Shown here: piece after piece, positions 1-64,000 of the stretch | How positions within the stretch are numbered: the stretch's first letter is position 1 | How the letters are laid out: each line of letters starts with the position of its first letter | DNA from: Candidatus Eiseniibacteriota bacterium | GTDB taxonomy: Bacteria; Eisenbacteria; RBG-16-71-46; SZUA-252 | DNA: 64,000 nt | Assembly: GCA_003235575.1 (NCBI GenBank) | Contig: QJVW01000128.1 | Span: 34,781 to 98,780 of the forward strand | Direction of reading: 5' to 3' | Notes under the pieces: model-generated | Told to the model about the DNA's origin: nothing | Seen by the model: the letters and a program-made list of their open reading frames with translations, nothing else | The model's database searches: none | Translations under genes and position numbers: made by a program

Positions 1-669
1 CGTGATGCGGCCGAACAGGGAACTGAAGAACAGCAAGAACAGAAAGAGTCCGAACAGCGTCGACAGCGGAGCGTTCCGGCGTGACCGGGCGCGCGGCGGC
101 GCGACGCTGCCCGTGATCGTAACGCCGCGCTCGACCGCGATCGCGCCCGCCACCGCGCGGACGCCGGCCAGGAGGCCTTCCCCGTAACGCCCGGCCGCCA
201 GCGAAGGCGCCATGTCGCGGCGGATGATCGCGCCGCAGCGGCCGTCGGGCAGCGGTCCTTCCAGTCCGTAGCCGACCTCGATCCGCACGCGCCGTTCCGC
301 GACCGCGAGCAGCACGAGGACGCCGTCGTCCTTGGACGTTCGTCCGATGCCCCACTGCTCGAAGAGCGCCACGGCGACCGGATCGATGGTCTCCCCGCCC
401 AGGTCGGGGAGCGTGACGACGGCCAGTTCCGCGCCCGTCTTCTGCCGAATTTCGGTTGCGAGCCGGGAGATCGAATCGGCGGACGCCGCGTCCACGACGC
501 CCGCGAAGTCGCTGACGTCACCACGCGGATCCGGGAATGGCCGCTCGACGGCGAGGCCGGCGGCGGGGATCGCCAGGACCAGCCAGGCGGCAAGCGCCAG
601 CCGGCCGATCGTGGCGACGACGGCGCGCGGCGCGCTAGGTCGAGCGATAGTTCGTGAACTGGAGGTCAA
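1..669 (-). CDS. TPM-domain (TLP18.3/Psb32/MOLO-1-like phosphatase-fold) membrane-anchored protein; C-terminus runs off the window start
   Basis: Minus-strand translation gives a signal-like N-terminus (possible TTG start near 669), a TPM-like core (GDVSDFAGVV...LAVVTLPDLGGE...GVLVLLAVAERRVRIEVGYGLEG) and a C-terminal TM segment (LFGLFLFLLFF). Not in the ORF track because no stop lies in the window. Confidence 0.5.
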   Translation of the reverse strand, partial: MTSSSRTIARPSAPRAVVATIGRLALAAWLVLAIPAAGLAVERPFPDPRGDVSDFAGVVDAASADSISRLATEIRQKTGAELAVVTLPDLGGETIDPVAVALFEQWGIGRTSKDDGVLVLLAVAERRVRIEVGYGLEGPLPDGRCGAIIRRDMAPSLAAGRYGEGLLAGVRAVAGAIAVERGVTITGSVAPPRARSRRNAPLSTLFGLFLFLLFFSSLFGRIT

Positions 670-1141
670 TGCCGAAGTCCTGTCCCTTCAAGGATTGGAT
701 GGCCGCCTGCAGGTCGTCGCGCTTCTTTCCCGAGACGCGCACTTGGTCTTCCTGGATCTGCGCCTGGACCCGCAGCCCGGAACCCTTGAGGAACTTCACG
801 ATCTCCTTCGCCTTCTCCGTCGCGATTCCGTTTCGGATCGTCACGATCTGCCGCACGGAACCCCCGGCGGCGGGCTGCACGGCGCCGTAGTCGAGCGCCT
901 TCAGCGAAACGCCCCGCTTCGCCAGCTTGGTCTGGAGGATGTCCGTCACCGACCGCAGCTTGCCCTCATCGTCCGACGCCAGCGTCAGGGACTCCTTCTC
1001 GAGCGTGATGTTGCTCACGCTACCCTTGAAGTCGAAACGCTGGCGGATCTCCTTCATCGCCTGCTGCACGGCATTGGAGACTTCCATCAGACTCACTTCG
1101 GAGACCACGTCGAACGAATTGTCGGCGGCCATGGCGAGCAT
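635..1141 (-). CDS. yajQ: YajQ family (UPF0234/DUF520) nucleotide-binding protein
   Basis: 168 aa. Full-length similarity to YajQ, e.g. FDFKGSVSNITLEKESLTLASDDEGKLRSV...FGIDLQF. Confidence 0.8.
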   Translation of the reverse strand: MLAMAADNSFDVVSEVSLMEVSNAVQQAMKEIRQRFDFKGSVSNITLEKESLTLASDDEGKLRSVTDILQTKLAKRGVSLKALDYGAVQPAAGGSVRQIVTIRNGIATEKAKEIVKFLKGSGLRVQAQIQEDQVRVSGKKRDDLQAAIQSLKGQDFGIDLQFTNYRST

Positions 1142-1311
1142 TCCTCCCGTGAACGGCCCGGCGTTGCGCGCCGAGGAAAAAAGAAACGGGGAGCGTCGCC
1201 GTGCGGCGATCGCTCCCCGTCAGTACGTCGCGCTACTCGGTGCGTGGAGCACGGTTCGAAAACAGTTCGAGTAGCGGTGGCCCGAACCATCGGACCAAAG
1301 ATGTCACCGGC

Positions 1312-1527
1312 TTAGTGCGTTCCCTCCGCCGGGGCCATCGCCGAATCCGGGCTCGCCATGGTGGCGGACGAATCCATCATCATGTCGCTTTCCGGAGTGG
1401 TTTGCTCCATGCCGCCATCGGCACCGCTCTCGGTCGCCGGCATCTCTTCCTTCTGGTTGCAGCCCAGCGCGAAAACCAGCGCGAGCGCGAACACGAAAAC
1501 GAGAGCCAGAGTTAGCAGCTTCTTCAT
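1312..1527 (-). CDS. Small Met-rich lipoprotein
   Basis: Likely start MKKLL, 9 nt after an AAGGGAGGTGA RBS. Signal peptide with lipobox FALGC. Mature part is rich in Met/Asp/Ser (DMMMDSSATMASPDSAM) and ends in His. Confidence 0.5.
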   Translation of the reverse strand: MKKLLTLALVFVFALALVFALGCNQKEEMPATESGADGGMEQTTPESDMMMDSSATMASPDSAMAPAEGTH

Positions 1528-1743
1528 TTTCCTGATCACCTCCCTTCGATCCTATTGTCACGTCCCAAGACAACGTTCGGGTCAACACCCCCACAAAGCA
1601 AAACACCACTGCGAACGCGGTGGTGGTCGAGGTGTGAGCCGTTCGTCGTTCTTCAGCATCGGGAATGCCCTTTCCAGGGAGCCCGGAACGAAATCTCGTC
1701 GGACGGTACGGAGTCCCCCAGGGGGTGTCAAGGTAGATTTTGT

Positions 1744-2889
1744 TTAGAGCGCCGCGAGCGCCCGCTCCAGGTCGGCGCGGAGGTCCTCGATATCCTCGAC
1801 GCCGACGGAAAGCCTTACCAAACCGTCAGTTAGGCCTGCCTTCTCCCGCTCCGCGCGCGGGACCGAGGCGTGGGTCATGGTGGCGGGGTGGCTGATCAGG
1901 CTTTCGACCCCGCCGAGACTCTCGGCCAGGGCGAAGAGCCGGGTGGCCTTGAGGACGCGCGCGCCCGCCTCGATCGACCCGGTATCGAAAGCGATCATGC
2001 CGCCGAAGCCGGAGGCTTGGCTCGCATGGCACGCATGCCCCGGATGGTCCGGCAGTCCCGGGTAGTAGACCTTGGTGAGCTTCGGGTGCTTCGCCAGCCA
2101 CGCCGCGATCGCCCGCGCGTTCGCGTCGTGCCGCTCCATGCGGAGGGAGAGCGTCTTCAGCCCGCGGAGGACGAGCCAGCAGTCGAAGGGCCCGGGAACG
2201 GCGCCCGCGGCGTTCTGCAGGAACTGAAGGCGCTCGGAGATGACGGCGTCGTTCGACACGATCGCGCCGCCGACCATGTCGCTGTGTCCGTTCAGGTACT
2301 TGGTGGTGCTGTGGACGACGAGATGCGCCCCCAGCTCGATCGGCCGCTGGAAGTAGGGCGTCATGAAGGTGTTGTCGACGCAGAGCCAAGCGTCCTTCGC
2401 GCGCGCCAACGTCGCCAGCGCGCGGAGATCCGAGATGATCATCGACGGATTGGTCGGCGTCTCGACGTAGAGAAGCTTCGTCGCCTTGGTCCACGCCGCC
2501 TGCACGGCCTCGAGATCCGACGTGTCCACGTACGTGAACGTGACGCCATAGTGGCGCACGACCTGGTCGAACAAGCGGAAGGTGCCGCCGTACATGTTGT
2601 TCGACGCGACGACATGGTCGCCGGGACGAAGGAGGTACGTGACGTTCGTGATCGCGGCCATCCCCGACCCGAAGGCGAAGCCGCGTTCGCCGCGCTCGAG
2701 GGTGGCGAGGCAGGTCTCGAGCGCGGTGCGCGTCGGATTCTGCGTTCGCGCGTACTCGAACCCCTTGTGCTTGCCCAGCTCCTGCTGCACGTAGGTGGAC
2801 GTCTGGAAGATCGGCGTGGTCACCGCGCCGGTCGTCGGATCCGGGTCCTGCCCCGCGTGAATGGCGTCGGTCGAGAAGCCCATGATCAC
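1744..2889 (-). CDS. Cystathionine gamma-lyase/gamma-synthase family PLP enzyme (Cys/Met metabolism)
   Basis: 381 aa, full-length MetB/MetC/MccB-type PLP fold (DNTFMTPYFQRP...HSTTKYLNGHSDMVGG). Adjacent to a CBS gene, which suggests reverse transsulfuration. Confidence 0.8.
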   Translation of the reverse strand: MIMGFSTDAIHAGQDPDPTTGAVTTPIFQTSTYVQQELGKHKGFEYARTQNPTRTALETCLATLERGERGFAFGSGMAAITNVTYLLRPGDHVVASNNMYGGTFRLFDQVVRHYGVTFTYVDTSDLEAVQAAWTKATKLLYVETPTNPSMIISDLRALATLARAKDAWLCVDNTFMTPYFQRPIELGAHLVVHSTTKYLNGHSDMVGGAIVSNDAVISERLQFLQNAAGAVPGPFDCWLVLRGLKTLSLRMERHDANARAIAAWLAKHPKLTKVYYPGLPDHPGHACHASQASGFGGMIAFDTGSIEAGARVLKATRLFALAESLGGVESLISHPATMTHASVPRAEREKAGLTDGLVRLSVGVEDIEDLRADLERALAAL

Positions 2890-4358
2890 GGCGCCAGATA
2901 TTCGAGGAGGTCGAATCGCGTCACGATGCCGATCGGTTTCCCCTGGGAGTCGGTCGCCAGCGCCGCGTTGCTCGTGGCCAGCCGTTGCAGCACCTGCGGC
3001 AGGGTCGCGTCGAGCGAGACGGTGGGGAGCGTCTTCTCCAGGAAGTACTCGACGCGCGCGTCCTCGGCGGCCGAGCCGTCGATCACCTTCTGGAAGAGCG
3101 CGCCTTCCGTCACGGCGCCGACAACGCCTCCGTCCTTCAGCACGGGTAGCTGCGAGATGTTGAATTCACGGATCAACGCGAGCGCGCGCGTGACCGGCTC
3201 GTCGTACGCGACCGACACGAGCGCCGGCACGTGGCTTCCCTTGCCCCGAAGCACTTCGCCGACCGTGATCATTCCCGAGTCGAGGAGCCGGTTGTCGCGC
3301 ATCCACTCGTCGCTGTGCACCTTCGAGAGGTACCGCTCCCCCGTGTCCGGGATCAGGACCACGACCAGTTCATCCTCCTTGGCCCGCCGCGCGACCTGCA
3401 GCGCGGCGAAGAGGGCCGTCCCCGCCGAGCCGCCTGCGAGAATCCCCTCCTCGCGGGCCAGACGTCGCGCGAGGTTCAGCGACTGCGCGTCGGTGACCGA
3501 GATGACTTCGTCCACGACCGAGAAGTCGTACACCGACGGGATGAAGTCCTCGCCGATTCCCTCCACCTTGTAGGACTTCGCGGGCACCATCTTCTTCGTG
3601 TAGAAGTAGTCCTTGAGGATCGATCCGACGGGGTCCGCGCCGATGATCTTGACGTTCGGATTCTTCGACTTGAGATAGCGCGCGGTGCCGGTGATCGTTC
3701 CCCCGGTGCCCATCCCGGCCACGAAGTAGCCCACCTTCCCCGCCGTCTGACGCCAGATCTCCGGGCCCGTGCTGCGGACGTGGGCCTCCGGGTTCGTGGG
3801 GTTGTGATACTGGTTCGCCAGGTACGCACCCGGGATCTCGCGCGCCAGGCGTTTCGAGACCTCGTAGTACGACTCCGGCGAGTCGGGTGGCACGGCCGTC
3901 GGCGTGATGATGACCTCGGCGCCGAACGACTTCAGGAGATTCACCTTCTCGACGCTCACCTTGTCGGGCATGACCAAAATGGCGCGGTAGCCTTTCACCG
4001 CGGCCACCATCGCCAGACCGGTCCCGGTGTTCCCCGAGGTCGCCTCCACGATGGTGCCGCCCGGCTTGAGGAGGCCCTTCGCTTCGGCCTCGGCGACGAT
4101 CGCGACGGCGACGCGGTCCTTCACGGATCCGCCCGGATTGAAGTACTCGACCTTCGCGAGCACCGTCGCCTTGCAATCGCGCGTCAGTCGGTTGAGTCGG
4201 ACGAGCGGCGTGTCGCCGATGGTCTCGAGAATGTCGTCGTGCCATGTGGGTTCGGCCGGCGCACCGGCGGCGCGCGTGGCGGCCGGGGCCGTACTGCCGG
4301 TCGTGCGGTTCACGGAGGATCTCGCAGTTGAGGGTGGATCGTCGGGTTCGTCCCTCAA
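2886..4358 (-). CDS. Cystathionine beta-synthase (cysteine-synthase PLP domain plus C-terminal CBS/Bateman pair)
   Basis: 490 aa. PLP fold II motifs (GSVKDR, SGNTGTGLA) followed by tandem CBS domains. 4-nt overlap with the downstream gamma-lyase gene. Confidence 0.75.
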   Translation of the reverse strand: MRDEPDDPPSTARSSVNRTTGSTAPAATRAAGAPAEPTWHDDILETIGDTPLVRLNRLTRDCKATVLAKVEYFNPGGSVKDRVAVAIVAEAEAKGLLKPGGTIVEATSGNTGTGLAMVAAVKGYRAILVMPDKVSVEKVNLLKSFGAEVIITPTAVPPDSPESYYEVSKRLAREIPGAYLANQYHNPTNPEAHVRSTGPEIWRQTAGKVGYFVAGMGTGGTITGTARYLKSKNPNVKIIGADPVGSILKDYFYTKKMVPAKSYKVEGIGEDFIPSVYDFSVVDEVISVTDAQSLNLARRLAREEGILAGGSAGTALFAALQVARRAKEDELVVVLIPDTGERYLSKVHSDEWMRDNRLLDSGMITVGEVLRGKGSHVPALVSVAYDEPVTRALALIREFNISQLPVLKDGGVVGAVTEGALFQKVIDGSAAEDARVEYFLEKTLPTVSLDATLPQVLQRLATSNAALATDSQGKPIGIVTRFDLLEYLAP

Positions 4359-4419
4359 CGCTACGGCCCCGGGCGGGGCCGGTCAAGATGGGACTTCGCG
4401 CCGCGCGGGCGCGGAGAGA

Positions 4420-4818
4420 TTACGCCGAAGGCGACGCCGCCTTCAGCAGCGCCTCGATGTGGGCCAGGATCTCGCTGAATTCGTACGGCTTCGTGATGAA
4501 GCGATTGGCGCCCATCTGGATCGCGAGCGCCTGATCCCCTTCCTGCGTCCTCGCCGAAAGGATGATGATCGGAATGTGCCGGTACCGCTCGTCGAACTTG
4601 AGAAGCCGGCACACCTTGTACCCGTCCAGTTTCGGAAGCATGAGATCGAGGAGGATGATGTCCGGCCGCGATTCGCGGGCCATCTTCAGTCCTTCCTGTC
4701 CGTCGGTCGCGATCTCCACCTGATACCCGGCGGCGCGAAGCCCGAACTCGAGGATCCGGGTGAGGTCCGGCTCATCGTCGACCACCAGGACGCGTCCGCG
4801 GGATGTCTCGGGGCTCAT
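4420..4818 (-). CDS. Single-domain CheY-like response regulator
   Basis: 132 aa receiver domain (VLVVDDEP...DIILLDLMLPKLDG...KP). Lies at the end of the pilus locus. Confidence 0.7.
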   Translation of the reverse strand: MSPETSRGRVLVVDDEPDLTRILEFGLRAAGYQVEIATDGQEGLKMARESRPDIILLDLMLPKLDGYKVCRLLKFDERYRHIPIIILSARTQEGDQALAIQMGANRFITKPYEFSEILAHIEALLKAASPSA

Positions 4819-4886
4819 GAACGTACCTCCTTAGAAACCGTGTCGATGCGGCGTTGTCATCACGATCAGGTCCAACGTACGGCTCG

Positions 4887-5192
4887 TCATGGCGTGATGC
4901 TCGAAGCGCGCTCCGGGACGCGCGTCGTCGCGTTGCCGGCGCGCCCGCGCCACTGGAACGGATCCCCGCCCCACCCGTCCGGCGTCGGCGTCGCGTTGCC
5001 GGCGCGCGACGGCGAGGCGGGCTCCGCGGCGACCGACGGCGCCGGGGCGCCGGACGCCCCCTCGGCGCGCAGACGGCGCGTCGTGCCGTCGAGCGCGTAG
5101 ACGCCGAGGAGCACGACGAGCAGAACCCCCACGAGGGCGTACGCCCGCGGATTCATCCCCTCCCGAATCTGCCTCGTCCACCACCGCATCAC
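4887..5192 (-). CDS. Small bitopic membrane protein of unknown function, possibly a PilP-position analogue
   Basis: About 90-100 aa with one N-terminal TM helix and a Pro/Ala-rich periplasmic tail. Sits directly downstream of pilO, where pilP normally lies, but no clear homology. Confidence 0.3.
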   Translation of the reverse strand: MMRWWTRQIREGMNPRAYALVGVLLVVLLGVYALDGTTRRLRAEGASGAPAPSVAAEPASPSRAGNATPTPDGWGGDPFQWRGRAGNATTRVPERASSITP

Positions 5193-5198
5193 GGCCTC

Positions 5199-5774
5199 CT
5201 AGGGCGTCCCATAGACCCAGAGGGTCACGTCCGCGACCAACCGGGGCGCCACGGACGCCTCCTGCCGGAGCGCCACCGAACGCACGACGACGAGTTGCTC
5301 CATCGACTCCACGTCCGCCAGGTACTCGCCGATGTCGCGGTACCGCGCTTCCAGGCGAAGCCGCAGCTCCGCCCGTTGGTACGCCACGATCGCGCCCGAG
5401 GCGTCCGTCACCGCCTCGTCCACCGGTTTCCCGATGGGCTGAATCAGGGTCATGCGCGTCCCGTGCGCGGCGCCGATCCCGGCGAGCGCGTCGAGCAGCG
5501 AGGTCACCATGGTTCCCGCCGGCGCCACGTGTCGCGCACGGACGCCGACCCCGTCCTCGCCGCGATCCCCCCGCTTCCAGCGATCCATCTGCTGGATTCC
5601 TGCGTGGAGCTCCGCGACGTCGGCGTTGAGCCGTTGCTCCTCCTCCCGCAGCGTCCGTCGCTCCGCCTCGCGCGGCTTGACCCACGCGACGTGCGTGACG
5701 CCGAGCGCGACCAGGAGGCCCACCAGGATGAGACCGTGGCCACGCCACGCGGAACGCAGGAACGCGAGGCTCAC
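5199..5774 (-). CDS. pilO: Type IV pilus assembly protein PilO-like
   Basis: 191 aa. N-terminal TM helix, coiled-coil segment and C-terminal periplasmic domain. Lies immediately after the pilM-pilN fusion with an ATGA overlap. Confidence 0.55.
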   Translation of the reverse strand: MSLAFLRSAWRGHGLILVGLLVALGVTHVAWVKPREAERRTLREEEQRLNADVAELHAGIQQMDRWKRGDRGEDGVGVRARHVAPAGTMVTSLLDALAGIGAAHGTRMTLIQPIGKPVDEAVTDASGAIVAYQRAELRLRLEARYRDIGEYLADVESMEQLVVVRSVALRQEASVAPRLVADVTLWVYGTP

Positions 5775-7537
5775 GAGCCGGATCCCTCCGCCAGGCGCGC
5801 CGTGACCGTGAAGGCGCTGAGCGTCGGCGACACGCGCTCGCAGCGCTCGAGCCGGATTCCATCGAACACGGGCGAGAACGCGAGCGAGCGGAGCAGGTCC
5901 GCCAGCACGCGCTCCGGCGACGCGGTCCGCGTGTTCAGGAGCCCCGACAGTCGGACGGCGCGCGCCTCCGGCACCGCCGGCGCGTCCGTCGAGACCGCGG
6001 AAGGCTCCAGGACCTGGAGCGCCGTCAAGCGCACGTCAGGACCCACGCGATGGCTGAGGTCTCGGAGCGCGGTGGACCAAACCACCTGACTCCCGGTGAG
6101 CCGGGTCAGGAGCCCGCGCAGACGCTCTTCCTCCGCGCGCGCGTTTCGGAACTGCGCCACGGCGTCCCGTTGGGCCGCGTAGCGGTTCAGCTCCGCCTGC
6201 AAGCCGGCCACCCGCGCCCGGGAGCGGGCGACGTCGATCTCCGTCGGCGCGGCGATCGAAAGGAGCAGCATCACGGCCGCCGCCGCCACCGCCGGAGCGG
6301 GTACGGCATCCGCCATCCAGCCGACGGCGCTTCCGACTCCCGTTCCCGCGAGGAAATTGAGCGTCCCACGCCCCACCGACGCCATGGCCGCGCCCGAATC
6401 CGCCATCCCGTCGGCGATGGCGGGCTCGGCCGCGGCGCGTTCTCTCCCCCCCTCCGTATCGGCCACCGTGACCGGCATCTTGAGAACCCCGGCCAGGTAC
6501 GTCGCCAGGTTGGGTGTGCGGCGCCCGTCGCCCAGCAGCACCACTCGGGAGACCGCGTCGCCGAGAAACTGCTCGTTGCAGTAGTCGAAGGAATTCCAGA
6601 GCTCGCGGACGAGCCGCTCGAGCGCGGGCCGTAGCATGATCGAGACCGCGGCCAGCGGCACGTCGTCGACGAATGTCGCCTCCTCGGGTCCGAGGGGAAT
6701 TCCGTGCCGGCGTAGGAGCGCCTCGGCCGCTTCCGGCGATCGCTCGAGCGTTCCCACGCCGGGGACGACGATCTGCCGCAGGGAGGAGGCCAAGGTCGAG
6801 GCTCCGAAGGCGAGATCGCGGGAGAATCGGATGTCCTCGCCCTTCAGCACCAGGATCTGGCTCGCATCCTTGCCGACGTCGAGGTAGGCGACCACCTCCC
6901 CCGGCGAGAGGGCGCCGCGCCGCGCGAGGTCCGCGCGAAGCCCGGCGGCCGCGATGGTGATCGACCAGGGACGGAGACCCGCGGCGGTCAACAGCGAACG
7001 CCACTGGTCCACGCGGCGCCGGGGCGCGATCGCGACGACGACGGGTAGCTCCGCGGGCGGCGCGGCCGCGCCCTCGAGCGTCTCGTGGCGAATCACGGCT
7101 TCGGCGAGCGGGTAGGTGACCTGTTTGCGGCATTCCAATTCCAGCGCCGACGTCAGGTCCGCGGGCCGCAACCGCGGCATCGTCAGCCGCCGAACGATCA
7201 CGTCGGGGCCACCCAGCACGGCGACGGCGGGTCGGCCGCGCGCCCCGAGCTCCGCGACGATGGCGGTGAGCGCCGCCTGCTCCCGCGCCGGCCGCTCGGA
7301 CGAGCCGAGGTCGACGGGAATCGTGCGCGAGGCCGCCACGACGCGCACCGCGGAGCCGTTTCGCGTCACGCGCGTCGCGCGAAGCCGTTGCTCGCTCCCC
7401 TCGACCACGACGAGGTCGCTGGGAGGCATCGCGACGGCGCGCCTCCAGCGCTCGAGGACGCGCGCCACGACGGGTGAAGGGGAGCGTTTTCCCCCCGCCA
7501 CGCGGGACAGCAGATCCTTCAGCGCCGGTCCTTCCAT
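5771..7537 (-). CDS. pilMN: PilM (actin-like ATPase) fused to PilN
   Basis: Start MEGPALK chosen 16 nt downstream of the pilX-NHL stop. The N-terminal ~390 aa are PilM/FtsA-like. This is followed by a TM helix (AVAAAAVMLLLSIAAP), a coiled coil and a PilN-like periplasmic domain. Confidence 0.65.
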   Translation of the reverse strand: MEGPALKDLLSRVAGGKRSPSPVVARVLERWRRAVAMPPSDLVVVEGSEQRLRATRVTRNGSAVRVVAASRTIPVDLGSSERPAREQAALTAIVAELGARGRPAVAVLGGPDVIVRRLTMPRLRPADLTSALELECRKQVTYPLAEAVIRHETLEGAAAPPAELPVVVAIAPRRRVDQWRSLLTAAGLRPWSITIAAAGLRADLARRGALSPGEVVAYLDVGKDASQILVLKGEDIRFSRDLAFGASTLASSLRQIVVPGVGTLERSPEAAEALLRRHGIPLGPEEATFVDDVPLAAVSIMLRPALERLVRELWNSFDYCNEQFLGDAVSRVVLLGDGRRTPNLATYLAGVLKMPVTVADTEGGRERAAAEPAIADGMADSGAAMASVGRGTLNFLAGTGVGSAVGWMADAVPAPAVAAAAVMLLLSIAAPTEIDVARSRARVAGLQAELNRYAAQRDAVAQFRNARAEEERLRGLLTRLTGSQVVWSTALRDLSHRVGPDVRLTALQVLEPSAVSTDAPAVPEARAVRLSGLLNTRTASPERVLADLLRSLAFSPVFDGIRLERCERVSPTLSAFTVTARLAEGSGS

Positions 7538-7553
7538 GGATGTCCTTTCCGCG

Positions 7554-9059
7554 CTAGGAGCGCGACTCCGTCCACCCGACGACGGATAGCCCGCCGCCGG
7601 CAACGCGTACGCGCCGATTCACCGTGTCGGCGATGTAGAGCAAGCCGGTCGGGCCGACGGCGACCCCGGACGGCGCGGCCAGCCGCGCCCTCCGCGGCGG
7701 CCCTCCGTCGCCGTCGAAGCCGGCGACACCGGTGCCCGCGACGGTCGTGATGGCGCCCCCGACGGTGAACGATCGAACGGCGTGATTGCCTGTGTCCGCG
7801 ACGTAGACGTCCCCGGTGGCCCGAACGGTCACGGACACCGGCGCCTTCAGCGTCGCCGCCGCGGCGGCGCCGCCGTCGCCGGAATATCCGGCTGAGCCCG
7901 TGCCGGCTACCGTGGCGATCACCCCGCTTGCCGCCTCCACGCGACGGACCACGTGATTGGAAGTATCGGCAATGTAAACATCGCCATTAGAGGCGATTTC
8001 GACGCCCCGGGGGCCCCTCAGCCTGGCGGCGCCGGCGGATCCCCCGTCGCCGGAGAAGCCGGCGGCGCCGGTTCCGGCGACCGTGGTGATGATCCCGGTG
8101 TCGGCGCTGACCTTTCGGATCTTGTTGTTGCTCGTATCGGCGATGTAGAGGTCGCCGTTCGCGGCCAGCGATACCCCGCTCGGGTGCTTCAGTCGAGCGG
8201 ACGTGGCGGGGCCTCCGTCTCCCGACGATCCCGGCGATCCCGTTCCCGCGATCGTCGTGATGAGACCCGTCGCGTGGGCGACCCTGCGGATCGCGTGGTT
8301 CATCGTGTCGGCGATGTAGAGGTCGCCGTCGGGCGCCACCGCGACGTCCTCCGGGAATTGCAGCCGGGCCGACGTGGCGGGCGCTCCGTCCCCGGTGCGG
8401 CCCGGGCTCCCCGTGCCGGCGACGGTGACGATCTCGAGGGTGGCGGCATCGACACGCCGGATCGCGTGGTTGTCGGTGTCGGCGACGTAGAGCGAACCGT
8501 CCGGCCCGACGGCGACCCCCGCGGCGTTCGAGAGCGTCGCGGCCGTCGCCGGTCCACCGTCGCCCTCGTACCCGGAGCGGCCCGTCCCGACCTGGGTGGA
8601 CATCCCCGCGGTGGAGACCCGCACCTGAACGACCCGCTCGGCCCCACCGGATCGCCCGGTGGACACGATGCGCCTTTGGCCCGGCGGGAGTGGGCGGCCG
8701 GCCTCGTCCAAGGAGTCCGGAGCCGCGATCCAGAACGACGCCTTGCCGACGTTCTTGCCGGGCAGCGGCAATCCGCCCCACGAAGGCGTCCCCGAGAGTT
8801 TTACGATCGCGTACTCGACGCCGGCCTGCGCGGCGTAGAACGCGCGGTTCGAATCCAGGTGGTGGACGGAGAGACCCGCGTTCTCGGAAACCATCGCCGC
8901 GAGCGACAGGCCGAGAATCAGGAGGACCACGATCGTCGCGGTCACGACGACGACCGAAAATCCGGCGTCGGGGCGGGGCGCGGCCGCGGGCGCGAGCGGT
9001 AGCCGTGGCGATGGCGCGAGGCGCACCCGACGATCGAGCGTGGTGCGTGGACGACTCAT
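7554..9059 (-). CDS. PilX-like minor pilin N-domain fused to a six-bladed NHL-repeat beta-propeller
   Basis: The N-terminus (GFSVVVVTATIVVLLILGLSLAAMVSENAGL...RAFYAAQAGVEYAI) resembles the PilX_N fold. Six repeats of YxADTxNHxIRRV...ITTVAGTGxxGxSGDGGxAxxAxL follow. Lies last in the fimT-pilV-pilW-pilX order. Confidence 0.6.
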   Translation of the reverse strand: MSRPRTTLDRRVRLAPSPRLPLAPAAAPRPDAGFSVVVVTATIVVLLILGLSLAAMVSENAGLSVHHLDSNRAFYAAQAGVEYAIVKLSGTPSWGGLPLPGKNVGKASFWIAAPDSLDEAGRPLPPGQRRIVSTGRSGGAERVVQVRVSTAGMSTQVGTGRSGYEGDGGPATAATLSNAAGVAVGPDGSLYVADTDNHAIRRVDAATLEIVTVAGTGSPGRTGDGAPATSARLQFPEDVAVAPDGDLYIADTMNHAIRRVAHATGLITTIAGTGSPGSSGDGGPATSARLKHPSGVSLAANGDLYIADTSNNKIRKVSADTGIITTVAGTGAAGFSGDGGSAGAARLRGPRGVEIASNGDVYIADTSNHVVRRVEAASGVIATVAGTGSAGYSGDGGAAAAATLKAPVSVTVRATGDVYVADTGNHAVRSFTVGGAITTVAGTGVAGFDGDGGPPRRARLAAPSGVAVGPTGLLYIADTVNRRVRVAGGGLSVVGWTESRS

Positions 9060-9580
9060 AGCGACCTCAAGGCGGCGGCGCCCATCACGGAAACGCGCTG
9101 GCGGTCGCGACCGAGGCGAAGGTAGACGGTGACCCTGCGAATATCGGTCGCGGCCGGCGACAGAATCGGAACCGCCGCGCTCCCGTCGTCTCGCCAGTAG
9201 GCGAACGCCAGCGAATCCACGCCGGACGCGAGGGGGTTCGCGACTCCGCCGCGGGCGTACAGGAGATCGGCGCCGGGGGTGCCGTTCCAGGAGAGCCGGA
9301 CGACGACGGAATCCTGGTCGACGAACGTCACGGCGCCGGGGCGGGCCTCGGTCACGCTCGTCGCGTCGCGAACGCGCCGCAGTTCCCGCGTCATCCGCTC
9401 CTCGGCGTACCGGGCTTCCTGGAGAAGGGCTGCTTCGACGTCGACGTAGCGGTAGGCGCCGACGGCCTCGCGAAACACGCCGGCGAGCGCGAGCCCGGCG
9501 ACGGAGACGACGACGATGACGATCGTCAGTTCCACGAGCGTGAAGCCGGAGGCGAGGCCGATGGCGGACGGGCGGCTCAT
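9056..9580 (-). CDS. Prepilin-type minor pilin, PilW/GspJ-like
   Basis: Class III leader: ...ASGFTLVELTIVIVVV (G|F, E5). About 175 aa. Third gene of the minor-pilin block. Confidence 0.6.
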   Translation of the reverse strand: MSRPSAIGLASGFTLVELTIVIVVVSVAGLALAGVFREAVGAYRYVDVEAALLQEARYAEERMTRELRRVRDATSVTEARPGAVTFVDQDSVVVRLSWNGTPGADLLYARGGVANPLASGVDSLAFAYWRDDGSAAVPILSPAATDIRRVTVYLRLGRDRQRVSVMGAAALRSL

Positions 9581-10002
9581 GATCCGTAGTTCGTGAACCA
9601 CGTCGTTAGGGTCACGGGCGGGATGCCCGCGGCCGTGACGGTCACGCTCACGGTGCGATAGGTCACGCCGTCGAAGATCGAGTCGGGCGCCACGGCGATC
9701 GAACGGCTGTACGCGGGAAACGCCGGAATCGGAGTCTCCGGCGGATAGTTCGAGCCCACCAGGTAGGTGAAGCCGCGGGTCGTCGCGCGCCGGTCGGCCG
9801 TGATCTCTTCGAGCTTCGTCTGGGCCAGGTGCGCCGCCACGGAGACGCTTCGCGCGTCCGACGAACGGATGGACGTCGTCGCGAAGAGCATCGCGAGCGG
9901 CAGGACCGCGAGCCCGGCAATGACGATCAGGATCGTGACCTCGATCAGCGTGAAACCCGCCGCCCTGCGCGGCCGTCCCATGCCGCGGGCGCCCCGCCTC
10001 AT
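9577..10002 (-). CDS. Prepilin-type minor pilin, PilV/GspI-like
   Basis: AAGFTLIEVTILIVIAGL prepilin N-terminus. 141 aa. Confidence 0.6.
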   Translation of the reverse strand: MRRGARGMGRPRRAAGFTLIEVTILIVIAGLAVLPLAMLFATTSIRSSDARSVSVAAHLAQTKLEEITADRRATTRGFTYLVGSNYPPETPIPAFPAYSRSIAVAPDSIFDGVTYRTVSVTVTAAGIPPVTLTTWFTNYGS

Positions 10003-10508
10003 CGGACGCGCACCGCGCCGGTTTGCGGCGCGACCTCCACGGTGTCCTGAATTCCCTGGTAGGCGAGCACGACCCGGCCGGCCGTGACCAGTTCCACGCC
10101 CGTGGTGTCTCGGGGAACGCCGTACGAGTCGTAGACGACGGCCGGCGTCGACCCGAACGACGCCGAGGCGATCGACACGCCCCTCGTTTCGGTCAGCGCG
10201 TCGAACGCGACGGCGAGCGTCGCGCCGCGGTTCGCCGGATCGGTGAGGGCGGAATCGGAATGTCCCGCGTAGACGATGTACCGGCCGGCAGCGGCGTCGA
10301 AGCGAACGCCGTGCGGCGTGCGACTTCCGACCGCCCGGTTCTGCGCGTACCGGAGATCCGAGACGACGCGTCGCGCGGCCGCGTCGAGGCGAATCTCGTC
10401 GAGCGACGTCATGCTCGGCCAGGCGGCCCAGGCCAGGATGGCGAGCAGGGTGATCACGATGGAGAGCTCGACCAGCGTGAAGCCCGCGGCGGCAGGGATC
10501 CGGCTCAT
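9999..10508 (-). CDS. Prepilin-type minor pilin, FimT/GspH-like
   Basis: MSRIPAAAGFTLVELSIVITLLAIL, then LDxxARRVVSDLRYAQNRAV, which is typical of GspH/FimT. It is the C-terminal 169 aa of the tracked 737-aa ORF. The ATG overlaps the upstream gene's TGA (ATGA). Confidence 0.6.
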   Translation of the reverse strand: MSRIPAAAGFTLVELSIVITLLAILAWAAWPSMTSLDEIRLDAAARRVVSDLRYAQNRAVGSRTPHGVRFDAAAGRYIVYAGHSDSALTDPANRGATLAVAFDALTETRGVSIASASFGSTPAVVYDSYGVPRDTTGVELVTAGRVVLAYQGIQDTVEVAPQTGAVRVR

Positions 10509-12556
10509 GACGACCTCCCGGCCTGGTCCCGCCGCCCGCTCCAGCGGGCAGCGCGCGCGGGCTCGCCGGCCAGGATCCACGCGCGGGACGCGTCCGCGGC
10601 CAGCGCCGGGGACGGCTCGTCCTGAAACGCGCGTTCGAACCAGCGCGCCGCGTCGTCGTAGCGTCCGGCCGCCGCCAGGAACGCGGCCAAGCGGGCGGCG
10701 GATTCGGCCCGGTGGGGCGCGAGGGCGCGGGCCGCGAGGAGCGCGTCCAGGGCTCGTTCCGGCGCGCCTGCCGCCGCCGCCGTCACCGCGACGTTCCAGT
10801 GCGCCTCGGGCATGTCGAACCCGACGCGCGCCGCGTCCTCGTACCACGCGAGCGCGGCGGTCGCGTCCCCTCGATCCCAGAATGCGCGCGCGGCCGCGTC
10901 GGAGTAGGCGATGGCCAGCTTTCGGGTCACGAAATCGAACCGCTCCGGGTGCCCGGCGAGAAGCGCGCTGCTGCGCGGCCAGGACGCGGGGGGTCGCCAC
11001 GCCGTGATCGCGCGCGCAGCGGCCGGCCGCGCGCGCGACGCCAGACCACGCGTGGAGAACCCGACGCCCGCACGTTCCAGATCCGCGGGGGGCGTGGCGA
11101 ACCAGACCTCGCCGCCCGCCTCGATCGCGGCCAGATCGACATCGCGAGCGCGCTCGATCCAGTGGGATCGCGGGACGCCGGCGAGGCCGTACGCATCGCC
11201 GAAGACGCAACCGCGCCGATGGCGAACCGTGAGATCGGGCCGGGCGCCGTGTTGCCGGATCCAATGCGCGGCGAGAAACGTCTCGTTGTCGCCGTCCACG
11301 ACGAGCGTCGCGCCGCGCGGCACGGAGGCGAGGAGATCGCGGCCGTAGCGTTCGGGCAGATGAAATCCGGCGCGATCGCACTGCGGATAGTGAAATGCGA
11401 TCGAGCCGACGACGGCGAGCGAGCAGGCGGCGGCCGCCAGCGGGACGAGCAATCCCTGGGACGTGCCGGGGCGAACCGCGCGGCGCGACGCGCGCAGCAC
11501 CTCCGCCGCGCCGGACCCCGCGACGAGCGCGCCCATCGCCACGACCGGGATGAGGAACGGTTCGACCTGCGCCAGATGCTCGGCGTCGGGCGTGAACCGC
11601 ACGACGGCCGCCAGACCGACGGGCACGGAGAGCGCGGCGAGCACGGGCACGCGCAGGCCGCTCCAGGCGCGGCCCGCGGCGCCGGCGCCCGCGCGGCGGG
11701 CACGGCGACGGACGAGGACGATGCCCGCGACCAGCCCCAGCGCGAGCGCCACGGGCCCCAGGCTCGACGCGACGACGCGCGACATGCCCGCGATGGCGTC
11801 CACGAAGAGTTCGAGGCGGGGAGGATTCTGGGCCACCGCTCCGTACGCGCCGCGCGAGAAGACGTCCGCGAGCGCCTCCAGCGGTGCGCGCGATTTCCAC
11901 GCGTAGCCGGAACCGGCCAGCACGCGAAGCGGCACCACCAACGCCGGCGTGAGCCCCAGGACGATCCAGCCGGCCGCCCGGGCGACGCGCCCCCAGGTGA
12001 ACCACCGCGCCAGCACCCACGCGGCCAGGACGAGTGCGGGCGCGGCAAGCGTCTGGTGCGCGAGGTACGCGAGCCCCACGAAGAGGAAGAAGAGCGCGTC
12101 CGCGCGGCGACCGGCGCCGGCGCGGGACCGCGCGTTCCACGCGAGGTGGACGAGGGAAAGGAAGGCTGCCGCCGCGAGGCTGTAGACCTCCGCCTCGACC
12201 GCGGACCGCCACACGGCAATCGACGTGGCGTAGAGCGCGGTTGCCGCGGCCGCGCCGAATCGACCGACGCCCGACCGCCGGGCCAGCGACCAGAGCAGGG
12301 CCGCCGCGATCGCGGCGAAGATCAGCGAGAGCGCGTTCACCCGGAGCGCCAGCGAACCGAGCGGAATCGCGGCGACCGCGCTGGCGGCCGTCGCCCAGAG
12401 CGGATACCCCGGCGGATGGGGCACGCCGAAGGTGGAGGCGGCGAGAAGCAGCTCCCCCCCATCTCCCGCGCCGACACCCGGCGCCAGGGTACAGGCATAG
12501 AGCCCCGCCGCCAGCGTTCCCGCCAGCGCGCTTTCCGCAGCCTTCGCCGATCGCAT
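10505..12556 (-). CDS. DUF2723/TMEM260-like GT-C fold membrane glycosyltransferase with C-terminal TPR repeats
   Basis: 683 aa. Polytopic N-terminal region with a periplasmic-loop acidic motif (GDGGELLL) and PGYPLW. C-terminal TPR-like helices (ALAWYEDAARVG...RYDDAARWFERAFQ). Located between pilA and the minor pilins. Confidence 0.55.
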   Translation of the reverse strand: MRSAKAAESALAGTLAAGLYACTLAPGVGAGDGGELLLAASTFGVPHPPGYPLWATAASAVAAIPLGSLALRVNALSLIFAAIAAALLWSLARRSGVGRFGAAAATALYATSIAVWRSAVEAEVYSLAAAAFLSLVHLAWNARSRAGAGRRADALFFLFVGLAYLAHQTLAAPALVLAAWVLARWFTWGRVARAAGWIVLGLTPALVVPLRVLAGSGYAWKSRAPLEALADVFSRGAYGAVAQNPPRLELFVDAIAGMSRVVASSLGPVALALGLVAGIVLVRRRARRAGAGAAGRAWSGLRVPVLAALSVPVGLAAVVRFTPDAEHLAQVEPFLIPVVAMGALVAGSGAAEVLRASRRAVRPGTSQGLLVPLAAAACSLAVVGSIAFHYPQCDRAGFHLPERYGRDLLASVPRGATLVVDGDNETFLAAHWIRQHGARPDLTVRHRRGCVFGDAYGLAGVPRSHWIERARDVDLAAIEAGGEVWFATPPADLERAGVGFSTRGLASRARPAAARAITAWRPPASWPRSSALLAGHPERFDFVTRKLAIAYSDAAARAFWDRGDATAALAWYEDAARVGFDMPEAHWNVAVTAAAAGAPERALDALLAARALAPHRAESAARLAAFLAAAGRYDDAARWFERAFQDEPSPALAADASRAWILAGEPARAARWSGRRDQAGRSS

Positions 12557-12588
12557 GTGCGTCGTGTCCCCTATCCGAACAACGCGAC

Positions 12589-12615
12589 GGCGAGGCAGGA
12601 CCTCCCCGCCTCGCC
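12589..12615 (-). terminator. Putative stem-loop or weak terminator/attenuator downstream of pilA
   Basis: GGCGAGGC-(11 nt)-GCCTCGCC inverted repeat in the pilA-to-GT intergenic region. No strong U-tract. Confidence 0.3.
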
Positions 12616-12644
12616 GCGCTCAGGTCCGCCGTTGGGCGGTGATA

Positions 12645-13025
12645 TCAGTACGAGGAGTAGGCGTTCAGGTTCACCTTCGCGATGCCGGTGGTGGCGTTGT
12701 ACTGCCAGCCGCCCGTTCCGTCGATCCCGGGCGTCACCTTGACCGTGTTCACGTTGTTGACCGGCTCCTTCGGCACGCGACCGTCCGCGAAGATCGTTCC
12801 GTCGAGCGCCGGGAACGTCGCGTTTCCGTTGAGCGCGTTGCGCGCGTACTGGATCGCGATCGCCGAGCGGATCGAGCCGAGCTGACCCTTGATCGTGGCG
12901 ACGCGCGCCTGCTCGCGCATGTCCTCGTACTTCGGGATCGCCACCGCGGCGAGAATCCCGAGAATCACGATCACGATGACCAATTCGATCAGCGTGAAGC
13001 CCGACTCCCCCTGCTTCCGGTTCAT
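12645..13025 (-). CDS. pilA: Type IVa major pilin PilA
   Basis: 126 aa. Leader MNRKQGESG|FTLIELVIVIVILGILAAVAIP has G-1, F+1 and E+5. Small C-terminal domain ending ...NLNAYSSY. Confidence 0.85.
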   Translation of the reverse strand: MNRKQGESGFTLIELVIVIVILGILAAVAIPKYEDMREQARVATIKGQLGSIRSAIAIQYARNALNGNATFPALDGTIFADGRVPKEPVNNVNTVKVTPGIDGTGGWQYNATTGIAKVNLNAYSSY

Positions 13026-13144
13026 AATGAAAACCTCCGTACCAAGCGGACCTGTAAGTTCAGCCCATCCAGGGGCTGCGGCTGTGCATGGGGTTACGCG
13101 TAATGGATCGGCCGGGGGGCGCGGTTCTTTAGAGCCACTTTCGC

Positions 13145-14362
13145 CTAGTGCCGGAAGGCGTTCATCAGGTTCCAGAGCGGCAGGAAGACCGCGAGGGCCG
13201 TGAAGAGGATCACCCCGCCCAGAACCGCCAGGATCATCGGCTCCAGCGCGGCGGAGAGGTTCTTGAGCGCGTAATCGACGTCCCTGTCTAGATATGCGGC
13301 CCCTCGGGCGAGCATCTTGTCGAGCGCGCCCGTCTCCTCGCCGACGCCGATGATCTCGACGACCAGCGGTGGGATGACCTTGCTGCCCCGGACCGGGTCG
13401 GTCAGCCCCTGGCCCGCGACCACGCCATCGCGCATCCGATCCACCTCGTCCTCCACGACCTTGTTCCCGAGGACGCCCCGGGCGATGTCCAGGGCGCGGA
13501 CCACCGGGATGCCGGCGGTGAGGAGCGCGGCCAGGACTCGAATGAACCGCGACACCACGAGCTTGCCCAGCACGACGCCGAACACGGGCACCGCGAGCAC
13601 CAGTTCATCCAGCCGCCTGCGTCCCGCGGGCGTGCGGGACCAGAGCACGCCTCCGATCGCGCCGGCGATCACGACAAAGAGGACCAGGAACCACTGTGTA
13701 TCGAAGAAGTCGCTGATCCCCATCAGCACTCTCGTCGGAAGCGGCAGTTCGGATCCCAGACCCCGGAACAGCGACGCGAAGCGCGGGAGCACGAACTTCA
13801 CGAGCACGAGGAACGCCACCACGAGTTCGATGCCGATCACCATCGGGTAGAACGTCGCCGAACGCAGACGCTGGTCGGTTTCTTCGCTGTACTCGAGAAT
13901 CGAAGCGATGCGGTCGAGCATCTCCGTCAGGAGACCGCTCTCCTCGCCGGCGTGAATCAGGCTCGCGTAGAGCTCCGGAAAGCAGCGAGGATGGCGCGCC
14001 ACGGCCTCCGTGAGCGTGCTGCCCTGCGCGATGTCGCCCCGGATCTGGTCGATCGCCTCGCGCAGCATTCGATTCGTCGCCTGCTCGCGCAGCATGCCGA
14101 GGGCCGTCACGAGCGGAAGCCCCGCGTCGAGCATCGTCTCGAGCTGACGCGTGAACAGGATCAGATCCCGCGTTCCCACCCTCCCGCCGAAGATCGGGAG
14201 CGCGCGGGGGCGGCGCGCCGCCGCGGCCCGCGGCGCCAACTCGATCGGGGTGAGTCCCATCGCGTGAACCTGCGCGATGGCGGCGTCGAGGTCGGGCGCC
14301 TCGACCGCGCCGTGGCGCGCGTCGCCCGTGGCCGCCACGGCGCGGTAGCGGAACGCCGGCAC
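13145..14362 (-). CDS. pilC: Type IV pilus platform protein PilC (GspF family)
   Basis: 405 aa. Two T2SSF repeats and three TM segments. Confidence 0.85.
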   Translation of the reverse strand: MPAFRYRAVAATGDARHGAVEAPDLDAAIAQVHAMGLTPIELAPRAAAARRPRALPIFGGRVGTRDLILFTRQLETMLDAGLPLVTALGMLREQATNRMLREAIDQIRGDIAQGSTLTEAVARHPRCFPELYASLIHAGEESGLLTEMLDRIASILEYSEETDQRLRSATFYPMVIGIELVVAFLVLVKFVLPRFASLFRGLGSELPLPTRVLMGISDFFDTQWFLVLFVVIAGAIGGVLWSRTPAGRRRLDELVLAVPVFGVVLGKLVVSRFIRVLAALLTAGIPVVRALDIARGVLGNKVVEDEVDRMRDGVVAGQGLTDPVRGSKVIPPLVVEIIGVGEETGALDKMLARGAAYLDRDVDYALKNLSAALEPMILAVLGGVILFTALAVFLPLWNLMNAFRH

Positions 14363-14365
14363 CGG

Positions 14366-16099
14366 CTAGGCCTCCGGAACGCGCGGCGCGCCGTCGAGGA
14401 TCGTGACGTCGTGCATCGTGACGCGGAGCGCTTCCTCCAGCGTCGTCAGTCCGGCCGCCGCCTTGCGGGCCGCATCCTCCGCGAGCGTTCGCATGCCCGC
14501 ACGGCGCGCGGCGCGCGCGATCTCGTCGGAAGCGGCGTGGGCGGCGATCATGCCGCGGATCTCGTCCGTGACCTCCAGGACCTCGTAGACGCCCAGGCGC
14601 CCGCGGTAGCCGGTGTCGCCGCACGCGCGGCACCCGGCGCCCTGAACGAACGGACCGGCGTCGCTCCCCAGGCCGAGGGAATCGAGGATCTCGGTCGGTG
14701 GGTCGACGCGCCTGCGGCACTTGTCGCAGACGCGCCGGACGAGCCGTTGGGCCACGATCCCGTTCATCGCCGAGGCGAGAAGGTAGGGGGCGATCCGCAT
14801 GTCCAGAAGCCGCGGGATGGCCCCGGCGGCGTTGTTCGTATGGAGGGTGGAGAACACGAGGTGCCCCGTGAGCGCGGAGCGGACCGCGATTTCGGCGGTA
14901 TCGTCGTCGCGCACTTCGCCCACCAGGATGACGTCGGGGTCCTGGCGCAGGAGGGCGCGGAGGCCGCGGGCGAACGAGAGACCGATGTCGGGATCCACCT
15001 GGGTCTGGCGCACCGCCGGGACGTGGTACTCGACCGGATCCTCCAGCGTGACGATGTTCCGGCTCACCGTGTTGATGGCGTGAATGCAGGCGTACAGCGT
15101 CGTCGTCTTGCCGCTTCCCGTGGGGCCCGTCGCCAGGACGATGCCGTTCGGGCGCCCGATCATCCCCTGCAGGACTGCGAGCGCATCGGGCGCGATTCCG
15201 AGTTCCGCCAGACCCCGCAGCGGCGAGGTGAGATCGAGAAGGCGAAGCACGACGTTCTCGCCGTGAATGGTCGGGAACGTCGAGACGCGGAGATCGTATT
15301 CCCGGCCCGCGATGACCGTGCGGATCCGCCCGTCCTGGGGCAGCCGCCGCTCGGCGATGTCGAGCGAAGCCATCACCTTGATGCGGGAAGCGACCGAGGC
15401 GTAGATGCCCTTCGCCTGCGAGGAGACCTCCTGAAGCTGGCCGTCCACGCGGATGCGGATGCGAAACGTCGTGTCGTCGGGCTCGATGTGAAGGTCGGAA
15501 GCCCCCGCGCGCGCGGCCTGCTCGATGATGGCGTTCACGAAGCGAATGATCGGGCCGTCCTCCTCGGGACGGACCGCCACCGCGGCCGCGGCCTGCCGCA
15601 GCGTTTGCTCCTGAACGATGGAGTCGAGATGCCCCGACGTCGGAGCGTGGCGCTCGATCGCGTCGAGAATCTGGGATTCGAGGGCGACGACGGCGTCGAC
15701 TTCGAGGCCGGTGCTCACCCGGATCTCGTCGCGGGCCACCACGTCGAGTGGATCGGCCATGGCGACGGTCAGCGTGTTTCCGATCTTGAAGAGGGCGACG
15801 GCGAGGTATTGGCGCGACACACGTTCGGGAACGAGCCGCACGATCTCCGGCTCCAGCACGTAGGTGGAGAGGTCCATGCGCGGCACGCCCAGTTGCTCTT
15901 CGTAGTAGTCGAGGATCGCGGATTCGGGCACGAGGTCGCCGCGCCGGAGCACGTCGCGAAGGGACGCGCCGGTGCGCCGCTGCTCATCGAGCGCGGCCGC
16001 CAGCGCTTCCCTCGTCAAATGACCCTGCTCGACCAAGCACTGGCCGAGCGGTTTGCGTCCACCTGACTCCATGGGGGTGCCCTCCTCCGCGTCCGGCAC
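14366..16099 (-). CDS. pilB: Type IV pilus assembly ATPase PilB (GspE family)
   Basis: 577 aa. N-terminal GSPII_E_N domain, Walker A GPTGSGKTT, Asp/His boxes and a tetracysteine motif CxxC...CxxC. Confidence 0.9.
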   Translation of the reverse strand: MPDAEEGTPMESGGRKPLGQCLVEQGHLTREALAAALDEQRRTGASLRDVLRRGDLVPESAILDYYEEQLGVPRMDLSTYVLEPEIVRLVPERVSRQYLAVALFKIGNTLTVAMADPLDVVARDEIRVSTGLEVDAVVALESQILDAIERHAPTSGHLDSIVQEQTLRQAAAAVAVRPEEDGPIIRFVNAIIEQAARAGASDLHIEPDDTTFRIRIRVDGQLQEVSSQAKGIYASVASRIKVMASLDIAERRLPQDGRIRTVIAGREYDLRVSTFPTIHGENVVLRLLDLTSPLRGLAELGIAPDALAVLQGMIGRPNGIVLATGPTGSGKTTTLYACIHAINTVSRNIVTLEDPVEYHVPAVRQTQVDPDIGLSFARGLRALLRQDPDVILVGEVRDDDTAEIAVRSALTGHLVFSTLHTNNAAGAIPRLLDMRIAPYLLASAMNGIVAQRLVRRVCDKCRRRVDPPTEILDSLGLGSDAGPFVQGAGCRACGDTGYRGRLGVYEVLEVTDEIRGMIAAHAASDEIARAARRAGMRTLAEDAARKAAAGLTTLEEALRVTMHDVTILDGAPRVPEA

Positions 16100-16194
16100 G
16101 GGAAGGCGCCGGGGCTCGATTCCGGTATCGGCTCCTTGCGATCGAATCTGGAGGGCGGTTTCGGCGGGGTCCCGGCGCGAGGCGCCGAGGGGCG

Positions 16195-17439
16195 CTAGCG
16201 CTGGAAGGCGTTGGGATCGATATCCGGGGCGTCGAAGTCGGGGGCCAGCTCGGGCTCCTGGTCGATCTCGGGACGGGCGTCCGCGCCAAGGTCCGAGAGG
16301 GTCAGTTCCGTCCAGGCCAGAACTTCCTTGGGCTCCTCCGATGCGACCCGCGCCGACGGCTCGGCGGCGGTGGCGACGGCGGCCGAGTCGGCGACGGCGG
16401 CCGAGTCGGCGACGGCGGCCGAGTCGGCGGGAGCAGGGACGGCGGCCACGGTGTCGGCGGAGGCGGAATCGCCGGTGGTGAAGGAGGAGTTCGGCGCCGC
16501 GATCGCGCTGTCGGGGCCGGCCGCGAGACGATCAGCGGCCGGCGGGACCGCCTTCACCTCGGACTGAAAGACGGAGCGGGCGAATCCGGTCAGGGGTACC
16601 GCGGCGTTCTTCCAGAACGTCTGGGTTAGAACCAGGTGGTACTCCCGCCCCCCCTCTTCCGCCACTGGCCACCGGTCGGTGCCGGCGCGAACCACCTGCT
16701 CGACGGTGGAGGGCACGAGCCGCTGGCCGAGGAGAAGCGTATCGGGACCCACCACGGTGTGGATCGGCGTGATGGTGGGGTCGTACTCGAATAGCTCGAA
16801 ACTCGCGACGTCGCCGGACGCACGCGAATACCGCGTCGTGCCCACCGGGTATTCGTAGAGCTTTCCTCCTGGCGTGAGCACTTGGTAGCGCAGCATGACG
16901 AAGGAGTCGGCGTCGGAGACCGTCGTGGGCGCCGTCGGCGCGGGATTGAGATCGCGGGGAGGCGAACTGGCGTCGCCGGGCTCGGCGGTTTCGAGGATCT
17001 GGGAGCCGTCTCCGCCGGGAAGCAGATCCTGTCCGCGCAGCGCCGCGGGGGCAAAGAAGCCCCGTTCGATCCGTTCCGTGCCGCGTCCATCGGTGGTCTT
17101 CAGTTCCACCCAAAGCCCCCACCGACCCTGGCCCAACTCCTCCTTCGCGACGACCGCCAAGCGTTGGTCGTACTCGCGCACGGCCGATCCGCGACTCTGA
17201 GACCGGCCGTGGTACGAAACCCACGTGCCGACCAATTCGTGAGGCGGCAGCTTCAGGCTGCGGAGCTTGAGGGATTGCGCCCGAGCGCCGGCGGCCGGCG
17301 GGAGGAGGAGCAGGAGGCCGACGAGCGGCACGAGGATCCGCGCGTTCGTCGGCTTAGTCCCAGTGCGAGATATGCTCGACCGCCTCGTCATAATCGAAAT
17401 CCGGGCTCTGCTCGCGCGTGTGACAGCGCATACAGGCAT
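16195..17439 (-). CDS. Secreted hypothetical protein with a C-terminal (ADSAAV)n repeat and an acidic tail
   Basis: Signal peptide (LVPLVGLLLLLPPAAGARAQS). The start may be the internal MTRRSS. No recognisable domain. The C-terminus carries a tandem hexapeptide repeat encoded by the 18-bp repeat. Confidence 0.4.
   Translation of the reverse strand: MPVCAVTRASRARISIMTRRSSISRTGTKPTNARILVPLVGLLLLLPPAAGARAQSLKLRSLKLPPHELVGTWVSYHGRSQSRGSAVREYDQRLAVVAKEELGQGRWGLWVELKTTDGRGTERIERGFFAPAALRGQDLLPGGDGSQILETAEPGDASSPPRDLNPAPTAPTTVSDADSFVMLRYQVLTPGGKLYEYPVGTTRYSRASGDVASFELFEYDPTITPIHTVVGPDTLLLGQRLVPSTVEQVVRAGTDRWPVAEEGGREYHLVLTQTFWKNAAVPLTGFARSVFQSEVKAVPPAADRLAAGPDSAIAAPNSSFTTGDSASADTVAAVPAPADSAAVADSAAVADSAAVATAAEPSARVASEEPKEVLAWTELTLSDLGADARPEIDQEPELAPDFDAPDIDPNAFQR
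16375..16428. repeat. Perfect 3 x 18-bp tandem repeat (gacggcggccgagtcggc), with degenerate flanking copies
   Basis: Directly visible at 16375-16428. In frame within the 16195..17439 CDS, where it encodes ADSAAV x3. Confidence 0.8.
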
Positions 17440-18673
17440 CGGGGCCGACGGGATTGCTTCCGTCGGGGTGCTTGGTCCCCATGCCGTGGCAATTCTCGCA
17501 CTGTACGTTCACCAAGTCGGGCGTGCTTTGCCGCGAGATGAATCCGCCCGCCTGGCCAAGGCCGACGACATGGCAGGCCAGGCACTCGGGGGTCGCGTCG
17601 CGCTGCTGATCGACAAGCGTCTGGAAGGCGTGCGCGTGCGGGTTGTCCTTGATCTTCTCGTACTCGGCCTCGTGGCACCGCCGACAGGTCTTCTCGCCCA
17701 GGTAGTGGTCCCCGGCCAGTTGGGCCTGGGTGGCCTGCTGTTGCGCCTGGGCCTGCGCGGCGTTCTGGGCCTGGAAGCGGCGGTTCATCTCGTCGCTGAA
17801 CGAATCCACCATCTCGTTCATCGTCTCATCCGCGGGGACCTTGTCGTCCAGCACCGTCACTTCGCCGTCGAACGAAGCGATCTTCCGATCCTCCACGACC
17901 AAGTGGACCGCCGGGATGTGCTGCCCACGCTCCCCGCCGCGCACGGTGATCACGTCCTGGGTCTGGACGATCTGCTTGAAGAGCCCGCTCTGATGTCCGA
18001 AGACCATCACGTCGATCCCGGGGGCTTCGATCGTGAGCTTTTGCCCCTCGACGTAGCCGAGGTGGGAAAGCATCACGACGATATCCGCCTTCTTGTGAAG
18101 CTCGGGGATCAGTTTCTGGGCGGTCGCGACGGGATCGAGGACCTCCAGCGCCGGGTCATCCGGGAAGGAGCGGAACTTGGCGTCCTTGAAGATCAATCCC
18201 GTGAACGCGACCTTGACCCGTCCGGCGCGCTTGATCACGTACGGCTTCACGAAGGGCTTCTTCGAGTCGGCGTAGACGATGTTCGCCGCCACCAGATCGA
18301 TCTTCGTGTTCTTGAACGCATCGAGCAGGAACTTCTGCCCGTGGATGAGCTCGCGCTCCCCGATCGTGGCCACGTCGTAGCCGAGCCGGTCCATCGCGTC
18401 GACCATGAACGCGCTCTTCAGGGAATCCTGCACGCCCCCCGCGCCGAAGAAGTCTCCCGCGTCGACCAGGAAGTGATTCGGAAATTTCGTCGCACCGATC
18501 TTGAGTTGGCTCGCCCTCCGGGCGAGCCCGCCTAGCGGGTGCGCGTGTCAGCCACAGGGGGCGAGCTCTCCGTACACATCCGTGGTGCTCTGAATCAGGA
18601 TGTCGACGGGAGCGCTCTTCCCTTGGAGCGACGCGGCCGCCGTAAGTCCAAGGGCCGCAAGAAGAAAAAGCAT
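17354..18673 (-). CDS. Signal-peptide 5'-nucleotidase/metallophosphoesterase-like domain (degenerate metal site) fused to a C-terminal tetraheme cytochrome c; contains one in-frame TGA at 18548-18550, so either a candidate selenoprotein or a pseudogene
   Basis: The ATG at 18673 gives MLFLLAALGLTAAASLQG|KSAP (Sec signal) ...ILIQSTTDVYGELAPCG-TGA-HAHPLGGLARR...FLVDAGDFFG...GERE...VFGHQ. This is the 5'-NT motif order with substituted metal ligands. Four CxxCH motifs follow: CRRCH, CLACH, CENCH, CMRCH. The tracked ORF starts only at the GTG at 18433, in the same frame. Confidence 0.55.
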
Positions 18674-18780
18674 GTATCGCACGCGGGTCAGGTGAATCAC
18701 CTCCTTGTCTGTCTGCTACTCATCGGCACAATGACGTAAGACTATACCCCGCTGCACGCCATCGGTTCAAGAAAGCCCGG

Positions 18781-18821
18781 AAAAACAGGGGCGGGGCGGG
18801 AACCGAATCCCGCCCCGCCCC
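18781..18821 (-). terminator. Rho-independent terminator downstream of the HU gene
   Basis: 13-bp perfect GC stem (GGGGCGGGGCGGG / CCCGCCCCGCCCC) with an 8-nt loop. On the minus strand it is followed by a TTTTT run. Confidence 0.5.
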
Positions 18822-18842
18822 GAAATTCGTTGAGGGGGGTCT

Positions 18843-19133
18843 CTACTTCTTCACGCGATCCTTGAGTGCCTTGCCGGCGTGGAACGCCGGGAAGCGCGAC
18901 GCGGCGATCTTGATTCGCTCTCCCGTCTGAGGATTGCGTCCGTCGCGCGCACGGCGCTTGCGCGTCTCGAAGGTTCCGAATCCGGTGATCTGGACCCGCT
19001 TCCCCGAAATGAGTGCCGACGCGATGACGCCCTCCTTACCCGGCGAGAAGATCATGTCGACGACGGTGCGCGCCTGGCGGGATGAGATGTCCGCCTTCTT
19101 AGCGATGTAGGCTACGAGTTCGGTCTTGTTCAT
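18843..19133 (-). CDS. hup: HU/IHF family DNA-binding protein
   Basis: 96 aa. MNKTELV...GFGTFETRKRRARDGRNPQTGE arm motif. Confidence 0.85.
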   Translation of the reverse strand: MNKTELVAYIAKKADISSRQARTVVDMIFSPGKEGVIASALISGKRVQITGFGTFETRKRRARDGRNPQTGERIKIAASRFPAFHAGKALKDRVKK

Positions 19134-19228
19134 TTCTCACTCACCTCCTTTCGATGAACGAGGCGCACGTTACGCCCGCTCCCTAGGGGGGTCAAGCGGT
19201 TTCCCAGTCTCCATGCGGGAAATTCGGC

Positions 19229-22200
19229 CTAGTAGAGATTGTCGACGCCGCCGAAGCCGCGCAGCCCCCGCGACCCCTGCTCGTAGTAGACCTCGGGAAG
19301 GTCCTTCACGCTGATCTTGAAGTAGAACTCTTTGTTGTCACCGGAGATGCTCCGCGTGAACTGCATCTGCCAGCAGTGAAGGTCGCGGGTGACGCTGAAA
19401 TTCTGGGATATGAGGCGAACATACGGATGGCCGAGCTTGCCCGACTCGTCTCGGTCACGGGCCAGAAGGTCCGTCTGCGCAGCGTATTCCACGCGCCAGT
19501 TGCGAGAGAGGTTTAATCCCAGATTTCCGTTGGCGCGCGCGGTGGAGCCCCAGGGCTGGTAGCTCCCGTCGGTCGACCGGAAGCGCGCGCCGGAGTAGGA
19601 GAACGAGATGCCCGCGTTCCAGGGAAGCGCCTCCCCGGGCGACGCCGGGTGGAGCGCGTCGGTCCCGCCGCCGAAGTAGCCCCGGCTGTCGGAGCCGGGG
19701 GAGGTCGCGCCCGGGTACGCCTGGTCGGTTCCCCCCGCATTCGCGGAAGCGCCCGAGCGGCCGGAGAAGGACATGCCGGTCGACGCCGAGAAGGAGAGCA
19801 GCCTTCGGTCGTACGGATTGTGGAGGAAGGAGAAGGAGAAGTCGTTTCGCGCTCCGGGCGAGATGCGAAGCGTCGTGGAGATGTCCGAGAGCGGCTTCTG
19901 CCCGAAGCGTTCGGCCAGGAAGTTGTACGAACCGCTCGTGTTCATGGTGATGAAGTTGTTGATGACCTTCGGTTGCGCGGGATCGCCCCACTTGAGATGG
20001 ATGTCGTTGCGCAGGGAGAACTGCAAGGATCGCTGCTCCGACGCGCCGAACGCCCCGATGCCCCGGACCCCGTCGAACCGCGCGGCCTTGGTGCCGTCCT
20101 CCTTTTCGTACAGGAGTTTCGGATAGGCGGGTTGGTACGCGATGGCCACCGCCGGCGTCACGACGTGGCGCAGGGCCCGGAGCGGACCGATCGACCGGCG
20201 AAACGTCCCGAAGACCTGCGTGTTGAGGCCGAACGTGCTGCCCCAGACGCCGGCCCGCTGGTTCTTGTTCCCCGCCTGATCGCGGGAGATGAACACCTCG
20301 CTGTATCGCATGCCCGTGGTGACGCGCAGGAATCCAAGGCTGCGGTTGTCCGTCAGCGAGACGTCGTGCCGGATCGCGGTGCGGGCGTCCGTCACCGCGT
20401 CGTAGATCGAATCGGTCCCCGCCGCGACCGAATCGGGGTTGTAGGCGTTCACGGTGATGTTGCGCTGGCTGACCACCGTCGACGCATAGGCGATCAACGT
20501 GCGGGACAGCCAGGCCCGCTTGGCCGGTTCCCGACCGCGCGCCGCGTGACCCAGGGGGCGCGCCGACATGCGAAACGTCGCCGAGGGCAGCTGTTGATCG
20601 ACGCGCAAGCCGAGCGGATCGGGATCGAGGTCCTGATTCCGGACGATGCCGAGGTTCAGCGAGGCGCCCGACCAGGATCGGTCGAGCGAGAGGCTGGACC
20701 GGAGGTTTCGTTGAATCCGGAAATTCACCGACCGGCCGAGGTCGAGGTCGCGGCGATACGAGGACGAGTTCGTGAGGTTGGCCTGACCGCGAAGCGAGAA
20801 TCCGGGCCCGAGCGTCTGGAAGTGCGTCCCCTGGAGATCCCACGCCGCCTGCTGATAGATCGGATCGATCGATCGCTGGTAGGAACCGCTGACCTGACCT
20901 TGGTAGTAGTACCGCTTGTGGTACCGCACCTGCCCGTGGGCGATCCACCGGGCCTCTTGGAAGTAGTCACCCCAGGCCGTCGCGTCGAGGTAGTCGTTGA
21001 TCGCCCAGTAGTAGCCGAGATTCCGCACGAACTTTCCGCCGTTGGTGGAGGAGCCGAACTCGACCTGGGGCAGCTGGAATCCGCTGTGGCGGCCGCTCTT
21101 GATCGGGAAGACGTAGAAGGGCAAGGCGAGAACCGGGATCTTCTTGATGTAGAAGACGACCGGCTTCGCGACGACCTTCTCCCGCAGCACCAACCGCATC
21201 TTCTTGGCGCCGAAGTGATAGTGGGGCTCCTCCAAGTCGCAGGTCGTGTACGAACCGTCGCGGACGTTGAACACGCTCTCCGAGACGCGCCGCACTTCGG
21301 CGCCGGAGAAGAAGCCGCGGTCGTACGCCGTTCGTCCGGCGTAGACCGTGCCGCGGCGGACGCCGAGATCGTAGGTCATGGTTTCCCCCACGATCCGGTC
21401 CTTGCCGTCCTGGAGCACCGGCTCCCCCTCGGCGCGCATCTTCTGCGTGGTCGCGTCGAAGCGGACGGTGTTGGCGGTCAGGTGCATCTCCCGATAGACC
21501 ACGTCGGCGCCGTCGCGAATGTCCACCTTGCGCGCGGTGATGTCGTACTCGATCCGCGGTCCGCGATACCGGATCACTTCCCGCCGCGCGGCGGCGGCGG
21601 TGTCGCCCTCCGCGGCCATGTAGTAGGTTCCCTCGCTTCGGCCCAGCACCGTGGCCCGGCGGGGGCGCCCCGACTCGAAGAGGACACGAATCGTGTCCCC
21701 GCTCGCGACGTTCCGCCCCCCGTCGGCGCTGTCGACGCTGGAGGGCCAGTAGTGGCTCTTCGCGTCCCCCACGATGAACGCTTCCCGCGCGGCGTCGTTC
21801 TCGAGAAAGAGGGTGATGGTGTCGCCGGTGGCCAGGTTGCGCTCGCCGCGTCGGTCGGCCGTGCGCTCCTGGTACTCGACCGACGCGTTCGGACGCATGT
21901 GGAGCGAGGCGACGCGACCGCCGCGGAACCGCACCTCGATGGTGTCGCCCCGAGCGGTCCCCTCGGGGCTGACGGCGCGGGGATCGTCGAGCAGCAGGGC
22001 GCGATCCTCCGCCCGGTAGAACGCGGCGCGGCCGCTGGTCGCGCGCAGGCTGTCGCGATCGACGCGGACATTGCCATCGGCGAACACGCGGCTCCGGGCG
22101 TTGTCGAAGCGCAGCGTGTCGGCCTGGATCTCGGTCGCCACGCCGCCCGCCTCGAGCAGGGTCAGGCGCGGCGTGCCTTCCGCCCAGGCGTAGTCGGCGC

Positions 22201-22792
22201 GGCGGTCGAATCGAATCCGCTCGGCATGCACGCGGGTGCTCTCGGCGCGATCCTCGGCCTCGACGGCGCCGCTCGCGACGACGACGTCGCGGGTGCGGTC
22301 GTATTCGATCCGCTGGGCGCGGAGCGTGCGCGTCGAGTCCTGCAGCACCGGATCGCCGGTGATCACCGACCGGTTTTCGGCGCGGTAGAACACGGCCTCG
22401 CGGCCCGTGATGACCGCGCCCCCTTCCTCGATCCGAACGTGGCCCCGCAAATCGGCGCGCCGCGCCTTTCGGTCGTACGACGCCTCGTCGCCCCGCATGA
22501 CGGTGGTGCCGTCGGTCACCTTCACGTTGCCGCGAAACACGACGAACTCACGGCTCTGGTAGATCAGCGCCGAGTCGCCGACGACCCGGGTCGCGCCGTG
22601 CGTCACGGTGACCCGCGTCGCCGTGAGCACGTTTTCCGCCGACGTGGCGGACCCCTCGAGCCGGTCCGCGCTCAAGTGGTAGGGCTCGGCGTCCGGCGTC
22701 TGGGCGCGCGTGAACGCCGGCGTTCCGGCGAGCGCCAGAAGCGCCGCGGCCGCCACCCCACCCAGAAGACGCCGGCGCGCGTCAGAGCGCAT
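19229..22792 (-). CDS. lptD: LptD/OstA-family LPS-assembly outer-membrane protein with an expanded N-terminal array of OstA/LptA-like repeats
   Basis: 1187 aa, with a signal peptide. The N-terminal ~500 aa hold repeated OstA_N-like beta-jellyroll segments. The C-terminal ~650 aa are Tyr/Gly-rich beta-barrel (OstA_C-like). Confidence 0.6.
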   Translation of the reverse strand: MRSDARRRLLGGVAAAALLALAGTPAFTRAQTPDAEPYHLSADRLEGSATSAENVLTATRVTVTHGATRVVGDSALIYQSREFVVFRGNVKVTDGTTVMRGDEASYDRKARRADLRGHVRIEEGGAVITGREAVFYRAENRSVITGDPVLQDSTRTLRAQRIEYDRTRDVVVASGAVEAEDRAESTRVHAERIRFDRRADYAWAEGTPRLTLLEAGGVATEIQADTLRFDNARSRVFADGNVRVDRDSLRATSGRAAFYRAEDRALLLDDPRAVSPEGTARGDTIEVRFRGGRVASLHMRPNASVEYQERTADRRGERNLATGDTITLFLENDAAREAFIVGDAKSHYWPSSVDSADGGRNVASGDTIRVLFESGRPRRATVLGRSEGTYYMAAEGDTAAAARREVIRYRGPRIEYDITARKVDIRDGADVVYREMHLTANTVRFDATTQKMRAEGEPVLQDGKDRIVGETMTYDLGVRRGTVYAGRTAYDRGFFSGAEVRRVSESVFNVRDGSYTTCDLEEPHYHFGAKKMRLVLREKVVAKPVVFYIKKIPVLALPFYVFPIKSGRHSGFQLPQVEFGSSTNGGKFVRNLGYYWAINDYLDATAWGDYFQEARWIAHGQVRYHKRYYYQGQVSGSYQRSIDPIYQQAAWDLQGTHFQTLGPGFSLRGQANLTNSSSYRRDLDLGRSVNFRIQRNLRSSLSLDRSWSGASLNLGIVRNQDLDPDPLGLRVDQQLPSATFRMSARPLGHAARGREPAKRAWLSRTLIAYASTVVSQRNITVNAYNPDSVAAGTDSIYDAVTDARTAIRHDVSLTDNRSLGFLRVTTGMRYSEVFISRDQAGNKNQRAGVWGSTFGLNTQVFGTFRRSIGPLRALRHVVTPAVAIAYQPAYPKLLYEKEDGTKAARFDGVRGIGAFGASEQRSLQFSLRNDIHLKWGDPAQPKVINNFITMNTSGSYNFLAERFGQKPLSDISTTLRISPGARNDFSFSFLHNPYDRRLLSFSASTGMSFSGRSGASANAGGTDQAYPGATSPGSDSRGYFGGGTDALHPASPGEALPWNAGISFSYSGARFRSTDGSYQPWGSTARANGNLGLNLSRNWRVEYAAQTDLLARDRDESGKLGHPYVRLISQNFSVTRDLHCWQMQFTRSISGDNKEFYFKISVKDLPEVYYEQGSRGLRGFGGVDNLY

Positions 22793-24098
22793 GGGGCACC
22801 TCGCGCCGCAGGAGCGGAATCGCCTCGCCGACCAGAAAGAACGAACCCGTCACGAGCACGGCGCCGCCGCGCGCCCGGGCCCAGGCCTGAGCGCGCGCCA
22901 GCGCCTCCGCGGGGTGGGGCACCGCTTCCCCTTCGACGTGCTTGGTCGGTGCGCTCTCGAGCAACTCGCGCGCGGGCGTGGCGCGCTCCCCGTCGAACTC
23001 GGTCAGGGTGAAGCGCGCCGCGAGCCGCCCCAGTGCGCGCAGGATCGCCGCGTGATCCTTGTCGCGCGCGAAGGCCGCGACGACGGCGACGGGGCGGCCG
23101 CCGAACAGCGCCGCCGCGGTGGCGACGATGGCGCGCGCGCCCTCCAGATTGTGCGCCACGTCGAGCAGCACGGGCGGGTCTCCGTCCACCAGCTCCGCGC
23201 GGGCCGGCCATCGGGTCGATTCGATTCCCCCCGCGATCGCCTCGCCGATCGCGGCCGGCGCGACGCCCTCCTCGGCCAGGATGGTTTCGGCGGCGAGGGC
23301 GGCGAGCGCGGCGTTTCGTGCCTGATGCCCCCCGAGAAGCGGCGTGCGGAGAACGCCGCGGAAGGACGCCGTCGCCAGGCGGAACTCCGTCCCCGACGCG
23401 TCGACCCGTCGCGCCGCGTACCGCGCGTCCACGCCCAAGCGCACGACCCGGGCGTTGCGCGCGGCGGCCAGCGCCAAGATCTCCCCGCGCGGTTCGGCCC
23501 GACGCACGCCGAGCACCAGCGTGCCGCCTTCCTTGACGATGCCCGCCTTTTCCCGCGCGATGCGCGCCAGGGTGCCTCCCAGGAGATCGGCGTGGTCCGA
23601 GGCGATCGTCGTGATGACCGACACCCGCGGCTCCAGGATGTTGGTGGCGTCCAACCGCCCTCCCAGGCCCACTTCCACGACCCCGAAGTCGATCGCCGAC
23701 GCGGCGAAGTGATCGAAACCCATCGCCGTGGTCGCCTCGAAGAAGGAGGCTCCCTCCCGTTCGAGCCGCGGCCACCACCGGTCCAGCAGCGCTTCGAGCT
23801 CGGCGTCTCCGATCTCGGCGCCGTCGACGCGAAGGCGCTCGTGGAACCGGACGAGGTGCGGCGACGTGTAGAGCCCCACGCGCTTGCCGGCGGCACGGAG
23901 AATCGAGAAGAGGTGGGCGGCCGTCGATCCCTTTCCGTTGGTGCCCCCGATCAAGGCGCTGGGAAAGGCGCGGTCCGGCCTTCCGGCCGACGCAAGGAGC
24001 CGCTCGATCCCGTCGAGACCGAGACGCATCCCGCTTCGCTCGAAACGGTAGAGTGCCTCGAGCCGTCGCGCGAGCGGGGCGCGGGCGGTCGTCGTCAT
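22782..24098 (-). CDS. folC: Bifunctional folylpolyglutamate synthase/dihydrofolate synthase FolC
   Basis: Start MTTTARAPL, which is residue 348 of the tracked 785-aa ORF. Mur-ligase P-loop GTNGKGST. The ATG overlaps the accD TGA. Confidence 0.8.
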   Translation of the reverse strand: MTTTARAPLARRLEALYRFERSGMRLGLDGIERLLASAGRPDRAFPSALIGGTNGKGSTAAHLFSILRAAGKRVGLYTSPHLVRFHERLRVDGAEIGDAELEALLDRWWPRLEREGASFFEATTAMGFDHFAASAIDFGVVEVGLGGRLDATNILEPRVSVITTIASDHADLLGGTLARIAREKAGIVKEGGTLVLGVRRAEPRGEILALAAARNARVVRLGVDARYAARRVDASGTEFRLATASFRGVLRTPLLGGHQARNAALAALAAETILAEEGVAPAAIGEAIAGGIESTRWPARAELVDGDPPVLLDVAHNLEGARAIVATAAALFGGRPVAVVAAFARDKDHAAILRALGRLAARFTLTEFDGERATPARELLESAPTKHVEGEAVPHPAEALARAQAWARARGGAVLVTGSFFLVGEAIPLLRREVPHAL

Positions 24099-25144
24099 TC
24101 CGTGGAGGGCTTCGCTCCGGCGGGAGACGGGGGGGACGATTCGGGTTCCGGCGCGGCGGCGGGGGACGTCCCGCGCTCCGGCACCGGCGACGGCGCGGCG
24201 GTGGGCGCGTGTCCCACCGGCGACGGGATCGGTCCCGACGCCGCGCGGAACCGCGCCAGCGACTCCCCGGCCCGACGGCGCGGCGGGTGCGGCAAGCGCT
24301 CGGCGGCGGCGAAGAAACGCAGCAGCCACGCGAGGGTCTTTCGCATCTCGGACCGGTGGACGATTCGGTCGAGCATCCCCTTCTGGAGCAGGAACTCGGA
24401 CCGCTGAAATCCTTCGGGCAGCTCCTGGCGAATCGTCTGCTTGATGACCCGCGGCCCGGCGAAGCCGATCAGCGCCTTCGGTTCCGCCAGGATGACGTCG
24501 CCGACCGAGGCGTACGAGGCGGTGACCCCCCCGGTCGTGGGGTGCGTCAAGATCGAGATGTACGGCACGCCGGCATCGGATAGCCGGGCGAGGAGCGCGT
24601 TCGTCTTGGCCATCTGCATCAGCGAGAGAATTCCCTCGAACATGCGCGCTCCGCCCGAGGAGGAGAGGATCACGAGTGGATGCCGCGATTCGATCGCCTG
24701 CAGGATGGACCGGGCAATGCGCTCCCCCGCGGCCGACGCCAGGCTGCCGCCGAGGAAATCGAAGTCCATGATGGCCGCGACGAGCGGGTGTCCCTCGATG
24801 GTCCCGTCGCCGCAGAGCACGGCCTCGGTGAGCCCGGTCGATTCCCGTGCCTTCTTGATCCGGTCGACGTACCGCCGTGCGTCGCGGAATCGGAGGGGAT
24901 CGGTGGAGACCACCTCGGAGAAGCGCTCCTGGAACGAGCCCTCGTCGAGAAGGATCTTGATGTAGGTGCGCGCGGAGATCCGGAAGTGGAACTGACACTT
25001 GCCGCAGGTCCAGAGATTCCGCTCCAGTTCCTTGTGGTAGAGGATCTCGCCGCATTCCTCGCACTTGGACCAGAGGCCGTCCGGAAGTTCGCGGCGGCGC
25101 TGCTGCGCCTTCAATCCCTCCTTCGCCTTCCGAAGCCACGTCAT
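24095..25144 (-). CDS. accD: Acetyl-CoA carboxylase carboxyltransferase beta subunit AccD
   Basis: Start MTWLRK. Zn ribbon CEECGEILY...CGKCQFH, carboxyltransferase domain and a Pro-rich C-terminal tail. Confidence 0.85.
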   Translation of the reverse strand: MTWLRKAKEGLKAQQRRRELPDGLWSKCEECGEILYHKELERNLWTCGKCQFHFRISARTYIKILLDEGSFQERFSEVVSTDPLRFRDARRYVDRIKKARESTGLTEAVLCGDGTIEGHPLVAAIMDFDFLGGSLASAAGERIARSILQAIESRHPLVILSSSGGARMFEGILSLMQMAKTNALLARLSDAGVPYISILTHPTTGGVTASYASVGDVILAEPKALIGFAGPRVIKQTIRQELPEGFQRSEFLLQKGMLDRIVHRSEMRKTLAWLLRFFAAAERLPHPPRRRAGESLARFRAASGPIPSPVGHAPTAAPSPVPERGTSPAAAPEPESSPPSPAGAKPSTE

Positions 25145-25614
25145 TCGCTGGGACCTCCCGGGAGCGTGAAGAGCATCACGATAGCATCCTCCACCGGACT
25201 CCGATAGTAACTCTTCCGGATGGCCACATCGAGAAACCCATTGCGCGCATAGAACTTGCGCGCTTCCAGGTTCGACTCTCGGACCTCGAGCGTGACCCGG
25301 CATCCGCCGTGGCCGCGGGCGGCGGCGATCAGATCCTCGAGGAGCTGCTGCGCCACCCCCTGCCGACGATACCCCGGGTCGACGGCAAGGTTGCCCAGGT
25401 GGGCCTCGTCCTCCACCAGAACGGCGAAGAGGTACCCGATGAGACGGTCCTCACGCAGCGCGCCGCGGGAGTAGGTTCCGCCCCCCACCGTGAGCTCCAT
25501 CCAGAACATGTTGCGGGTCCAGGGATCGGAGAAGCACCGCCGCTCCAGGTCGACGATGGCGTCGAGATGCGCCGTCGTGAGCGGAACGATCCGGCACGGC
25601 GGGGACGTGCTCAC
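25141..25614 (-). CDS. rimI: GNAT N-acetyltransferase, RimI-like
   Basis: Putative GTG start overlapping the tsaB stop. Acetyl-CoA motif RRQGVAQQLLEDL. About 157 aa. Confidence 0.7.
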   Translation of the reverse strand: MSTSPPCRIVPLTTAHLDAIVDLERRCFSDPWTRNMFWMELTVGGGTYSRGALREDRLIGYLFAVLVEDEAHLGNLAVDPGYRRQGVAQQLLEDLIAAARGHGGCRVTLEVRESNLEARKFYARNGFLDVAIRKSYYRSPVEDAIVMLFTLPGGPSE

Positions 25615-26303
25615 GGCGCCGGCTTCCGGGCGTTGGGTTCGCGACCGTAGATCGGCGTGGCCGACGCGACGTCCGCCGCCGGCCCCTCGCGGAGCAGCAA
25701 CGCGCCCAGCCGCGCGACGGAGCCGGCCAGCGGACGCGGGGCGCAGTGCGGCACGCCGTCGGACGCCAGGAACGCGGCGAGCGCCTCGTTGGTGGGGATG
25801 GCCGTGTACGGCCGCCCCGCGGCAAGCGCCGCCGCCGCGTCGGCCGCTTCCCACTCCGGAACGGAGTGGGGCGCGATGATCGACCGGGGTCGGGTCGTCG
25901 GCTCGTCGTCCGCCGCCGCGGCGGCCCAAACGGCCAGCGCGAGTTCCTTGCGCTCGCCCGGCGTCACCGTGATGCGCAGACCGTCGACGTCCCCCGCGGC
26001 GTGCGCGGCGGCTTCGTGGGTCGAAACGACGACGAGCGAAACGTCGGCGGCGACGGCCACTCCCTTCGCCCAGGCGAAACCGATCCGAAGCCCCGTGAAC
26101 GAGCCGGGTCCGCCGGACACGGCGATGCCGTTCAGATCCGCGAGACCGACACCCGCTTCGCGCGCCACGATTTCGGCCGCGGCGGCAAGTCCGTTGGAAT
26201 GCCCGCCGGGTGGAAGCGGCGCGCCCGCCACGAGCGCGCCATCCACCAGGATGGCGATCGAGCCGAGCGGCCCGACGGTGTCAATTCCCAGGATGGAGTA
26301 CAT
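25611..26303 (-). CDS. tsaB: tRNA t6A biosynthesis protein TsaB (YeaZ)
   Basis: Start MYSILGIDT. The Kae1/YgjD-like N-terminal half has no metal site. Classic tsaE-tsaB-rimI synteny. Confidence 0.7.
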   Translation of the reverse strand: MYSILGIDTVGPLGSIAILVDGALVAGAPLPPGGHSNGLAAAAEIVAREAGVGLADLNGIAVSGGPGSFTGLRIGFAWAKGVAVAADVSLVVVSTHEAAAHAAGDVDGLRITVTPGERKELALAVWAAAAADDEPTTRPRSIIAPHSVPEWEAADAAAALAAGRPYTAIPTNEALAAFLASDGVPHCAPRPLAGSVARLGALLLREGPAADVASATPIYGREPNARKPAP

Positions 26304-26796
26304 CGTGCCACCGGTCGCGGTCGAACGCACCCTCGCTCGCCGCCGCTTCCCAGCGGTCTCCCCGAGGGGTGATGCGGATCTCGCGCCCCGAACCGGCGTC
26401 GGGCGCCAGATAGCGGAGCTCGACGTCCAGCCGTTCGTCCGGAAGGCGCTCTTCGGCGCGGTCCGCCCACTCCACGAGCACGACCGCGTCGCCTTCCGCG
26501 AGATCGTCGAGCGCCAGCGACTCGTACGACTCGGGCGACGCGAGGCGGAAGAGATCGGCATGGACGATCCTCGGCGCGTCGCCGTAGATCTCGACCAGGA
26601 CGTACGTGGGACTCCGGCCTCTCGTGCCGGGGTGGATCCCCTCGACGACCCCGGAGACCAGGGTGGTCTTGCCCGCGCCGAGCGCGCCGCGCAGCGCGAT
26701 CCAATCGCCGGCGCGAAGCAGCGTGCCGAGGTATCGGCCCAGGGAGCGCGTTTCCTGTTCCGTGCGAAGAAGGGATCGGAATTCGACGGGCATCAC
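26281..26796 (-). CDS. tsaE: tRNA t6A biosynthesis ATPase TsaE (YjeE)
   Basis: P-loop GALGAGKTT. About 170 aa. Confidence 0.7.
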   Translation of the reverse strand: MMPVEFRSLLRTEQETRSLGRYLGTLLRAGDWIALRGALGAGKTTLVSGVVEGIHPGTRGRSPTYVLVEIYGDAPRIVHADLFRLASPESYESLALDDLAEGDAVVLVEWADRAEERLPDERLDVELRYLAPDAGSGREIRITPRGDRWEAAASEGAFDRDRWHDVLHPGN

Positions 26797-26797
26797 G

Positions 26798-28366
26798 TCA
26801 ACCGCGGGGTGTGAGCGTCGCCACGGGAAGGATCATCTCGTCGAGCGAGATTCCCCCGTGCTGGAACGAGCCGCGATAGCGGCTTTCATAGGCGTGGAAG
26901 TTGGTTGGATAGATGAAGTAGAAGTCCTCCTTCGCCACGATGTACTGCTTCTTGATCGCGTCCGCGGGCAGGCGGAACCGCGTCGGGTCCTTCAGGTGCA
27001 CCGCCTGGCGCGCGTCGCAGCCCAGGTTGCCGCCGAACTTGAATCGGAGATTCGTCGAGGTCTCCCGGTTGCCGTAGACCAGCGCGGACCGGCGGCTCAG
27101 GACCGCGCCGTGGTCCGTGGTCACGATCACGACGCCGTCCTGCCTGGCCAGCCATTTCAGCGCGTCGAAGAGCGCCGAATGCGCGAACCACGATCGCATC
27201 ACCGACCGGAACGCCGACTCGTCGGGGGCGAGCTCCTTGAGGAGGTCCGATTCCGAGCGGCCGTGGGTCAGCATGTCGAGAAAGTTGAAGACCATCGCGA
27301 CGAGGGGAATGGTCTGGAACGTCACGACGTTCCGCCGCACGTGGTTCGCCTCTTCCGCGTTGGAGACCTTGACGTACTTGATCCCCGGCGACACCGGCAC
27401 GCCCAGGCGGTCGAGCTGCCGCTCGAGCAACTGGCGCTCGAACCGGTTCTTGCTTCCCTCGTTCCCCGACGACTCCTGCCAGTATTCGGGAAACTGCTCC
27501 TGGATCTCGTCCGGGAAGAGGCCGGCGAAGATGGCGTTGCGCGAGTAGGGCGTCGCCGTGGGCAGGATCGAGATCTGGTGTTCGAGCGTGATGTCGAAGA
27601 GCGGCCGGAGCAGCGGCTCGACGGTCAGCCACTGATCCAGCCGCATGCAGTCGATGACGATGAAGGTCACGCGCGTACCGGCGCGCAGATGCGGCGCGAC
27701 CCATCGGTCGATCACGTCCACCGAGAGCGGCGGCCGATCCGTCGCCCCGGGTCGCACCCACGAGTCGTAGGCGCCCTCGATGTACTGGGAGAATTCGACG
27801 TTCAGCTCGCGCCGCTGGTCCGCCTGCGCCTGGCGCAGGCCGGGGTCGCCCGCGGCGTCGAGTTCGATGTCCCACTGCGCGCTGCGGCCGTGAATCTCGA
27901 TCCAGCGGCGCCAGTCCGGCGTCGCGACCGACTCCATCCGCATGCGCGCGAGCTCGGCCACGTAGTCCCGCGCGATCCGCGACTCCTGCAGGCGGTCGGC
28001 GTCCAGGATCCGCTTCAGCGCCAGGAACACTTGATTCGGGCGCACCGGCTTCAGCAGGTAGTCGCTGATTCGCCGTCCGATGGCCTCGTCCATCAGCGCT
28101 TCGGCCTCGTTCTTCGTCACGAGCAGAATGGGGATCGCCTGATCACGCTCCTTGATGGCTTCCAGCGTCTCCAGGCCGCCGCGACCGGGCATCGACTCGT
28201 CGAGGAGCACGGCGTCGAATTTCTCACGCTGGGCACACGCCACCGCGTCGTCCCCGTTCGTCACGGAGGTCACGCGGTAGCCCCGCTCCTCGAGGTAGAG
28301 AATGTGGGGGCGGAGGTGCTCGATCTCGTCGTCCGCCCAGAGTATCTTTCGTTCGATCGGGGCCAT
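26798..28366 (-). CDS. PorX-like response regulator: receiver domain fused to a PglZ/alkaline-phosphatase-superfamily domain
   Basis: 522 aa. N-terminal receiver (ILWADDE...DAVLLDESMPG...KP) followed by a PglZ-like domain. Confidence 0.65.
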   Translation of the reverse strand: MAPIERKILWADDEIEHLRPHILYLEERGYRVTSVTNGDDAVACAQREKFDAVLLDESMPGRGGLETLEAIKERDQAIPILLVTKNEAEALMDEAIGRRISDYLLKPVRPNQVFLALKRILDADRLQESRIARDYVAELARMRMESVATPDWRRWIEIHGRSAQWDIELDAAGDPGLRQAQADQRRELNVEFSQYIEGAYDSWVRPGATDRPPLSVDVIDRWVAPHLRAGTRVTFIVIDCMRLDQWLTVEPLLRPLFDITLEHQISILPTATPYSRNAIFAGLFPDEIQEQFPEYWQESSGNEGSKNRFERQLLERQLDRLGVPVSPGIKYVKVSNAEEANHVRRNVVTFQTIPLVAMVFNFLDMLTHGRSESDLLKELAPDESAFRSVMRSWFAHSALFDALKWLARQDGVVIVTTDHGAVLSRRSALVYGNRETSTNLRFKFGGNLGCDARQAVHLKDPTRFRLPADAIKKQYIVAKEDFYFIYPTNFHAYESRYRGSFQHGGISLDEMILPVATLTPRG

Positions 28367-28369
28367 GGA

Positions 28370-29674
28370 TCAGGCGTTCGATTCGTTGGATGTGGACGGA
28401 GGGAGCGGAAGCGAGACGATCACGGTCGTCCCCCTCCCGGGCGCGGAATCCGCGATCACGATGCGGCCACCATGGTACTCGTGCACCACGCGCCTCGCAA
28501 GCGCCAGGCCCAGCCCCCACCCGCGGCGCTTCGTGGTGTAGCCCGGGTCGAACGCGTGGCGCCGCTCCTCGGGCGTCATTCCCCGTCCGTCATCGGCGAC
28601 GGTGAGTTCCACGCGACGCTCCGCGCGCTTCCACGCGACGCCGATCCGGATCGTGCCCTGCGGCTTTTCCCGCGCGTCGAGGGCGTTCTTCAAGAGGTTC
28701 TCCACCACCCAGGTGATCAATTGCGGGTGGAGGAGCACGCGGGGCGCGGGCTCGTACGACTCCTCGATCGACACCGACGCCGCCATTTGCGGCAGTCGTC
28801 GGCGCACGTAGGAAACGGTGCCCGAGACGATCGTGGCCAGGTCGGCGCGTTCCAGGGTCGGCGCCGAGCCTACCTGCGCGAATCGCGAGGTGATCGTGTG
28901 GAGGCGGTCCAGGTCGCGGTCCATCTCCTCGACGATCTCCATGACCTTCTCCCGCGAGGGAGCGCCCGACTCGGCCTGGGAACGCAGCATGCCGGTCCAC
29001 CCCAGGAGCGAGGAGAGGGGTGTGCCGAGCTGATGCGCGGTCTCCTTCGCCAGGGCCGCCCACAGGGACCGCTGCTCCCCCGCCTGGAGGCTGCGCCAGC
29101 CGGCGTATCCGAAGAAGAGCAGGCCCACGATGACCCCGAACTCGAGGTACGGAATCCAACGGAGACGCGCCACGAGCGGCGGCTCTCCGTAGTGCACGTG
29201 CCCCAGGGCGCCGGGGTGTCCCAGCCGGACGATCTCGATCGGCTCGTTCACGCGGTCCAACTCCCGAACGATGTCCTGGAGCCTGGCGATCGCGGGCGCG
29301 ACCACGCCGAGCGTGTCGGCGCGGGCGATCAGGGAGTCGGGAACCGCTTCGGCGGGGATGCCGACGTGGCGCCACGCGCGGGGAATGCCCTTCGTATCCG
29401 TGAGGACCACCGGGAAGTTGATGTTCCGGACCACGTCCCGAAAGATCGGCTGAAGGCTGGGATCCTGGGCCGCCTCGAATGTCGCGACCGCGAAGAAGCG
29501 AGCGAGCACCGTGCACTGGCTGCGCGCCTCCTGGTTGAGGCTTCCGATGATGTACCTGCTGTGCGCGACCAGCGCCATCATGAGGAGGACGGCGGCGAGG
29601 AACAGGTAGACGCGGTGCGTGATCGGGCGGAGGGGCCGGCCCGCCCGTCCGGGTTTGGCGGGACGTGCGGTCAT
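28370..29674 (-). CDS. Sensor histidine kinase (PorY-like partner)
   Basis: 434 aa. Two TM helices. HisKA H-box ETAHQLGTPLSSL. HATPase_c N/G boxes (NLLKNALDA, DDGRGMT, GWGLGLAL). Confidence 0.75.
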   Translation of the reverse strand: MTARPAKPGRAGRPLRPITHRVYLFLAAVLLMMALVAHSRYIIGSLNQEARSQCTVLARFFAVATFEAAQDPSLQPIFRDVVRNINFPVVLTDTKGIPRAWRHVGIPAEAVPDSLIARADTLGVVAPAIARLQDIVRELDRVNEPIEIVRLGHPGALGHVHYGEPPLVARLRWIPYLEFGVIVGLLFFGYAGWRSLQAGEQRSLWAALAKETAHQLGTPLSSLLGWTGMLRSQAESGAPSREKVMEIVEEMDRDLDRLHTITSRFAQVGSAPTLERADLATIVSGTVSYVRRRLPQMAASVSIEESYEPAPRVLLHPQLITWVVENLLKNALDAREKPQGTIRIGVAWKRAERRVELTVADDGRGMTPEERRHAFDPGYTTKRRGWGLGLALARRVVHEYHGGRIVIADSAPGRGTTVIVSLPLPPSTSNESNA

Positions 29675-29687
29675 CGTGGTTTCCGGG

Positions 29688-30965
29688 TTACCCCGGCGTC
29701 AGCTCGCGGACGCCGTCGACGTAGGGCACGAGCGCCTCGGGAATGGTGACGGTGCCGCGCTCCGTCTGCCCGACCTCGAGGAGCGTCGCGAAGACGCGCG
29801 GAAGGGCCAGCCCCGACGCGTTCAGCGTGTGGACGTAGTCGACCTTCGCGCCTTTCCCGGGGGGACGGTAGCGAATGCCCGCGCGCCGCGCCTGGAAGTC
29901 CTCGAAGTTGCTGCACGAGGAAACCTCTAGCCAGCGCCCTTCCCCCGGCGCCCAGGTCTCCAGGTCGTAGCACTTCGCCGCCGCGAACGACATGTCGCCG
30001 GCCGCGAGGAGGATCACCCGATAGGCGAATCCCAGCGCGCGCAGCACCGCCTCGGCATCGCCCCGCAGGGCTTCGTGCTCGTCGTACGAGGTCTCGGGCG
30101 CGACGAACTTCACCAGCTCGACCTTGTCGAACTGGTGGACGCGAATCATGCCGCGCGTGTCGCGTCCATAGGAGCCGGCCTCGCGGCGGTAGGAGGGACA
30201 GTAGGCGGTCAGGTTGATCGGAAGCCGCGCGCCGTCCAGGATCTCGTCTTGATGGATGTTCGTGAGCGGGACTTCGGCCGTGGGATTCAAGTAGAGATCC
30301 TCGTCGGCCAGCCGGTACATGTCGGCTTCCAGCTTCGGGAGCTGTCCCGTTCCGAAGAGCGACTGCCCTCGCACCACGTGCGGCGGCGACACCTCGGTGT
30401 AGCCGTGTTTGCGGGTATGGAGGTCCAGCATGAACTGGATCAGCGCCCGCTCCAGACGCGCGCCCTTCCCCGTGAAGAGGAGGAACCCGGCGCCCGCGAT
30501 CTTGCCCGCCCGCTCGAAGTCGACCAGCCCGAGCGACGCGGCCAGTTCCCAGTGCGGCTTGGGCGTGAAGTCGAACGTCGCCGGCGTCCCCTCGGTGCGC
30601 ACGACGACGTTTCCGTCGGCTTCCGCGCGTGGCACCGATGCATGGGGGATGTTGGGGATCCAGGCGTGAAGCGTCTTCAGCTCGGTCTCGATCGCGTCGA
30701 GCTGCCCATCGAGCCCCTTGATCTCCTCGCCGACCTTTTTCATGGCGGCGACCGCCTCGGCGGCGTCCTTCCCCGCCTTCTTCGCCTTTCCGATCGCTTC
30801 CGAGGCCCGGTTCTTCTCGGCCTTCAGCGTCTCGACCTGGACCAACAGCTGCCGTCGCTGCTCGTCGAGCGCCAGCCAGCGATCGAGGTCGACCTCGGTC
30901 TTCTTGAACCGGCATGCCTCGCGTGCGAGGTCGGTTTCGGCGCGGAGTCGCTTGGGATCGAGCAT
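29688..30965 (-). CDS. serS: Seryl-tRNA synthetase
   Basis: 425 aa. N-terminal coiled-coil arm plus class II core motifs. Confidence 0.9.
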   Translation of the reverse strand: MLDPKRLRAETDLAREACRFKKTEVDLDRWLALDEQRRQLLVQVETLKAEKNRASEAIGKAKKAGKDAAEAVAAMKKVGEEIKGLDGQLDAIETELKTLHAWIPNIPHASVPRAEADGNVVVRTEGTPATFDFTPKPHWELAASLGLVDFERAGKIAGAGFLLFTGKGARLERALIQFMLDLHTRKHGYTEVSPPHVVRGQSLFGTGQLPKLEADMYRLADEDLYLNPTAEVPLTNIHQDEILDGARLPINLTAYCPSYRREAGSYGRDTRGMIRVHQFDKVELVKFVAPETSYDEHEALRGDAEAVLRALGFAYRVILLAAGDMSFAAAKCYDLETWAPGEGRWLEVSSCSNFEDFQARRAGIRYRPPGKGAKVDYVHTLNASGLALPRVFATLLEVGQTERGTVTIPEALVPYVDGVRELTPG

Positions 30966-31021
30966 GGTCGGAAGACGTTAGCACAACGGGGGATGCGCCG
31001 CCAGGCGGGGCGCGGCGGCGA

Positions 31022-32188
31022 CTACGCTTGCCGCACCGCCTCGGTGATCGGCATGCGGGCCGCCCGGCGGGCCGGGAAGAACCCGCCGACGAGCCCCATG
31101 CACGCGGCGAACAGCACGCCCCCAAGCAGCATTCCCGGCGTCACCTGAAAGCGGAACGCCAACTCGCTGAACGAGGCGAAGCTCATCGTCCCCGTCGTGA
31201 ACGAGCGGACGGGCAGGGCGAGGAGGCATCCGATGAGGCCGCCGAAGACGCAGAGGATCGTCGACTCGATCAGGATCGAGAGCATCACGGCGCCGCGGCT
31301 GAAGCCCAGGGCGAGGAGGGTGCCGATTTCCTTCGTCCGGGAGGAGACGGACGCGTACATCGTGTTCAGCGCGCCGAAGACGGCCCCCAGCGCCATGATG
31401 AGCGTCACGAAGAGGCCCAGCGTGCGCAGAAGGGTCGCCATCATCCCGGATTGAGCCGCATAGAACTCATCCTCCCGCCGCACCTGGAGCGAGAAACGCG
31501 GATCGGCCTCGATTCGTTTCTTCAAGGCCTCGAAGTGGCTCGGGTCGTCCAGACGCAGCGTGACGTTCTGAAACACGGGGCGGTCGAAGATCGGCATGAA
31601 GAGCTCGACGTCGCCCCAGATCTCCGAGTCGTACGCGCTTCCGTCGGCGTCCAGGATGCCGACCACGGTCCAGACGCGGCCGGCCAGCTGGATGCGCTCG
31701 TTCAAGCCGCAGTGCTTGAACCGCTCGGACAGCATCTTTCCGACGACGATCTCCTCGACGCCCGGACGGAACATCCGTCCGGCGAGCAGACGCGCGTTCT
31801 CCCGGAGCGCCAGGGAGCGCGGCGTCACGCCCCGTACGATCACGTTGGTGGTGTTCCCCGACTTGCGCTCCAGGTTCCAGATCACCACCAGTTCGGATGC
31901 CTCGAGCGGCGCGCCGTCCGCCGCGCGCGCGACTTCGGGCTGCGCCGCGACGGCATCGGCGGCCTCGCGGGAGACGATGCTCATCAATTCGGAACTGGCC
32001 CCGTTCCGGATCACGATCGCGTTCTTCGCCGAGCCCGTCGTCCGGAGCGCGGCTTCGAACCCGCCCGCCAGCGCGAGCGTGAAGATGAACACCCACGCCA
32101 CGGCGGCGATGCCGAGCGCCGTGAGCGACGTGCTGGTGCGCCGCGCCGCGAGGTTTCGAACGTTGTAGGCGAGGGGGATGAACGCCAC
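31022..32188 (-). CDS. FtsX-like ABC transporter permease (MacB/LolE-type)
   Basis: 388 aa. Four TM helices with a large periplasmic loop between TM1 and TM2. Confidence 0.7.
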   Translation of the reverse strand: MAFIPLAYNVRNLAARRTSTSLTALGIAAVAWVFIFTLALAGGFEAALRTTGSAKNAIVIRNGASSELMSIVSREAADAVAAQPEVARAADGAPLEASELVVIWNLERKSGNTTNVIVRGVTPRSLALRENARLLAGRMFRPGVEEIVVGKMLSERFKHCGLNERIQLAGRVWTVVGILDADGSAYDSEIWGDVELFMPIFDRPVFQNVTLRLDDPSHFEALKKRIEADPRFSLQVRREDEFYAAQSGMMATLLRTLGLFVTLIMALGAVFGALNTMYASVSSRTKEIGTLLALGFSRGAVMLSILIESTILCVFGGLIGCLLALPVRSFTTGTMSFASFSELAFRFQVTPGMLLGGVLFAACMGLVGGFFPARRAARMPITEAVRQA

Positions 32189-32189
32189 G

Positions 32190-33338
32190 TCAGGCGACCC
32201 GCCGCAGCGCGCCCGCGATGCGCAGGCGCGCCGCCTGGACCGCGGGGACCAGGCCGCTCAGGAGGCCCATCGCCACCGCGAGCAGCAGTCCCCAGGCGAG
32301 GGTCTCGGGGATGACCCGAAAGCTCGGAAACATGCCGTTGGCCGTGAAGTCGGAGCGGAGGAAGACCAGCCACGCCGCGCCCGACCCGATCACGCCGCCC
32401 ACGACCGAGACAAGGATGGCCTCGGCGGCGACGAGCCGCAGGACCAGTCCGTCGGTGAACCCCAGGGTCTTCAACACGGCGATCTCCGTCGTCCGTTCGC
32501 GCGCGGCCATCATCATCGTGTTCACCGTGACGAGCATGATCGCGAAGAGGATCGCCGAGCCGAGAATGGTCAGGAGCAGGCTCACGTTCCCCATCATGGA
32601 GATGAACGAAGCCTGAAACGCCTTTTCCGTCTCCGTTTTCGTCGGTTGCGGGCTGTTTTCGTAGAGGGCGTCGATGCGCGCGCTGACGGACGCCGCCTCG
32701 TCGCGGTTGGCGGTGCGGACCCAGTAGATGCCGACGTAGTCCTGGCGCGCGGCCGGCAGCGCCTCGTTCATGTAGTCCCAGTGGAAGAACAAGGTGTTCT
32801 CATCGATGTCGGTGGTCTTCCCCTTGTAGATGCCCCGCACGACGAATCTCCAGTCGCCCGGGAAAATCGTGCCGCTGATGGGAACCGTGTCCCCCCGTTT
32901 CCAGCCCCACTTCCGCGCCAGCCCCTGTCCGATGATGCAGGAGTTCCGCTCCGCGCGGAACGCCGCGATCTCCTCCGGACTCAGGAGGATCTCCGGAAAG
33001 AGATCGAGGATCGTCGGCACGTCGACGGCGAACTGGGCGAACTGGTTTTTGGGGTCCTGGTAGTAGCCACCGAACCAGTTGCCGTACGAGACGCCCGTCA
33101 CGCCCTGCACCTGGCGGATGCGGTCGCGGTAGGCCAGCGGCAGCGGGAAGACCAGGGACGCGGCGTGGCGCACCACGAGGCGCGTGTCGGCGCTGGCGCG
33201 GAGCGCGCTGTCGAAGGAGGTCATCACCGTGCGCAGCGTGGCGAAGAGGAAGAGCGCGACCGCGATCGAGAACACCGTGAGGAACGATCGCCGCTTGTGC
33301 CGCCAGAGGTGCGCGGTGATGTAGCCGAGGAACTTCAC
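32190..33338 (-). CDS. FtsX-like ABC transporter permease (second copy)
   Basis: 382 aa, with the same topology as the previous permease. Confidence 0.7.
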   Translation of the reverse strand: MKFLGYITAHLWRHKRRSFLTVFSIAVALFLFATLRTVMTSFDSALRASADTRLVVRHAASLVFPLPLAYRDRIRQVQGVTGVSYGNWFGGYYQDPKNQFAQFAVDVPTILDLFPEILLSPEEIAAFRAERNSCIIGQGLARKWGWKRGDTVPISGTIFPGDWRFVVRGIYKGKTTDIDENTLFFHWDYMNEALPAARQDYVGIYWVRTANRDEAASVSARIDALYENSPQPTKTETEKAFQASFISMMGNVSLLLTILGSAILFAIMLVTVNTMMMAARERTTEIAVLKTLGFTDGLVLRLVAAEAILVSVVGGVIGSGAAWLVFLRSDFTANGMFPSFRVIPETLAWGLLLAVAMGLLSGLVPAVQAARLRIAGALRRVA

Positions 33339-34051
33339 GCCCGCGCCGCCTCCTGTTCCTTCAGGACGCCCTTGTCGAGATGCAGGACCGCGTCCGCGCG
33401 CTCGGCCGCGTGCGGATCATGCGTGACCATGACGATCGTCTTGCCCATCTCGCGGTTCAGGCGCTGGAGCAGGGTCAGAACCTCAGCGGCGTTCTTGGCG
33501 TCCAGATCTCCCGTCGGCTCGTCCGCGACCAGGAGCGTGGGGTCGCCGACGATCGCGCGCGCGATGGCGACGCGCTGCTCCTGGCCTCCCGAAAGTTGAT
33601 GCGGGTAGTGGTGGTCACGGTCCTGGAGTCCCACCAGTTCCAGGGCGAGCCGGACGCGCTTCTTCCGCTCGCTCCCGTTCAATTTCGTGAGCAAGAGCGG
33701 CAGTTCCACGTTCTGGAAGGCCGTCAGCACCGGGATCAGGTTGTAGAGCTGAAAGATGAACCCGACGTTCCGCGCGCGCCAGGCGGACAACTGCGCGGGC
33801 TTGAGCGTTCCGAGGGACGACCCCGCCACGTCGATCGCGCCGCGCGTCGGCGTGTCGATCCCCGCGATCAGGTTGAGGATCGTCGACTTGCCGGAACCGC
33901 TCGGCCCCATGAGCGCCAGGAACTCGCCGGCGCCCACGGTCATGCTCACCCCGGTCAACACCGGGATCTCGATCTTGTCGCGGTAGTACGATTTGTGGAC
34001 ATCGCGCAGCAGAATCAACGCCTGCTTTCCCTCGCCGCCAGCCGTCATCAC
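33335..34051 (-). CDS. ABC transporter ATP-binding protein (MacB/LolD-like)
   Basis: Walker A GPSGSGKST, signature LSGGQEQRVAIARA, Walker B LLVADEPTGDLD. Confidence 0.85.
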   Translation of the reverse strand: MMTAGGEGKQALILLRDVHKSYYRDKIEIPVLTGVSMTVGAGEFLALMGPSGSGKSTILNLIAGIDTPTRGAIDVAGSSLGTLKPAQLSAWRARNVGFIFQLYNLIPVLTAFQNVELPLLLTKLNGSERKKRVRLALELVGLQDRDHHYPHQLSGGQEQRVAIARAIVGDPTLLVADEPTGDLDAKNAAEVLTLLQRLNREMGKTIVMVTHDPHAAERADAVLHLDKGVLKEQEAARA

Positions 34052-35331
34052 GATCCTTTCGCCTCGTCGCGGCGCACGCGCACGCGGTCCTTGTCGCGGA
34101 GCGTGTCGGGCGCCTCCACGATCACGCGCTCGCCCGCCGCGATTCCGCCCGCCACGGCGACCAAATCCGGGCCCGCGGGCCGGGGCGCCACGTAGCGTGC
34201 GGCGGCGCGGCCCCGTTCGACGACGAATACGGCGGCGCGGCCGTCCAGGTCCCGCACCGCTGATTTCGGAAGAAGAACCACCGCGGCGAGCGCGGCGCCC
34301 GAATCGCCCGTCGCCGCACCGGCGCCCGGCGGGCGCGCGTCCGCCAGGAACGCCACGCGCGCCCCCATTTCGGGAAGGACCCGCGTGTCGAGCGAATCGA
34401 AGGACACCTTCACCAGGACGGTGGCCTTCTGGCGGTCCGCCGTCGGCACGATCTGTCGGACGTGTCCGGGAAACCGCTCGCCGGGATAGGCGTCCAGCGT
34501 GATCTCGGCGCGCATTCCCTCGCGTGCGCGCGCGACGTAGCCTTCATTCACGTCCACCTCGACTTCCAGCGTCGCGAGGTTCGCCATGGTGACGATGGCC
34601 CCGCGGGTCAGTCCGCCGCTCGAAGGAATGGGGCTCACGATCTCCCCGACCTCGGCCTCCTTGCGGAGAATGGCGCCGGCGAAGGGGGCGCGGATGAAGG
34701 TCTTGTCCAGTTCCACCTCGGCCACGCGAAGCCCGGCCTCCGCGCTCTCGACGTCGGCGAGCGTCCGATCGACGCGCGCCCGGTCGACCTTGACGCGCGC
34801 CTCGGCCGCGTCGGCTTCCGACGCGGACATCAAGTCCCGTTCCCGCAACGAGACCATGCGCGTCCAGGCCAGCTCCGACTCGTCCCGACTCGCCTTCGCC
34901 TCTTCGTGGGCGGCCTTCGCCGCGGCGAGCGCGGCGCGGGCGGCCGCGACGGCCACGCGCTGGTCCCGGTTCCTCAGGACGCCCAGGACTTCTCCCCGCT
35001 CGACGCGGCTCCCCTCTCCAACGTAGAGCGCCTCGAGGCGGCCGGCGACTTCGGTCGATACGGAGGCGCGCTGGCGGGCGACCACGTAGCCGTTCGCGGT
35101 CAGGATCTCGGTGGCGGAGGCGCCGGGCGCGCCGCCCATCGCGACCGCCGTCGCGACGGACACCTCGAGGGGACGCGAGGCGCGCAGCGTCAGGAACGCG
35201 CCGGCGATCCCCAGGAACACGACGAGGCCGGCGACGGCGAACCAAAGCAACCGGCGACCACCCTCGGCGGAAGCCGGGGCGTCCCGATCGATGCGAAGGC
35301 CCGATAGATCGGGCCGGGGTGAATCACTCAA
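34048..35331 (-). CDS. HlyD/MacA-family periplasmic adaptor (membrane fusion protein)
   Basis: 427 aa. N-terminal TM helix, biotinyl/lipoyl-like half-motifs, long coiled coil and a beta-barrel domain. Confidence 0.75.
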   Translation of the reverse strand: MSDSPRPDLSGLRIDRDAPASAEGGRRLLWFAVAGLVVFLGIAGAFLTLRASRPLEVSVATAVAMGGAPGASATEILTANGYVVARQRASVSTEVAGRLEALYVGEGSRVERGEVLGVLRNRDQRVAVAAARAALAAAKAAHEEAKASRDESELAWTRMVSLRERDLMSASEADAAEARVKVDRARVDRTLADVESAEAGLRVAEVELDKTFIRAPFAGAILRKEAEVGEIVSPIPSSGGLTRGAIVTMANLATLEVEVDVNEGYVARAREGMRAEITLDAYPGERFPGHVRQIVPTADRQKATVLVKVSFDSLDTRVLPEMGARVAFLADARPPGAGAATGDSGAALAAVVLLPKSAVRDLDGRAAVFVVERGRAAARYVAPRPAGPDLVAVAGGIAAGERVIVEAPDTLRDKDRVRVRRDEAKGS

Positions 35332-36311
35332 CCGGTGATGCCCTTTTCCTCGCGCACCTCGCGGACCGCCGCGACCATGGCCTCCAACTTCGCGAAGGCC
35401 TCATCGGGAGTGCGCGTCTTCAGTCCACAATCGGGGTCGACGTAGATCTGTTCCGGCTTCAGCACCTCGAGCCCGCGCAGGATGCCTTCCTTGATCTCCT
35501 CCTTGGTCTCGATGCGGTGGCTGTGCACGTCCAAAACGCCGTAGCCGATCTCCTTCGTGAAGCGGTGCTCGCGGAATCGGTCCAGCAGGTCGTAGCGACT
35601 GTTGGCCAACTCGAGGTCGATCTGGTCGACCGGGAGGTCGAGCAGCGCCGGATAGATGACGTGGAAATCGCCGTAGCAGATGTGGGTGATCGTCTTCGCC
35701 TTCAACCCTTCGGTCGCGCGGGCGAACGCCTTCACCGCCAGCGACAGCTCGTCGGGACGGACCGAGATGGCCGGCTCGTCGATCTGGATGTGGGTCGCCC
35801 CCGCCTCCTGGAGCGCGAGCGCTTCCTCGTTCACGGCCGCGGCCAGGTCCATCGTCATCGCGGCACGGGACGGATAATGCTCGTTGAAGGACCAGTCCAT
35901 CATCGTATAGGGCCCGGTGAGCATCCCCTTGATCGGCTTCTTGGTCTGCTCCTGGGCGAACTTCCACCACGCGACGGTCCACGGCTCCTTGCGCCGAATG
36001 GGTCCGACCGCCACGGGCTTCCTGTAGTAGCGGTTTCCATAGGAGCGAACGGGCTTCGAGATCGCGAATCCCGGGGTTCGCTCCGCGAAATACGTGGTCA
36101 TGTCGCCCCGGTAGAGCTCGCCGTCCACGAGGATATCGAGGCCGATCTCGTCTTGGCGCTGAATGAGCTTCACCGTCTCCTCGCGCTCCATCGCGTGAAG
36201 CGCTTCCGGAGTCGCCTCGCCGCGCGCGGCTTGCTGGCGGACCTTCTCGAGCCGCGGCGGCTTCGGGAACGAGCCGACGGTGGTGGTCCAAAGTCCTCGC
36301 GGCATGGTCAT
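35328..36311 (-). CDS. Cobalamin-independent methionine synthase, C-terminal (catalytic, Zn-binding) barrel as a stand-alone protein
   Basis: Start MTMPRG, which is residue 151 of the tracked ORF. Zn ligands are conserved (ITHICYGDF, VDPDCGLKT). About 327 aa. Confidence 0.7.
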   Translation of the reverse strand: MTMPRGLWTTTVGSFPKPPRLEKVRQQAARGEATPEALHAMEREETVKLIQRQDEIGLDILVDGELYRGDMTTYFAERTPGFAISKPVRSYGNRYYRKPVAVGPIRRKEPWTVAWWKFAQEQTKKPIKGMLTGPYTMMDWSFNEHYPSRAAMTMDLAAAVNEEALALQEAGATHIQIDEPAISVRPDELSLAVKAFARATEGLKAKTITHICYGDFHVIYPALLDLPVDQIDLELANSRYDLLDRFREHRFTKEIGYGVLDVHSHRIETKEEIKEGILRGLEVLKPEQIYVDPDCGLKTRTPDEAFAKLEAMVAAVREVREEKGITG

Positions 36312-37288
36312 GCTCCTTCCCTCGCGGCGCGCGTCGCCGCGACCAGCCGCTCGAGCTTCTTCTCGGCGGTGTCCGCGGGAAGGTATTCGAGGCTGGCCGT
36401 CGGTGAGATGTGGATATCGAGATCGGGACGCGCGGCGCGGGCGCGCGCCACGGAAGCGGCCACCGCGGCCGGTTCCTCCAAGCGGGTGTTGCGGGCGTCG
36501 AGGAGACCCAGCCCAACCGTGCGGCCCTCGGGGATGCGCGGCAGCAGATCCCATCCGCCCGGGCCCTCGATCAGATCGAGCCCGATGCCGCTCCAGGGCA
36601 ACGGGCGCAGATCGTCGAAGACCTGCTGTGGCGCGCCGAACGGAACGTGGACCATCGTCTTCGCGCGACGCCCGGCCAACAGCGGCTCGTACGCCGCCAC
36701 CACCGCGCGGGCGTCCTCCGCGCGGGCGCGTCCCAGCCAGGGATCCTCGAAATGGATCCACGTGGCGCCGGCTTCCTCCAGCGCCGCGGCCTCGGCCGCG
36801 AGCGCCACGCCGTAGGCGCCGGCTCCCGCGATGGGATCACCGTACCGAATGTCTTTCGAGAACCGGTACAGCGAGTAGGGGCCGGGGAGAAAGGCCTTCA
36901 GCGGGCGGGCGCTCATGGCCTGCGCCGCGCGGAAATCGGCCGCCGTGATCGGCTGCGTCCACTCGATGGGACCGACGATCTCCGGCTGCCGATAATAGGT
37001 GTTCGTATCGATGTAGCGGAGAAGCCCCGCGATCATCACGCCCTTCAAGCCGCGCGCGACGTAGGTCTGGGCGTCGTCCCAGGCGATTTGCCCGTCCATC
37101 GGCAGATCGACGCCTTGCTTTTCCTGGAGGTCGAGGACCCGCTTCGTCGTGGCGGACACGGCGTCCGCCAGATCCTTCTCGGTTGCCCTGCCCGCGTCCA
37201 CGCGATTGCGGATCACGCGCACGTTGACGTCGCCGGGCTCGGTCGGCAGTTTCGGATAACTCCCGGCCAGCGTGGATTGGATTGTCAC
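36308..37288 (-). CDS. MetE N-terminal-barrel-like (UROD/MetE superfamily) stand-alone protein
   Basis: 326 aa. MetE/UroD-like TIM barrel without the His/Cys Zn ligands. ATGA overlap with the downstream catalytic half. Confidence 0.55.
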   Translation of the reverse strand: MTIQSTLAGSYPKLPTEPGDVNVRVIRNRVDAGRATEKDLADAVSATTKRVLDLQEKQGVDLPMDGQIAWDDAQTYVARGLKGVMIAGLLRYIDTNTYYRQPEIVGPIEWTQPITAADFRAAQAMSARPLKAFLPGPYSLYRFSKDIRYGDPIAGAGAYGVALAAEAAALEEAGATWIHFEDPWLGRARAEDARAVVAAYEPLLAGRRAKTMVHVPFGAPQQVFDDLRPLPWSGIGLDLIEGPGGWDLLPRIPEGRTVGLGLLDARNTRLEEPAAVAASVARARAARPDLDIHISPTASLEYLPADTAEKKLERLVAATRAAREGA

Positions 37289-37382
37289 GTTGCCCCCTCC
37301 ATGGAAGTCTGGGATCGGTAGCCAGGCACGATATCACGCGCGACGAAGGCGGTCCAACGACGCCGCGCGTCGACGCTTCCGA

Positions 37383-37886
37383 CTACAGCAACACGGCGAA
37401 GTCGGGATCGAGGGCGCGGAGTCGCGCCGCCGCGTCGCGATCGTCGGCAACCAGTTGAAAATCATCGAAGTCGAACCCCGGCGCGACGTTGCATGCGACG
37501 AGCGCAAAACCGCCGAGGGGGCGCGCGGCCTGCCAGGCGCCGGCGGGAACGACCACGCTCGGCACGCCGCCGGCGCCCGCGACGTTCAGGCGGTGCCGGC
37601 GAACCTCGGGTTTCTCCGGGATCACGACGAGAAGTTCGAGCGGCGCTCCGCACAGAATCGTCCACGACTCGTCCGAGCGCAGGACGTGCCAGCGGCTGTG
37701 CTGCCCTTCCGGCAGTAGAAAGTAGATCGACGTCATCGCCGCGCGCCGACCCCGCCCATCCGACGGCTCCACGGAGGCGGGCGACCGGTACCACTCCCGG
37801 TAGAACCCGCCTTCCGGATGGGGCTTCAGGTCGAGGGCCGCCGCAAGCTCATCCGCGGACGAAGCCGAAGTCCAAACCTCGCTCAT
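37383..37886 (-). CDS. Cupin-fold protein (DUF985-like)
   Basis: Start MSEVWTS, residue 176 of the tracked ORF. PHPEGGFYREWY...HSRWHVL motifs. Confidence 0.5.
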   Translation of the reverse strand: MSEVWTSASSADELAAALDLKPHPEGGFYREWYRSPASVEPSDGRGRRAAMTSIYFLLPEGQHSRWHVLRSDESWTILCGAPLELLVVIPEKPEVRRHRLNVAGAGGVPSVVVPAGAWQAARPLGGFALVACNVAPGFDFDDFQLVADDRDAAARLRALDPDFAVLL

Positions 37887-37912
37887 CGGGGGCCTCCGCG
37901 TGTCCGGCGTCG

Positions 37913-38371
37913 CTAGGGTTTCGCTTCCGCGGGGGGGCAGTAGTCGCACCCCCGATCGAAGACGACGCGCCAGACGCCGTCCGCCTCGAGCCGCCAGATC
38001 GATTGAAAGATCGCGATCTGCTTTCCGTCCGGATCGCGGACGGGCCCGCTGGTCAAGCCGAGCGTTCCCGAGTCGAGCACCGCGACGGTTTCCGGCTCCC
38101 AGGAGAACGGCGCGTCGGGTCCCTCGAAGAAACGCGCCCAGGCGGCCACAACCGTCTTCTTTCCCCGAAGCGGTCCCTTTCCGCCGAAGAAGATCGCCTC
38201 GTCCGCCACGCTGGCCGCGAACGCATCGAGATCGCGATCCGCCATGGACTTCGCGAACGCGCGCTCCGCCTCGCGAACCTGGTCGGCGGGATCGGGGGCC
38301 TTCGACGCGGTCGAGGGAACAGCCGCCATGGTCATGCCCGTCAGAATCGCCAGCACTAGAATCCTCCGCAT
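37913..38371 (-). CDS. Secreted NTF2-like/SnoaL-fold protein (DUF4440-like)
   Basis: Signal peptide MRRILVLAILTGMTMAA. About 150 aa, alpha+beta cone pattern. Confidence 0.45.
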   Translation of the reverse strand: MRRILVLAILTGMTMAAVPSTASKAPDPADQVREAERAFAKSMADRDLDAFAASVADEAIFFGGKGPLRGKKTVVAAWARFFEGPDAPFSWEPETVAVLDSGTLGLTSGPVRDPDGKQIAIFQSIWRLEADGVWRVVFDRGCDYCPPAEAKP

Positions 38372-38418
38372 GTGAGTCCTCCCACGCACGCCGCCGGCGC
38401 GGCGGTTTCACGTCAATC

Positions 38419-39692
38419 CTACACGGGGACCGTTGCCGTCGCCGCTGCCCGCACGGATTCCGAACGCCGGTCCGGTTCCTCGATCCGCGGCCAGAGCGTC
38501 AGATAGATCGTGAACAGGACAAGACCCGAGACGATGAAGACCGCCCGGAGGCCGAAGACGCCCGCCACCGTCCCCCCCAGAAGCGGACCGGCCATGTTGC
38601 CGAGCATGAGCGCCGTCGAGGTGACGCCCAGGGTTCCGGCGCGACGATCATCGGGGGCGCGCAACCCGATCATCGCGTGCACCGAGGGGACGATGCCGCC
38701 GATCATCAGGCCGTACGGGATCCGGATCAACAAGAGGTGCCACGGCGCGAAGACCAGGCCCTGGGGAATGGCGAAGAGCCCGGCGCCGATGAGCGCGCGC
38801 TTCAGGGTCGGCTTGTAGCCGTGCTTGTCGCTCCGTCGTCCCCAACGCGGCGCCGCGACCAGATTCGCGAGGCCGGTCACGCCGATGATCGCGCCCGTCA
38901 GGGTGGCCACCAACTTTCCATGCGTTCCGAGGTCCTCGACGTAGAGCGCCATGATCGGGATGAGCGACATCAGGGCGAACTGCCCCGCCAGGAGCACGAA
39001 GAAGAGGAGCCGCAGCTGCGGCGTGCCGAAGACGTAGCGGTAGTTCTCGATGATCCGCTCGAACCCCCCGGTCGGCTGCGGACGCTTCGCCTCGCGCACG
39101 AGCCACAGGACCGCCAGACCGCCCAGGAGATTGAACCCCGCGGTGACGAAGAAGATGTTGCGCGCGCCGATCAGGTCGGCCAGGGCGCCGCCGATCATCG
39201 GACCGAGGATGGTCCCGCTCGGCACGGCCGTCTGCAGCGTTCCCAGCGCGTATCCCAGCCGTTCGCGGGGCGCGGCGGAGGCCATGAGCGCCACGGCCGC
39301 GGCCAGGAAGCCGCTGATCGCGCCCTGCAGGACGCGGAGCAGGAGCAGCTGGCTGGCCGACGTGGCGAAGCCCATCACCGCCGTGGCCAGCGCCAGGCCG
39401 AACGAGGCCCGCATGACCATCAGCTTTCGGCCGTGGCGGTCTCCGAAGTAGCCCCAGATCGGCGTGGCGATCACGGCGGAGAAGAACGGCGCGGCGTAGA
39501 TGAGCCCGCTCATCGTTTCCAGTTCGCCCTTCCCGGTCACGCCCAGGGAGCGCAGGTAGAGCGGCAGGAACGGATGGAACATGCTCATGCCCATCATGGT
39601 CAGGAACTGGGCGAGCCAAAGGGCGATGAGCGTCTGCTTCCAATGACCGGAGTCGCGGGCGGCGCGCCACGTGTTTTCGAAGAAGCTCAGGC
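38419..39692 (-). CDS. MFS transporter; the start codon is uncertain
   Basis: 12 predicted TM helices, with a GDRHGRK-type loop motif between TM2 and TM3. The tracked ORF's Arg-rich N-terminal extension is implausible. No canonical start lies just upstream of TM1 and the region overlaps the DUF971 gene. Confidence 0.6.
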
Positions 39693-40070
39693 GTCGCCGC
39701 CCGGGGCGGGGGCCCCCTCGTGGCCGGGCCGCGCCATGCCGGCCGCGATGGCCGCGCACGCCGCGCACGGGCAGATGCGCCGGAGGTAGTCGAACGAGTA
39801 GATCCCGGTCGTATGGCCGTCGCTCCAGTCGAAGTGGAGCGCGTACTGGCCCACCGTGCGGGAGGCCGCGATCGCGACGTCGGGGTTGACGTGCTCCTCG
39901 AAGACCATGCGCACGCCGGTCGTCTCGCTGACGCATTGCGCGCAGGGGCAGCGGCCGCGCAGGTAGCGCGCGGGATAGGCGCTCTCGTGGCCGTCCGCCC
40001 AGACCACCGTGAATCGCTCCCCGCCCTTCTTCCGCAGCGCGGTCGGCGTCGTCTGCTCGACGGAGAACAT
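39687..40070 (-). CDS. DUF971 (gamma-butyrobetaine hydroxylase N-terminal-like) protein
   Basis: 127 aa with paired Cys motifs (CPCAQC, CPCAAC). Confidence 0.55.
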   Translation of the reverse strand: MFSVEQTTPTALRKKGGERFTVVWADGHESAYPARYLRGRCPCAQCVSETTGVRMVFEEHVNPDVAIAASRTVGQYALHFDWSDGHTTGIYSFDYLRRICPCAACAAIAAGMARPGHEGAPAPGGDA

Positions 40071-40077
40071 GGGGCGG

Positions 40078-41163
<1,086 letters not shown>

Positions 41164-41290
41164 GATTGCTCCGAATAAGGGTTTACGGGCGCGCCAGAGC
41201 CTTCCATCCTAGCAGCCTCCGGCCGTGGCGGGTACCGGAATCCCCCGTGACGCGACGGGCCCGTTCGCGGCATTACTCCTAGAGACGCCC

Positions 41291-43555
41291 ATGCCCCCCG
41301 AAGCGGTGCAGCACGAATCGGTACTGGCGATCCACGGCATGACCTGCGCCGGGTGCGTGTCGGCCGTGGAGTCGGCGCTTCGCGGCGTTCCGGGCGTGTC
41401 CGATGCCTCCGTCAATCTCGCGACGGAGGAGGCGCGCGTCGTCCTCACGGACGAGGCGGCCGCCGGTCCGAACCCCGTCCCGGCCCTGATTCGCGCGGTC
41501 GAAGGCGCGGGATATCGCGCGGCGCCGCGCGCGGACACCGACCGGACGGACCGCGAGCGCTTCCGCCTCGAGGACGAGCGAGCCAACCGCCGGCGGCTAC
41601 GGATCGCCGTTGCGTTCGGCGTCCCGCTCCTCGCCGTGCATCTTCTCGTCCGCGACATGGCCGTCGCGCGATGGGCGGGGCTCCTCCTCGCCTCCCCCGT
41701 CTTCTGGATCGCCGGATGGTCGTTCCACGCGCGCGCCTGGCGGGGCCTTCGCCACGGCATGCTCGACATGAATACCCTGGTATCGTTGGGCACCGGCGCG
41801 GCGTACGGCTACAGCGTGGCGGTGACGCTCGCTCCGGACTGGTTCGCCTCGCTCGGCGTAAGCGGTCACGCCTACTTCGACACCGCGGTGATGATCCTGG
41901 CGTTCATCCTCTTCGGCCGCCTGCTCGAGTCGCGCGCCCGCAGACAGACGGGACAGGCCGTGAAAGCGCTCCTGACGCGCCGTCCCCCCACGGCCCGGAG
42001 GCTCGATGCCCCGTCGCCGAACGCGGAGCGGCGCTCCACGCCGCTCGAAGCGCTGCGAGGCGGAGATTGGATCGAAATCCTCCCCGGGGAGACGATCCCG
42101 GTGGATGGGCTGATCGAGCACGGGGCGACCGAGGTCGACGAGTCGATGCTGACGGGGGAGCCCCTGCCGGTGCCACGAGGTCCCGGCGATCCCTTGGCGG
42201 CGGGAACGATCAATCGCACCGCCCCGGTCTTGCTGCGCGCCACCCGGGTCGGCAACGACACGACGCTGGCGCGGATCGTCCGCCTCGTCGAGGAGGCGCA
42301 GGGAAGCAAGGCGCCGCTTCAGGCGCTGGCCGATCGCGTGGCGGGCCGCTTCGTCCCCGCCGTGCTCGGCATCGCGGTGGTGGCGGCCGGGGCGTGGCTG
42401 GTCTTCGGACCGGCGCCGTCGCTTCGCTACGCGCTCATCTCCTTCGTCTCGGTGCTGATCATCGCGTGCCCCTGCGCCATGGGACTCGCGACGCCGACCG
42501 CGATCATGGTCGGGACGGGCGCCGGCGCGCGGCGCGGCATCCTGCTCCGGGGAGGCGAAGCGCTGGAGCGTGTGGGGCGGCTCACGACGGTCGTGCTCGA
42601 CAAGACCGGCACGCTGACCCGCGGCGAACCGCGCGTCGCGGCGTTCCACGCCGCGACCGGAGAGGATCCGGCGCGGGTGCGGCGTCTTGCCGCCGCCATC
42701 GAAGCGGGCTCGGAACACCCGATCGCCCGGGCCATCGCCCGCGACGCGGCCGCGCACGCCGCGGCGGGCGCCGGGAGGACGGCCGCGACCGGCGTCACGA
42801 TCACGCCGGGCCACGGGGCGCGCGGCGAGGTGGACGGCGCGACGGTTCGCGTCGGTTCGTTTGGTTTCGCGGCGTTCGCGGGGCGGGCTTCGACCGAATT
42901 GCGCGACGCGGCGGAGGCCGCGGCCGCCGCCGGGCAGACCGTGGCCTGGGTCGGCATCGGATCCACCACGGCCGGGCTCTTCACCCTGGCCGACGAAACG
43001 CGGGAGGACGCCGCCGTCGCCGCCGCGCGGCTCAAGCGGCGGGGGCTTCGTCTCGTGCTGGCGACCGGGGACCGGGAGGCGCCGGCGCGGCGTCTGGCCG
43101 AGAGCCTGGGACTGGACGAGGTCCACGCCGGCCTCGCCCCGGAAGACAAGGTGGAGCTGGTCCGCCGGCTCCAGGAACAGGGCGGGGCGGTGGCCATGGT
43201 GGGCGACGGACTCAACGACGCGGCCGCGCTGGCCGCCGCCGACGTGGGCATCGCCATGGGAACCGGAACGGACGTCGCGATGGAAGCGGCCGACATCACC
43301 CTCGTGGGAGGGGGGCTGGGCGCGATCGCCGACGCGCTCGACCTTTCGCGACGGACCCGCCGGACGATCCTGCACAATCTGTTCTGGGCATTCGGCTACA
43401 ACGTCATCGCGCTCCCGCTCGCCGCGGGCGCCTTCTACCCCCTGACCGGATGGCTTCTCCACCCCACCGTGGCCTCGGCCGCGATGGCGATGAGCAGCGT
43501 CTCCGTGGTGGGCAACAGCCTTCGCTTGCGGGGGTGGAAACCCGGCGCGGACTGA
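41291..43555 (+). CDS. copA: Copper-translocating P1B-type ATPase
   Basis: Start MPPEAV. HMA domain GMTCAGCV. TM CPC motif (ACPCAMGLATP), DKTGT, HP, GDGxNDxP. Confidence 0.85.
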   Translation: MPPEAVQHESVLAIHGMTCAGCVSAVESALRGVPGVSDASVNLATEEARVVLTDEAAAGPNPVPALIRAVEGAGYRAAPRADTDRTDRERFRLEDERANRRRLRIAVAFGVPLLAVHLLVRDMAVARWAGLLLASPVFWIAGWSFHARAWRGLRHGMLDMNTLVSLGTGAAYGYSVAVTLAPDWFASLGVSGHAYFDTAVMILAFILFGRLLESRARRQTGQAVKALLTRRPPTARRLDAPSPNAERRSTPLEALRGGDWIEILPGETIPVDGLIEHGATEVDESMLTGEPLPVPRGPGDPLAAGTINRTAPVLLRATRVGNDTTLARIVRLVEEAQGSKAPLQALADRVAGRFVPAVLGIAVVAAGAWLVFGPAPSLRYALISFVSVLIIACPCAMGLATPTAIMVGTGAGARRGILLRGGEALERVGRLTTVVLDKTGTLTRGEPRVAAFHAATGEDPARVRRLAAAIEAGSEHPIARAIARDAAAHAAAGAGRTAATGVTITPGHGARGEVDGATVRVGSFGFAAFAGRASTELRDAAEAAAAAGQTVAWVGIGSTTAGLFTLADETREDAAVAAARLKRRGLRLVLATGDREAPARRLAESLGLDEVHAGLAPEDKVELVRRLQEQGGAVAMVGDGLNDAAALAAADVGIAMGTGTDVAMEAADITLVGGGLGAIADALDLSRRTRRTILHNLFWAFGYNVIALPLAAGAFYPLTGWLLHPTVASAAMAMSSVSVVGNSLRLRGWKPGAD

Positions 43556-43669
43556 CCGCGCCGGGCCGGTGACGGGGCGTACCCGCTATGGTAGAGTTGC
43601 GGGCTGTTGTTCCGGGCATCCGCGCGGCGGCCGACGCGACGCGCGACCGACGGGTCTCAGGAGGAATTC

Positions 43670-44635
43670 ATGGCTGTTTCGAACGACGACATGAAGGGTC
43701 TGTACTACTACATGAACCTGGTCCGGCAGGTGGACGAGCGCTGCCGGCGGCTGTTCAAGCAGGGCCGCTTCCAGGGGACGTTCTTCAGCGCGGTCGGCCA
43801 GGAGGCGACGGTGGTGGGCCCCTGCTATGGCCTTCGCCCGGACGATTTCATCGGCATTCAACATCGGGAGATCGGCGCCGTCATCACGAAGGGGATGCCG
43901 ATCAAGTACCTCGTGGCGCAGCTCTTCGCCCGCCAGGACAGCCCCGACCGCGGAAAGAGCCACCCCTGCCACTACGGCTGGAAGCCGATGGGCATCGTGA
44001 CCCCGGCCTCGACGATCGCCGCGCAGACGGTGATCGTGACCGGCTCGGCGCTGGCCTGGAAGATCCAGAAGAAGGACAACGTCGCGGTCGCGTTCGTCGG
44101 CGAGGGCGCCACGTCGAACGGCGTGTGGCACGAAGCCTTGAACTTCGCGGGCGTGCACAAGCTCCCGTGCGTCTTCGTGGTGCAGAACAACCTCTGGGCG
44201 GAGTCGGTCCCAGCCAGCCTGGGCGTTCCCATCGAGAACGTCTCGGACCGCGCGAAGGCCTACGGCATGCCGGGCATCACCATCGACGGCAACGACCTGT
44301 TGCTGACCTACGAGACGGCCCAGGAGGCGATCCGCCGCGCCCGTCGCGGGGACGGCCCCACGCTGATCGAGATGAAGACGTATCGCTGGTACGGCCACTC
44401 GGAAATCGATCCGGCGAACTACCGGACGCCGGACGAGGTGGAGTACTGGAAGAAGCGCGACCCCGTGCCGCGGTACGAGCGGCTGCTGATGGAGCGGGGC
44501 GTGATCGACGAGGAACACAAGCAGAGCACGCTGCAGCGGATCGAGCAGGAGATCGAGGAGGCGATCGAGTTCGCCGAGCGTTCACCGCATCCGGAGCCGC
44601 ACGAAATGGTGGAGGACGTCTACGCCCCCCTCTAA
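43670..44635 (+). CDS. 2-oxo-acid dehydrogenase E1 component alpha subunit (TPP-dependent; PDH/BCKDH/acetoin type)
   Basis: ATG preceded by a GGAGGA RBS. TPP-binding motif GEGATSNG...N. Confidence 0.8.
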   Translation: MAVSNDDMKGLYYYMNLVRQVDERCRRLFKQGRFQGTFFSAVGQEATVVGPCYGLRPDDFIGIQHREIGAVITKGMPIKYLVAQLFARQDSPDRGKSHPCHYGWKPMGIVTPASTIAAQTVIVTGSALAWKIQKKDNVAVAFVGEGATSNGVWHEALNFAGVHKLPCVFVVQNNLWAESVPASLGVPIENVSDRAKAYGMPGITIDGNDLLLTYETAQEAIRRARRGDGPTLIEMKTYRWYGHSEIDPANYRTPDEVEYWKKRDPVPRYERLLMERGVIDEEHKQSTLQRIEQEIEEAIEFAERSPHPEPHEMVEDVYAPL

Positions 44636-44702
44636 GCGCGCTTCGTCGCGCCGGAGCGGGGCCGGCGGCCTTCCGCCCGGAAAGGCCCCACGCGAATCGC
44701 GC

Positions 44703-45164
44703 GTGGAGATGGTGCAGTTGGTCCTGCCGAACGACGCCAACACGCTGGGCAACGTGCTCGGCGGCATGGTGCTTCACTGGATCGACCTGGCGGCCGCCGT
44801 CGTGGCCCACCGCCATTGCCGCACGCAATGCGTCACCGCGTCGATCGACCAGGTGTCGTTCGAGGCGCCGATCCGAATCGGCCAGTTGGCCGTGATCACC
44901 GGCCGGATGACGTTCGCCGGCCGCACGTCGATGGAAATTCGCGTGGATGTGCAGAACGAGGATCTCCTGACGGGGCTCCGACGCCAGACGAGTACGGCGT
45001 ATTTGACGTTCGTCGCAATCGACAAGAAGGGAGCGCCGGTGCCCGTGCCGCCGCTCCTGCTGGAAACCGAAGAGGAGCGGCGCGAGGCGCGCGCGGCGGA
45101 AGCGCGGCGCGCGGAGCGCCTCCAAAAGGCCCACCACGTGGAGAGGGAGATCACGCGTCGATGA
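44703..45164 (+). CDS. Hotdog-fold acyl-CoA thioesterase (YciA/4HBT-like)
   Basis: 153 aa (LPNDANTLGNVLGGMVLHWID...). Lies between the E1alpha and E1beta genes. Its TGA overlaps the E1beta ATG. Confidence 0.6.
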   Translation: MEMVQLVLPNDANTLGNVLGGMVLHWIDLAAAVVAHRHCRTQCVTASIDQVSFEAPIRIGQLAVITGRMTFAGRTSMEIRVDVQNEDLLTGLRRQTSTAYLTFVAIDKKGAPVPVPPLLLETEEERREARAAEARRAERLQKAHHVEREITRR

Positions 45165-46198
45165 AAACGATGGAGAGCGCTCCGGATAGGACGGCGGCGC
45201 CGAACGACACCATGACGGCCCCGATCACCTACATCGAGGCGATCAATCAGGCGCTCCACGAGGAGATGGAACGCGACGAGCGCATCTTCCTCCTCGGCGA
45301 GGACATCGCCGGATACGGGGGCGTCTTCAAGGCCACCAAGAACCTCTACGAGCGGTTCGGCCCGATGCGCGTCATCGACAGCCCGATCTCCGAGAACTTT
45401 CTGGTGCAGGGCGCGGTCGGCGCGGCGCTGGCGGGGTTGATTCCCTCGCCGGAGATTCAGTTCGACGACTTCACGTCGCTGGCGGTGGACGGCATCGTGG
45501 AGCACGCCGCCAAGATGCGCTATCGCTCCGGCGGCATGTGGACCTGCCCGATGGTCATTCGGGTCTGCTGCGGCGCGGGCGTCGGCGGCGGCATCTACCA
45601 CTCGCAGTTCAACGCCGCGTGGTTCATGCACGCGCCGGGGCTGGTCGTGGTCGCCCCCTCGAACCCGTACGACGCGAAGGGCCTCCTGAAGGCGGCGTTC
45701 CGCGGCGGCAACCCGGTGCTGTACTACGAGCACAAGCGCCTCTACCGGACGGTGAAGCAAGCCATCCCGACGGCCGACTACGTCGTGCCGCTCGGCAAGG
45801 CGGCCGTGGCCCGCGAAGGGCGCCACGTCACGGTGGTCTCCTACTCGCTGATGCTCCAGCGCACGCTGGAAGCGGCGACGAAGCTGGCCGCGGAAGGAAT
45901 CGAGGTCGAGGTCGTCGATTTGCGGACCCTCGTCCCGTACGATCACGAGACCATTTTGGCGTCGGTTCGGAAGACCGCCCGCTGCGCCGTGGTCTACGAA
46001 AGCAGCCGGACCATGGGTGTCGGCACCGAGGTCGCCGCGATGGTGGCGGAGGAAGGCTTCGAGTTCCTCGATGCGCCGGTGGTGCGTATTTCGCCGCCCG
46101 ACGCGCCGCAGGAACCGTTCGCGCCGGCCATGGCCGATCACTATCTACCCAACGCCGACCGAATCGCAGACGAGATTCGGAAACTGGTCGCCTACTAG
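45161..46198 (+). CDS. 2-oxo-acid dehydrogenase E1 component beta subunit
   Basis: Start MKTMESAP. Transketolase-like pyrimidine-binding and C-terminal domains (LLGEDIAGYGGVFKAT...). Confidence 0.85.
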   Translation: MKTMESAPDRTAAPNDTMTAPITYIEAINQALHEEMERDERIFLLGEDIAGYGGVFKATKNLYERFGPMRVIDSPISENFLVQGAVGAALAGLIPSPEIQFDDFTSLAVDGIVEHAAKMRYRSGGMWTCPMVIRVCCGAGVGGGIYHSQFNAAWFMHAPGLVVVAPSNPYDAKGLLKAAFRGGNPVLYYEHKRLYRTVKQAIPTADYVVPLGKAAVAREGRHVTVVSYSLMLQRTLEAATKLAAEGIEVEVVDLRTLVPYDHETILASVRKTARCAVVYESSRTMGVGTEVAAMVAEEGFEFLDAPVVRISPPDAPQEPFAPAMADHYLPNADRIADEIRKLVAY

Positions 46199-46227
46199 AC
46201 GGCCCGACGGGCCCACGGGGAGGAAGG

Positions 46228-47583
46228 ATGCCCACCACCATCATCGTGCCGCAGCTCGGCGAGAGCGTGGTCGAGGGAACGATCGGGAAGTGGCTGAAGA
46301 AGGTCGGCGACCCGATCGCGAAGGACGAACCGATCGTCGAGATCATCACCGACAAGATCAACATCGAGCTCCCGGCCCCGATGGCGGGCACGCTCGGCAA
46401 GATCACCGTGGACGAGGGCGTGGTGGCGCAGGTGGGCGACGAGCTGGGCGTGATCCTGGCGGCGGGCGAGTCGCTGAGCGCCGCCGCTTCGGCGCCCGCG
46501 CCCGCGGCGGCCGCCGCCGGCTCGGGACACGGATCGGTGACGATCGCGCCGCCGCCGGCGCCGACTCCGGCCCCGGCGCCCCGCGCGCCCGAGCCGGCCA
46601 TGTCGTCCGCGACGGCCACCCTCCCCGCCCCGCCGTCCACCGACGGCGTGCGTCTCTCGCCCGCGGTTCGGAAGCTGGTGAAGGAGCACGCGGTCGACGT
46701 CCGGCAGATTCGCGGCAGCGGCAGCGGCGGACGCGTCACGCGTGAAGACGTGCTGACCTACCTCGAGGCGCGCAAGCTCGGCGGCATGGCCGCCGCGGCG
46801 CCGGCCGCGGTCGGCGCGCCGACGGCGGCGCCTCGTCCCCTCAAGCCGATTCCCGCGCCCGCGTTCGCCGCGGCCGGTTCGCGCGACGAGGAGATCAAGC
46901 CGGTCACGACCCTTCGCAAGAAGATCGCCGAGAACATGTCGAAGTCGCGCCACGCCGCGGCCCACTGCTCCGTCACGGACGAGGTGGACATGACGGCCCT
47001 GGTGGAACTTCGCGGACGGCTCAAGGAGAAGGTGAAAGCCGACTACGGCGTGAACCTGACCTACATGCCGTTCATCACGAAGGCGGTGGTCCGCGCGCTG
47101 AAGGAATACCCGGTCCTGAACGCTTCGATGACGGACACCGAGATTCACTACAAGAAGTACTACTCGATCGGCATGGCCGTGCACCGGGACCAGGGACTGA
47201 TCGTCCCGATCGTCCACGACGCCGACAAGCTGACGCTGCTGCAGATCGCGGCGGCGATGGAAGACCTGGCCGCCCGCGCCCGCGCCGACAAGCTGACGCT
47301 GAACGACATCCAGGGCGGCACCTTCACGATCACGAACGCGGGCATGTTCGGGGCCACGGCGTCCCAGCCCGTCATCAACCATCCGGAAGTCGGCATCCTC
47401 GGGGTTCACCTGATCCAGGAGCGCGCCGTGGTGCGCGATCACCGGATCGTGGTGCGGTGGATGATGACCCTCGTCCTTTCGTTCGATCACCGGCTCGTCG
47501 ACGGCACGCCGGCGGCCCAGTTCCTTCATCGGGTCAAGGAGCTCCTCGAGGATCCGGAGAGCTGGCTCCTCGACTCCATCTGA
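46228..47583 (+). CDS. Dihydrolipoamide acyltransferase E2 component
   Basis: Start MPTTIIVPQLGESV. Lipoyl domain (ITDKINIEL), Ala/Pro linker, E3-binding domain, catalytic domain with DHRLVDG. Confidence 0.85.
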   Translation: MPTTIIVPQLGESVVEGTIGKWLKKVGDPIAKDEPIVEIITDKINIELPAPMAGTLGKITVDEGVVAQVGDELGVILAAGESLSAAASAPAPAAAAAGSGHGSVTIAPPPAPTPAPAPRAPEPAMSSATATLPAPPSTDGVRLSPAVRKLVKEHAVDVRQIRGSGSGGRVTREDVLTYLEARKLGGMAAAAPAAVGAPTAAPRPLKPIPAPAFAAAGSRDEEIKPVTTLRKKIAENMSKSRHAAAHCSVTDEVDMTALVELRGRLKEKVKADYGVNLTYMPFITKAVVRALKEYPVLNASMTDTEIHYKKYYSIGMAVHRDQGLIVPIVHDADKLTLLQIAAAMEDLAARARADKLTLNDIQGGTFTITNAGMFGATASQPVINHPEVGILGVHLIQERAVVRDHRIVVRWMMTLVLSFDHRLVDGTPAAQFLHRVKELLEDPESWLLDSI

Positions 47584-47593
47584 TCGGAGCGCC

Positions 47594-49012
47594 ATGAGCA
47601 AGGCGGCTGACGCGGGCGCGGCGCGACCGACCCGCCTGGAAAAGGACTCCCTGGGGACGCTCGAAGTCCCCGCCGACGCCTACTACGGCGTCCAGACCGC
47701 GCGCGCGGTCGCGAACTTCCCCATCAGCGGCGAGCGCCTCCACCGGGAGATGGTGCGCGCCATGGCGCGGATCAAGATCGCCGCGGCGCGCACGCACGGC
47801 GAGCTCGGCGTCCTCGACAAGGCGAAGGCCGATGCCATCATCCGCGCCGGCGAGGAGGTGGCCGCCGGCACGCACGACGCGCACTTCGTCGTCGACGCCT
47901 ACCAGGCCGGCGCGGGCACCTCGTTCCACATGAACGTGAACGAGGTGATCGCGAATCGCGCCTGCGAGATCCTGGGCGGCCAGCGCGGCGATACGAAGCT
48001 CGTCAGCCCCAACGACCACGTGAACATGGCGCAGTCGACGAACGACGTCATCCCGACGGCGATCCGGCTGGCGGCGTACGAACTGTCGGGCCCCGTCGTG
48101 GAGGAGCTCGAAGCGCTGGCCCGCTCGTTCGCGGACCGCGCCGCGGCGTTCCGGACCGTGCTCAAGTCCGGCCGCACGCACCTGCAGGATGCCGTGCCGG
48201 TGACGCTGGGACAGGAGTTCTCCGGGTACCAGGTATGCGCCGAGGGATGGGCGGCGTCGCTGGCCCGCAGCCGCGAGGGACTCTTGGCGCTGGGCCTCGG
48301 CGGCAACGCGGCCGGGACGGGAATCAACGCGCACCCGCAGTACCGCGAGAAGGTCGTCGCCCACCTGGCCACGCTGACCGGCGCCCCCTACCGATCCGCG
48401 CCGAACCTATTCGAGGCGATGCAGAGCATGGCGCCCTTCGTGCGGCTTTCGAACGATTTGCGCGGCTGGTGTCTCGACCTCACGCGCATCGCCAACGACC
48501 TGCGGCTCCTGGCCAGCGGTCCCACGACGGGCTTCAACGAAGTGATCCTCCCGGCCGTGCAGCCGGGGTCTTCGATCATGCCCGGCAAGGTCAACCCGGT
48601 CATCGCCGAGATGACCAACATGGTCTGCTTCCAGATTCTCGGGTACGACACGACCGTGGCCTACGCCGCGCAGGCGGGGCAGCTGGAGTTGAACGTCATG
48701 ATGCCGGTGATCGCGCACAATCTGCACCGTTCGCTCGCCATGTTGGCGCCGACGCTGCGCGTGCTCCGAACGACCTGCGTCGACGGCATCACGGCCAACG
48801 AGGACGTCTGCCGGGGATACTTCGATCGCTCGATCTCGCTGGCGACCGCGCTCAACCCGTACATCGGCTACCTGGCCGCCGCGGAGGTGGCGAAGGAGGC
48901 GGCGAAGACGGGCCGGACGGTCGTGGAGATCGTGCGGGAGCGGAAGCTGCTCACCGAGGAGCAGATCGCGACGGCCTTCTCGGCCGAGACGATGACGGGC
49001 GTCAAGCGGTAG
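47594..49012 (+). CDS. aspA: Aspartate ammonia-lyase (fumarase/aspartase family)
   Basis: 472 aa. GSSIMPGKVNP signature. The N-terminal EVPADAYYGVQT is closer to AspA than to FumC. Confidence 0.7.
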   Translation: MSKAADAGAARPTRLEKDSLGTLEVPADAYYGVQTARAVANFPISGERLHREMVRAMARIKIAAARTHGELGVLDKAKADAIIRAGEEVAAGTHDAHFVVDAYQAGAGTSFHMNVNEVIANRACEILGGQRGDTKLVSPNDHVNMAQSTNDVIPTAIRLAAYELSGPVVEELEALARSFADRAAAFRTVLKSGRTHLQDAVPVTLGQEFSGYQVCAEGWAASLARSREGLLALGLGGNAAGTGINAHPQYREKVVAHLATLTGAPYRSAPNLFEAMQSMAPFVRLSNDLRGWCLDLTRIANDLRLLASGPTTGFNEVILPAVQPGSSIMPGKVNPVIAEMTNMVCFQILGYDTTVAYAAQAGQLELNVMMPVIAHNLHRSLAMLAPTLRVLRTTCVDGITANEDVCRGYFDRSISLATALNPYIGYLAAAEVAKEAAKTGRTVVEIVRERKLLTEEQIATAFSAETMTGVKR

Positions 49013-49091
49013 GTCGCGCGGAGCATCCACGGCGACCGGAGGGTTGTTCGCGTCCTCCCGCGCAGATCGCAGAGAGCCGCGCTACGAAGAC

Positions 49092-50798
49092 CTAGTGATC
49101 GACCCCGGTCCAGTCCTTGGGCTGCGGCTTCGGAACCGCCGGGATGACCGCCCGGACGACGATCAGCACTCCCGCGCCCCGCCCTTCCGGCGCCGCCGTC
49201 ACGGTTTCCGGCGCGCTCAGGACCACGTACGGAAGCGGCGTCAGGAACTCCTCGGTCACGACCTCGATGGCGCACTGCCGCCCCTTGGGCCTCCGCACGA
49301 AGAAGTAGCCGTCGCTGTCGGTGTACACCACGTCCCCGTCCACCCGCACCGCCGCGCCGCGCACGCCGTTCCCCTTCTCGTCCGCGACCAGCCCCTGAAC
49401 CAGATGGTCGGACATCGACGCCCGCGGCGCGCGCGATGCGGCGTCGTACCCGTGATAGAGGTACTGGTTCCCCGCCAGCGTGTACTTCACGGTCCCGTCC
49501 GGAGCCACGTAACTGCCCAGGTTCGCGGTGAAGTTCCCGAAGGCGAGGAGTCGGACGGTCACCATGAGCGCCTGACGGAACGGATCGCCGCTGCCGAAGG
49601 GGACGTACACGGTCTGCCATTCCGCCCCCACGCTGAACCGGCTGGCTAGGTAGGCGCCGCCGAAGGAAACGGTGGTGTTCCCCTCCGTGTGGGTCACGAC
49701 CTGGGAGAGGTCGACGTGCGGCGAGACGTTCTCGCGAAGCGTGGCGACGAGGGTGGTGAATCGTTGACCGCCGCGATCCCGCGCGTGGTGGACGTTGCCG
49801 CCGATCTCGACCGACCTCCCGACATGGCGGCGCATTCCGGCCGAGAGGCCCGTATTGCCCGCTTCGCCGGCGCGGGACGTATAGAACGCGAGCGTCGTGG
49901 TCGCGTCGAGGGCCTTCACGTTCGCCACCACCTGATGCACGCGCCCCCGAAGCGCGGGCGCCCCGTCGGAGGGCGGCTGCAGGAAGTTGTACCGGCCCAG
50001 CTGGAGCACCAAGGGCTTGATCGGACGGATCTTGAGGTCGAGATTCTCCCGCTCCATCTCCGACGCGCTCGCCTGGGGCACCGCGACCCGGCGGAATGCG
50101 TCGGCGGCCGCCGACCAGGCGGCGCGCGCCGTCACCCACGGCCGCTCGAACAGGACGCTCGCCGCGCCGTACGGCTCGCCGTCGCCGCCGCCGAGCGCCA
50201 TCGCGGTGCGCAGATCGCTCCGCGGACGCCATTCGAGCCCGCTGATGACGGTCTGACGGCGCGTGAAGACCGATCGGGTCATGACCCGGACGGTCGGCGA
50301 GACGTCGTGGTCCAGGAAGAGGATGCCCGCGCCCCGTACGCTCCGCGCGCCGAGGAAGAACGGCGAGCCGTACATGGTCGCGGTCGTGCCGCCGATGGCG
50401 CGAAGGCGCGTGTCGCCGACCTCCCGCTCGTAGCCGATGCCGCGGCCGAAGAACGCGTGCGGCGCCTGGAACACGTCGGTCGGAAGCCCGAACGGTACGG
50501 CCTGGTCTCCGACGGAGAGCAGTCCGCCGCGGTACTCCTTGCGCAGCAGTCCGCCGACGTGGAACGTCTCGAGGTCCCCCAGCCCGATCAACCCGTCGAA
50601 CCCCTCGCCGCGGACACGCACCGATCCCCCGGTCGAGTGGTAGAGGCTCGAGGTTCCTCCCTGCACTTGGATCACCTGCGCGCGCGCGCCGCGGGGCGCG
50701 GCGCCGGGAATCAGGACGAGGAGCGCGGCGAACACGACGATGCCCCGGGAACGCCTGGCGGCTCCCTCGGGGCGTTTCGTCGGACGCATGGTCTTCAT
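49092..50798 (-). CDS. Outer-membrane beta-barrel protein with a C-terminal beta-sandwich (CarbopepD_reg/usher-CTD-like) domain; possible reduced fimbrial usher
   Basis: 568 aa with a signal peptide. Amphipathic beta-strand pattern. The C-terminus (GAAVRVDGDVVYTDSDGYFFV) is an Ig-like/CarbopepD_reg-like fold. Last gene of the SCPU-pilin/chaperone operon. Confidence 0.35.
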   Translation of the reverse strand: MKTMRPTKRPEGAARRSRGIVVFAALLVLIPGAAPRGARAQVIQVQGGTSSLYHSTGGSVRVRGEGFDGLIGLGDLETFHVGGLLRKEYRGGLLSVGDQAVPFGLPTDVFQAPHAFFGRGIGYEREVGDTRLRAIGGTTATMYGSPFFLGARSVRGAGILFLDHDVSPTVRVMTRSVFTRRQTVISGLEWRPRSDLRTAMALGGGDGEPYGAASVLFERPWVTARAAWSAAADAFRRVAVPQASASEMERENLDLKIRPIKPLVLQLGRYNFLQPPSDGAPALRGRVHQVVANVKALDATTTLAFYTSRAGEAGNTGLSAGMRRHVGRSVEIGGNVHHARDRGGQRFTTLVATLRENVSPHVDLSQVVTHTEGNTTVSFGGAYLASRFSVGAEWQTVYVPFGSGDPFRQALMVTVRLLAFGNFTANLGSYVAPDGTVKYTLAGNQYLYHGYDAASRAPRASMSDHLVQGLVADEKGNGVRGAAVRVDGDVVYTDSDGYFFVRRPKGRQCAIEVVTEEFLTPLPYVVLSAPETVTAAPEGRGAGVLIVVRAVIPAVPKPQPKDWTGVDH

Positions 50799-50817
50799 CG
50801 GCCTCCTCGGCGCTTGG

Positions 50818-51537
50818 CTACCCCGCGCGCAGCGAATCCTCGATCGAGAATCGGTGGAACTGAATCTTCAGCCGCGACGGCGCCTCCGCGGCGTCCCACG
50901 GAATGAGGACCCGACGCGTGGCGCGCGGCAGGAGGGGGAAGCTCCCGTGCCGGCGCTTGTCCTTGGGGGCGATCGCTTCCGCCCCTTCCACGCGCCCGAG
51001 GCGCGGGCTGATGTTCCGCAGCACGACCTCGACACGGTGCTCCGTCGAATCGTAGACCGCCGCCTCGACCTGCACGTCGTCGCGACCCAGGGACTGCTTC
51101 GGAAGCATGTAGACCGTGTGCGGCAGCTCGATCTGTACCTCGACGCCCTGCCGGCGCGGCATCCCCGCGAACGTGGCGTAGAGCGTGAACCAGGCCGGAA
51201 TCGACTCCGCCGTCGCTTCGAAGAAGATCACGCGCGACTGCTGCGCCGGAATCCGGAAGCTCATCTCGGAGAGCTTCACGCGGATGGATGGATCGAGCGG
51301 CCGGAACACGGGATCGCCGTCCGCGGTGACGTCGAAGCTCTTCGCTTCCAGAATGACGTTCACGGGCAGGAGTTGGTCGTTCGCCAGCTCGAACTTCCCA
51401 TGCACCTTCTTCCCCTGATATTCCACGACGACGGGGCGGACCGTCTGCGCGGCGCTCGGGGGCGCGGCCACGAACGGCGCGACGGCGGCCGTGGCGACGA
51501 GGATGAAACGAAGAGCGATCGTGGAGCGCGACGTCAT
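50818..51537 (-). CDS. Putative PapD-like periplasmic fimbrial chaperone
   Basis: 239 aa with a signal peptide. Two beta-sandwich halves. An N-terminal Arg precedes a hydrophobic strand (TVRPVVVEY). Located between the SCPU pilin genes and the OMP. Confidence 0.4.
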   Translation of the reverse strand: MTSRSTIALRFILVATAAVAPFVAAPPSAAQTVRPVVVEYQGKKVHGKFELANDQLLPVNVILEAKSFDVTADGDPVFRPLDPSIRVKLSEMSFRIPAQQSRVIFFEATAESIPAWFTLYATFAGMPRRQGVEVQIELPHTVYMLPKQSLGRDDVQVEAAVYDSTEHRVEVVLRNISPRLGRVEGAEAIAPKDKRRHGSFPLLPRATRRVLIPWDAAEAPSRLKIQFHRFSIEDSLRAG

Positions 51538-51559
51538 CGTGCGTTGGCCTCCCCTGCGC

Positions 51560-52144
51560 CTAGAGCGCGCGTGCCTGAATCCGGAGGGTTCCGTTGTAGG
51601 TGCCCTGTGGAACCGGCGGACTCGTGGTCAGGTTGATTCGAAGGTCGAGATTGTCGCTTCGGACCTTGGACTTGTTGAGGCCCGTGATGGTCTCCGAGAA
51701 GAGCAGAAGGCTCCCCCCGGCGGGACCGACGGGGTTCGTCTGCGTAAACGGGGCGTAGGCCACCGGGACGCCGGTCAGCATCCGGCCCTCGACGTAGCTC
51801 GAGGGAATGGTGAAGCCGGTGCCCGAAAGCGCCGCGGCGGGCGCGCTGAAATAGCCATAGAGACTGATGGCGCCCGTCTTGCCGGGGTTGACGCTCCAGG
51901 ATGTCTGCACGACGGCGGAGACGCTGCCGTTGGCGATCCCGCCCTGTACCAGGGCGAAGTTGATGCTCGATCCGCTGGGAATGCTGATCGACAGCGACGA
52001 GGGCGTGGTGGCGTTCAACGTGACGCCGGTGAGGCCCGAGAGCAGCTGCCCCCGCCCCGGCGCGGGCAGGAGTAGCAGGACGAGGACGCCCAGCCCGAAG
52101 CCGAGCGCCCTCGTCATCCCTATGGTACGGCGGGTCCCTTCCAT
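51560..52144 (-). CDS. SCPU-domain (spore coat protein U / Csu-type) fimbrial subunit, paralog 1
   Basis: Signal peptide. About 160-aa mature protein ending ...YNGTLRIQARAL. Paralogous to the upstream gene. Confidence 0.5.
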   Translation of the reverse strand: MEGTRRTIGMTRALGFGLGVLVLLLLPAPGRGQLLSGLTGVTLNATTPSSLSISIPSGSSINFALVQGGIANGSVSAVVQTSWSVNPGKTGAISLYGYFSAPAAALSGTGFTIPSSYVEGRMLTGVPVAYAPFTQTNPVGPAGGSLLLFSETITGLNKSKVRSDNLDLRINLTTSPPVPQGTYNGTLRIQARAL

Positions 52145-52166
52145 GGGATCCGGTCTCCTATGTCGG

Positions 52167-52829
52167 TTACAGCGCGCGCGCCTGGATCCGAAGGACGCCC
52201 GTGTACGTGCTGGCGGGTACCGTCGGGCTGGCGGTCAGGTTGATCTGCAGATCCAGATTGTCGCTACGGGTGCTGATCTTGTTCACGCCCGTGACGGCTT
52301 CGGAGAAGAGGAGAAGACTGGCGTTCGCCGGTCCCACCGCGTTCGTCTGCGTGAACGCCGTGTACGTCGCGGGCGTGCCGGTCGTCATCCGTCCCTCGAC
52401 GTACGTCGAGGCGATGTCGTAGACGCCGTCGGTCAAAGCCGCCGTGGCGTCGTCGAAGTAGCCGAACAGCGAAACCGTGCCCGTGAGACCCGGGTTCAGG
52501 TTCCACGCGGTCGTGATCGCCGAGGAAACGTCCCCCGCGGCCGCGGCGCCCTGGGCGAGGGCGAAATTCACCGTCGTTCCGCTGGTGACGGCGACGGTCA
52601 GCGTCTGGGCCATCAAGGCGTTCAGGTTGATGTTCCCGACGTTCGACAGCGTCTGGGCCTGGGCCGAGGTCGCCGACACGGCGAGAACCGCCAGCGCGAC
52701 GGCCGTCCGGCGAACGGCCTTCCGAATGCTCATAGGACTAGCACCTCCCGTAGTACGCCGGACCGGATAGGGGCGGATTCCGTTCCCGGCGGAACCATTC
52801 TCCGATTGGCCCCCGACACCTCGACTCAT
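52167..52829 (-). CDS. SCPU-domain fimbrial subunit, paralog 2
   Basis: The likely start is the internal MSIRKAVRRTAVALAVLAVSATSAQA. Ends ...YTGVLRIQARAL. Strong identity to paralog 1, including the shared VGPA, LLLFSE, RSDNLDL and INLT motifs. Confidence 0.5.
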   Translation of the reverse strand: MSRGVGGQSENGSAGNGIRPYPVRRTTGGASPMSIRKAVRRTAVALAVLAVSATSAQAQTLSNVGNINLNALMAQTLTVAVTSGTTVNFALAQGAAAAGDVSSAITTAWNLNPGLTGTVSLFGYFDDATAALTDGVYDIASTYVEGRMTTGTPATYTAFTQTNAVGPANASLLLFSEAVTGVNKISTRSDNLDLQINLTASPTVPASTYTGVLRIQARAL

Positions 52830-52936
52830 CGGCCGGACCGGCCGCGTTCCTTACCGCTTTCACGGGACGGCCGGGGCGCCAAAACGCAAGAAGGGGCGAC
52901 GTCCGAAGACGCCGCCCCCCAAGCGATTCGCGGGAA

Positions 52937-53527
52937 TTACATGTTGAAGCCGATGCCCGCGCGGAAGTTCACGTAGTTCGTGCTCTCACCCTCGGTCGAG
53001 ACCGTGTGGTAGTTCAGGCCCACGTTCATCTTCGTGGTCGGGGCGACCGGGAAGTTCACGCCCGCGCCGAAGTTGAAGCCGATCTTGGACTGGCTGTCGT
53101 CGACGTTGCCGATGACGGAGTCTTCGACCTTGCCGGAGACGTTGTACCAGCCCGCGCCACCCTGCGCGTAGAAGCTGGTGCCGACGCCCGGGCCGAACGT
53201 GTAGCGGACGGCCGGGTTGACGCGGAACACGCTGCCCGAGACCTTCGTCGTCGAGCTGCTGAGCGCATCGGTGTACTCGGCGGAACCGAGATTGTCGTAC
53301 GACACCTCGGCGCCCCACGAGACGCTCGGCGAGACACCCTTCCAGTACGACGCGCCGAAGCCGACTCCGCCGCCCATGGCGTCGTTGTTCGGCGTGACCT
53401 CGGTGGACGACTTGGCGTAGCCAAGGTTCAGCTCGAGCGACCCGACCGGACCGGCCGACACCGCCGGCGCGAACGCGAAGGCCGCTACGAACAGCGACAC
53501 CAGAACCAGCGTGGAGATGCGCTTCAT
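52937..53527 (-). CDS. Small outer-membrane beta-barrel protein (OmpA-like/OMP_b-brl family)
   Basis: Start MKRISTLVLVSLFVAAFAFA. Alternating-hydrophobic strands ending GIGFNM. Confidence 0.55.
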   Translation of the reverse strand: MKRISTLVLVSLFVAAFAFAPAVSAGPVGSLELNLGYAKSSTEVTPNNDAMGGGVGFGASYWKGVSPSVSWGAEVSYDNLGSAEYTDALSSSTTKVSGSVFRVNPAVRYTFGPGVGTSFYAQGGAGWYNVSGKVEDSVIGNVDDSQSKIGFNFGAGVNFPVAPTTKMNVGLNYHTVSTEGESTNYVNFRAGIGFNM

Positions 53528-53733
53528 TGTGTTTCCCCCTTGTGTTGATGGAACCACCACCCCACCGACCACCACCCATGGCCCTTCGTCGCCGACCCTC
53601 GGCGCGGGGGCCTCTCTGCCACTCGCGGGAAGTCATCGGCATGTGAACGGAAGAACTTGATCGGGAGGATCGCGGCGCTCCGCGCGGCAGCTAACACGTT
53701 TGGCGCCAATGCGGTACGGCCGGACCGTCGGCG

Positions 53734-55035
53734 TCAGGCCTCGGGGATTTCCACCTCGGACCGCGGAACGCGGCCCTCGTGCACCCTTCGAAAGAAGAGC
53801 CAATAGAGGACGGAGGCCGCGACGTAGAGCGCGGCGGCCAGATAGAGCGGGGGCGCGTAGCCGACGCGCTCGATCATGGCGCCGCCGATGTCCGCGCTAA
53901 TGCTCCAGGACAGGAACCAGGAAAGGGAGAGCAGGCTGTTCGTGATCGCGTGATCCCGCTCCGGGACCACCTCCATCGCGAAGTGGGACGCCAGGGGCTG
54001 GTTCATGTTCATCAGCGCCGAGCGGAGGAAGAAGGCGCCGACGACGGCCGGATACCAATGCGACATCGCCAGCACCACCATGAACGGAACCGAGGCGAGC
54101 TGGGTGAGCACCACCCCGCGGACGAGCCCGATGCGGTGGGTGATCGTCGGCCCGAAGACGTTGCTGAGGACCATGAACGCCTGCATCGTCGCGAAGAGGA
54201 TGCCGATCGCCGCCTCGTCCAACCCGAAGCGGTCCCGGAAGTAGAGGTTCAGGAACGGAATGATCAACCCCGCGCCGAGCCCGATCAGCAAGGAGGGAAT
54301 GATCAGCCGCAGGTGCAGCGCCCAGTCGACGGCGGCGAGTTCCCGCATGGCGGTCAGCGCCCGGTCGCGCACCCGGCGACCGGCGCGATCGTCGGGTTCC
54401 TCCGAAACCGGCGGCCGCGCGGTCATGCCGGAAAAGGGGACCGTCGAGAGAAGGTAGAGGCCGCACGCCGCGAAGAGCGAAAAGCGGAGCGCGAGCTGGT
54501 TCGAGTCCGTGACCAGACGAAAGAGGTGCGGCAGGAAACCGCCGAGCGTGGACCCCACGATCGCCGAGAGAAAGAGAATCGTGTAGGAGGCGCTGAAGAG
54601 AAACGGCCTGGACGCGGGCGCCGCCTCGCGCATGATGACCGGCGCGATGGAGAGCCGGAAGACGGTCAGGACGGTCCCGGCGAAGAACGCGACGGTGAGC
54701 AGGAGATCGGGCGCCGTCAGCGTCGATTGCAGCAGGAAGGCCAGGGCGGTCAGCACGCCCGAGACAAGGAGCACCGACCGGGCGGCGACGCGACGCAGCA
54801 CGAGGGCGACCGGAATCGCGGCCATCGCGGCGCCGAGCGACATCTTCGAGAGCACCTGGCCGATCGTGGAATCGGAAACGCCCAGCTCGCGGAGGTAGAG
54901 ATTGAAGAGGAGCGAGAAGACGGACTGCCCCAGCCCGATCAGGAAGATGCCCGCCAGGTAGCGGCGCGGATTCGGGCCGGAGTCCCGAACCTGGCGCAGG
55001 TACTCCGCGAAGATCGACCCGACGACGCGGACCAT
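53734..55035 (-). CDS. MFS transporter
   Basis: 433 aa, 12 TM helices. Last gene of the rSAM-MPE-MFS operon. Confidence 0.75.
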   Translation of the reverse strand: MVRVVGSIFAEYLRQVRDSGPNPRRYLAGIFLIGLGQSVFSLLFNLYLRELGVSDSTIGQVLSKMSLGAAMAAIPVALVLRRVAARSVLLVSGVLTALAFLLQSTLTAPDLLLTVAFFAGTVLTVFRLSIAPVIMREAAPASRPFLFSASYTILFLSAIVGSTLGGFLPHLFRLVTDSNQLALRFSLFAACGLYLLSTVPFSGMTARPPVSEEPDDRAGRRVRDRALTAMRELAAVDWALHLRLIIPSLLIGLGAGLIIPFLNLYFRDRFGLDEAAIGILFATMQAFMVLSNVFGPTITHRIGLVRGVVLTQLASVPFMVVLAMSHWYPAVVGAFFLRSALMNMNQPLASHFAMEVVPERDHAITNSLLSLSWFLSWSISADIGGAMIERVGYAPPLYLAAALYVAASVLYWLFFRRVHEGRVPRSEVEIPEA

Positions 55036-55050
55036 TCGGTTGGGGCGCCT

Positions 55051-55863
55051 CTAGAACCGGCCCCGCGCGCGCTCCCGGGCGGGGAGAATTTCGAGGCACG
55101 TCGTCCACCAGCCGCCGCGGATGGTCTCCACGAACGGCGCCGGCAGCCGCTCCGCCTCCATCTCGGCGGCCATCGCTTCGTGATCGTAGTCGACGGGGAT
55201 GAACGCGGCCTCCTCCGATCCTGGCGCCAGCCACGCGTACCAGACGTTGGGGCGACCATCGTTCGCGGGGCGGCCGATCGATCCGACGTTGATCACGCGG
55301 ACGCCGCCGGGAAGAAGTCGCTGCCAGTGGAGCCCGGTGTGCGTGCAGACGATCGTATCGGCCTCGGCGTCGCGCGCGAGACGAAGCAGGAAGGCGTCGG
55401 AGCACGCCGACTCCCACAGGAATTCGTTGGTCCGGCGGGGAGATCCGTGGCACAGGAGGTAGCGGCGTCCGCCCCGCTCGAACCGCACGCCGTCGGGCAG
55501 CGTGCCCAACCAGGCCCGCTGTTCGTCGGTGGTGTGCCGATCGGTGTACGCGTACGACAGGCGCGCATAGTGGTTGTCGTCGGGATGCGTGTACCCGCAG
55601 CCGCAGTCGTGGAGGCGCTCCGCCAGCGATCGATCGTAGTTCCCCGCGATCGTCGTGACGTCGCGCGCGGCGAGCAGGGGGTAGATCGCTCCCGGATTCG
55701 GGCCGAAGCCGCCCAGGTCGCCCAAGCAGAAGATGCGGGCGGCCCCGCGCCGGCGCGCGTCCTCCAGGCCGGCGCGGAGGGCGCGGTGATTGCTGTACGG
55801 CCCTCCGAGAAGGGCGATGCCCCCCTCGAGTTCGTCGCCCTGAAGCGTCGCGATGCGGGTCAC
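55051..55863 (-). CDS. Calcineurin-like metallophosphoesterase (YfcE/MJ0936-like)
   Basis: Putative GTG start (VTRIATLQGD). Motifs GDLGGFG, GNYD(R), CHGSP, CTHTG. The tracked N-terminal extension overlaps the rSAM gene and is rejected. Confidence 0.65.
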   Translation of the reverse strand: MTRIATLQGDELEGGIALLGGPYSNHRALRAGLEDARRRGAARIFCLGDLGGFGPNPGAIYPLLAARDVTTIAGNYDRSLAERLHDCGCGYTHPDDNHYARLSYAYTDRHTTDEQRAWLGTLPDGVRFERGGRRYLLCHGSPRRTNEFLWESACSDAFLLRLARDAEADTIVCTHTGLHWQRLLPGGVRVINVGSIGRPANDGRPNVWYAWLAPGSEEAAFIPVDYDHEAMAAEMEAERLPAPFVETIRGGWWTTCLEILPARERARGRF

Positions 55864-55870
55864 GGGAGGC

Positions 55871-56752
55871 TCAATTGCGGCACGTGGCGCCCGTCGCCCA
55901 GCAGGTGTGGCAGGCGCCGTGGGCGAGCGGGAAGGGACGGAGCGACGCGCCCAGCGTCTCCGCCATGCGCGCCGACGGGACGTTGATGAGGATCGGGCAG
56001 ACATACACGCCGCGGCTCGTCACCATGCGGCTCGTGGAGCACTGCAGAAGCCAGGGATCGTAGCCGTCCATGTGCGCGGGCGTCAGCAGCTCCTCCGGAG
56101 CGTATCCGCGCGTTCGCGACGCCTCGCGTCCGATCTTGAAGAGAGGGAGTATCTTCACGCGGGGACGCTCGATTCCCCTCGCGCGGAGCAGCGCGTGGAA
56201 CCCCTCGCGCAACCGGCGATCGTCGGCGTCGTCCCACGTCTGCGTGACGGTGATGATCGGGAGAAATCCCCCGTCGCTCAGGTGCTGCGCGCCCCGCAAC
56301 GTGTCGTCGAACGTTCCGGGGCCCCGAATGGGATCGTTTTGCTCGGGCGTGATGCCGTCCAGGCTCACGCGCATCTCCAAGGAGTACCGGCTCGCGTCAC
56401 GGAGCGCGGCGAGCTCGCGCACCAGGGCCGGGGTGAGGAGCGTGGCGTTCGTGAGGACGCTCGTCGGAGCGATCCGAAGCGCGTCATCCAAGATCCCCAC
56501 GAGATCGCGGTGCAGGAAGGGCTCCCCTCCCGTGAAGTAGACGTCGCGCACACCCAGGGACTCCGCCTCGCGTAGGTGGCCGCGCACCGATTCCCGATCC
56601 ATGTAGTCGTGGGCGCGGTTCGTCGGTCCGCACGCGATGAAACAGTGGCGGCAGCGCAAATTGCAGAGCGTCCCGGCCACCTGGAACCAGACGGTGTCGA
56701 GTGCGAGCGCCGGGACGGCGGGTGCTTGGGCCAGCGGAATCGATGAACGCAC
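55871..56752 (-). CDS. Radical SAM enzyme with a C-terminal Cys-rich (twitch/SPASM-like) segment
   Basis: 293 aa. CNLRCRHC (CxxxCxxC), GGEPFL. C-terminal CPILI...HGACHTCWATGATC. Confidence 0.75.
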   Translation of the reverse strand: MRSSIPLAQAPAVPALALDTVWFQVAGTLCNLRCRHCFIACGPTNRAHDYMDRESVRGHLREAESLGVRDVYFTGGEPFLHRDLVGILDDALRIAPTSVLTNATLLTPALVRELAALRDASRYSLEMRVSLDGITPEQNDPIRGPGTFDDTLRGAQHLSDGGFLPIITVTQTWDDADDRRLREGFHALLRARGIERPRVKILPLFKIGREASRTRGYAPEELLTPAHMDGYDPWLLQCSTSRMVTSRGVYVCPILINVPSARMAETLGASLRPFPLAHGACHTCWATGATCRN

Positions 56753-56879
56753 GTCGGTACTCCTGGGTTGATCGCCAACGGTATCACGGAGCGCGGTCGC
56801 GATGCCACCGGGCCGGAGGCCGGCGCCCCTGTGCTATCCTCCCGTTTTTCCCCATCCCCCGTGCGGAGGCAGCGCGACC

Positions 56880-57908
56880 GTGATTTGGGACGTCCTCATC
56901 ATCGGTGCAGGACCCGCCGGACTCTCCGCGGCGCTCTTCACGCGGATGCGCCGGATGTCGACGCTGCTCCTGGACACCGCCGTGGCCGGCGGCCAGCTGG
57001 CCTCGCTGTACCCGAAGAAACCGGTCCACGACTTCCCTTCCTACACCTACGTGATGGGCGACGCGCTGGGACGCAACTTCGTGGAGCAGGCGCGCCACAT
57101 GGGCTCCGAGATTCGTGAGGGCGAGCACGTCACGATGCTCGCCCGCGACGAGGCCACGAACACGATTCGCGTGACGTCCACCAAGGGCGCCTACGAGGCG
57201 CGGTCGGTGATCGTCGCGACCGGCGGCGGGGCGTTCGAACCGCGAAAGATCAAGAAGCCGGGCGAGGCGGAATTCGCCGGGAGGGGCGTGACGTACGGCA
57301 TGCCGGACGCCGAAACGTGCCGTGGCAAGCGCGTCCTGGTCATCGGTGGGGGCGACAGCGCCCTGGAGGCGGCGTTGTCGCTGAAAGAGGTCGCGGACGT
57401 CACGCTGATCCACATGCTCGACAAGTGGCAGGGGATGGACGCCTACGTCGAGGACATCCAGGCCTCGCCCCGAATCCGCTGGATGCTCCAGACCGAGACG
57501 GTCGAGATCCGCGGCGGAGGCGGGAACGGCGGCGAAGACGCGGTTCGCTCCGTCGTGGTCCGGAACAAGAAGACGGAAGCCACCGAGGAACTGCCGATCG
57601 ACGTCGTCGCGATCAACGTCGGCTATCTGATGGATGCCAAGATCGTCCGGCAGTGGGGGCTGGAGCTCGAGGGGAACCAGATCCGGTCCGACAACGTCAT
57701 GAAGACGAACATTCCCGGTGTCTTCGCCTGTGGCGACATCGCGACCTACCCCGGGAAGTACAAGCTCTTGATCACCGCCTGCAGCGAGGGCGCCGCGGCC
57801 GGCAACAGCGCCTACATCTACGTGCGCCAGCCGAAGAAGTTCACGGTGGGGGAACTCTACGCCGCCCCGAAGGACAAGGGCGACACCCAGCCGACGGGTC
57901 CCGCCTAG
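56880..57908 (+). CDS. Thioredoxin-reductase-like FAD/NAD(P)-dependent oxidoreductase (ferredoxin-NADP+ reductase type 2-like)
   Basis: GTG start. FAD GxGxxG (DVLIIGAGPAG), NAD(P) GGGDSA, CGDIATYPGK. No CxxC redox pair was found. Confidence 0.7.
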   Translation: MIWDVLIIGAGPAGLSAALFTRMRRMSTLLLDTAVAGGQLASLYPKKPVHDFPSYTYVMGDALGRNFVEQARHMGSEIREGEHVTMLARDEATNTIRVTSTKGAYEARSVIVATGGGAFEPRKIKKPGEAEFAGRGVTYGMPDAETCRGKRVLVIGGGDSALEAALSLKEVADVTLIHMLDKWQGMDAYVEDIQASPRIRWMLQTETVEIRGGGGNGGEDAVRSVVVRNKKTEATEELPIDVVAINVGYLMDAKIVRQWGLELEGNQIRSDNVMKTNIPGVFACGDIATYPGKYKLLITACSEGAAAGNSAYIYVRQPKKFTVGELYAAPKDKGDTQPTGPA

Positions 57909-57928
57909 GGATCACCGCCGGGGCGCCG

Positions 57929-59275
57929 TTACGTCCCGGCGATCGTCAGTTCGCGGAAGCGGATGCTGGGGGCGCACACCGTGTCGCGGTATTCCAGATC
58001 CCGGCCCACCGCATCGATTCCGAGAAGCATCTCCGTCAGGTTGCCGGCGATGGTCACGCCCTCGACGGCGGCGCCGAGAGTCCCCTTCTCGATCCAGCGG
58101 CCGACGACCTGCTGCGAGTAGCCTCCCGCCACGGTGTCGATTCCAAAGCCCGCGATGCCCGTCACCAGAAGACCGCGCGCCGTCGTGGAAATCATCTTGT
58201 CCAGGGTCGAGGATCCCGGTTCGATGTAGAGGTTGGTCGGCCCTGCCTCCGGCAGCGATCGATAGGTCCGGAACGCGTTTCCGGTGAGGCGGGTGTTCAT
58301 CCGGCGCGCCGTCGTGGCGGTCTGGAGGAATTTGACCAGCCTTCCGCGGTCGACCAGAATGCTCCGCCGCTGCTGGACCCCTTCCCCGTCGAAGGGCCGC
58401 GTGCCCAAGCCCCGCCGGAGGAGCCCGTCGTCGACGATGGTCAGGAGCCGCGACGCGATCGGCTGGTTCACCTTGTCGGCGATGAACGACCGCTGTTCGA
58501 GGACGTTGGCCGCGCTCAACGCCGGCACCAGCCCCGCCAGGAATCGCCCCGCCGCCTCGGCCTCGAAGAGGACCGGAGCGGTGGTCGTCGGAATGGGCGC
58601 CCCCCCGAGTCCGGCCACGGCGCGCTCGGCCGCCTTCCGCCCGATCCGCTCGGGCGTGTTCAGGTCGAGCAGGCTGCGGCGCCGGTCCTCGAACGATCCC
58701 TCGCGCTTCGTTGTTCCGTCGGTGGCGATCGCCGACACGCCGCCCCAGCAGGTGGTCGTGCGAAACGATTGATACGGGATGAAGGAGTTCGTGAAGTGCA
58801 CTTCCCCGACCGCGGCCCCGGCGTGGGCGAGGCGCGTCGATTGAACGCGCTTGTCGGTGGCGAACGCATGATCCTCGGACTTCCGCGCCAGCGCGATCAG
58901 GTCCGCCGTCCGCAGACCGGCCACGGCCTCGTCGTAGATCTCGAGGTCGGAGATCGGGGCCGGCTGCTCGTCGGGCAGCCGATTTTCGTCCCGCGGCGCG
59001 TTCTCGCCGGCCAGGATGATCGTGCGGCGCACCAGTTCATCGAGCACGGTCGGACGCATGTCCGTGGTGAACGAAAATCCCACCTTCGAGTCGACGAAGA
59101 CGCGAACCCCGACACCCTGCATCGCGCTCTGGGTCAGATACTCCACCTCGCCCTGGCGAACGCGCGCTTCGGTGATGTTCGCGATCTCCATGTACGCTTC
59201 GGCTTCCGCGGCGCCGGAGCGCTGCGCCAGGTTCCGGACGCGCTCCAGGATCTCCTGTGGCGAGAGGGTCGCCAT
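57929..59275 (-). CDS. pmbA: PmbA/TldE metalloprotease-family protein
   Basis: Start MATLSPQEIL, residue 294 of the tracked ORF. PmbA_TldD fold. No signal peptide. Confidence 0.75.
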   Translation of the reverse strand: MATLSPQEILERVRNLAQRSGAAEAEAYMEIANITEARVRQGEVEYLTQSAMQGVGVRVFVDSKVGFSFTTDMRPTVLDELVRRTIILAGENAPRDENRLPDEQPAPISDLEIYDEAVAGLRTADLIALARKSEDHAFATDKRVQSTRLAHAGAAVGEVHFTNSFIPYQSFRTTTCWGGVSAIATDGTTKREGSFEDRRRSLLDLNTPERIGRKAAERAVAGLGGAPIPTTTAPVLFEAEAAGRFLAGLVPALSAANVLEQRSFIADKVNQPIASRLLTIVDDGLLRRGLGTRPFDGEGVQQRRSILVDRGRLVKFLQTATTARRMNTRLTGNAFRTYRSLPEAGPTNLYIEPGSSTLDKMISTTARGLLVTGIAGFGIDTVAGGYSQQVVGRWIEKGTLGAAVEGVTIAGNLTEMLLGIDAVGRDLEYRDTVCAPSIRFRELTIAGT

Positions 59276-59277
59276 CG

Positions 59278-60825
59278 TCAGGTCTCGGTTCCGCCGACGG
59301 TGATGGAGGCGAACCGAACGGTCGGCTGTCCGACGCCCACGGGCACGCGCTGCCCGTCCTTCCCGCACGTGCCGCGCGCGTGTTCCACGTAGAGATCGCT
59401 GCCGACGCCTTCGAGGCCCCGCAGCGTCTCGAGCGAATTCCCGATCAGGACGGCGCCGCGGGCGGGCCGCGTGATCGCGCCGTTCTCGATCCAATACCCT
59501 TCGCGCACCGCGAAATTGAAATTGCCGCTGGTCGTGTCCACCGAGCCGCCGCCCAGCATCGCGGCGTAGAAGCCCTTGGTGATGCCGGACAAAAGGGACT
59601 CCGGGTCGCTGGTGCCGCGATCGATGTACGTGTTGCTCATGCGGGGGAGCGGCCGGGATCGATACGACTCGCGCCGACCGTTTCCCGTCGGCGCGCCGCC
59701 CAGCATCGAGGCGCTCTGCCGGTCCAGCAGGTAGGACTGGAGAACGCCCCGGTCCACGAGAACGGTCTTTCGGCTCGGCGTCCCCTCGTCGTCCACCGCG
59801 TAGGAGCCCCGACCGTGCGGGATCCGCGCGTCGTCGACGACCCGCAGCAGCGGCGAGCCGATCGCCGCGCCCTTCTTCCCCGTGAGCAGCGAGGTTTGGC
59901 GGCGGATGCCATCCCCTTCGACCGCGTGCCCCAGCGACTCGTGGATCAGCACGCCGCCCCAGCCCGGGCCGATGACCACCGGCATGGTGCCGGCGGGGGC
60001 CGGGCCCGCCTGAAGGAGTATCAGCGCCTGCTCGGCCGCTTCGCGCGCGACCGTGGCGGGCGTTCGCTGCCGCAGATAGGCCTCGTCCACGCGGCCGCCG
60101 ACGGCGCCGAAGCCGCTGCGTCGCATGGTCCCATCCACGGCGATCGGCACGCATCGGATCGCGAGGAGGTACTGGCGGTCGACGGATAGCGTCCCCTCGG
60201 ACGTCGCCACCAGGACGTCGCGCACCTCGTCCGAGTATTCGACGCGGACGGAGGCGATCCTCGGATCGACGGCCCGCGCCGCGGCGTCCATGCTGCGCAC
60301 CAGGGCGAACTTCGCGGGCTCCGCCATCAGCGGAACCGGGGACGTCAGGGTGAACGGAGCGGAGAGGGCGCGCTTGGTGACGTCGATCGGGGTGACGGGG
60401 CTCTGGTTCTCCACGACGGTCGAGGCGACGCGCGCCGCGTCGAGGAGCGAGGCGAAGGCGATCTCATCGGAGAACGCGTAGCCGGTTTGATGGCGGTGCA
60501 GGACGCGCACCCCCGCGCCGCGCGGGTATCCGTAGGTGACCGATTCCAGCTTGCCGTCGTCGAGAACGATGCGCGTCGTGAACCGCTGCTCGGCGAATAG
60601 GTCGGCGAAGGTGCCCCCGCGCGCGAGCGCCTCGGCGAGAATTCGGTTGCAGGTTTCCAGGTTGAGGATGTCTTCCAGTTCCTGCCCGATGCCCATGATG
60701 GCCGCGTCGGCGTCGCCCGAGCCCGGAATCCAGGGCACACCCGGGGCCCCCGCCAGGATCGCGGCGGAGACGAGCGCGCCGCGGCGAAGAAAAACGCGCC
60801 GGGAAATCGGTTCATCGAGGGGCAT
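59278..60825 (-). CDS. tldD: TldD metalloprotease with a twin-arginine (Tat) signal peptide
   Basis: Start MPLDEPISRRVFLRRGALVSAAILAGAP (Tat motif SRRVFLR). HESLGHAVEGD zinc motif. Confidence 0.8.
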   Translation of the reverse strand: MPLDEPISRRVFLRRGALVSAAILAGAPGVPWIPGSGDADAAIMGIGQELEDILNLETCNRILAEALARGGTFADLFAEQRFTTRIVLDDGKLESVTYGYPRGAGVRVLHRHQTGYAFSDEIAFASLLDAARVASTVVENQSPVTPIDVTKRALSAPFTLTSPVPLMAEPAKFALVRSMDAAARAVDPRIASVRVEYSDEVRDVLVATSEGTLSVDRQYLLAIRCVPIAVDGTMRRSGFGAVGGRVDEAYLRQRTPATVAREAAEQALILLQAGPAPAGTMPVVIGPGWGGVLIHESLGHAVEGDGIRRQTSLLTGKKGAAIGSPLLRVVDDARIPHGRGSYAVDDEGTPSRKTVLVDRGVLQSYLLDRQSASMLGGAPTGNGRRESYRSRPLPRMSNTYIDRGTSDPESLLSGITKGFYAAMLGGGSVDTTSGNFNFAVREGYWIENGAITRPARGAVLIGNSLETLRGLEGVGSDLYVEHARGTCGKDGQRVPVGVGQPTVRFASITVGGTET

Positions 60826-60891
60826 CCTCGGAATCGTGTCAAAATCGGCGGCGGGTTGCAAGGGTGCCGCTCGCGTTGGTAGCATCCCGCC

Positions 60892-61317
60892 ATGGAACGG
60901 CTCCGCAACAAGATCTTCTCCGCCGAGGAGGCGAACAGCCTGCTTCCCTTCTTGGAGCTGGCGCTCGAGTCCCTCGCGGGCATCGCGCGGGAGGCCGCGG
61001 GGCTGCGCCGCGACCTCGACGTGCTCGCCGCGATCGCCGGCAGCGGGGCCAGCGAGGAGAACCCGGACATGCGCCTTCTGCGTGAGAAGGAGGCGGCGCT
61101 GCAAGGGCTCCTCGAGCGCTTCCGGTCCGAGCTCGAGGAAGTGTCCGCGCACGGGTGCATCGTGCGGGACCTCGAGTTGGGCCTCGTCGACTTCTACACC
61201 ATGTCCCAGGGCCGGGTGGTCTGCCTCTGCTGGCGGCGCGGGGAATCGCGAATCGAGCACTGGCACCATCTGAACGAGGGCTTCTCCGGCCGTCGCCCCC
61301 TCTCCGAGCTGATCTGA
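60892..61317 (+). CDS. DUF2203 family protein
   Basis: 141 aa, coiled-coil rich, followed by a conserved C-terminal segment. Confidence 0.5.
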   Translation: MERLRNKIFSAEEANSLLPFLELALESLAGIAREAAGLRRDLDVLAAIAGSGASEENPDMRLLREKEAALQGLLERFRSELEEVSAHGCIVRDLELGLVDFYTMSQGRVVCLCWRRGESRIEHWHHLNEGFSGRRPLSELI

Positions 61318-61346
61318 CGCGCGGCGGGCGCGGCGGTCCACGACCG

Positions 61347-63059
61347 ATGGACAAACGCGACGTCTCCCGCCTCCTCTCCGAAATCGCCGTCCTCCTCGAA
61401 TTGCGGGGCGACAACGCCTTCCGCGTCCGCGCCTACGAGAATGCCGCGCGGGTGATCGATGCGCTGGCCGAGGACCTGGGGGTGCGCGTCGAGGCCGGCA
61501 CGCTGACCGAGCTGAAGGGGATCGGAGAAGCGATCGCCGGGAACATCTCGGAATATTGGCGAACGGGCGCGATGACATTCTACGAAGGGCTGGTGGACGC
61601 CACGCCCCCGGGTTATCTCGAGATGATCCGCATCCCCGGACTGGGCGCGAAGAAAGTGCGCGCGCTGGGCGAGGCGCTCGGCATCACCTCGGTCGCGGCC
61701 CTGAAGCGCGCGGCGGAGAAGGGCGAGATCCGCGATCTAAAGGGGTTCGGCGCCCAGTCCGAGAAGAAGATCCTCAAGGGCATCGCGCTCCTCGAATCGG
61801 GCGCGGGCCGGTTCTTGGCGGGCGCGATCCGGCCCATCGCCGAGAACCTGCTGGACTCGCTGCGCGCCCGCGACGACGTCGAGGCCGCCGAGATCGGGGG
61901 CAGCCTTCGCCGCTGGGCCGAGACGGTGAAGGACGTCGACCTCCTGGTCGCCACGCGGAAGCCGGCCGCCGTCACGAAGGCGTTTCTGGCCCTGGCGCCG
62001 GAGGCGACGGTCATCGCGAGCGGCGAGACGAAGACGTCGGTGCGCCTCGCCTCCGGGCTCGCCATCGACCTGCGGCTGGTCGCGCCGTCCGAATTTCCCT
62101 TCGCGCTCCACTACTTCACGGGAAGCGTCGCGCACAACATCCGGATCCGCGCCCGCGCGCAGGACCGCGGCATGAGCTTGAACGAGTACGCCCTGAGCGG
62201 CAAACGACACGCCGCGGTGAAGACCGAAACGGATCTATTCCGCGTCCTGGGCCTCCCCTACATCGAGCCCGAACTGCGCGAGGACCGGGGCGAAATCGAG
62301 GCCGCCGAAGGCGAGGCGTTGCCACGACTCGTCCGCGAGCAGGACATGCGCGGCATCCTTCACTGCCATACGACGGCGAGCGACGGGAAGTCGACCCTGG
62401 AGGAAATGGGCGCGGCGGCGGCCGCCCGGGGCGCCGAGTACCTCGGCATCGCGGATCACTCCGCGTCGGCGCGCTACGCGAACGGCCTGTCCGAGGCCGA
62501 ACTGAAGCGCCAGGAGAAGGCGATCGACGCGTGGAACGCCTCGTCCGCGACGCTGCGCATCCTGAAAGGCTCGGAGGTGGACATCCTCCCCGACGGGACG
62601 CTCGATTACCCCGATTCGGTCTTGGAGCGGCTCGACTTCGTGGTCGCCTCGATCCACACGAGCTTCGCCATGAGCGACGACGCCATGACGGCGCGCATTA
62701 TCCGCGCGCTCCGCAACAAGTACGTGTCGATCCTGGCCCATCCCACGGGGCGACTCCTCCTGCAGCGCGAGGCATATCGCCTGCACTTGGACGAGGTGCT
62801 CCGCGTGGCCGGCGAGGAGGGGGTCGTGGTGGAGATCAACGCGAATCCCCATCGGCTCGACCTCGACTGGCGCGAAGCGATGGCGGCGCGCGCCCGGGGC
62901 GTACGCTTCGCGGTGAACCCGGACGCCCACCACGTCAGCGGCTACGACGACATCCGGTACGGGATCGGGGTCGCACGAAAGGCCTGGCTCACCCCGAAGG
63001 ACGTCATCAACACGCTCCCCGTCGAGAAGGCGCTGGCGGTGATGCGGGAGCGTCGTTGA
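61347..63059 (+). CDS. polX: Family X DNA polymerase with a C-terminal PHP domain (PolX)
   Basis: Start MDKRDVS. HhH/8-kDa domain, Pol-beta palm (GSLRR...DVDLLV), PHP motifs HCHTTASDG, DHS, NANPHRLD. Confidence 0.8.
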   Translation: MDKRDVSRLLSEIAVLLELRGDNAFRVRAYENAARVIDALAEDLGVRVEAGTLTELKGIGEAIAGNISEYWRTGAMTFYEGLVDATPPGYLEMIRIPGLGAKKVRALGEALGITSVAALKRAAEKGEIRDLKGFGAQSEKKILKGIALLESGAGRFLAGAIRPIAENLLDSLRARDDVEAAEIGGSLRRWAETVKDVDLLVATRKPAAVTKAFLALAPEATVIASGETKTSVRLASGLAIDLRLVAPSEFPFALHYFTGSVAHNIRIRARAQDRGMSLNEYALSGKRHAAVKTETDLFRVLGLPYIEPELREDRGEIEAAEGEALPRLVREQDMRGILHCHTTASDGKSTLEEMGAAAAARGAEYLGIADHSASARYANGLSEAELKRQEKAIDAWNASSATLRILKGSEVDILPDGTLDYPDSVLERLDFVVASIHTSFAMSDDAMTARIIRALRNKYVSILAHPTGRLLLQREAYRLHLDEVLRVAGEEGVVVEINANPHRLDLDWREAMAARARGVRFAVNPDAHHVSGYDDIRYGIGVARKAWLTPKDVINTLPVEKALAVMRERR

Positions 63060-64000
63060 CCCGCCGCGCCGGGAAGCGGCCGGCCGCGCGCAAACCCGCG
63101 CCGCGCGCGACCCGGAAGAAGGCGTCGCCCTCCATCCGCTACTACCCCAACGATCCGGACGCCTCGGTCGGGCTGATCGACGTGCCCCCGCCGACGACGA
63201 TGCCCGGGGAGCCCCCCTACGTCATCGAGGGGCGGCGCTATGCGCCCGCCGCGTACGCGCCGGGCACGCTGGCGTTTCAGCAGTGGCAGGGCGAGGCGTC
63301 GCTTTCGCGGACGATTCGCGTCTGGGAGCAGCTGTTCGATCGCGGCTTCACGGCGTGGCATTCCGGGGCGCCGCTTCGCGTCCGGCTTCGGGCGGGCCAG
63401 GACCTGAACGCGTTCTACGATCGTAAGAGCCTTCAATTCTTCTACGACACGGACCGGCTCACGGGCCGGGCGGTCTACGCGGCGGAGAGCCTGGACATCG
63501 TGGCGCACGAAGCCGGGCATGCCATCCTGGACGTCTACCAACCCGGCTACTGGTCGCTACCGGATCCGGAGACGGCCGCCTTCCACGAGGCGTTCGCCGA
63601 CTGCTCCTCCCTGCTGGTCACGCTCGACGAACCCGCGGTTCGCAGCGCGTTCCTGGCCGAGGCCGGACGGGCCCTTCGATCGAGCAACCTGGTGTCGCGA
63701 CTGGCGGAGGCGCTGGGCCGCGCCATCTACGACAACTACGGGCCCGGTTCGGTGGCCGATCCGACGCGCCTGCGCGACGCGAACAACCGCTTCCGCTACG
63801 ACGATCCGCTTGGGCTGCCGCCTCGCGGCGAGGACAGCACGCTGACGTCCGAACCCCACTCGCTGTCGCGCGTGTTCAGCGGCGCGTTCTACGACCTTCT
63901 CGTCGGACTGCTCGCCGACCGCCTGCGCCGGGAGGGCGGCCCCGAAACCGTGGCCTGGGCGCGGCGGCGGGCCGGACGCCTTCTCGCCCGCGCGGTGGAG
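63056..64000 (+). CDS. Putative secreted Zn-metalloprotease (HExxH), truncated at the window end
   Basis: Open frame from a TTG overlapping the polX stop (a later start is possible) to the window end. Motif VAHEAGHAILD plus downstream AFHEAFAD. Confidence 0.45.
   Translation, partial: MTRRAGKRPAARKPAPRATRKKASPSIRYYPNDPDASVGLIDVPPPTTMPGEPPYVIEGRRYAPAAYAPGTLAFQQWQGEASLSRTIRVWEQLFDRGFTAWHSGAPLRVRLRAGQDLNAFYDRKSLQFFYDTDRLTGRAVYAAESLDIVAHEAGHAILDVYQPGYWSLPDPETAAFHEAFADCSSLLVTLDEPAVRSAFLAEAGRALRSSNLVSRLAEALGRAIYDNYGPGSVADPTRLRDANNRFRYDDPLGLPPRGEDSTLTSEPHSLSRVFSGAFYDLLVGLLADRLRREGGPETVAWARRRAGRLLARAVE

Follow-up and report, generated by a model that had tools for sequence, protein, structure and literature searches.

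The gene at 10505..12556 on the minus strand of the window (the whole stretch of 64,000 nucleotides that was analyzed) encodes a protein of the TMEM260-like / DUF2723 (PF11028) family of GT-C glycosyltransferases and lies inside a type IV pilus gene cluster. An active inner-membrane enzyme dedicated to the type IV pilus is predicted, with a probability of roughly 0.6, and the best reading of the results is a pilin-dedicated periplasmic O-glycosyltransferase that would use a polyprenyl-phosphate sugar. The analysis shows that the protein belongs to this family, has its fold and keeps its catalytic residues, and also shows the structure of the operon and the recurrent linkage of the enzyme to a pilin gene. 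The window comes from the MAG of an uncultured soil bacterium.

A preliminary description of this DNA had reported a 683-aa open reading frame for a polytopic DUF2723 protein with C-terminal TPR repeats, placed between pilA and the minor pilin genes, and had proposed that it glycosylates the pilin. The observation was confirmed and the interpretation was supported by the present analysis. The reading frame is present on the minus strand as described, and its two neighbors, pilA and the first minor pilin gene, lie on the same strand. The genes and elements of the cluster are the following:

14366..16099, minus strand: pilB (MshEN + T2SSE extension ATPase)
13145..14362, minus strand: pilC (T2SSF platform protein)
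12645..13025, minus strand: pilA, major type IV pilin with an N_methyl prepilin motif, the proposed acceptor
12587..12617, minus strand: 13-bp GC-rich hairpin in the spacer between pilA and the enzyme gene (z=-3.3)
10505..12556, minus strand: TMEM260-like (DUF2723, PF11028) GT-C glycosyltransferase, 683 aa (open reading frame, Pfam, homologs and AF2)
9999..10508, minus strand: GspH/FimT-like minor pilin (Pfam)
9577..10002, minus strand: PilV-like minor pilin
9056..9601, minus strand: minor pilin in a PilW-like position
7554..9059, minus strand: pilin-like protein (PilX_N terminus) that carries six fused NHL repeats and may act as a tip adhesin
5771..7603, minus strand: fused pilM-pilN-like gene, 610 aa, the fusion being kept in relatives

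The cluster lacks a secretin gene. The region has a GC content of 70-75%, and the alternative frames and the opposite strand also hold long open reading frames, among them 10712..12742 on the plus strand (676 aa) and 9999..12212 on the minus strand (737 aa). The frame 10505..12556 was taken as the real gene because it has a GC3 of 0.88, matches PF11028 and has homologs, of which 143 were found. The PF11028 match covers aa 32-181 with 61.5 bits (E=1.2e-16), well above the cut-off of 24.2, and weak TPR matches were detected at aa 554-653 in the same Pfam search, read at E<=0.01. None of the NCBIfam glycosyltransferase models matched the protein.

The assignment to the TMEM260 family was strengthened by a profile made from 42 orthologs, which retrieved human TMEM260 from the PDB (hmmsearch, 9rql_A, E=1.1e-57) in an alignment running from aa 11 to 426 of the query and from 30 to 465 of the 9rql chain. 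In this profile search the sequence alignment to TMEM260 did not extend over the TPR region. The AF2 model of the enzyme (pLDDT 92.3, pTM 0.92) contains 11 TM helices, TPRs and a Rossmann-like domain of five strands. The domains, and the codons of two acidic residues located by profile and MAFFT alignments, are the following:

11372-12556 (about aa 1-395), minus strand: GT-C transmembrane domain, 11 helices
10952-11371 (about aa 396-535), minus strand: periplasmic Rossmann-like domain
10508-10951 (about aa 536-683), minus strand: TPR domain of the enzyme
12461..12463, minus strand: codon of D32 (in GDGGEL), aligned with D52 of the sugar-recognition motif of TMEM260
11288..11290, minus strand: codon of D423 (in DGDNETF), aligned with D441, the catalytic base of TMEM260

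Mutagenesis of human TMEM260 has shown that it needs each of five residues, D52, H67, R264, Y267 and D441, and the D52A and D441A variants are inactive (preprint 10.64898/2026.03.17.711096). D441 is the general base, D52 and H67 belong to the sugar-recognition motif, and R264 and Y267 to the donor-loading loop. By the profile and MAFFT alignments, these residues correspond to D32, H47, R235, Y238 and D423 of the window enzyme, where they would form the active site. The GDGGEL sequence, which the preliminary description had put forward as the acidic motif of a GT-C enzyme, was located at aa 31-36 and supplies the equivalent of D52. H47, in the sequence HPPGYP, lies 15 codons downstream of D32, and the second acid, D423, stands in a D421-G-D423 segment that aligns with R-G-D441 of TMEM260. 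All five residues are invariant in the clade (42 orthologs) and were kept in all 23 bacterial sequences of the MAFFT alignment.

As these five residues are invariant in over 40 orthologs whose overall identity is only about 50%, selection is maintaining the active site. This pattern also bears on the idea that the protein has lost its enzymatic function and serves as a TPR membrane scaffold or chaperone for the pilin or for pilus assembly, comparable to PilF/PilW/Tgl. TPR proteins are frequent among pilus assembly factors, and both the C-terminal TPR domain and the missing secretin gene would suit such a role, but it does not account for the invariant residues and was considered very improbable.

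The fold neighbors of the AF2 model include ArnT, AftA/AftB and ALG enzymes, whose acceptors are lipids or glycans. The enzyme might thus act on a non-protein acceptor (a lipid, the cell wall or an exopolysaccharide needed for the passage or function of the pilus), like ArnT or the arabinosyltransferases, its linkage to the pilin reflecting co-regulation only. Further GT-C (PMT_2, YfhO), GT2 and GT4 genes alongside the enzyme in Patescibacteria (CPR), and again the cluster without a secretin, would agree with this. However, the closest sequence relative (E=1e-57) is a protein O-mannosyltransferase, and features for peptide handling are kept, namely the TPR fingers and a catalytic base in the palm beside the acceptor Thr. 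The Eisenbacteria loci, moreover, carry no glycan-synthesis genes beside the enzyme. A non-protein acceptor was therefore judged improbable.

The linkage between pilin and enzyme was then followed across genomes. A pilin gene lies directly upstream of the enzyme gene in 33 of the 33 informative Eisenbacteria genome loci and in all 12 Eisenbacteria-type metagenome loci, the latter classified by tblastn. The wider gene order (LptD-HU-cytochrome-pilB...) is also kept in Eisenbacteria, and since this flanking synteny is common to all of these loci, they are not independent observations. Two further sets of loci are arranged differently. In a sister lineage (L040, L041, L045 and L049), whose enzymes show 27-41% identity, the pilin-enzyme pair is intact but split from the minor pilins: it stands at the opposite end of the cluster, behind a secretin and a response regulator, and PilX has no NHL domain. 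The enzymes of the Patescibacteria form a phylogenetically separate clade that is also linked to a pilin, although one of a different type, in the orders pilB-pilT-pilC-pilin-enzyme (L129), pilT-pilC-pilin-enzyme (L097) and pilin-enzyme-GT2-DUF2304 (L131). At one CPR locus (L130), which was counted against the best reading, there is only a pilin-like gene, and it lies 3 kb off instead of adjacent. By contrast, among the 47 other family members for which the flanking DNA was long enough, 44 had no upstream pilin.

The proximity to pilA proposed in the preliminary description was accordingly kept in all informative relatives, after a move within the cluster and in the CPR clade. Among the cautions counted against the best reading are that the organism is an uncultured MAG and that within Eisenbacteria the synteny could be simple inheritance. 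If inherited gene order were the whole explanation, the enzyme would have no functional connection to the pilus; the flanking synteny common to all Eisenbacteria loci speaks for such an explanation. The pair nevertheless survives a cluster rearrangement, recurs in a separate clade of a distant phylum whose pilin is of another type, is set in an operon with a 4-nt start/stop overlap, and contrasts with the missing pilins near the 44 of 47 other members. These independent occurrences largely refute mere inheritance, which was given only a very small chance. As the same pair is also found in another bacterial group, unrelated to the first, the enzyme most likely glycosylates the pilin.

The spacer between pilA and the enzyme gene has 88 nt and contains the hairpin, whose position, but not its sequence, is kept in orthologous loci. 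A simple scan for the terminator consensus did not match this hairpin because it has no T-run; it is probably a 3' stem-loop of pilA or an attenuator, with the effect of reducing read-through to the genes for the enzyme and the minor pilins. At the other end, the TGA of the enzyme gene overlaps the ATG of the minor pilin gene (ATGA at 10505-10508), and the same 4-nt overlap occurs in orthologs, so the enzyme and the first minor pilin are probably translationally coupled.

This coupling to the first minor pilin and not to pilA, together with the hairpin standing between pilA and the enzyme, would be expected if the enzyme glycosylated other parts of the pilus (the minor pilins or the PilX-NHL tip) or periplasmic proteins broadly, with PilA as at most one target. 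Human TMEM260 acts on IPT domains of several receptors, and Neisseria has general O-glycosylation systems whose targets include pilins. Nevertheless, after the rearrangement the enzyme stays with the major pilin and away from the minor pilins and PilX, and it is in these rearranged lineages that PilX lacks the NHL domain. The CPR enzyme, again, directly follows the gene in the major-pilin position after pilC. Finally, other DUF2723 paralogs exist in Eisenbacteria outside pilus loci, and these could fill general roles. A broader or different set of targets was considered unlikely, although it keeps some weight, and the major pilin was retained as the preferred acceptor.

PilA is a prepilin of 126 aa with a mature form of 117 aa and no Cys. 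The preliminary description had drawn attention to its Ser/Tyr-rich C-terminus as similar to known pilin O-glycosylation sites. The AYSSY end is present, and in the mature numbering (Y114-S115-S116-Y117) the pattern Y-S-x-Y is invariant across 30 distinct pilin sequences; the likeness to TfpO sites is only suggestive, as two residues follow the invariant Ser and TfpO modifies the C-terminal residue itself (a C-terminal Ser). The pilin is highly conserved overall, so the conservation of Y-S-S-Y need not mark a glycosylation site. Position 89 is also an invariant T/S across the 30 sequences. We infer that S115 of the C-terminal Y-S-x-Y, or T89, may be the acceptor.

The acceptor sequon proposed for human TMEM260, P-x5-P-x3-G-P-x2-[GA]-G-G-x2-[ST], was not found in this form when the pilin alignment was inspected. 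A partial likeness was found in P90-G-x-x-G-x-G96-G97-W-Q-Y100, where the hydroxyl at the acceptor position belongs to Tyr, not to Ser/Thr; the pattern P-G-x-x-G-x-G-G-W-x-Y was rejected as evidence for a TMEM260-like sequon, the match being partial and post hoc. A single-sequence AF2 model of the pilin had a pLDDT of 53.8, at which the globular domain is unreliable and the exposure of the C-terminal tail is not readable.

By analogy with human TMEM260, the 11-helix membrane domain would bind a polyprenyl-phosphate monosaccharide on its periplasmic side, the sugar-phosphate being held by D32, H47, R235 and Y238. The TPR 'fingers' and the Rossmann-like 'palm' would grip an extended segment of the pilin while it is anchored in the inner membrane, and D423 would deprotonate a Ser/Thr hydroxyl for attack on the anomeric carbon. 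PilA, and possibly the minor pilins too, would in this way receive an O-linked sugar before the subunits polymerize. The enzyme may be co-transcribed at a low level behind the hairpin that follows a highly expressed pilA, with its translation coupled to that of the minor pilins.

The donor could be a polyprenyl-phosphate hexose, mannose by analogy despite the replacement of one residue that contacts it. In human TMEM260, R355 in TMH10 contacts the mannose but is not essential, since R355A retains about 20% activity. Its position is occupied by P333 in the window enzyme, within a clade-specific P-D-A-x-H-x-x-Q motif, by P/V/A across the Eisenbacteria and L041 lineages and by R/K in the CPR lineage; because of this replacement, a donor sugar other than mannose is possible. 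When 30 further window genes were searched with Pfam, none was found for a polyprenyl-phosphate sugar synthase or for sugar-nucleotide synthesis, and the lack of sugar-donor and glycan-synthesis genes in the window was counted against the best reading.

Pilin glycosylation alters the surface chemistry of the pilus, its susceptibility to phages and the stability of the pilin. For the organism in the window the benefit may be masking or stability of the pilus surface, as for the pilin glycans of P. aeruginosa. TMEM260 was first recognized as a glycosyltransferase in 2023, in a paper that notes only "distant homologs in bacteria". With a cut-off of E<=1e-30, the present analysis found about 3,570 clusters (50% identity). 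In the literature searched, DUF2723 was mentioned only in the TMEM260 paper and TMEM260 was not linked to pili. The pilin would be the first target proposed for the bacterial branch of the family. The pairing with a small pilin provides a concrete substrate hypothesis for these enzymes, and pilA with the enzyme gene offers a simple two-gene system for studying acceptor recognition by the Rossmann-like/TPR 'hand'. In CPR bacteria, whose pili mediate episymbiosis and for which glycosylation had been predicted only, the pilin-linked family member is a candidate enzyme for modifying the pilin.

Two types of glycosyltransferase encoded next to pilA, TfpO and TfpW, were found described in the literature searched. 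TfpW, the D-arabinofuranosyltransferase of group IV pilins of P. aeruginosa, is encoded immediately downstream of pilA. Its 646 aa begin in the cytoplasm, cross the membrane in 11 TM helices and end in a periplasmic TPR domain, and it adds Araf oligomers at several Ser/Thr, acting in the manner proposed for the window enzyme. The window enzyme is similar in size, in its 11 TM helices and in its periplasmic C-terminal TPR domain (AF2), and its gene also directly follows pilA after the 88-nt spacer, so the analogy with TfpW/TfpO drawn in the preliminary description holds for position and architecture. It does not extend to the published TfpW motifs, DDX in periplasmic loop 1 and the proline-rich YX6PFX7P in loop 4: no DD occurs within the first 70 aa of 42/42 orthologs, where the loop reads G-D-[SG]-G-E-L, and a regular expression for the second motif found it absent from 42/42. 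Membership of the TfpW type was rejected because both published motifs are absent, and the two enzymes may have a distant common origin.

TfpO/PilO and PglL are also pilin-modifying membrane enzymes, and tfpO too lies directly after pilA, but they belong to a different, Wzy_C-type family, transfer whole oligosaccharides preassembled on undecaprenyl diphosphate and, unlike the window enzyme, have no TPR or Rossmann-like domains. No Wzy_C (O-antigen ligase-like) domain was matched in the window enzyme by Pfam at E<=0.01. PMT, PMT_2 and MIR likewise gave no significant Pfam match, and the resemblance to PMT (GT39) is at the level of the fold only. In contrast to PMT/POMT and TMTC (GT39, GT105), the predicted catalytic base of the window enzyme lies in the Rossmann-like domain, a luminal placement that separates TMEM260 from other GT-C enzymes.

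Human TMEM260, with solved structures (PDB 9RQL/9RQM/9RQN), is a protein O-mannosyltransferase that targets the beta-sandwich IPT domains of plexins, cMET and RON. The window enzyme has the same three-part 'hand' (11-helix GT-C domain, Rossmann-like palm and TPR fingers) and, by homology, an active-site face that is non-cytoplasmic. It differs in being bacterial and periplasmic, whereas TMEM260 resides in the ER, in needing a bacterial polyprenyl phosphate instead of dolichyl phosphate as the donor lipid, and in its presumed acceptor, a type IV pilin instead of an IPT domain. A broader proposal, offered tentatively and with more doubt than confidence, is that bacterial TMEM260-family enzymes may constitute a third, hitherto unrecognized class of pilin O-glycosyltransferase beside TfpO/PglL and TfpW, recruited to type IV pilins at least twice (in Eisenbacteria and the sister lineage, and in Gottesman-, Levy- and Roizmanbacteria of the Patescibacteria). 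They would place a single sugar on an extended stretch of the pilin, for example its invariant Y-S-x-Y tail, by the 'hand' mechanism of TMEM260. The metazoan O-mannosyltransferase for IPT domains derives from this family, and in its prokaryotic branch the pilin would, on this proposal, be the first known substrate.

The 683-aa gene of the preliminary description was confirmed in the ORF listing of the window as a minus-strand ORF (10505..12556). The GC content of this region is 70-75%, and spurious long ORFs overlap it on both strands, among them a plus-strand ORF of 676 aa and one of 737 aa in a different minus-strand frame. The reported frame was accepted as the coding frame because of its GC3 of 0.88, its match to Pfam PF11028 and its 143 homologs in a large protein collection which, where named, are nearly all from Candidatus Eisenbacteria. 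As had been described, the gene lies between pilA, whose product indeed ends in AYSSY, and the minor pilins:

Genes of the pilus cluster, in order of transcription
14366-16099, minus strand, pilB
13145-14362, minus strand, pilC
12645-13025, minus strand, pilA (126 aa, ends AYSSY)
10505-12556, minus strand, enzyme (683 aa)
9999-10508, minus strand, GspH/FimT-like minor pilin
9577-10002, minus strand, PilV-like minor pilin
9056-9601, minus strand, third minor pilin
7554-9059, minus strand, PilX_N with six NHL repeats
5771-7603, minus strand, fused pilM-pilN
5199-5774, minus strand, pilO-like
4420-4818, minus strand, response regulator

The stop codon of the enzyme gene (TGA) and the start codon of the first minor-pilin gene (ATG) share bases in an ATGA at 10505-10508, and the identical 4-nt overlap was found in the gene calls of orthologous loci. 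The 88-nt spacer after pilA folds (total -47.7 kcal/mol, z=-3.3) into a GC-rich hairpin of 13 bp; as it has no T-run, a simple terminator scan missed it. Equally strong hairpins of different sequence occupy the same place in orthologous spacers, and this element likely favors high pilA expression with less read-through into the enzyme and the minor pilins.

The pilQ secretin gene is absent from the cluster (4818-5199, minus strand), where remnants of a pilP-like gene (the first ~82 codons, 5189-4947, 45% identity to the protein of relative L002) and of a secretin gene (the last ~26 codons, 4914-4837) look as if about 1.6 kb had been deleted. The rest of the window yielded no secretin. The gene is also absent in L001/L009, a 58%-identity relative, and both pilP and pilQ are kept in the loci L002-L005. 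The protein at the PilX position joins a pilin-like PilX_N N-terminus to six NHL repeats (a beta-propeller) and may, on these domains, be a tip adhesin; PilX of the sister lineage is short (140-164 aa) and has no propeller. Just upstream of pilB (16195-18433), a protein of 414 aa, whose orthologs have no recorded Pfam match, and a multihaem cytochrome (c554-like in orthologs) form an arrangement kept in all Eisenbacteria loci examined. Elsewhere in the window, a 522-aa fusion protein (26798-28366) joins a response-regulator receiver domain to PglZ and is encoded beside a histidine kinase gene (28370-29674). Four consecutive genes (568, 239, 194 and 220 aa; 49092-52829, minus strand), none of which matched Pfam at E<=1e-4, are followed by a gene for an OMP beta-barrel (52937-53575).

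The proposed membership in the DUF2723/TMEM260 family was borne out by PF11028 ('TMEM260-like'), which matched aa 32-181 (E=1.2e-16; 61.5 bits, cut-off 24.2). Alignment A1 of 42 orthologs, used as a profile, matched the human TMEM260 structure 9rql_A with E=1.1e-57 (query residues 11-426, chain residues 30-465), and its TPR region separately matched TPR proteins such as OGT. An AlphaFold2 model built on A1 was confident (pLDDT 92.3, pTM 0.92). In its transmembrane domain, TM1 is followed by two short periplasmic helices; further on come an alpha/beta domain of five strands (417-510) and eight TPR-type helices (542-682). The C-terminal TPR repeats, weakly matched by Pfam at aa 554-653, were thus also recovered. 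In the model, this layout corresponds to the 'wrist, palm, fingers' of TMEM260, an 11-TMH GT-C core with a Rossmann-like domain and a TPR domain (10.64898/2026.03.17.711096). Judged by its sequence, the window protein is a TMEM260-family enzyme. By its Pfam matches it is of neither the TfpO/PglL nor the PMT type.

In TMEM260, each of the substitutions D52A (first tested in the 2023 TMEM260 paper), H67A, R264A, Y267A and D441A abolishes activity, R355A leaves about 20%, and D441 of the Rossmann-like domain, beside the acceptor Thr, was assigned as the general base (10.64898/2026.03.17.711096). The HMMER alignment and a second, independent one, made with MAFFT from the human fragment and 23 bacterial sequences, agreed in mapping D52 to D32, within the previously noted acidic motif GDGGEL, H67 to H47 (HPPGYP), R264 to R235, Y267 to Y238, and D441 (in R-G-D) to D423 (in D-G-D). 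These five residues are invariant in A1, among orthologs only about 50% identical overall, and the protein is very probably an active GT-C glycosyltransferase using a polyprenyl-phosphate sugar donor. R355, which contacts mannose (10.64898/2026.03.17.711096), corresponds to P333 in the clade-specific P-D-A-x-H-x-x-Q (TPDAEHLAQ here; 11540-11590, aa ~323-333). The motif, as P-D-[AS]-x-H-x-x-Q, was found in Eisenbacteria and sister pilin-linked enzymes and is missing from non-pilin paralogs and from the Patescibacteria (CPR) lineage, which keeps Arg/Lys at this position. From this replacement, the sugar specificity may differ from mannose, and mannose itself is a possible but rather doubtful substrate.

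Conservation beside pilA was upheld in species-representative genomes, with a pilin directly upstream in 33/33 loci with sufficient upstream sequence, a count that leaves out two loci cut off by contig ends. Because synteny among Eisenbacteria loci extends over the entire neighborhood, with the LptD, HU and cytochrome genes that flank it, these loci constitute one evolutionary observation, whatever the MAG taxon names. A first independent line beyond inherited order came from the sister relatives L040, L041, L045/P0124 and L049 (27-41% identity), in which the cluster is rearranged (minor pilins, PilX, pilMN, pilO, secretin, response regulator, then pilin and enzyme) and the pilin and enzyme genes were relocated together, to a place apart from the minor pilins and pilB/pilC.

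Metagenomes scanned for family members, with loci classified by tblastn, provided a second line. A pilin was directly upstream in all 12 informative loci of Eisenbacteria-type enzymes, in the one of the sister (L041) type, and in only 3 of the 47 with other DUF2723 proteins; in this sample, the remaining 58 loci of the last class yielded no pilin-like ORF at any position. The context of three further distant members, including an Eisenbacteria paralog, held no pilus genes.

The three exceptions (L071, L097 and L111) come from low-GC organisms (37-41% GC), have another type of pilin, which is longer and has C-x-x-C at its C-terminus, in the order pilT-pilC-pilin-enzyme, and their enzymes have homologs named Patescibacteria, Gottesmanbacteria, Levybacteria and Roizmanbacteria. 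Locus L129 reads pilB-pilT-pilC-pilin-enzyme, then prepilin peptidase and minor pilins; in L130 the neighbors of the enzyme are GT4 and GT2 genes, and a pilin-like gene lies at a distance of 3 kb. This pilin-linked CPR clade provided a third independent line. In CPR, further glycosylation genes can follow the pair: in L131 (Levybacteria, 190-5078) a 222-aa GT2 and DUF2304, plausibly paired as a polyprenyl-phosphate sugar synthase, then another GT2, a methyltransferase and a GT4; in L097 (2306-7995) another GT-C (PMT_2) along with a YfhO-type protein. In a neighbor-joining tree, rough and only indicative at such divergence, Eisenbacteria and sister enzymes formed one clade, with a non-pilin Eisenbacteria paralog as nearest outgroup, and CPR enzymes a separate one. 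The family comprises 3,570 clusters at 50% identity (E<=1e-30), about 15 of which score like the Eisenbacteria or sister clade. On the three lines of locus evidence, pilin pairing marks specific subfamilies of this large family, and we estimate a probability of roughly 0.6-0.7 that the enzyme is pilus-dedicated, with the pilin(s) as acceptor. In a single case (L046, 4065-9586), a non-pilin DUF2723+TPR member divergently adjoins a 753-aa protein with TIG/IPT, the domain type O-mannosylated by TMEM260 in animals.

Conservation is much stronger among the pilins than among the enzymes. In a set of 30 distinct mature sequences, distant lineage included, T89 and S115 are the only periplasmic positions always Ser/Thr, and the C-terminal Y114-S115-x-Y117 is invariant (AYSSY in Eisenbacteria; GYSTY, GYSDY or AYSSY in the sister lineage). 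Eisenbacteria pilins lack the usual disulfide-bonded D-region because they have no cysteines; the single-sequence structure model of the pilin was poor. In TMEM260 the bound peptide is extended and runs from the TPR fingers to the palm, with the acceptor close to its C-terminal end (10.64898/2026.03.17.711096), a geometry that, speculatively, a flexible C-terminal pilin tail would suit. S115 in this tail is a candidate glycosylation site, proposed with low confidence. Mature residues 90-100 of pilA form an invariant glycine-rich P-G-x-x-G-x-G-G-W-x-Y, loosely like the proposed TMEM260 sequon core G-P-x-x-[GA]-G-G-x-x-[ST], a post-hoc and partial match in which pilA has Tyr at the acceptor position.

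Among known systems, TfpO of P. aeruginosa modifies the C-terminal Ser of the pilin itself and TfpW several Ser/Thr. In its way of working, the enzyme would most resemble TfpW, a 646-aa GT-C enzyme with 11 TM helices, a periplasmic TPR domain and unlinked donor genes; the suggested TfpW-like position also holds, since tfpW is encoded directly downstream of pilA, as is the enzyme gene here. The two are set apart by the two published TfpW motifs, DDX (loop 1) and YX6PFX7P, absent in 42/42 orthologs, although TfpW and the TMEM260 family may be distantly related. In the literature searched, DUF2723 was mentioned only in the 2023 TMEM260 paper, which on bacteria notes merely 'distant homologs in bacteria', and no paper joined TMEM260 with bacterial pili; a Saccharibacteria pilus study predicted pilin glycosylation and did not name an enzyme for it. 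The putative pilin-glycosyltransferase role has good support from comparative evidence. Accessory GT-C/TPR glycosyltransferases for pilins are already known as a kind of system; new for pilins are this enzyme family, the lineages that have it and the mechanism proposed, with a catalytic base in a Rossmann-like palm.

Follow-up and report, generated by a model that had tools for sequence, protein, structure and literature searches.

Chaperone-usher (CU) systems assemble fibres at an outer-membrane (OM) usher, the function of which is currently explained via five domains. Recruitment is assigned to the N-terminal domain and gating to the plug, a domain placed between barrel strands 6 and 7, and the growing fibre is held by the pair of C-terminal domains. 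In archaic (sigma) pili, such as those encoded by CsuA/B-A-B-C-D-E of Acinetobacter baumannii and CupE of Pseudomonas aeruginosa, the subunit gene(s) are followed by those for the chaperone and the OM protein, and an additional subunit gene may come after the latter. Classical pili are represented by type 1 pili (FimA-I-C-D-F-G-H) and P pili (PapC/PapD), and alternative (alpha) pili by CFA/I (CfaA-B-C-E) and ECP (EcpB). Carriers of archaic pili are Proteobacteria, and the occurrence of archaic systems has also been reported for many different phyla (PMC9452303). Hallmarks of the archaic chaperone CsuC are the invariant proline Pro59, which kinks strand D1, and the carboxylate anchor of archaic/alternative chaperones formed by Arg89 (D1), Arg174 and Tyr196 (D2) (PMC4654587).

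Within the analyzed window, a stretch of 64,000 nucleotides from a Candidatus Eiseniibacteriota bacterium, a four-gene operon was found that appears to be a reduced, hitherto undescribed relative of the CU pilus machinery. Its genes lie on the minus strand, spaced by 19-22 nt, and are transcribed in the order subunit-like A, subunit-like B, chaperone-like protein and outer-membrane barrel protein (OMP), which corresponds to the order of archaic clusters; the optional subunit behind the OM protein is likewise shared. Coordinates of all features are summarized in Table 1. For subunit A, the open reading frame as listed reaches position 52829; the ATG at 52733 is preceded by a GGGAGG Shine-Dalgarno sequence, and public gene calls list a 188-aa product. 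An earlier note on this DNA had described two paralogous secreted proteins ending in Y-x-G-x-LRIQARAL, a two-domain chaperone-like protein downstream of this pair, a 568-aa OM beta-barrel with a C-terminal beta-sandwich and a separate small OM barrel just upstream; all of these components were recovered.

Table 1. Features of the operon and its upstream neighbour; positions are counted from the first nucleotide of the window.
Feature	Position	Strand	Characteristics
Fibre-subunit-like protein A	52167..52733	-	188 aa; Sec signal peptide ending in AQA, followed by Q; C-terminus ...STYTGVLRIQARAL; paralogue of B
Fibre-subunit-like protein B	51560..52144	-	194 aa; C-terminus ...GTYNGTLRIQARAL; paralogue of A
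Periplasmic two-Ig-domain chaperone-like protein	50818..51537	-	239 aa; signal peptide; mature N-terminus QTVRP...; AF2 fold
Outer-membrane barrel (OMP), minimal usher-like candidate	49092..50798	-	568 aa; single C-terminal beta-sandwich; AF2 fold
Terminator-like hairpin	52891..52920	-	GC-rich 13-bp stem, then T-run CTTGCGTTTT; ends small-barrel gene
Small OmpA/Opacity-like outer-membrane barrel	52937..53527	-	PF13505 OMP_b-brl, E 2e-16

Based on the hairpin and T-run at 52920-52891, which follow the small-barrel gene, the latter represents a separate transcription unit. It is present in syntenic Eisenbacteria loci but lacking in L001-L004, the Acidobacteriota and Gemmatimonadales loci inspected over their full length, and is a neighbour gene outside the conserved module.

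The operon itself is conserved across soil bacteria, comprising Eisenbacteria, Acidobacteriota and Gemmatimonadota metagenome-assembled genomes. The comparison covered 69 loci of Eisenbacteria, Acidobacteriota and Gemmatimonadales in which the sequence upstream of the OMP gene extends over 2.2 kb or more. The chaperone gene is located directly upstream of the OMP gene in 68-69 of these 69 loci, and one to four subunit genes precede the OMP gene in all of them (69/69). The pilin-pilin-chaperone-OMP order, which the earlier note had likened to csu, holds both for the archaic reference clusters and, as subunit(s)-chaperone-barrel, across the phyla. Furthermore, every operon protein has more than 100 homologues sharing 33-80% identity and conserved motifs. 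The window has a GC content of ~69% and contains long overlapping ORFs in every frame, and the cluster might thus be a degenerate remnant or an annotation artefact of high-GC sequence, where long spurious ORFs are common; however, these homologues, together with the conserved motifs, confident AF2 folds and the cross-phylum operon order, refute this explanation for practical purposes.

Family assignment was evaluated by means of profile searches. The earlier note had proposed an archaic, Csu-type system with SCPU pilins and had named as refuting it a lack of SCPU, PapD and usher profile matches combined with pilins predicted to be complete Ig folds devoid of a donor-strand groove; the window proteins indeed gave no profile matches, which corresponds to the first half of this condition. 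The archaic/SCPU assignment fails because the six Pfam models PF05229 (SCPU), PF00345 (PapD_N), PF02753 (PapD_C), PF00577 (Usher), PF13953 (PapC_C) and PF13954 (PapC_N) find nothing in these proteins, and it is thus unsupported at the profile level, whereas the chaperone-usher-like function is retained on the basis of fold, motif and gene order. As controls, genuine Acinetobacter Csu and Novosphingobium archaic components match these models at 1e-8 to 1e-38, including SCPU (4e-22 and 1e-29), PapD_N (~1e-20 for CsuC and the Novosphingobium chaperone) as well as Usher and PapC_C, which match CsuD and the Novosphingobium usher. Sequence and profile searches of the PDB with the operon proteins were also negative.

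The chaperone-like protein is linked to CU systems at the level of fold. Its AF2 model (pLDDT 91.8, pTM 0.79) shows two all-beta domains of tandem Ig-like type, and the best 21 matches of a Foldseek search against the PDB were all CU chaperones (E 4e-9 to 7.5e-8, TM 0.45-0.62). CsuC ranked first (E 4e-9), and the matches also included FimC and PapD of classical pili, CfaA and EcpB of alternative pili (E 5e-9 to 6e-8), YadV and Caf1M. PapD_N and PapD_C gave no match for the window protein or 46 members of its family, even at E<=10. Comparison with seven archaic chaperones by hhalign resulted in a colinear alignment of 171 columns that extends through both domains (P=0.0023) and is of low confidence (12.6% probability); the positive control, archaic chaperones versus FimC, reached a comparable 0.0009, and reversed and cross-family controls about 0.07-0.6. 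According to this low-confidence alignment, the invariant R182 is placed opposite the CsuC anchor residue Arg174 and may be its equivalent. Equivalents of the remaining CsuC hallmarks appear not to be conserved, as Arg89 is aligned with E107 (E in 83% of the family), Tyr196 with P201/F200 and Pro59 with E91/M92 (91% of the family have M), a site without proline; a strand break is still modelled by AF2 at the Pro59-equivalent site (E85-89 / E93-96). Compared with classical chaperones, the basic residues R34 (strand A1) and H140 (strand G1), both conserved here, are roughly reminiscent of the classical anchor by position.

In the AF2 model of the OMP (pLDDT 80.4), about 26 consecutive strands were assigned by DSSP to residues 40-450, as compared to 24 in ushers, followed by a beta-sandwich at residues ~465-550. 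The earlier note put the protein at ~250 aa shorter than classical ushers; the difference between its 568 aa and the 755-832 aa of ushers in seven archaic reference clusters or the 878 aa of FimD amounts to 190-310 aa. Several usher parts are missing. There is no usher N-terminal domain, the first barrel strand starting at residue 40 right behind the predicted signal peptide (ending in ...GARA, followed by QVIQV). Connections between the strands (residues 40-450) all measure <=18 residues and hence offer no space for a plug domain of ~80 aa. Moreover, one C-terminal domain, weakly matching CarboxypepD_reg (E 4e-4), takes the place of the two usher domains CTD1 and CTD2. Homologues of the OMP that carry an extra OmpA or SPOR domain behind the beta-sandwich support a periplasmic location of the C-terminus. 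Conserved loops comprise residues 103-114 (LPTDVF) and 232-249.

Concerning the fold, the best ten Foldseek matches of the OMP were the classical ushers FimD and PapC, with full-length ushers at 2e-11 and low TM-scores of 0.36-0.43, whereas porins and TonB-dependent receptors were matched at 8e-7 or worse. Barrel-only usher structures (5e-7) match no better than porins, indicating that the usher ranking is largely due to the architecture of barrel plus C-terminal sandwich. At the sequence level, Usher, PapC_N, PapC_C and NCBIfam models gave no match for the OMP, and hhalign detected no relationship to seven archaic ushers (P=0.09; barrel alone 0.097), whereas archaic ushers align with FimD at 5.6e-26 as a control. 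Similarity to classical systems is likewise not detectable in sequence (hhalign P 0.36-0.77), and the same applies to alternative systems, which in addition differ in operon order and possess a full-size usher.

These results could also be read as indicating a co-transcribed porin-like or export channel rather than an assembly platform, with the Ig-like proteins residing in the periplasm or at the surface (coat, binding) and no donor-strand polymerisation taking place. Such a function would be compatible with a barrel lacking plug, N-terminal domain and detectable usher homology, with barrel-only ushers not surpassing Occ porins or TonB-dependent receptors in fold similarity, and with the putative nature of the subunits' Ig fold. 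It is nevertheless considered unlikely, since linkage of subunit, chaperone and barrel is near-universal across phyla, the chaperone fold is specifically of CU type, the barrel carries a periplasmic beta-sandwich similar to usher C-terminal domains, and the subunits, as described below, feature a C-terminus of fixed length with a CU-like motif and occur in tandem fusions with a cis donor-strand layout.

The two subunit-like proteins share 56% identity across 165 aa (E 1e-61) and belong to a family of 840 clusters at 50% identity. Neither of them matches a Pfam or NCBIfam model. For SCPU in particular, one of 36 relatives gave a sub-threshold match (E 0.13), and SCPU was not among the families listed for 135 further members scanned. 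Alignment by hhalign with the lone CsuA/B sequence yielded E 0.25, and with SCPU subunits P=7e-5 for the C-terminal 27 columns only (reversed control 0.19). In this region, the family motif PAGTYTGTL aligns with the archaic F-strand motif aaGTYTDT, the shared form being AGTYT[GD]T. Measured from the C-terminus, the motif tyrosine lies at a distance of 11 aa in 124 of 135 family members and of 10 aa in 15 of 17 SCPU reference subunits, corresponding to an offset of one residue. Archaic subunits end in an aromatic residue, whereas the last residue is not aromatic here (A-L/Q ending). Furthermore, an alternating V/L/A pattern (V-x-L-x-A) is conserved at mature positions ~9-13, before the first core strand, and this N-terminal segment represents a candidate donor strand resembling that of CsuA/B. 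The natural tandem fusions P0348 and P0383 have a first domain devoid of the N-terminal segment, and the segment of their second domain directly follows the C-terminus of the first; as read from the sequences, this arrangement is a cis donor-strand layout.

Together with the colinear chaperone profile match (P=0.002), the spacing of the AGTYT[GD]T motif in the subunits suggests weaker ties to archaic systems. The operon might genuinely belong to the archaic (sigma) group by homology, as a member that diverged past profile detection and whose usher secondarily lost the N-terminal domain, the plug and the second C-terminal domain. Identical gene order, the top rank of CsuC among the fold matches to the chaperone, a C-terminal motif and spacing close to those of SCPU subunits and the reported occurrence of archaic systems in many phyla (PMC9452303) are in line with this origin. 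However, it appears rather improbable considering that SCPU, PapD_N, Usher and PapC_C detect alpha- and gammaproteobacterial components (1e-8 to 1e-38) and nothing here, that the OMP reaches P=0.09 against archaic ushers, as opposed to 6e-26 for archaic versus classical ushers, and that the archaic/alternative-specific residues Arg89 and Tyr196 appear not to be conserved. Unlike archaic pili, the locus features no gene for a two-domain tip adhesin within the window, and its carriers belong to Eisenbacteria, Acidobacteriota and Gemmatimonadota.

Based on these findings, the operon probably encodes a novel and highly divergent fibre system of chaperone-usher-like type, the barrel of which would act as a minimal counterpart of the usher. 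As deduced from the sequences, its product would most likely be a surface fibre or coat built of Ig-like subunits. The common logic of classical pili can be recognized, in that Sec-exported Ig-like subunits (candidates here) are combined with a chaperone of two tandem Ig domains and with a large barrel bearing a beta-sandwich on the periplasmic side. Judging from signal peptides alone, both subunits would leave the cytoplasm via Sec. Fold, motif and conservation suggest that the periplasmic two-Ig-domain chaperone then caps each subunit by lending its strand G1 (...VEVQIELPHTVYM...) and holds the fixed-length subunit C-terminus in its interdomain cleft. The single beta-sandwich on the periplasmic side of the OMP would serve as the docking site for chaperone-subunit complexes, where the N-terminal V-x-L-x-A segment of an incoming subunit may displace the chaperone strand in a donor-strand exchange, and the growing polymer would exit via the large barrel. 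Recruitment and gating must differ from those of ushers, since three usher domains (N-terminal, plug and second C-terminal) have no counterpart in the OMP; speculatively, gating could be accomplished by conserved inward loops or by the C-terminal sandwich itself. It is conceivable, albeit held with somewhat less than even confidence, that the operon represents a separate, unrecognised class of donor-strand-exchange fibres outside the six known CU clades, widespread in Acidobacteriota, Eisenbacteria and Gemmatimonadota, in which a plug-less barrel of ~26 strands, lacking an N-terminal domain and bearing one periplasmic beta-sandwich, does the whole job of the usher, either as a minimal ancestral form or following independent recruitment of a barrel to a PapD-like chaperone.

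If the proposed fibre system exists, a conserved natural system that retains the hallmarks of chaperone and subunits while its OM component is reduced to a barrel plus a single periplasmic domain would reveal which usher parts are dispensable and would bear on the origin of the CU pathway. It would also provide a candidate adhesion or biofilm fibre for dominant, little-studied soil phyla to which current annotation models are blind, the four protein families lying outside Pfam and NCBIfam coverage. The operon is also carried by a cultured bacterium, Occallatibacter savannae AB23 (locus L061), which makes the idea directly testable.

The gene set described in the earlier note was confirmed. Two paralogous subunit-like proteins (A and B, 56% identical, E 1e-61), a two-domain chaperone-like protein and an outer-membrane protein (OMP), which combines a barrel with a C-terminal beta-sandwich, are encoded head-to-tail in this order on the minus strand with intergenic gaps of 19-22 nt. 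Signal-peptide-like N-termini were recognized on all four proteins, and the C-terminal ends of the subunits are STYTGVLRIQARAL (A) and GTYNGTLRIQARAL (B). Gene A runs to 52829 in the ORF list; GGGAGG precedes the ATG at 52733, and public gene calls contain the 188-aa form. Glutamine is the predicted first mature residue in all four secreted proteins (49092-52733) as well as in 100% of the chaperone relatives and 89% of the subunit relatives; pyroglutamate formation is one possibility to explain this conservation.

Features of the operon and of the adjoining upstream unit
Feature	Position	Strand	Remarks
OMP barrel	49092-50798	-	568 aa
Two-domain chaperone-like protein	50818-51537	-	239 aa
Subunit-like B	51560-52144	-	194 aa
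Subunit-like A	52167-52733	-	188 aa
Strong intrinsic-terminator-like hairpin	52891-52920	-	13-bp GC stem and T-run, directly 3' of the small-barrel gene
Small 8-strand-type OmpA/Opacity-like barrel	52937-53527	-	PF13505 OMP_b-brl, E 2e-16

The operon is embedded in a region of even base composition (approximately 69% GC) and is flanked by house-keeping genes encoding 2-oxoacid dehydrogenase E1/E2, a class II fumarase/aspartase, an MFS transporter and a radical-SAM protein. No credible riboswitch or leader was obtained in an Rfam scan of 48900-53900, and a sigma-70 promoter scan found no promoter. The hairpin and T-run following the small-barrel gene indicate that this gene represents a unit separate from the operon. 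It also adjoins the operon in L005 and L006, two syntenic loci of Eisenbacteria. Among the loci examined, it was detected only in Eisenbacteria and was missing from those of Acidobacteriota and Gemmatimonadales. Based on its own terminator and this distribution, the small barrel was rejected as a component of the system. Further upstream, the minus-strand ORFs of a metallophosphoesterase-like gene (55051-56004) and a radical-SAM-like gene (55871-56752) overlap by approximately 134 nt, most likely due to an over-extended start of the downstream gene in high-GC sequence.

The cluster had been proposed to be of the archaic (sigma/Csu-type) chaperone-usher (CU) kind with SCPU pilins and an unusually small usher, and this assignment to the archaic clade was not supported by its defining profiles. 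None of the four operon proteins matched SCPU, PapD_N/C, Usher or PapC_N/C in Pfam, and NCBIfam contained nothing relevant for them; when the small barrel was included, the sole matches of the five proteins in both collections were OMP_b-brl for the small barrel and a weak CarboxypepD_reg match at the OMP C-terminus. Likewise, no family was found when 46 chaperone relatives as well as 36 and 135 subunit relatives from two alignments were searched one by one against Pfam (one of the 36 gave a sub-threshold SCPU match, E 0.13). Archaic components of Acinetobacter (CsuA/B, CsuC, CsuD) and of the alphaproteobacterium Novosphingobium, used as controls, were recognized by the SCPU, PapD_N, Usher and PapC_C models (1e-8 to 1e-38); on these grounds, the cluster does not represent an ordinary archaic chaperone-usher operon. 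Moreover, phmmer and profile hmmsearch searches of the three families against PDB sequences yielded chance matches only, with the OMP C-terminal domain as a partial exception (SusC N-terminal-extension-like match, E 0.014).

Evidence for a relationship to chaperone-usher systems at the level of structure was obtained for the chaperone-like protein. Its AlphaFold2 (AF2) model, built on an alignment of 46 sequences, is a confident two-domain all-beta structure (pLDDT 91.8), and the top 21 Foldseek matches in the PDB were all CU chaperones, with CsuC ranking first (E 4e-9), followed by CfaA, YadV, Caf1M, FimC, DraB and EcpB. Profile-profile comparison with the chaperones of seven archaic clusters taken from plasmids gave P=0.0023, with 171 colinear columns that extended across both domains, close to the positive control (FimC against archaic chaperones, P=0.0009), whereas reversed and cross-family controls ranged from P 0.07 to 0.57. 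In this alignment, TVRPV corresponds to the archaic lIwPi (strand A1), SFRIP..QSR to the F1-region motif, VEVQIELPHTVY to the G1 donor strand and N175..G-R182 to the archaic N.G...aR. Four hallmark residues were described for CsuC, namely Pro59, 'only invariant residue of the superfamily', Arg89, a non-classical hallmark, Arg174 and Tyr196 (PMC4654587). According to the weak alignment on which these equivalences are based, the invariant R182 corresponds to Arg174, but Pro59, Arg89 and Tyr196 are matched by M92, E107 and P201/F200, respectively. Hence, the modelled fold is CU-chaperone-like and remote homology is plausible, and the cleft chemistry appears to be different.

The subunit family, comprising 840 clusters at 50% identity, resembles SCPU subunits at its C-terminal end. 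The alignment of both profiles was limited to the last 27 columns (P=7e-5; reversed control 0.19), in which PAGTYTGTL..QA.A of the subunit family faces aaGTYTDTv.vTl of SCPU, and hhalign comparison with the single CsuA/B sequence aligned the 10-residue C-terminal motif alone (E 0.25). The distance between the conserved tyrosine and the C-terminus is exactly 11 residues in 124/135 family members, and that of its equivalent is exactly 10 residues in 15/17 reference SCPU subunits; a fixed C-terminal length corresponds to the requirement of carboxylate anchoring in a chaperone cleft. Furthermore, a conserved alternating V-x-L-x-A segment between signal peptide and first core strand is located, as judged from sequence, where CsuA/B has its donor strand VDVKLNI. 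In the natural tandem fusions P0348 and P0383, homologous proteins with two subunit domains each, domain 1 does not possess this segment, and that of domain 2 starts approximately 13 residues past the C-terminus of domain 1. Such a layout would be expected for cis donor-strand complementation, i.e., a self-complemented subunit, and fits a tip-type subunit, which would not require its own donor strand. The 366-aa protein P0451 was rejected as a two-domain tip adhesin; it contains an internal signal peptide and more likely represents a fused gene call.

Regarding the OMP, the AF2 model (pLDDT 80.4) comprises approximately 26 consecutive strands (residues 40-450), a low-confidence linker and a single C-terminal domain, the beta-sandwich (465-550). 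Since the first strand begins at the mature N-terminus and all inter-strand connections are at most 18 residues long, the model contains neither an N-terminal domain nor a plug domain. Together with the missing second C-terminal domain, this accounts for a length 190-310 aa below that of real ushers. FimD and PapC constituted the top ten Foldseek matches (2e-11 to 5e-7), but TM-scores were 0.36-0.43 and barrel-only usher entries scored like porins, so that the usher match is largely attributable to the barrel-plus-periplasmic-sandwich architecture. In profile-profile comparison, similarity to archaic ushers was not significant (P=0.09), as compared to 6e-26 for archaic versus classical ushers, and the C-terminal domain alone matched usher C-terminal domains no better than a reversed control (hhalign, P=0.32). 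The barrel may have arisen either by descent from ushers or by independent recruitment. High conservation was noted for loop 103-114 (LPTDVF), which connects strands 5 and 6, and for loop 232-249; both are gating candidates. The homologues P0156 and P0160 and longer ORFs in loci L019, L022, L023 and L084 carry a SPOR/OmpA domain after the beta-sandwich. These appended peptidoglycan-binding domains imply a C-terminus tethered to the cell wall in such homologues, and they assign the OMP C-terminus to the periplasmic side, where it is also located in ushers.

Considering these results, a chaperone-usher-like function is the best-supported explanation of the cluster and is regarded as reasonably probable. 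Its most suitable description is that of a new and highly divergent variant within the chaperone-usher kind, equipped with a minimal usher analogue; literature searches revealed no description of such a family.

Searching species-representative genomes with one peptide pattern detected the OMP in 84 stretches, from which 80 loci were kept. Carriers are mostly Terriglobales and Acidobacteriaceae, in addition to 11 Eisenbacteria MAGs (12 loci), and the cultured Occallatibacter savannae AB23 is among them; Gemmatimonadales and Binatia MAGs are present among the protein matches. The closest relatives and one fully syntenic locus belong to Candidatus Eisenbacteria MAGs. Among 69 loci with enough upstream DNA, the chaperone gene is located directly upstream of the OMP in 68-69, and one to four subunit genes precede the OMP in all 69 (two in 46/69), which is the gene order of archaic clusters. 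A subunit-like gene is added after the OMP in 9/64 loci; in Acidobacteriaceae/Terracidiphilus loci, this extra gene is found where archaic operons carry the tip adhesin gene csuE. These loci also feature an extra, divergent first subunit-like gene whose product matches the family profile at E ~1e-8 and is devoid of the central region; in L001, the extra subunit-like genes are located at 5797-6360 and 9638-10216. Single complete module copies were observed in MAGs labelled Omnitrophota (L015) and Chlamydiota (L072), phyla far from the main carriers, and could result from mis-binning or horizontal transfer.
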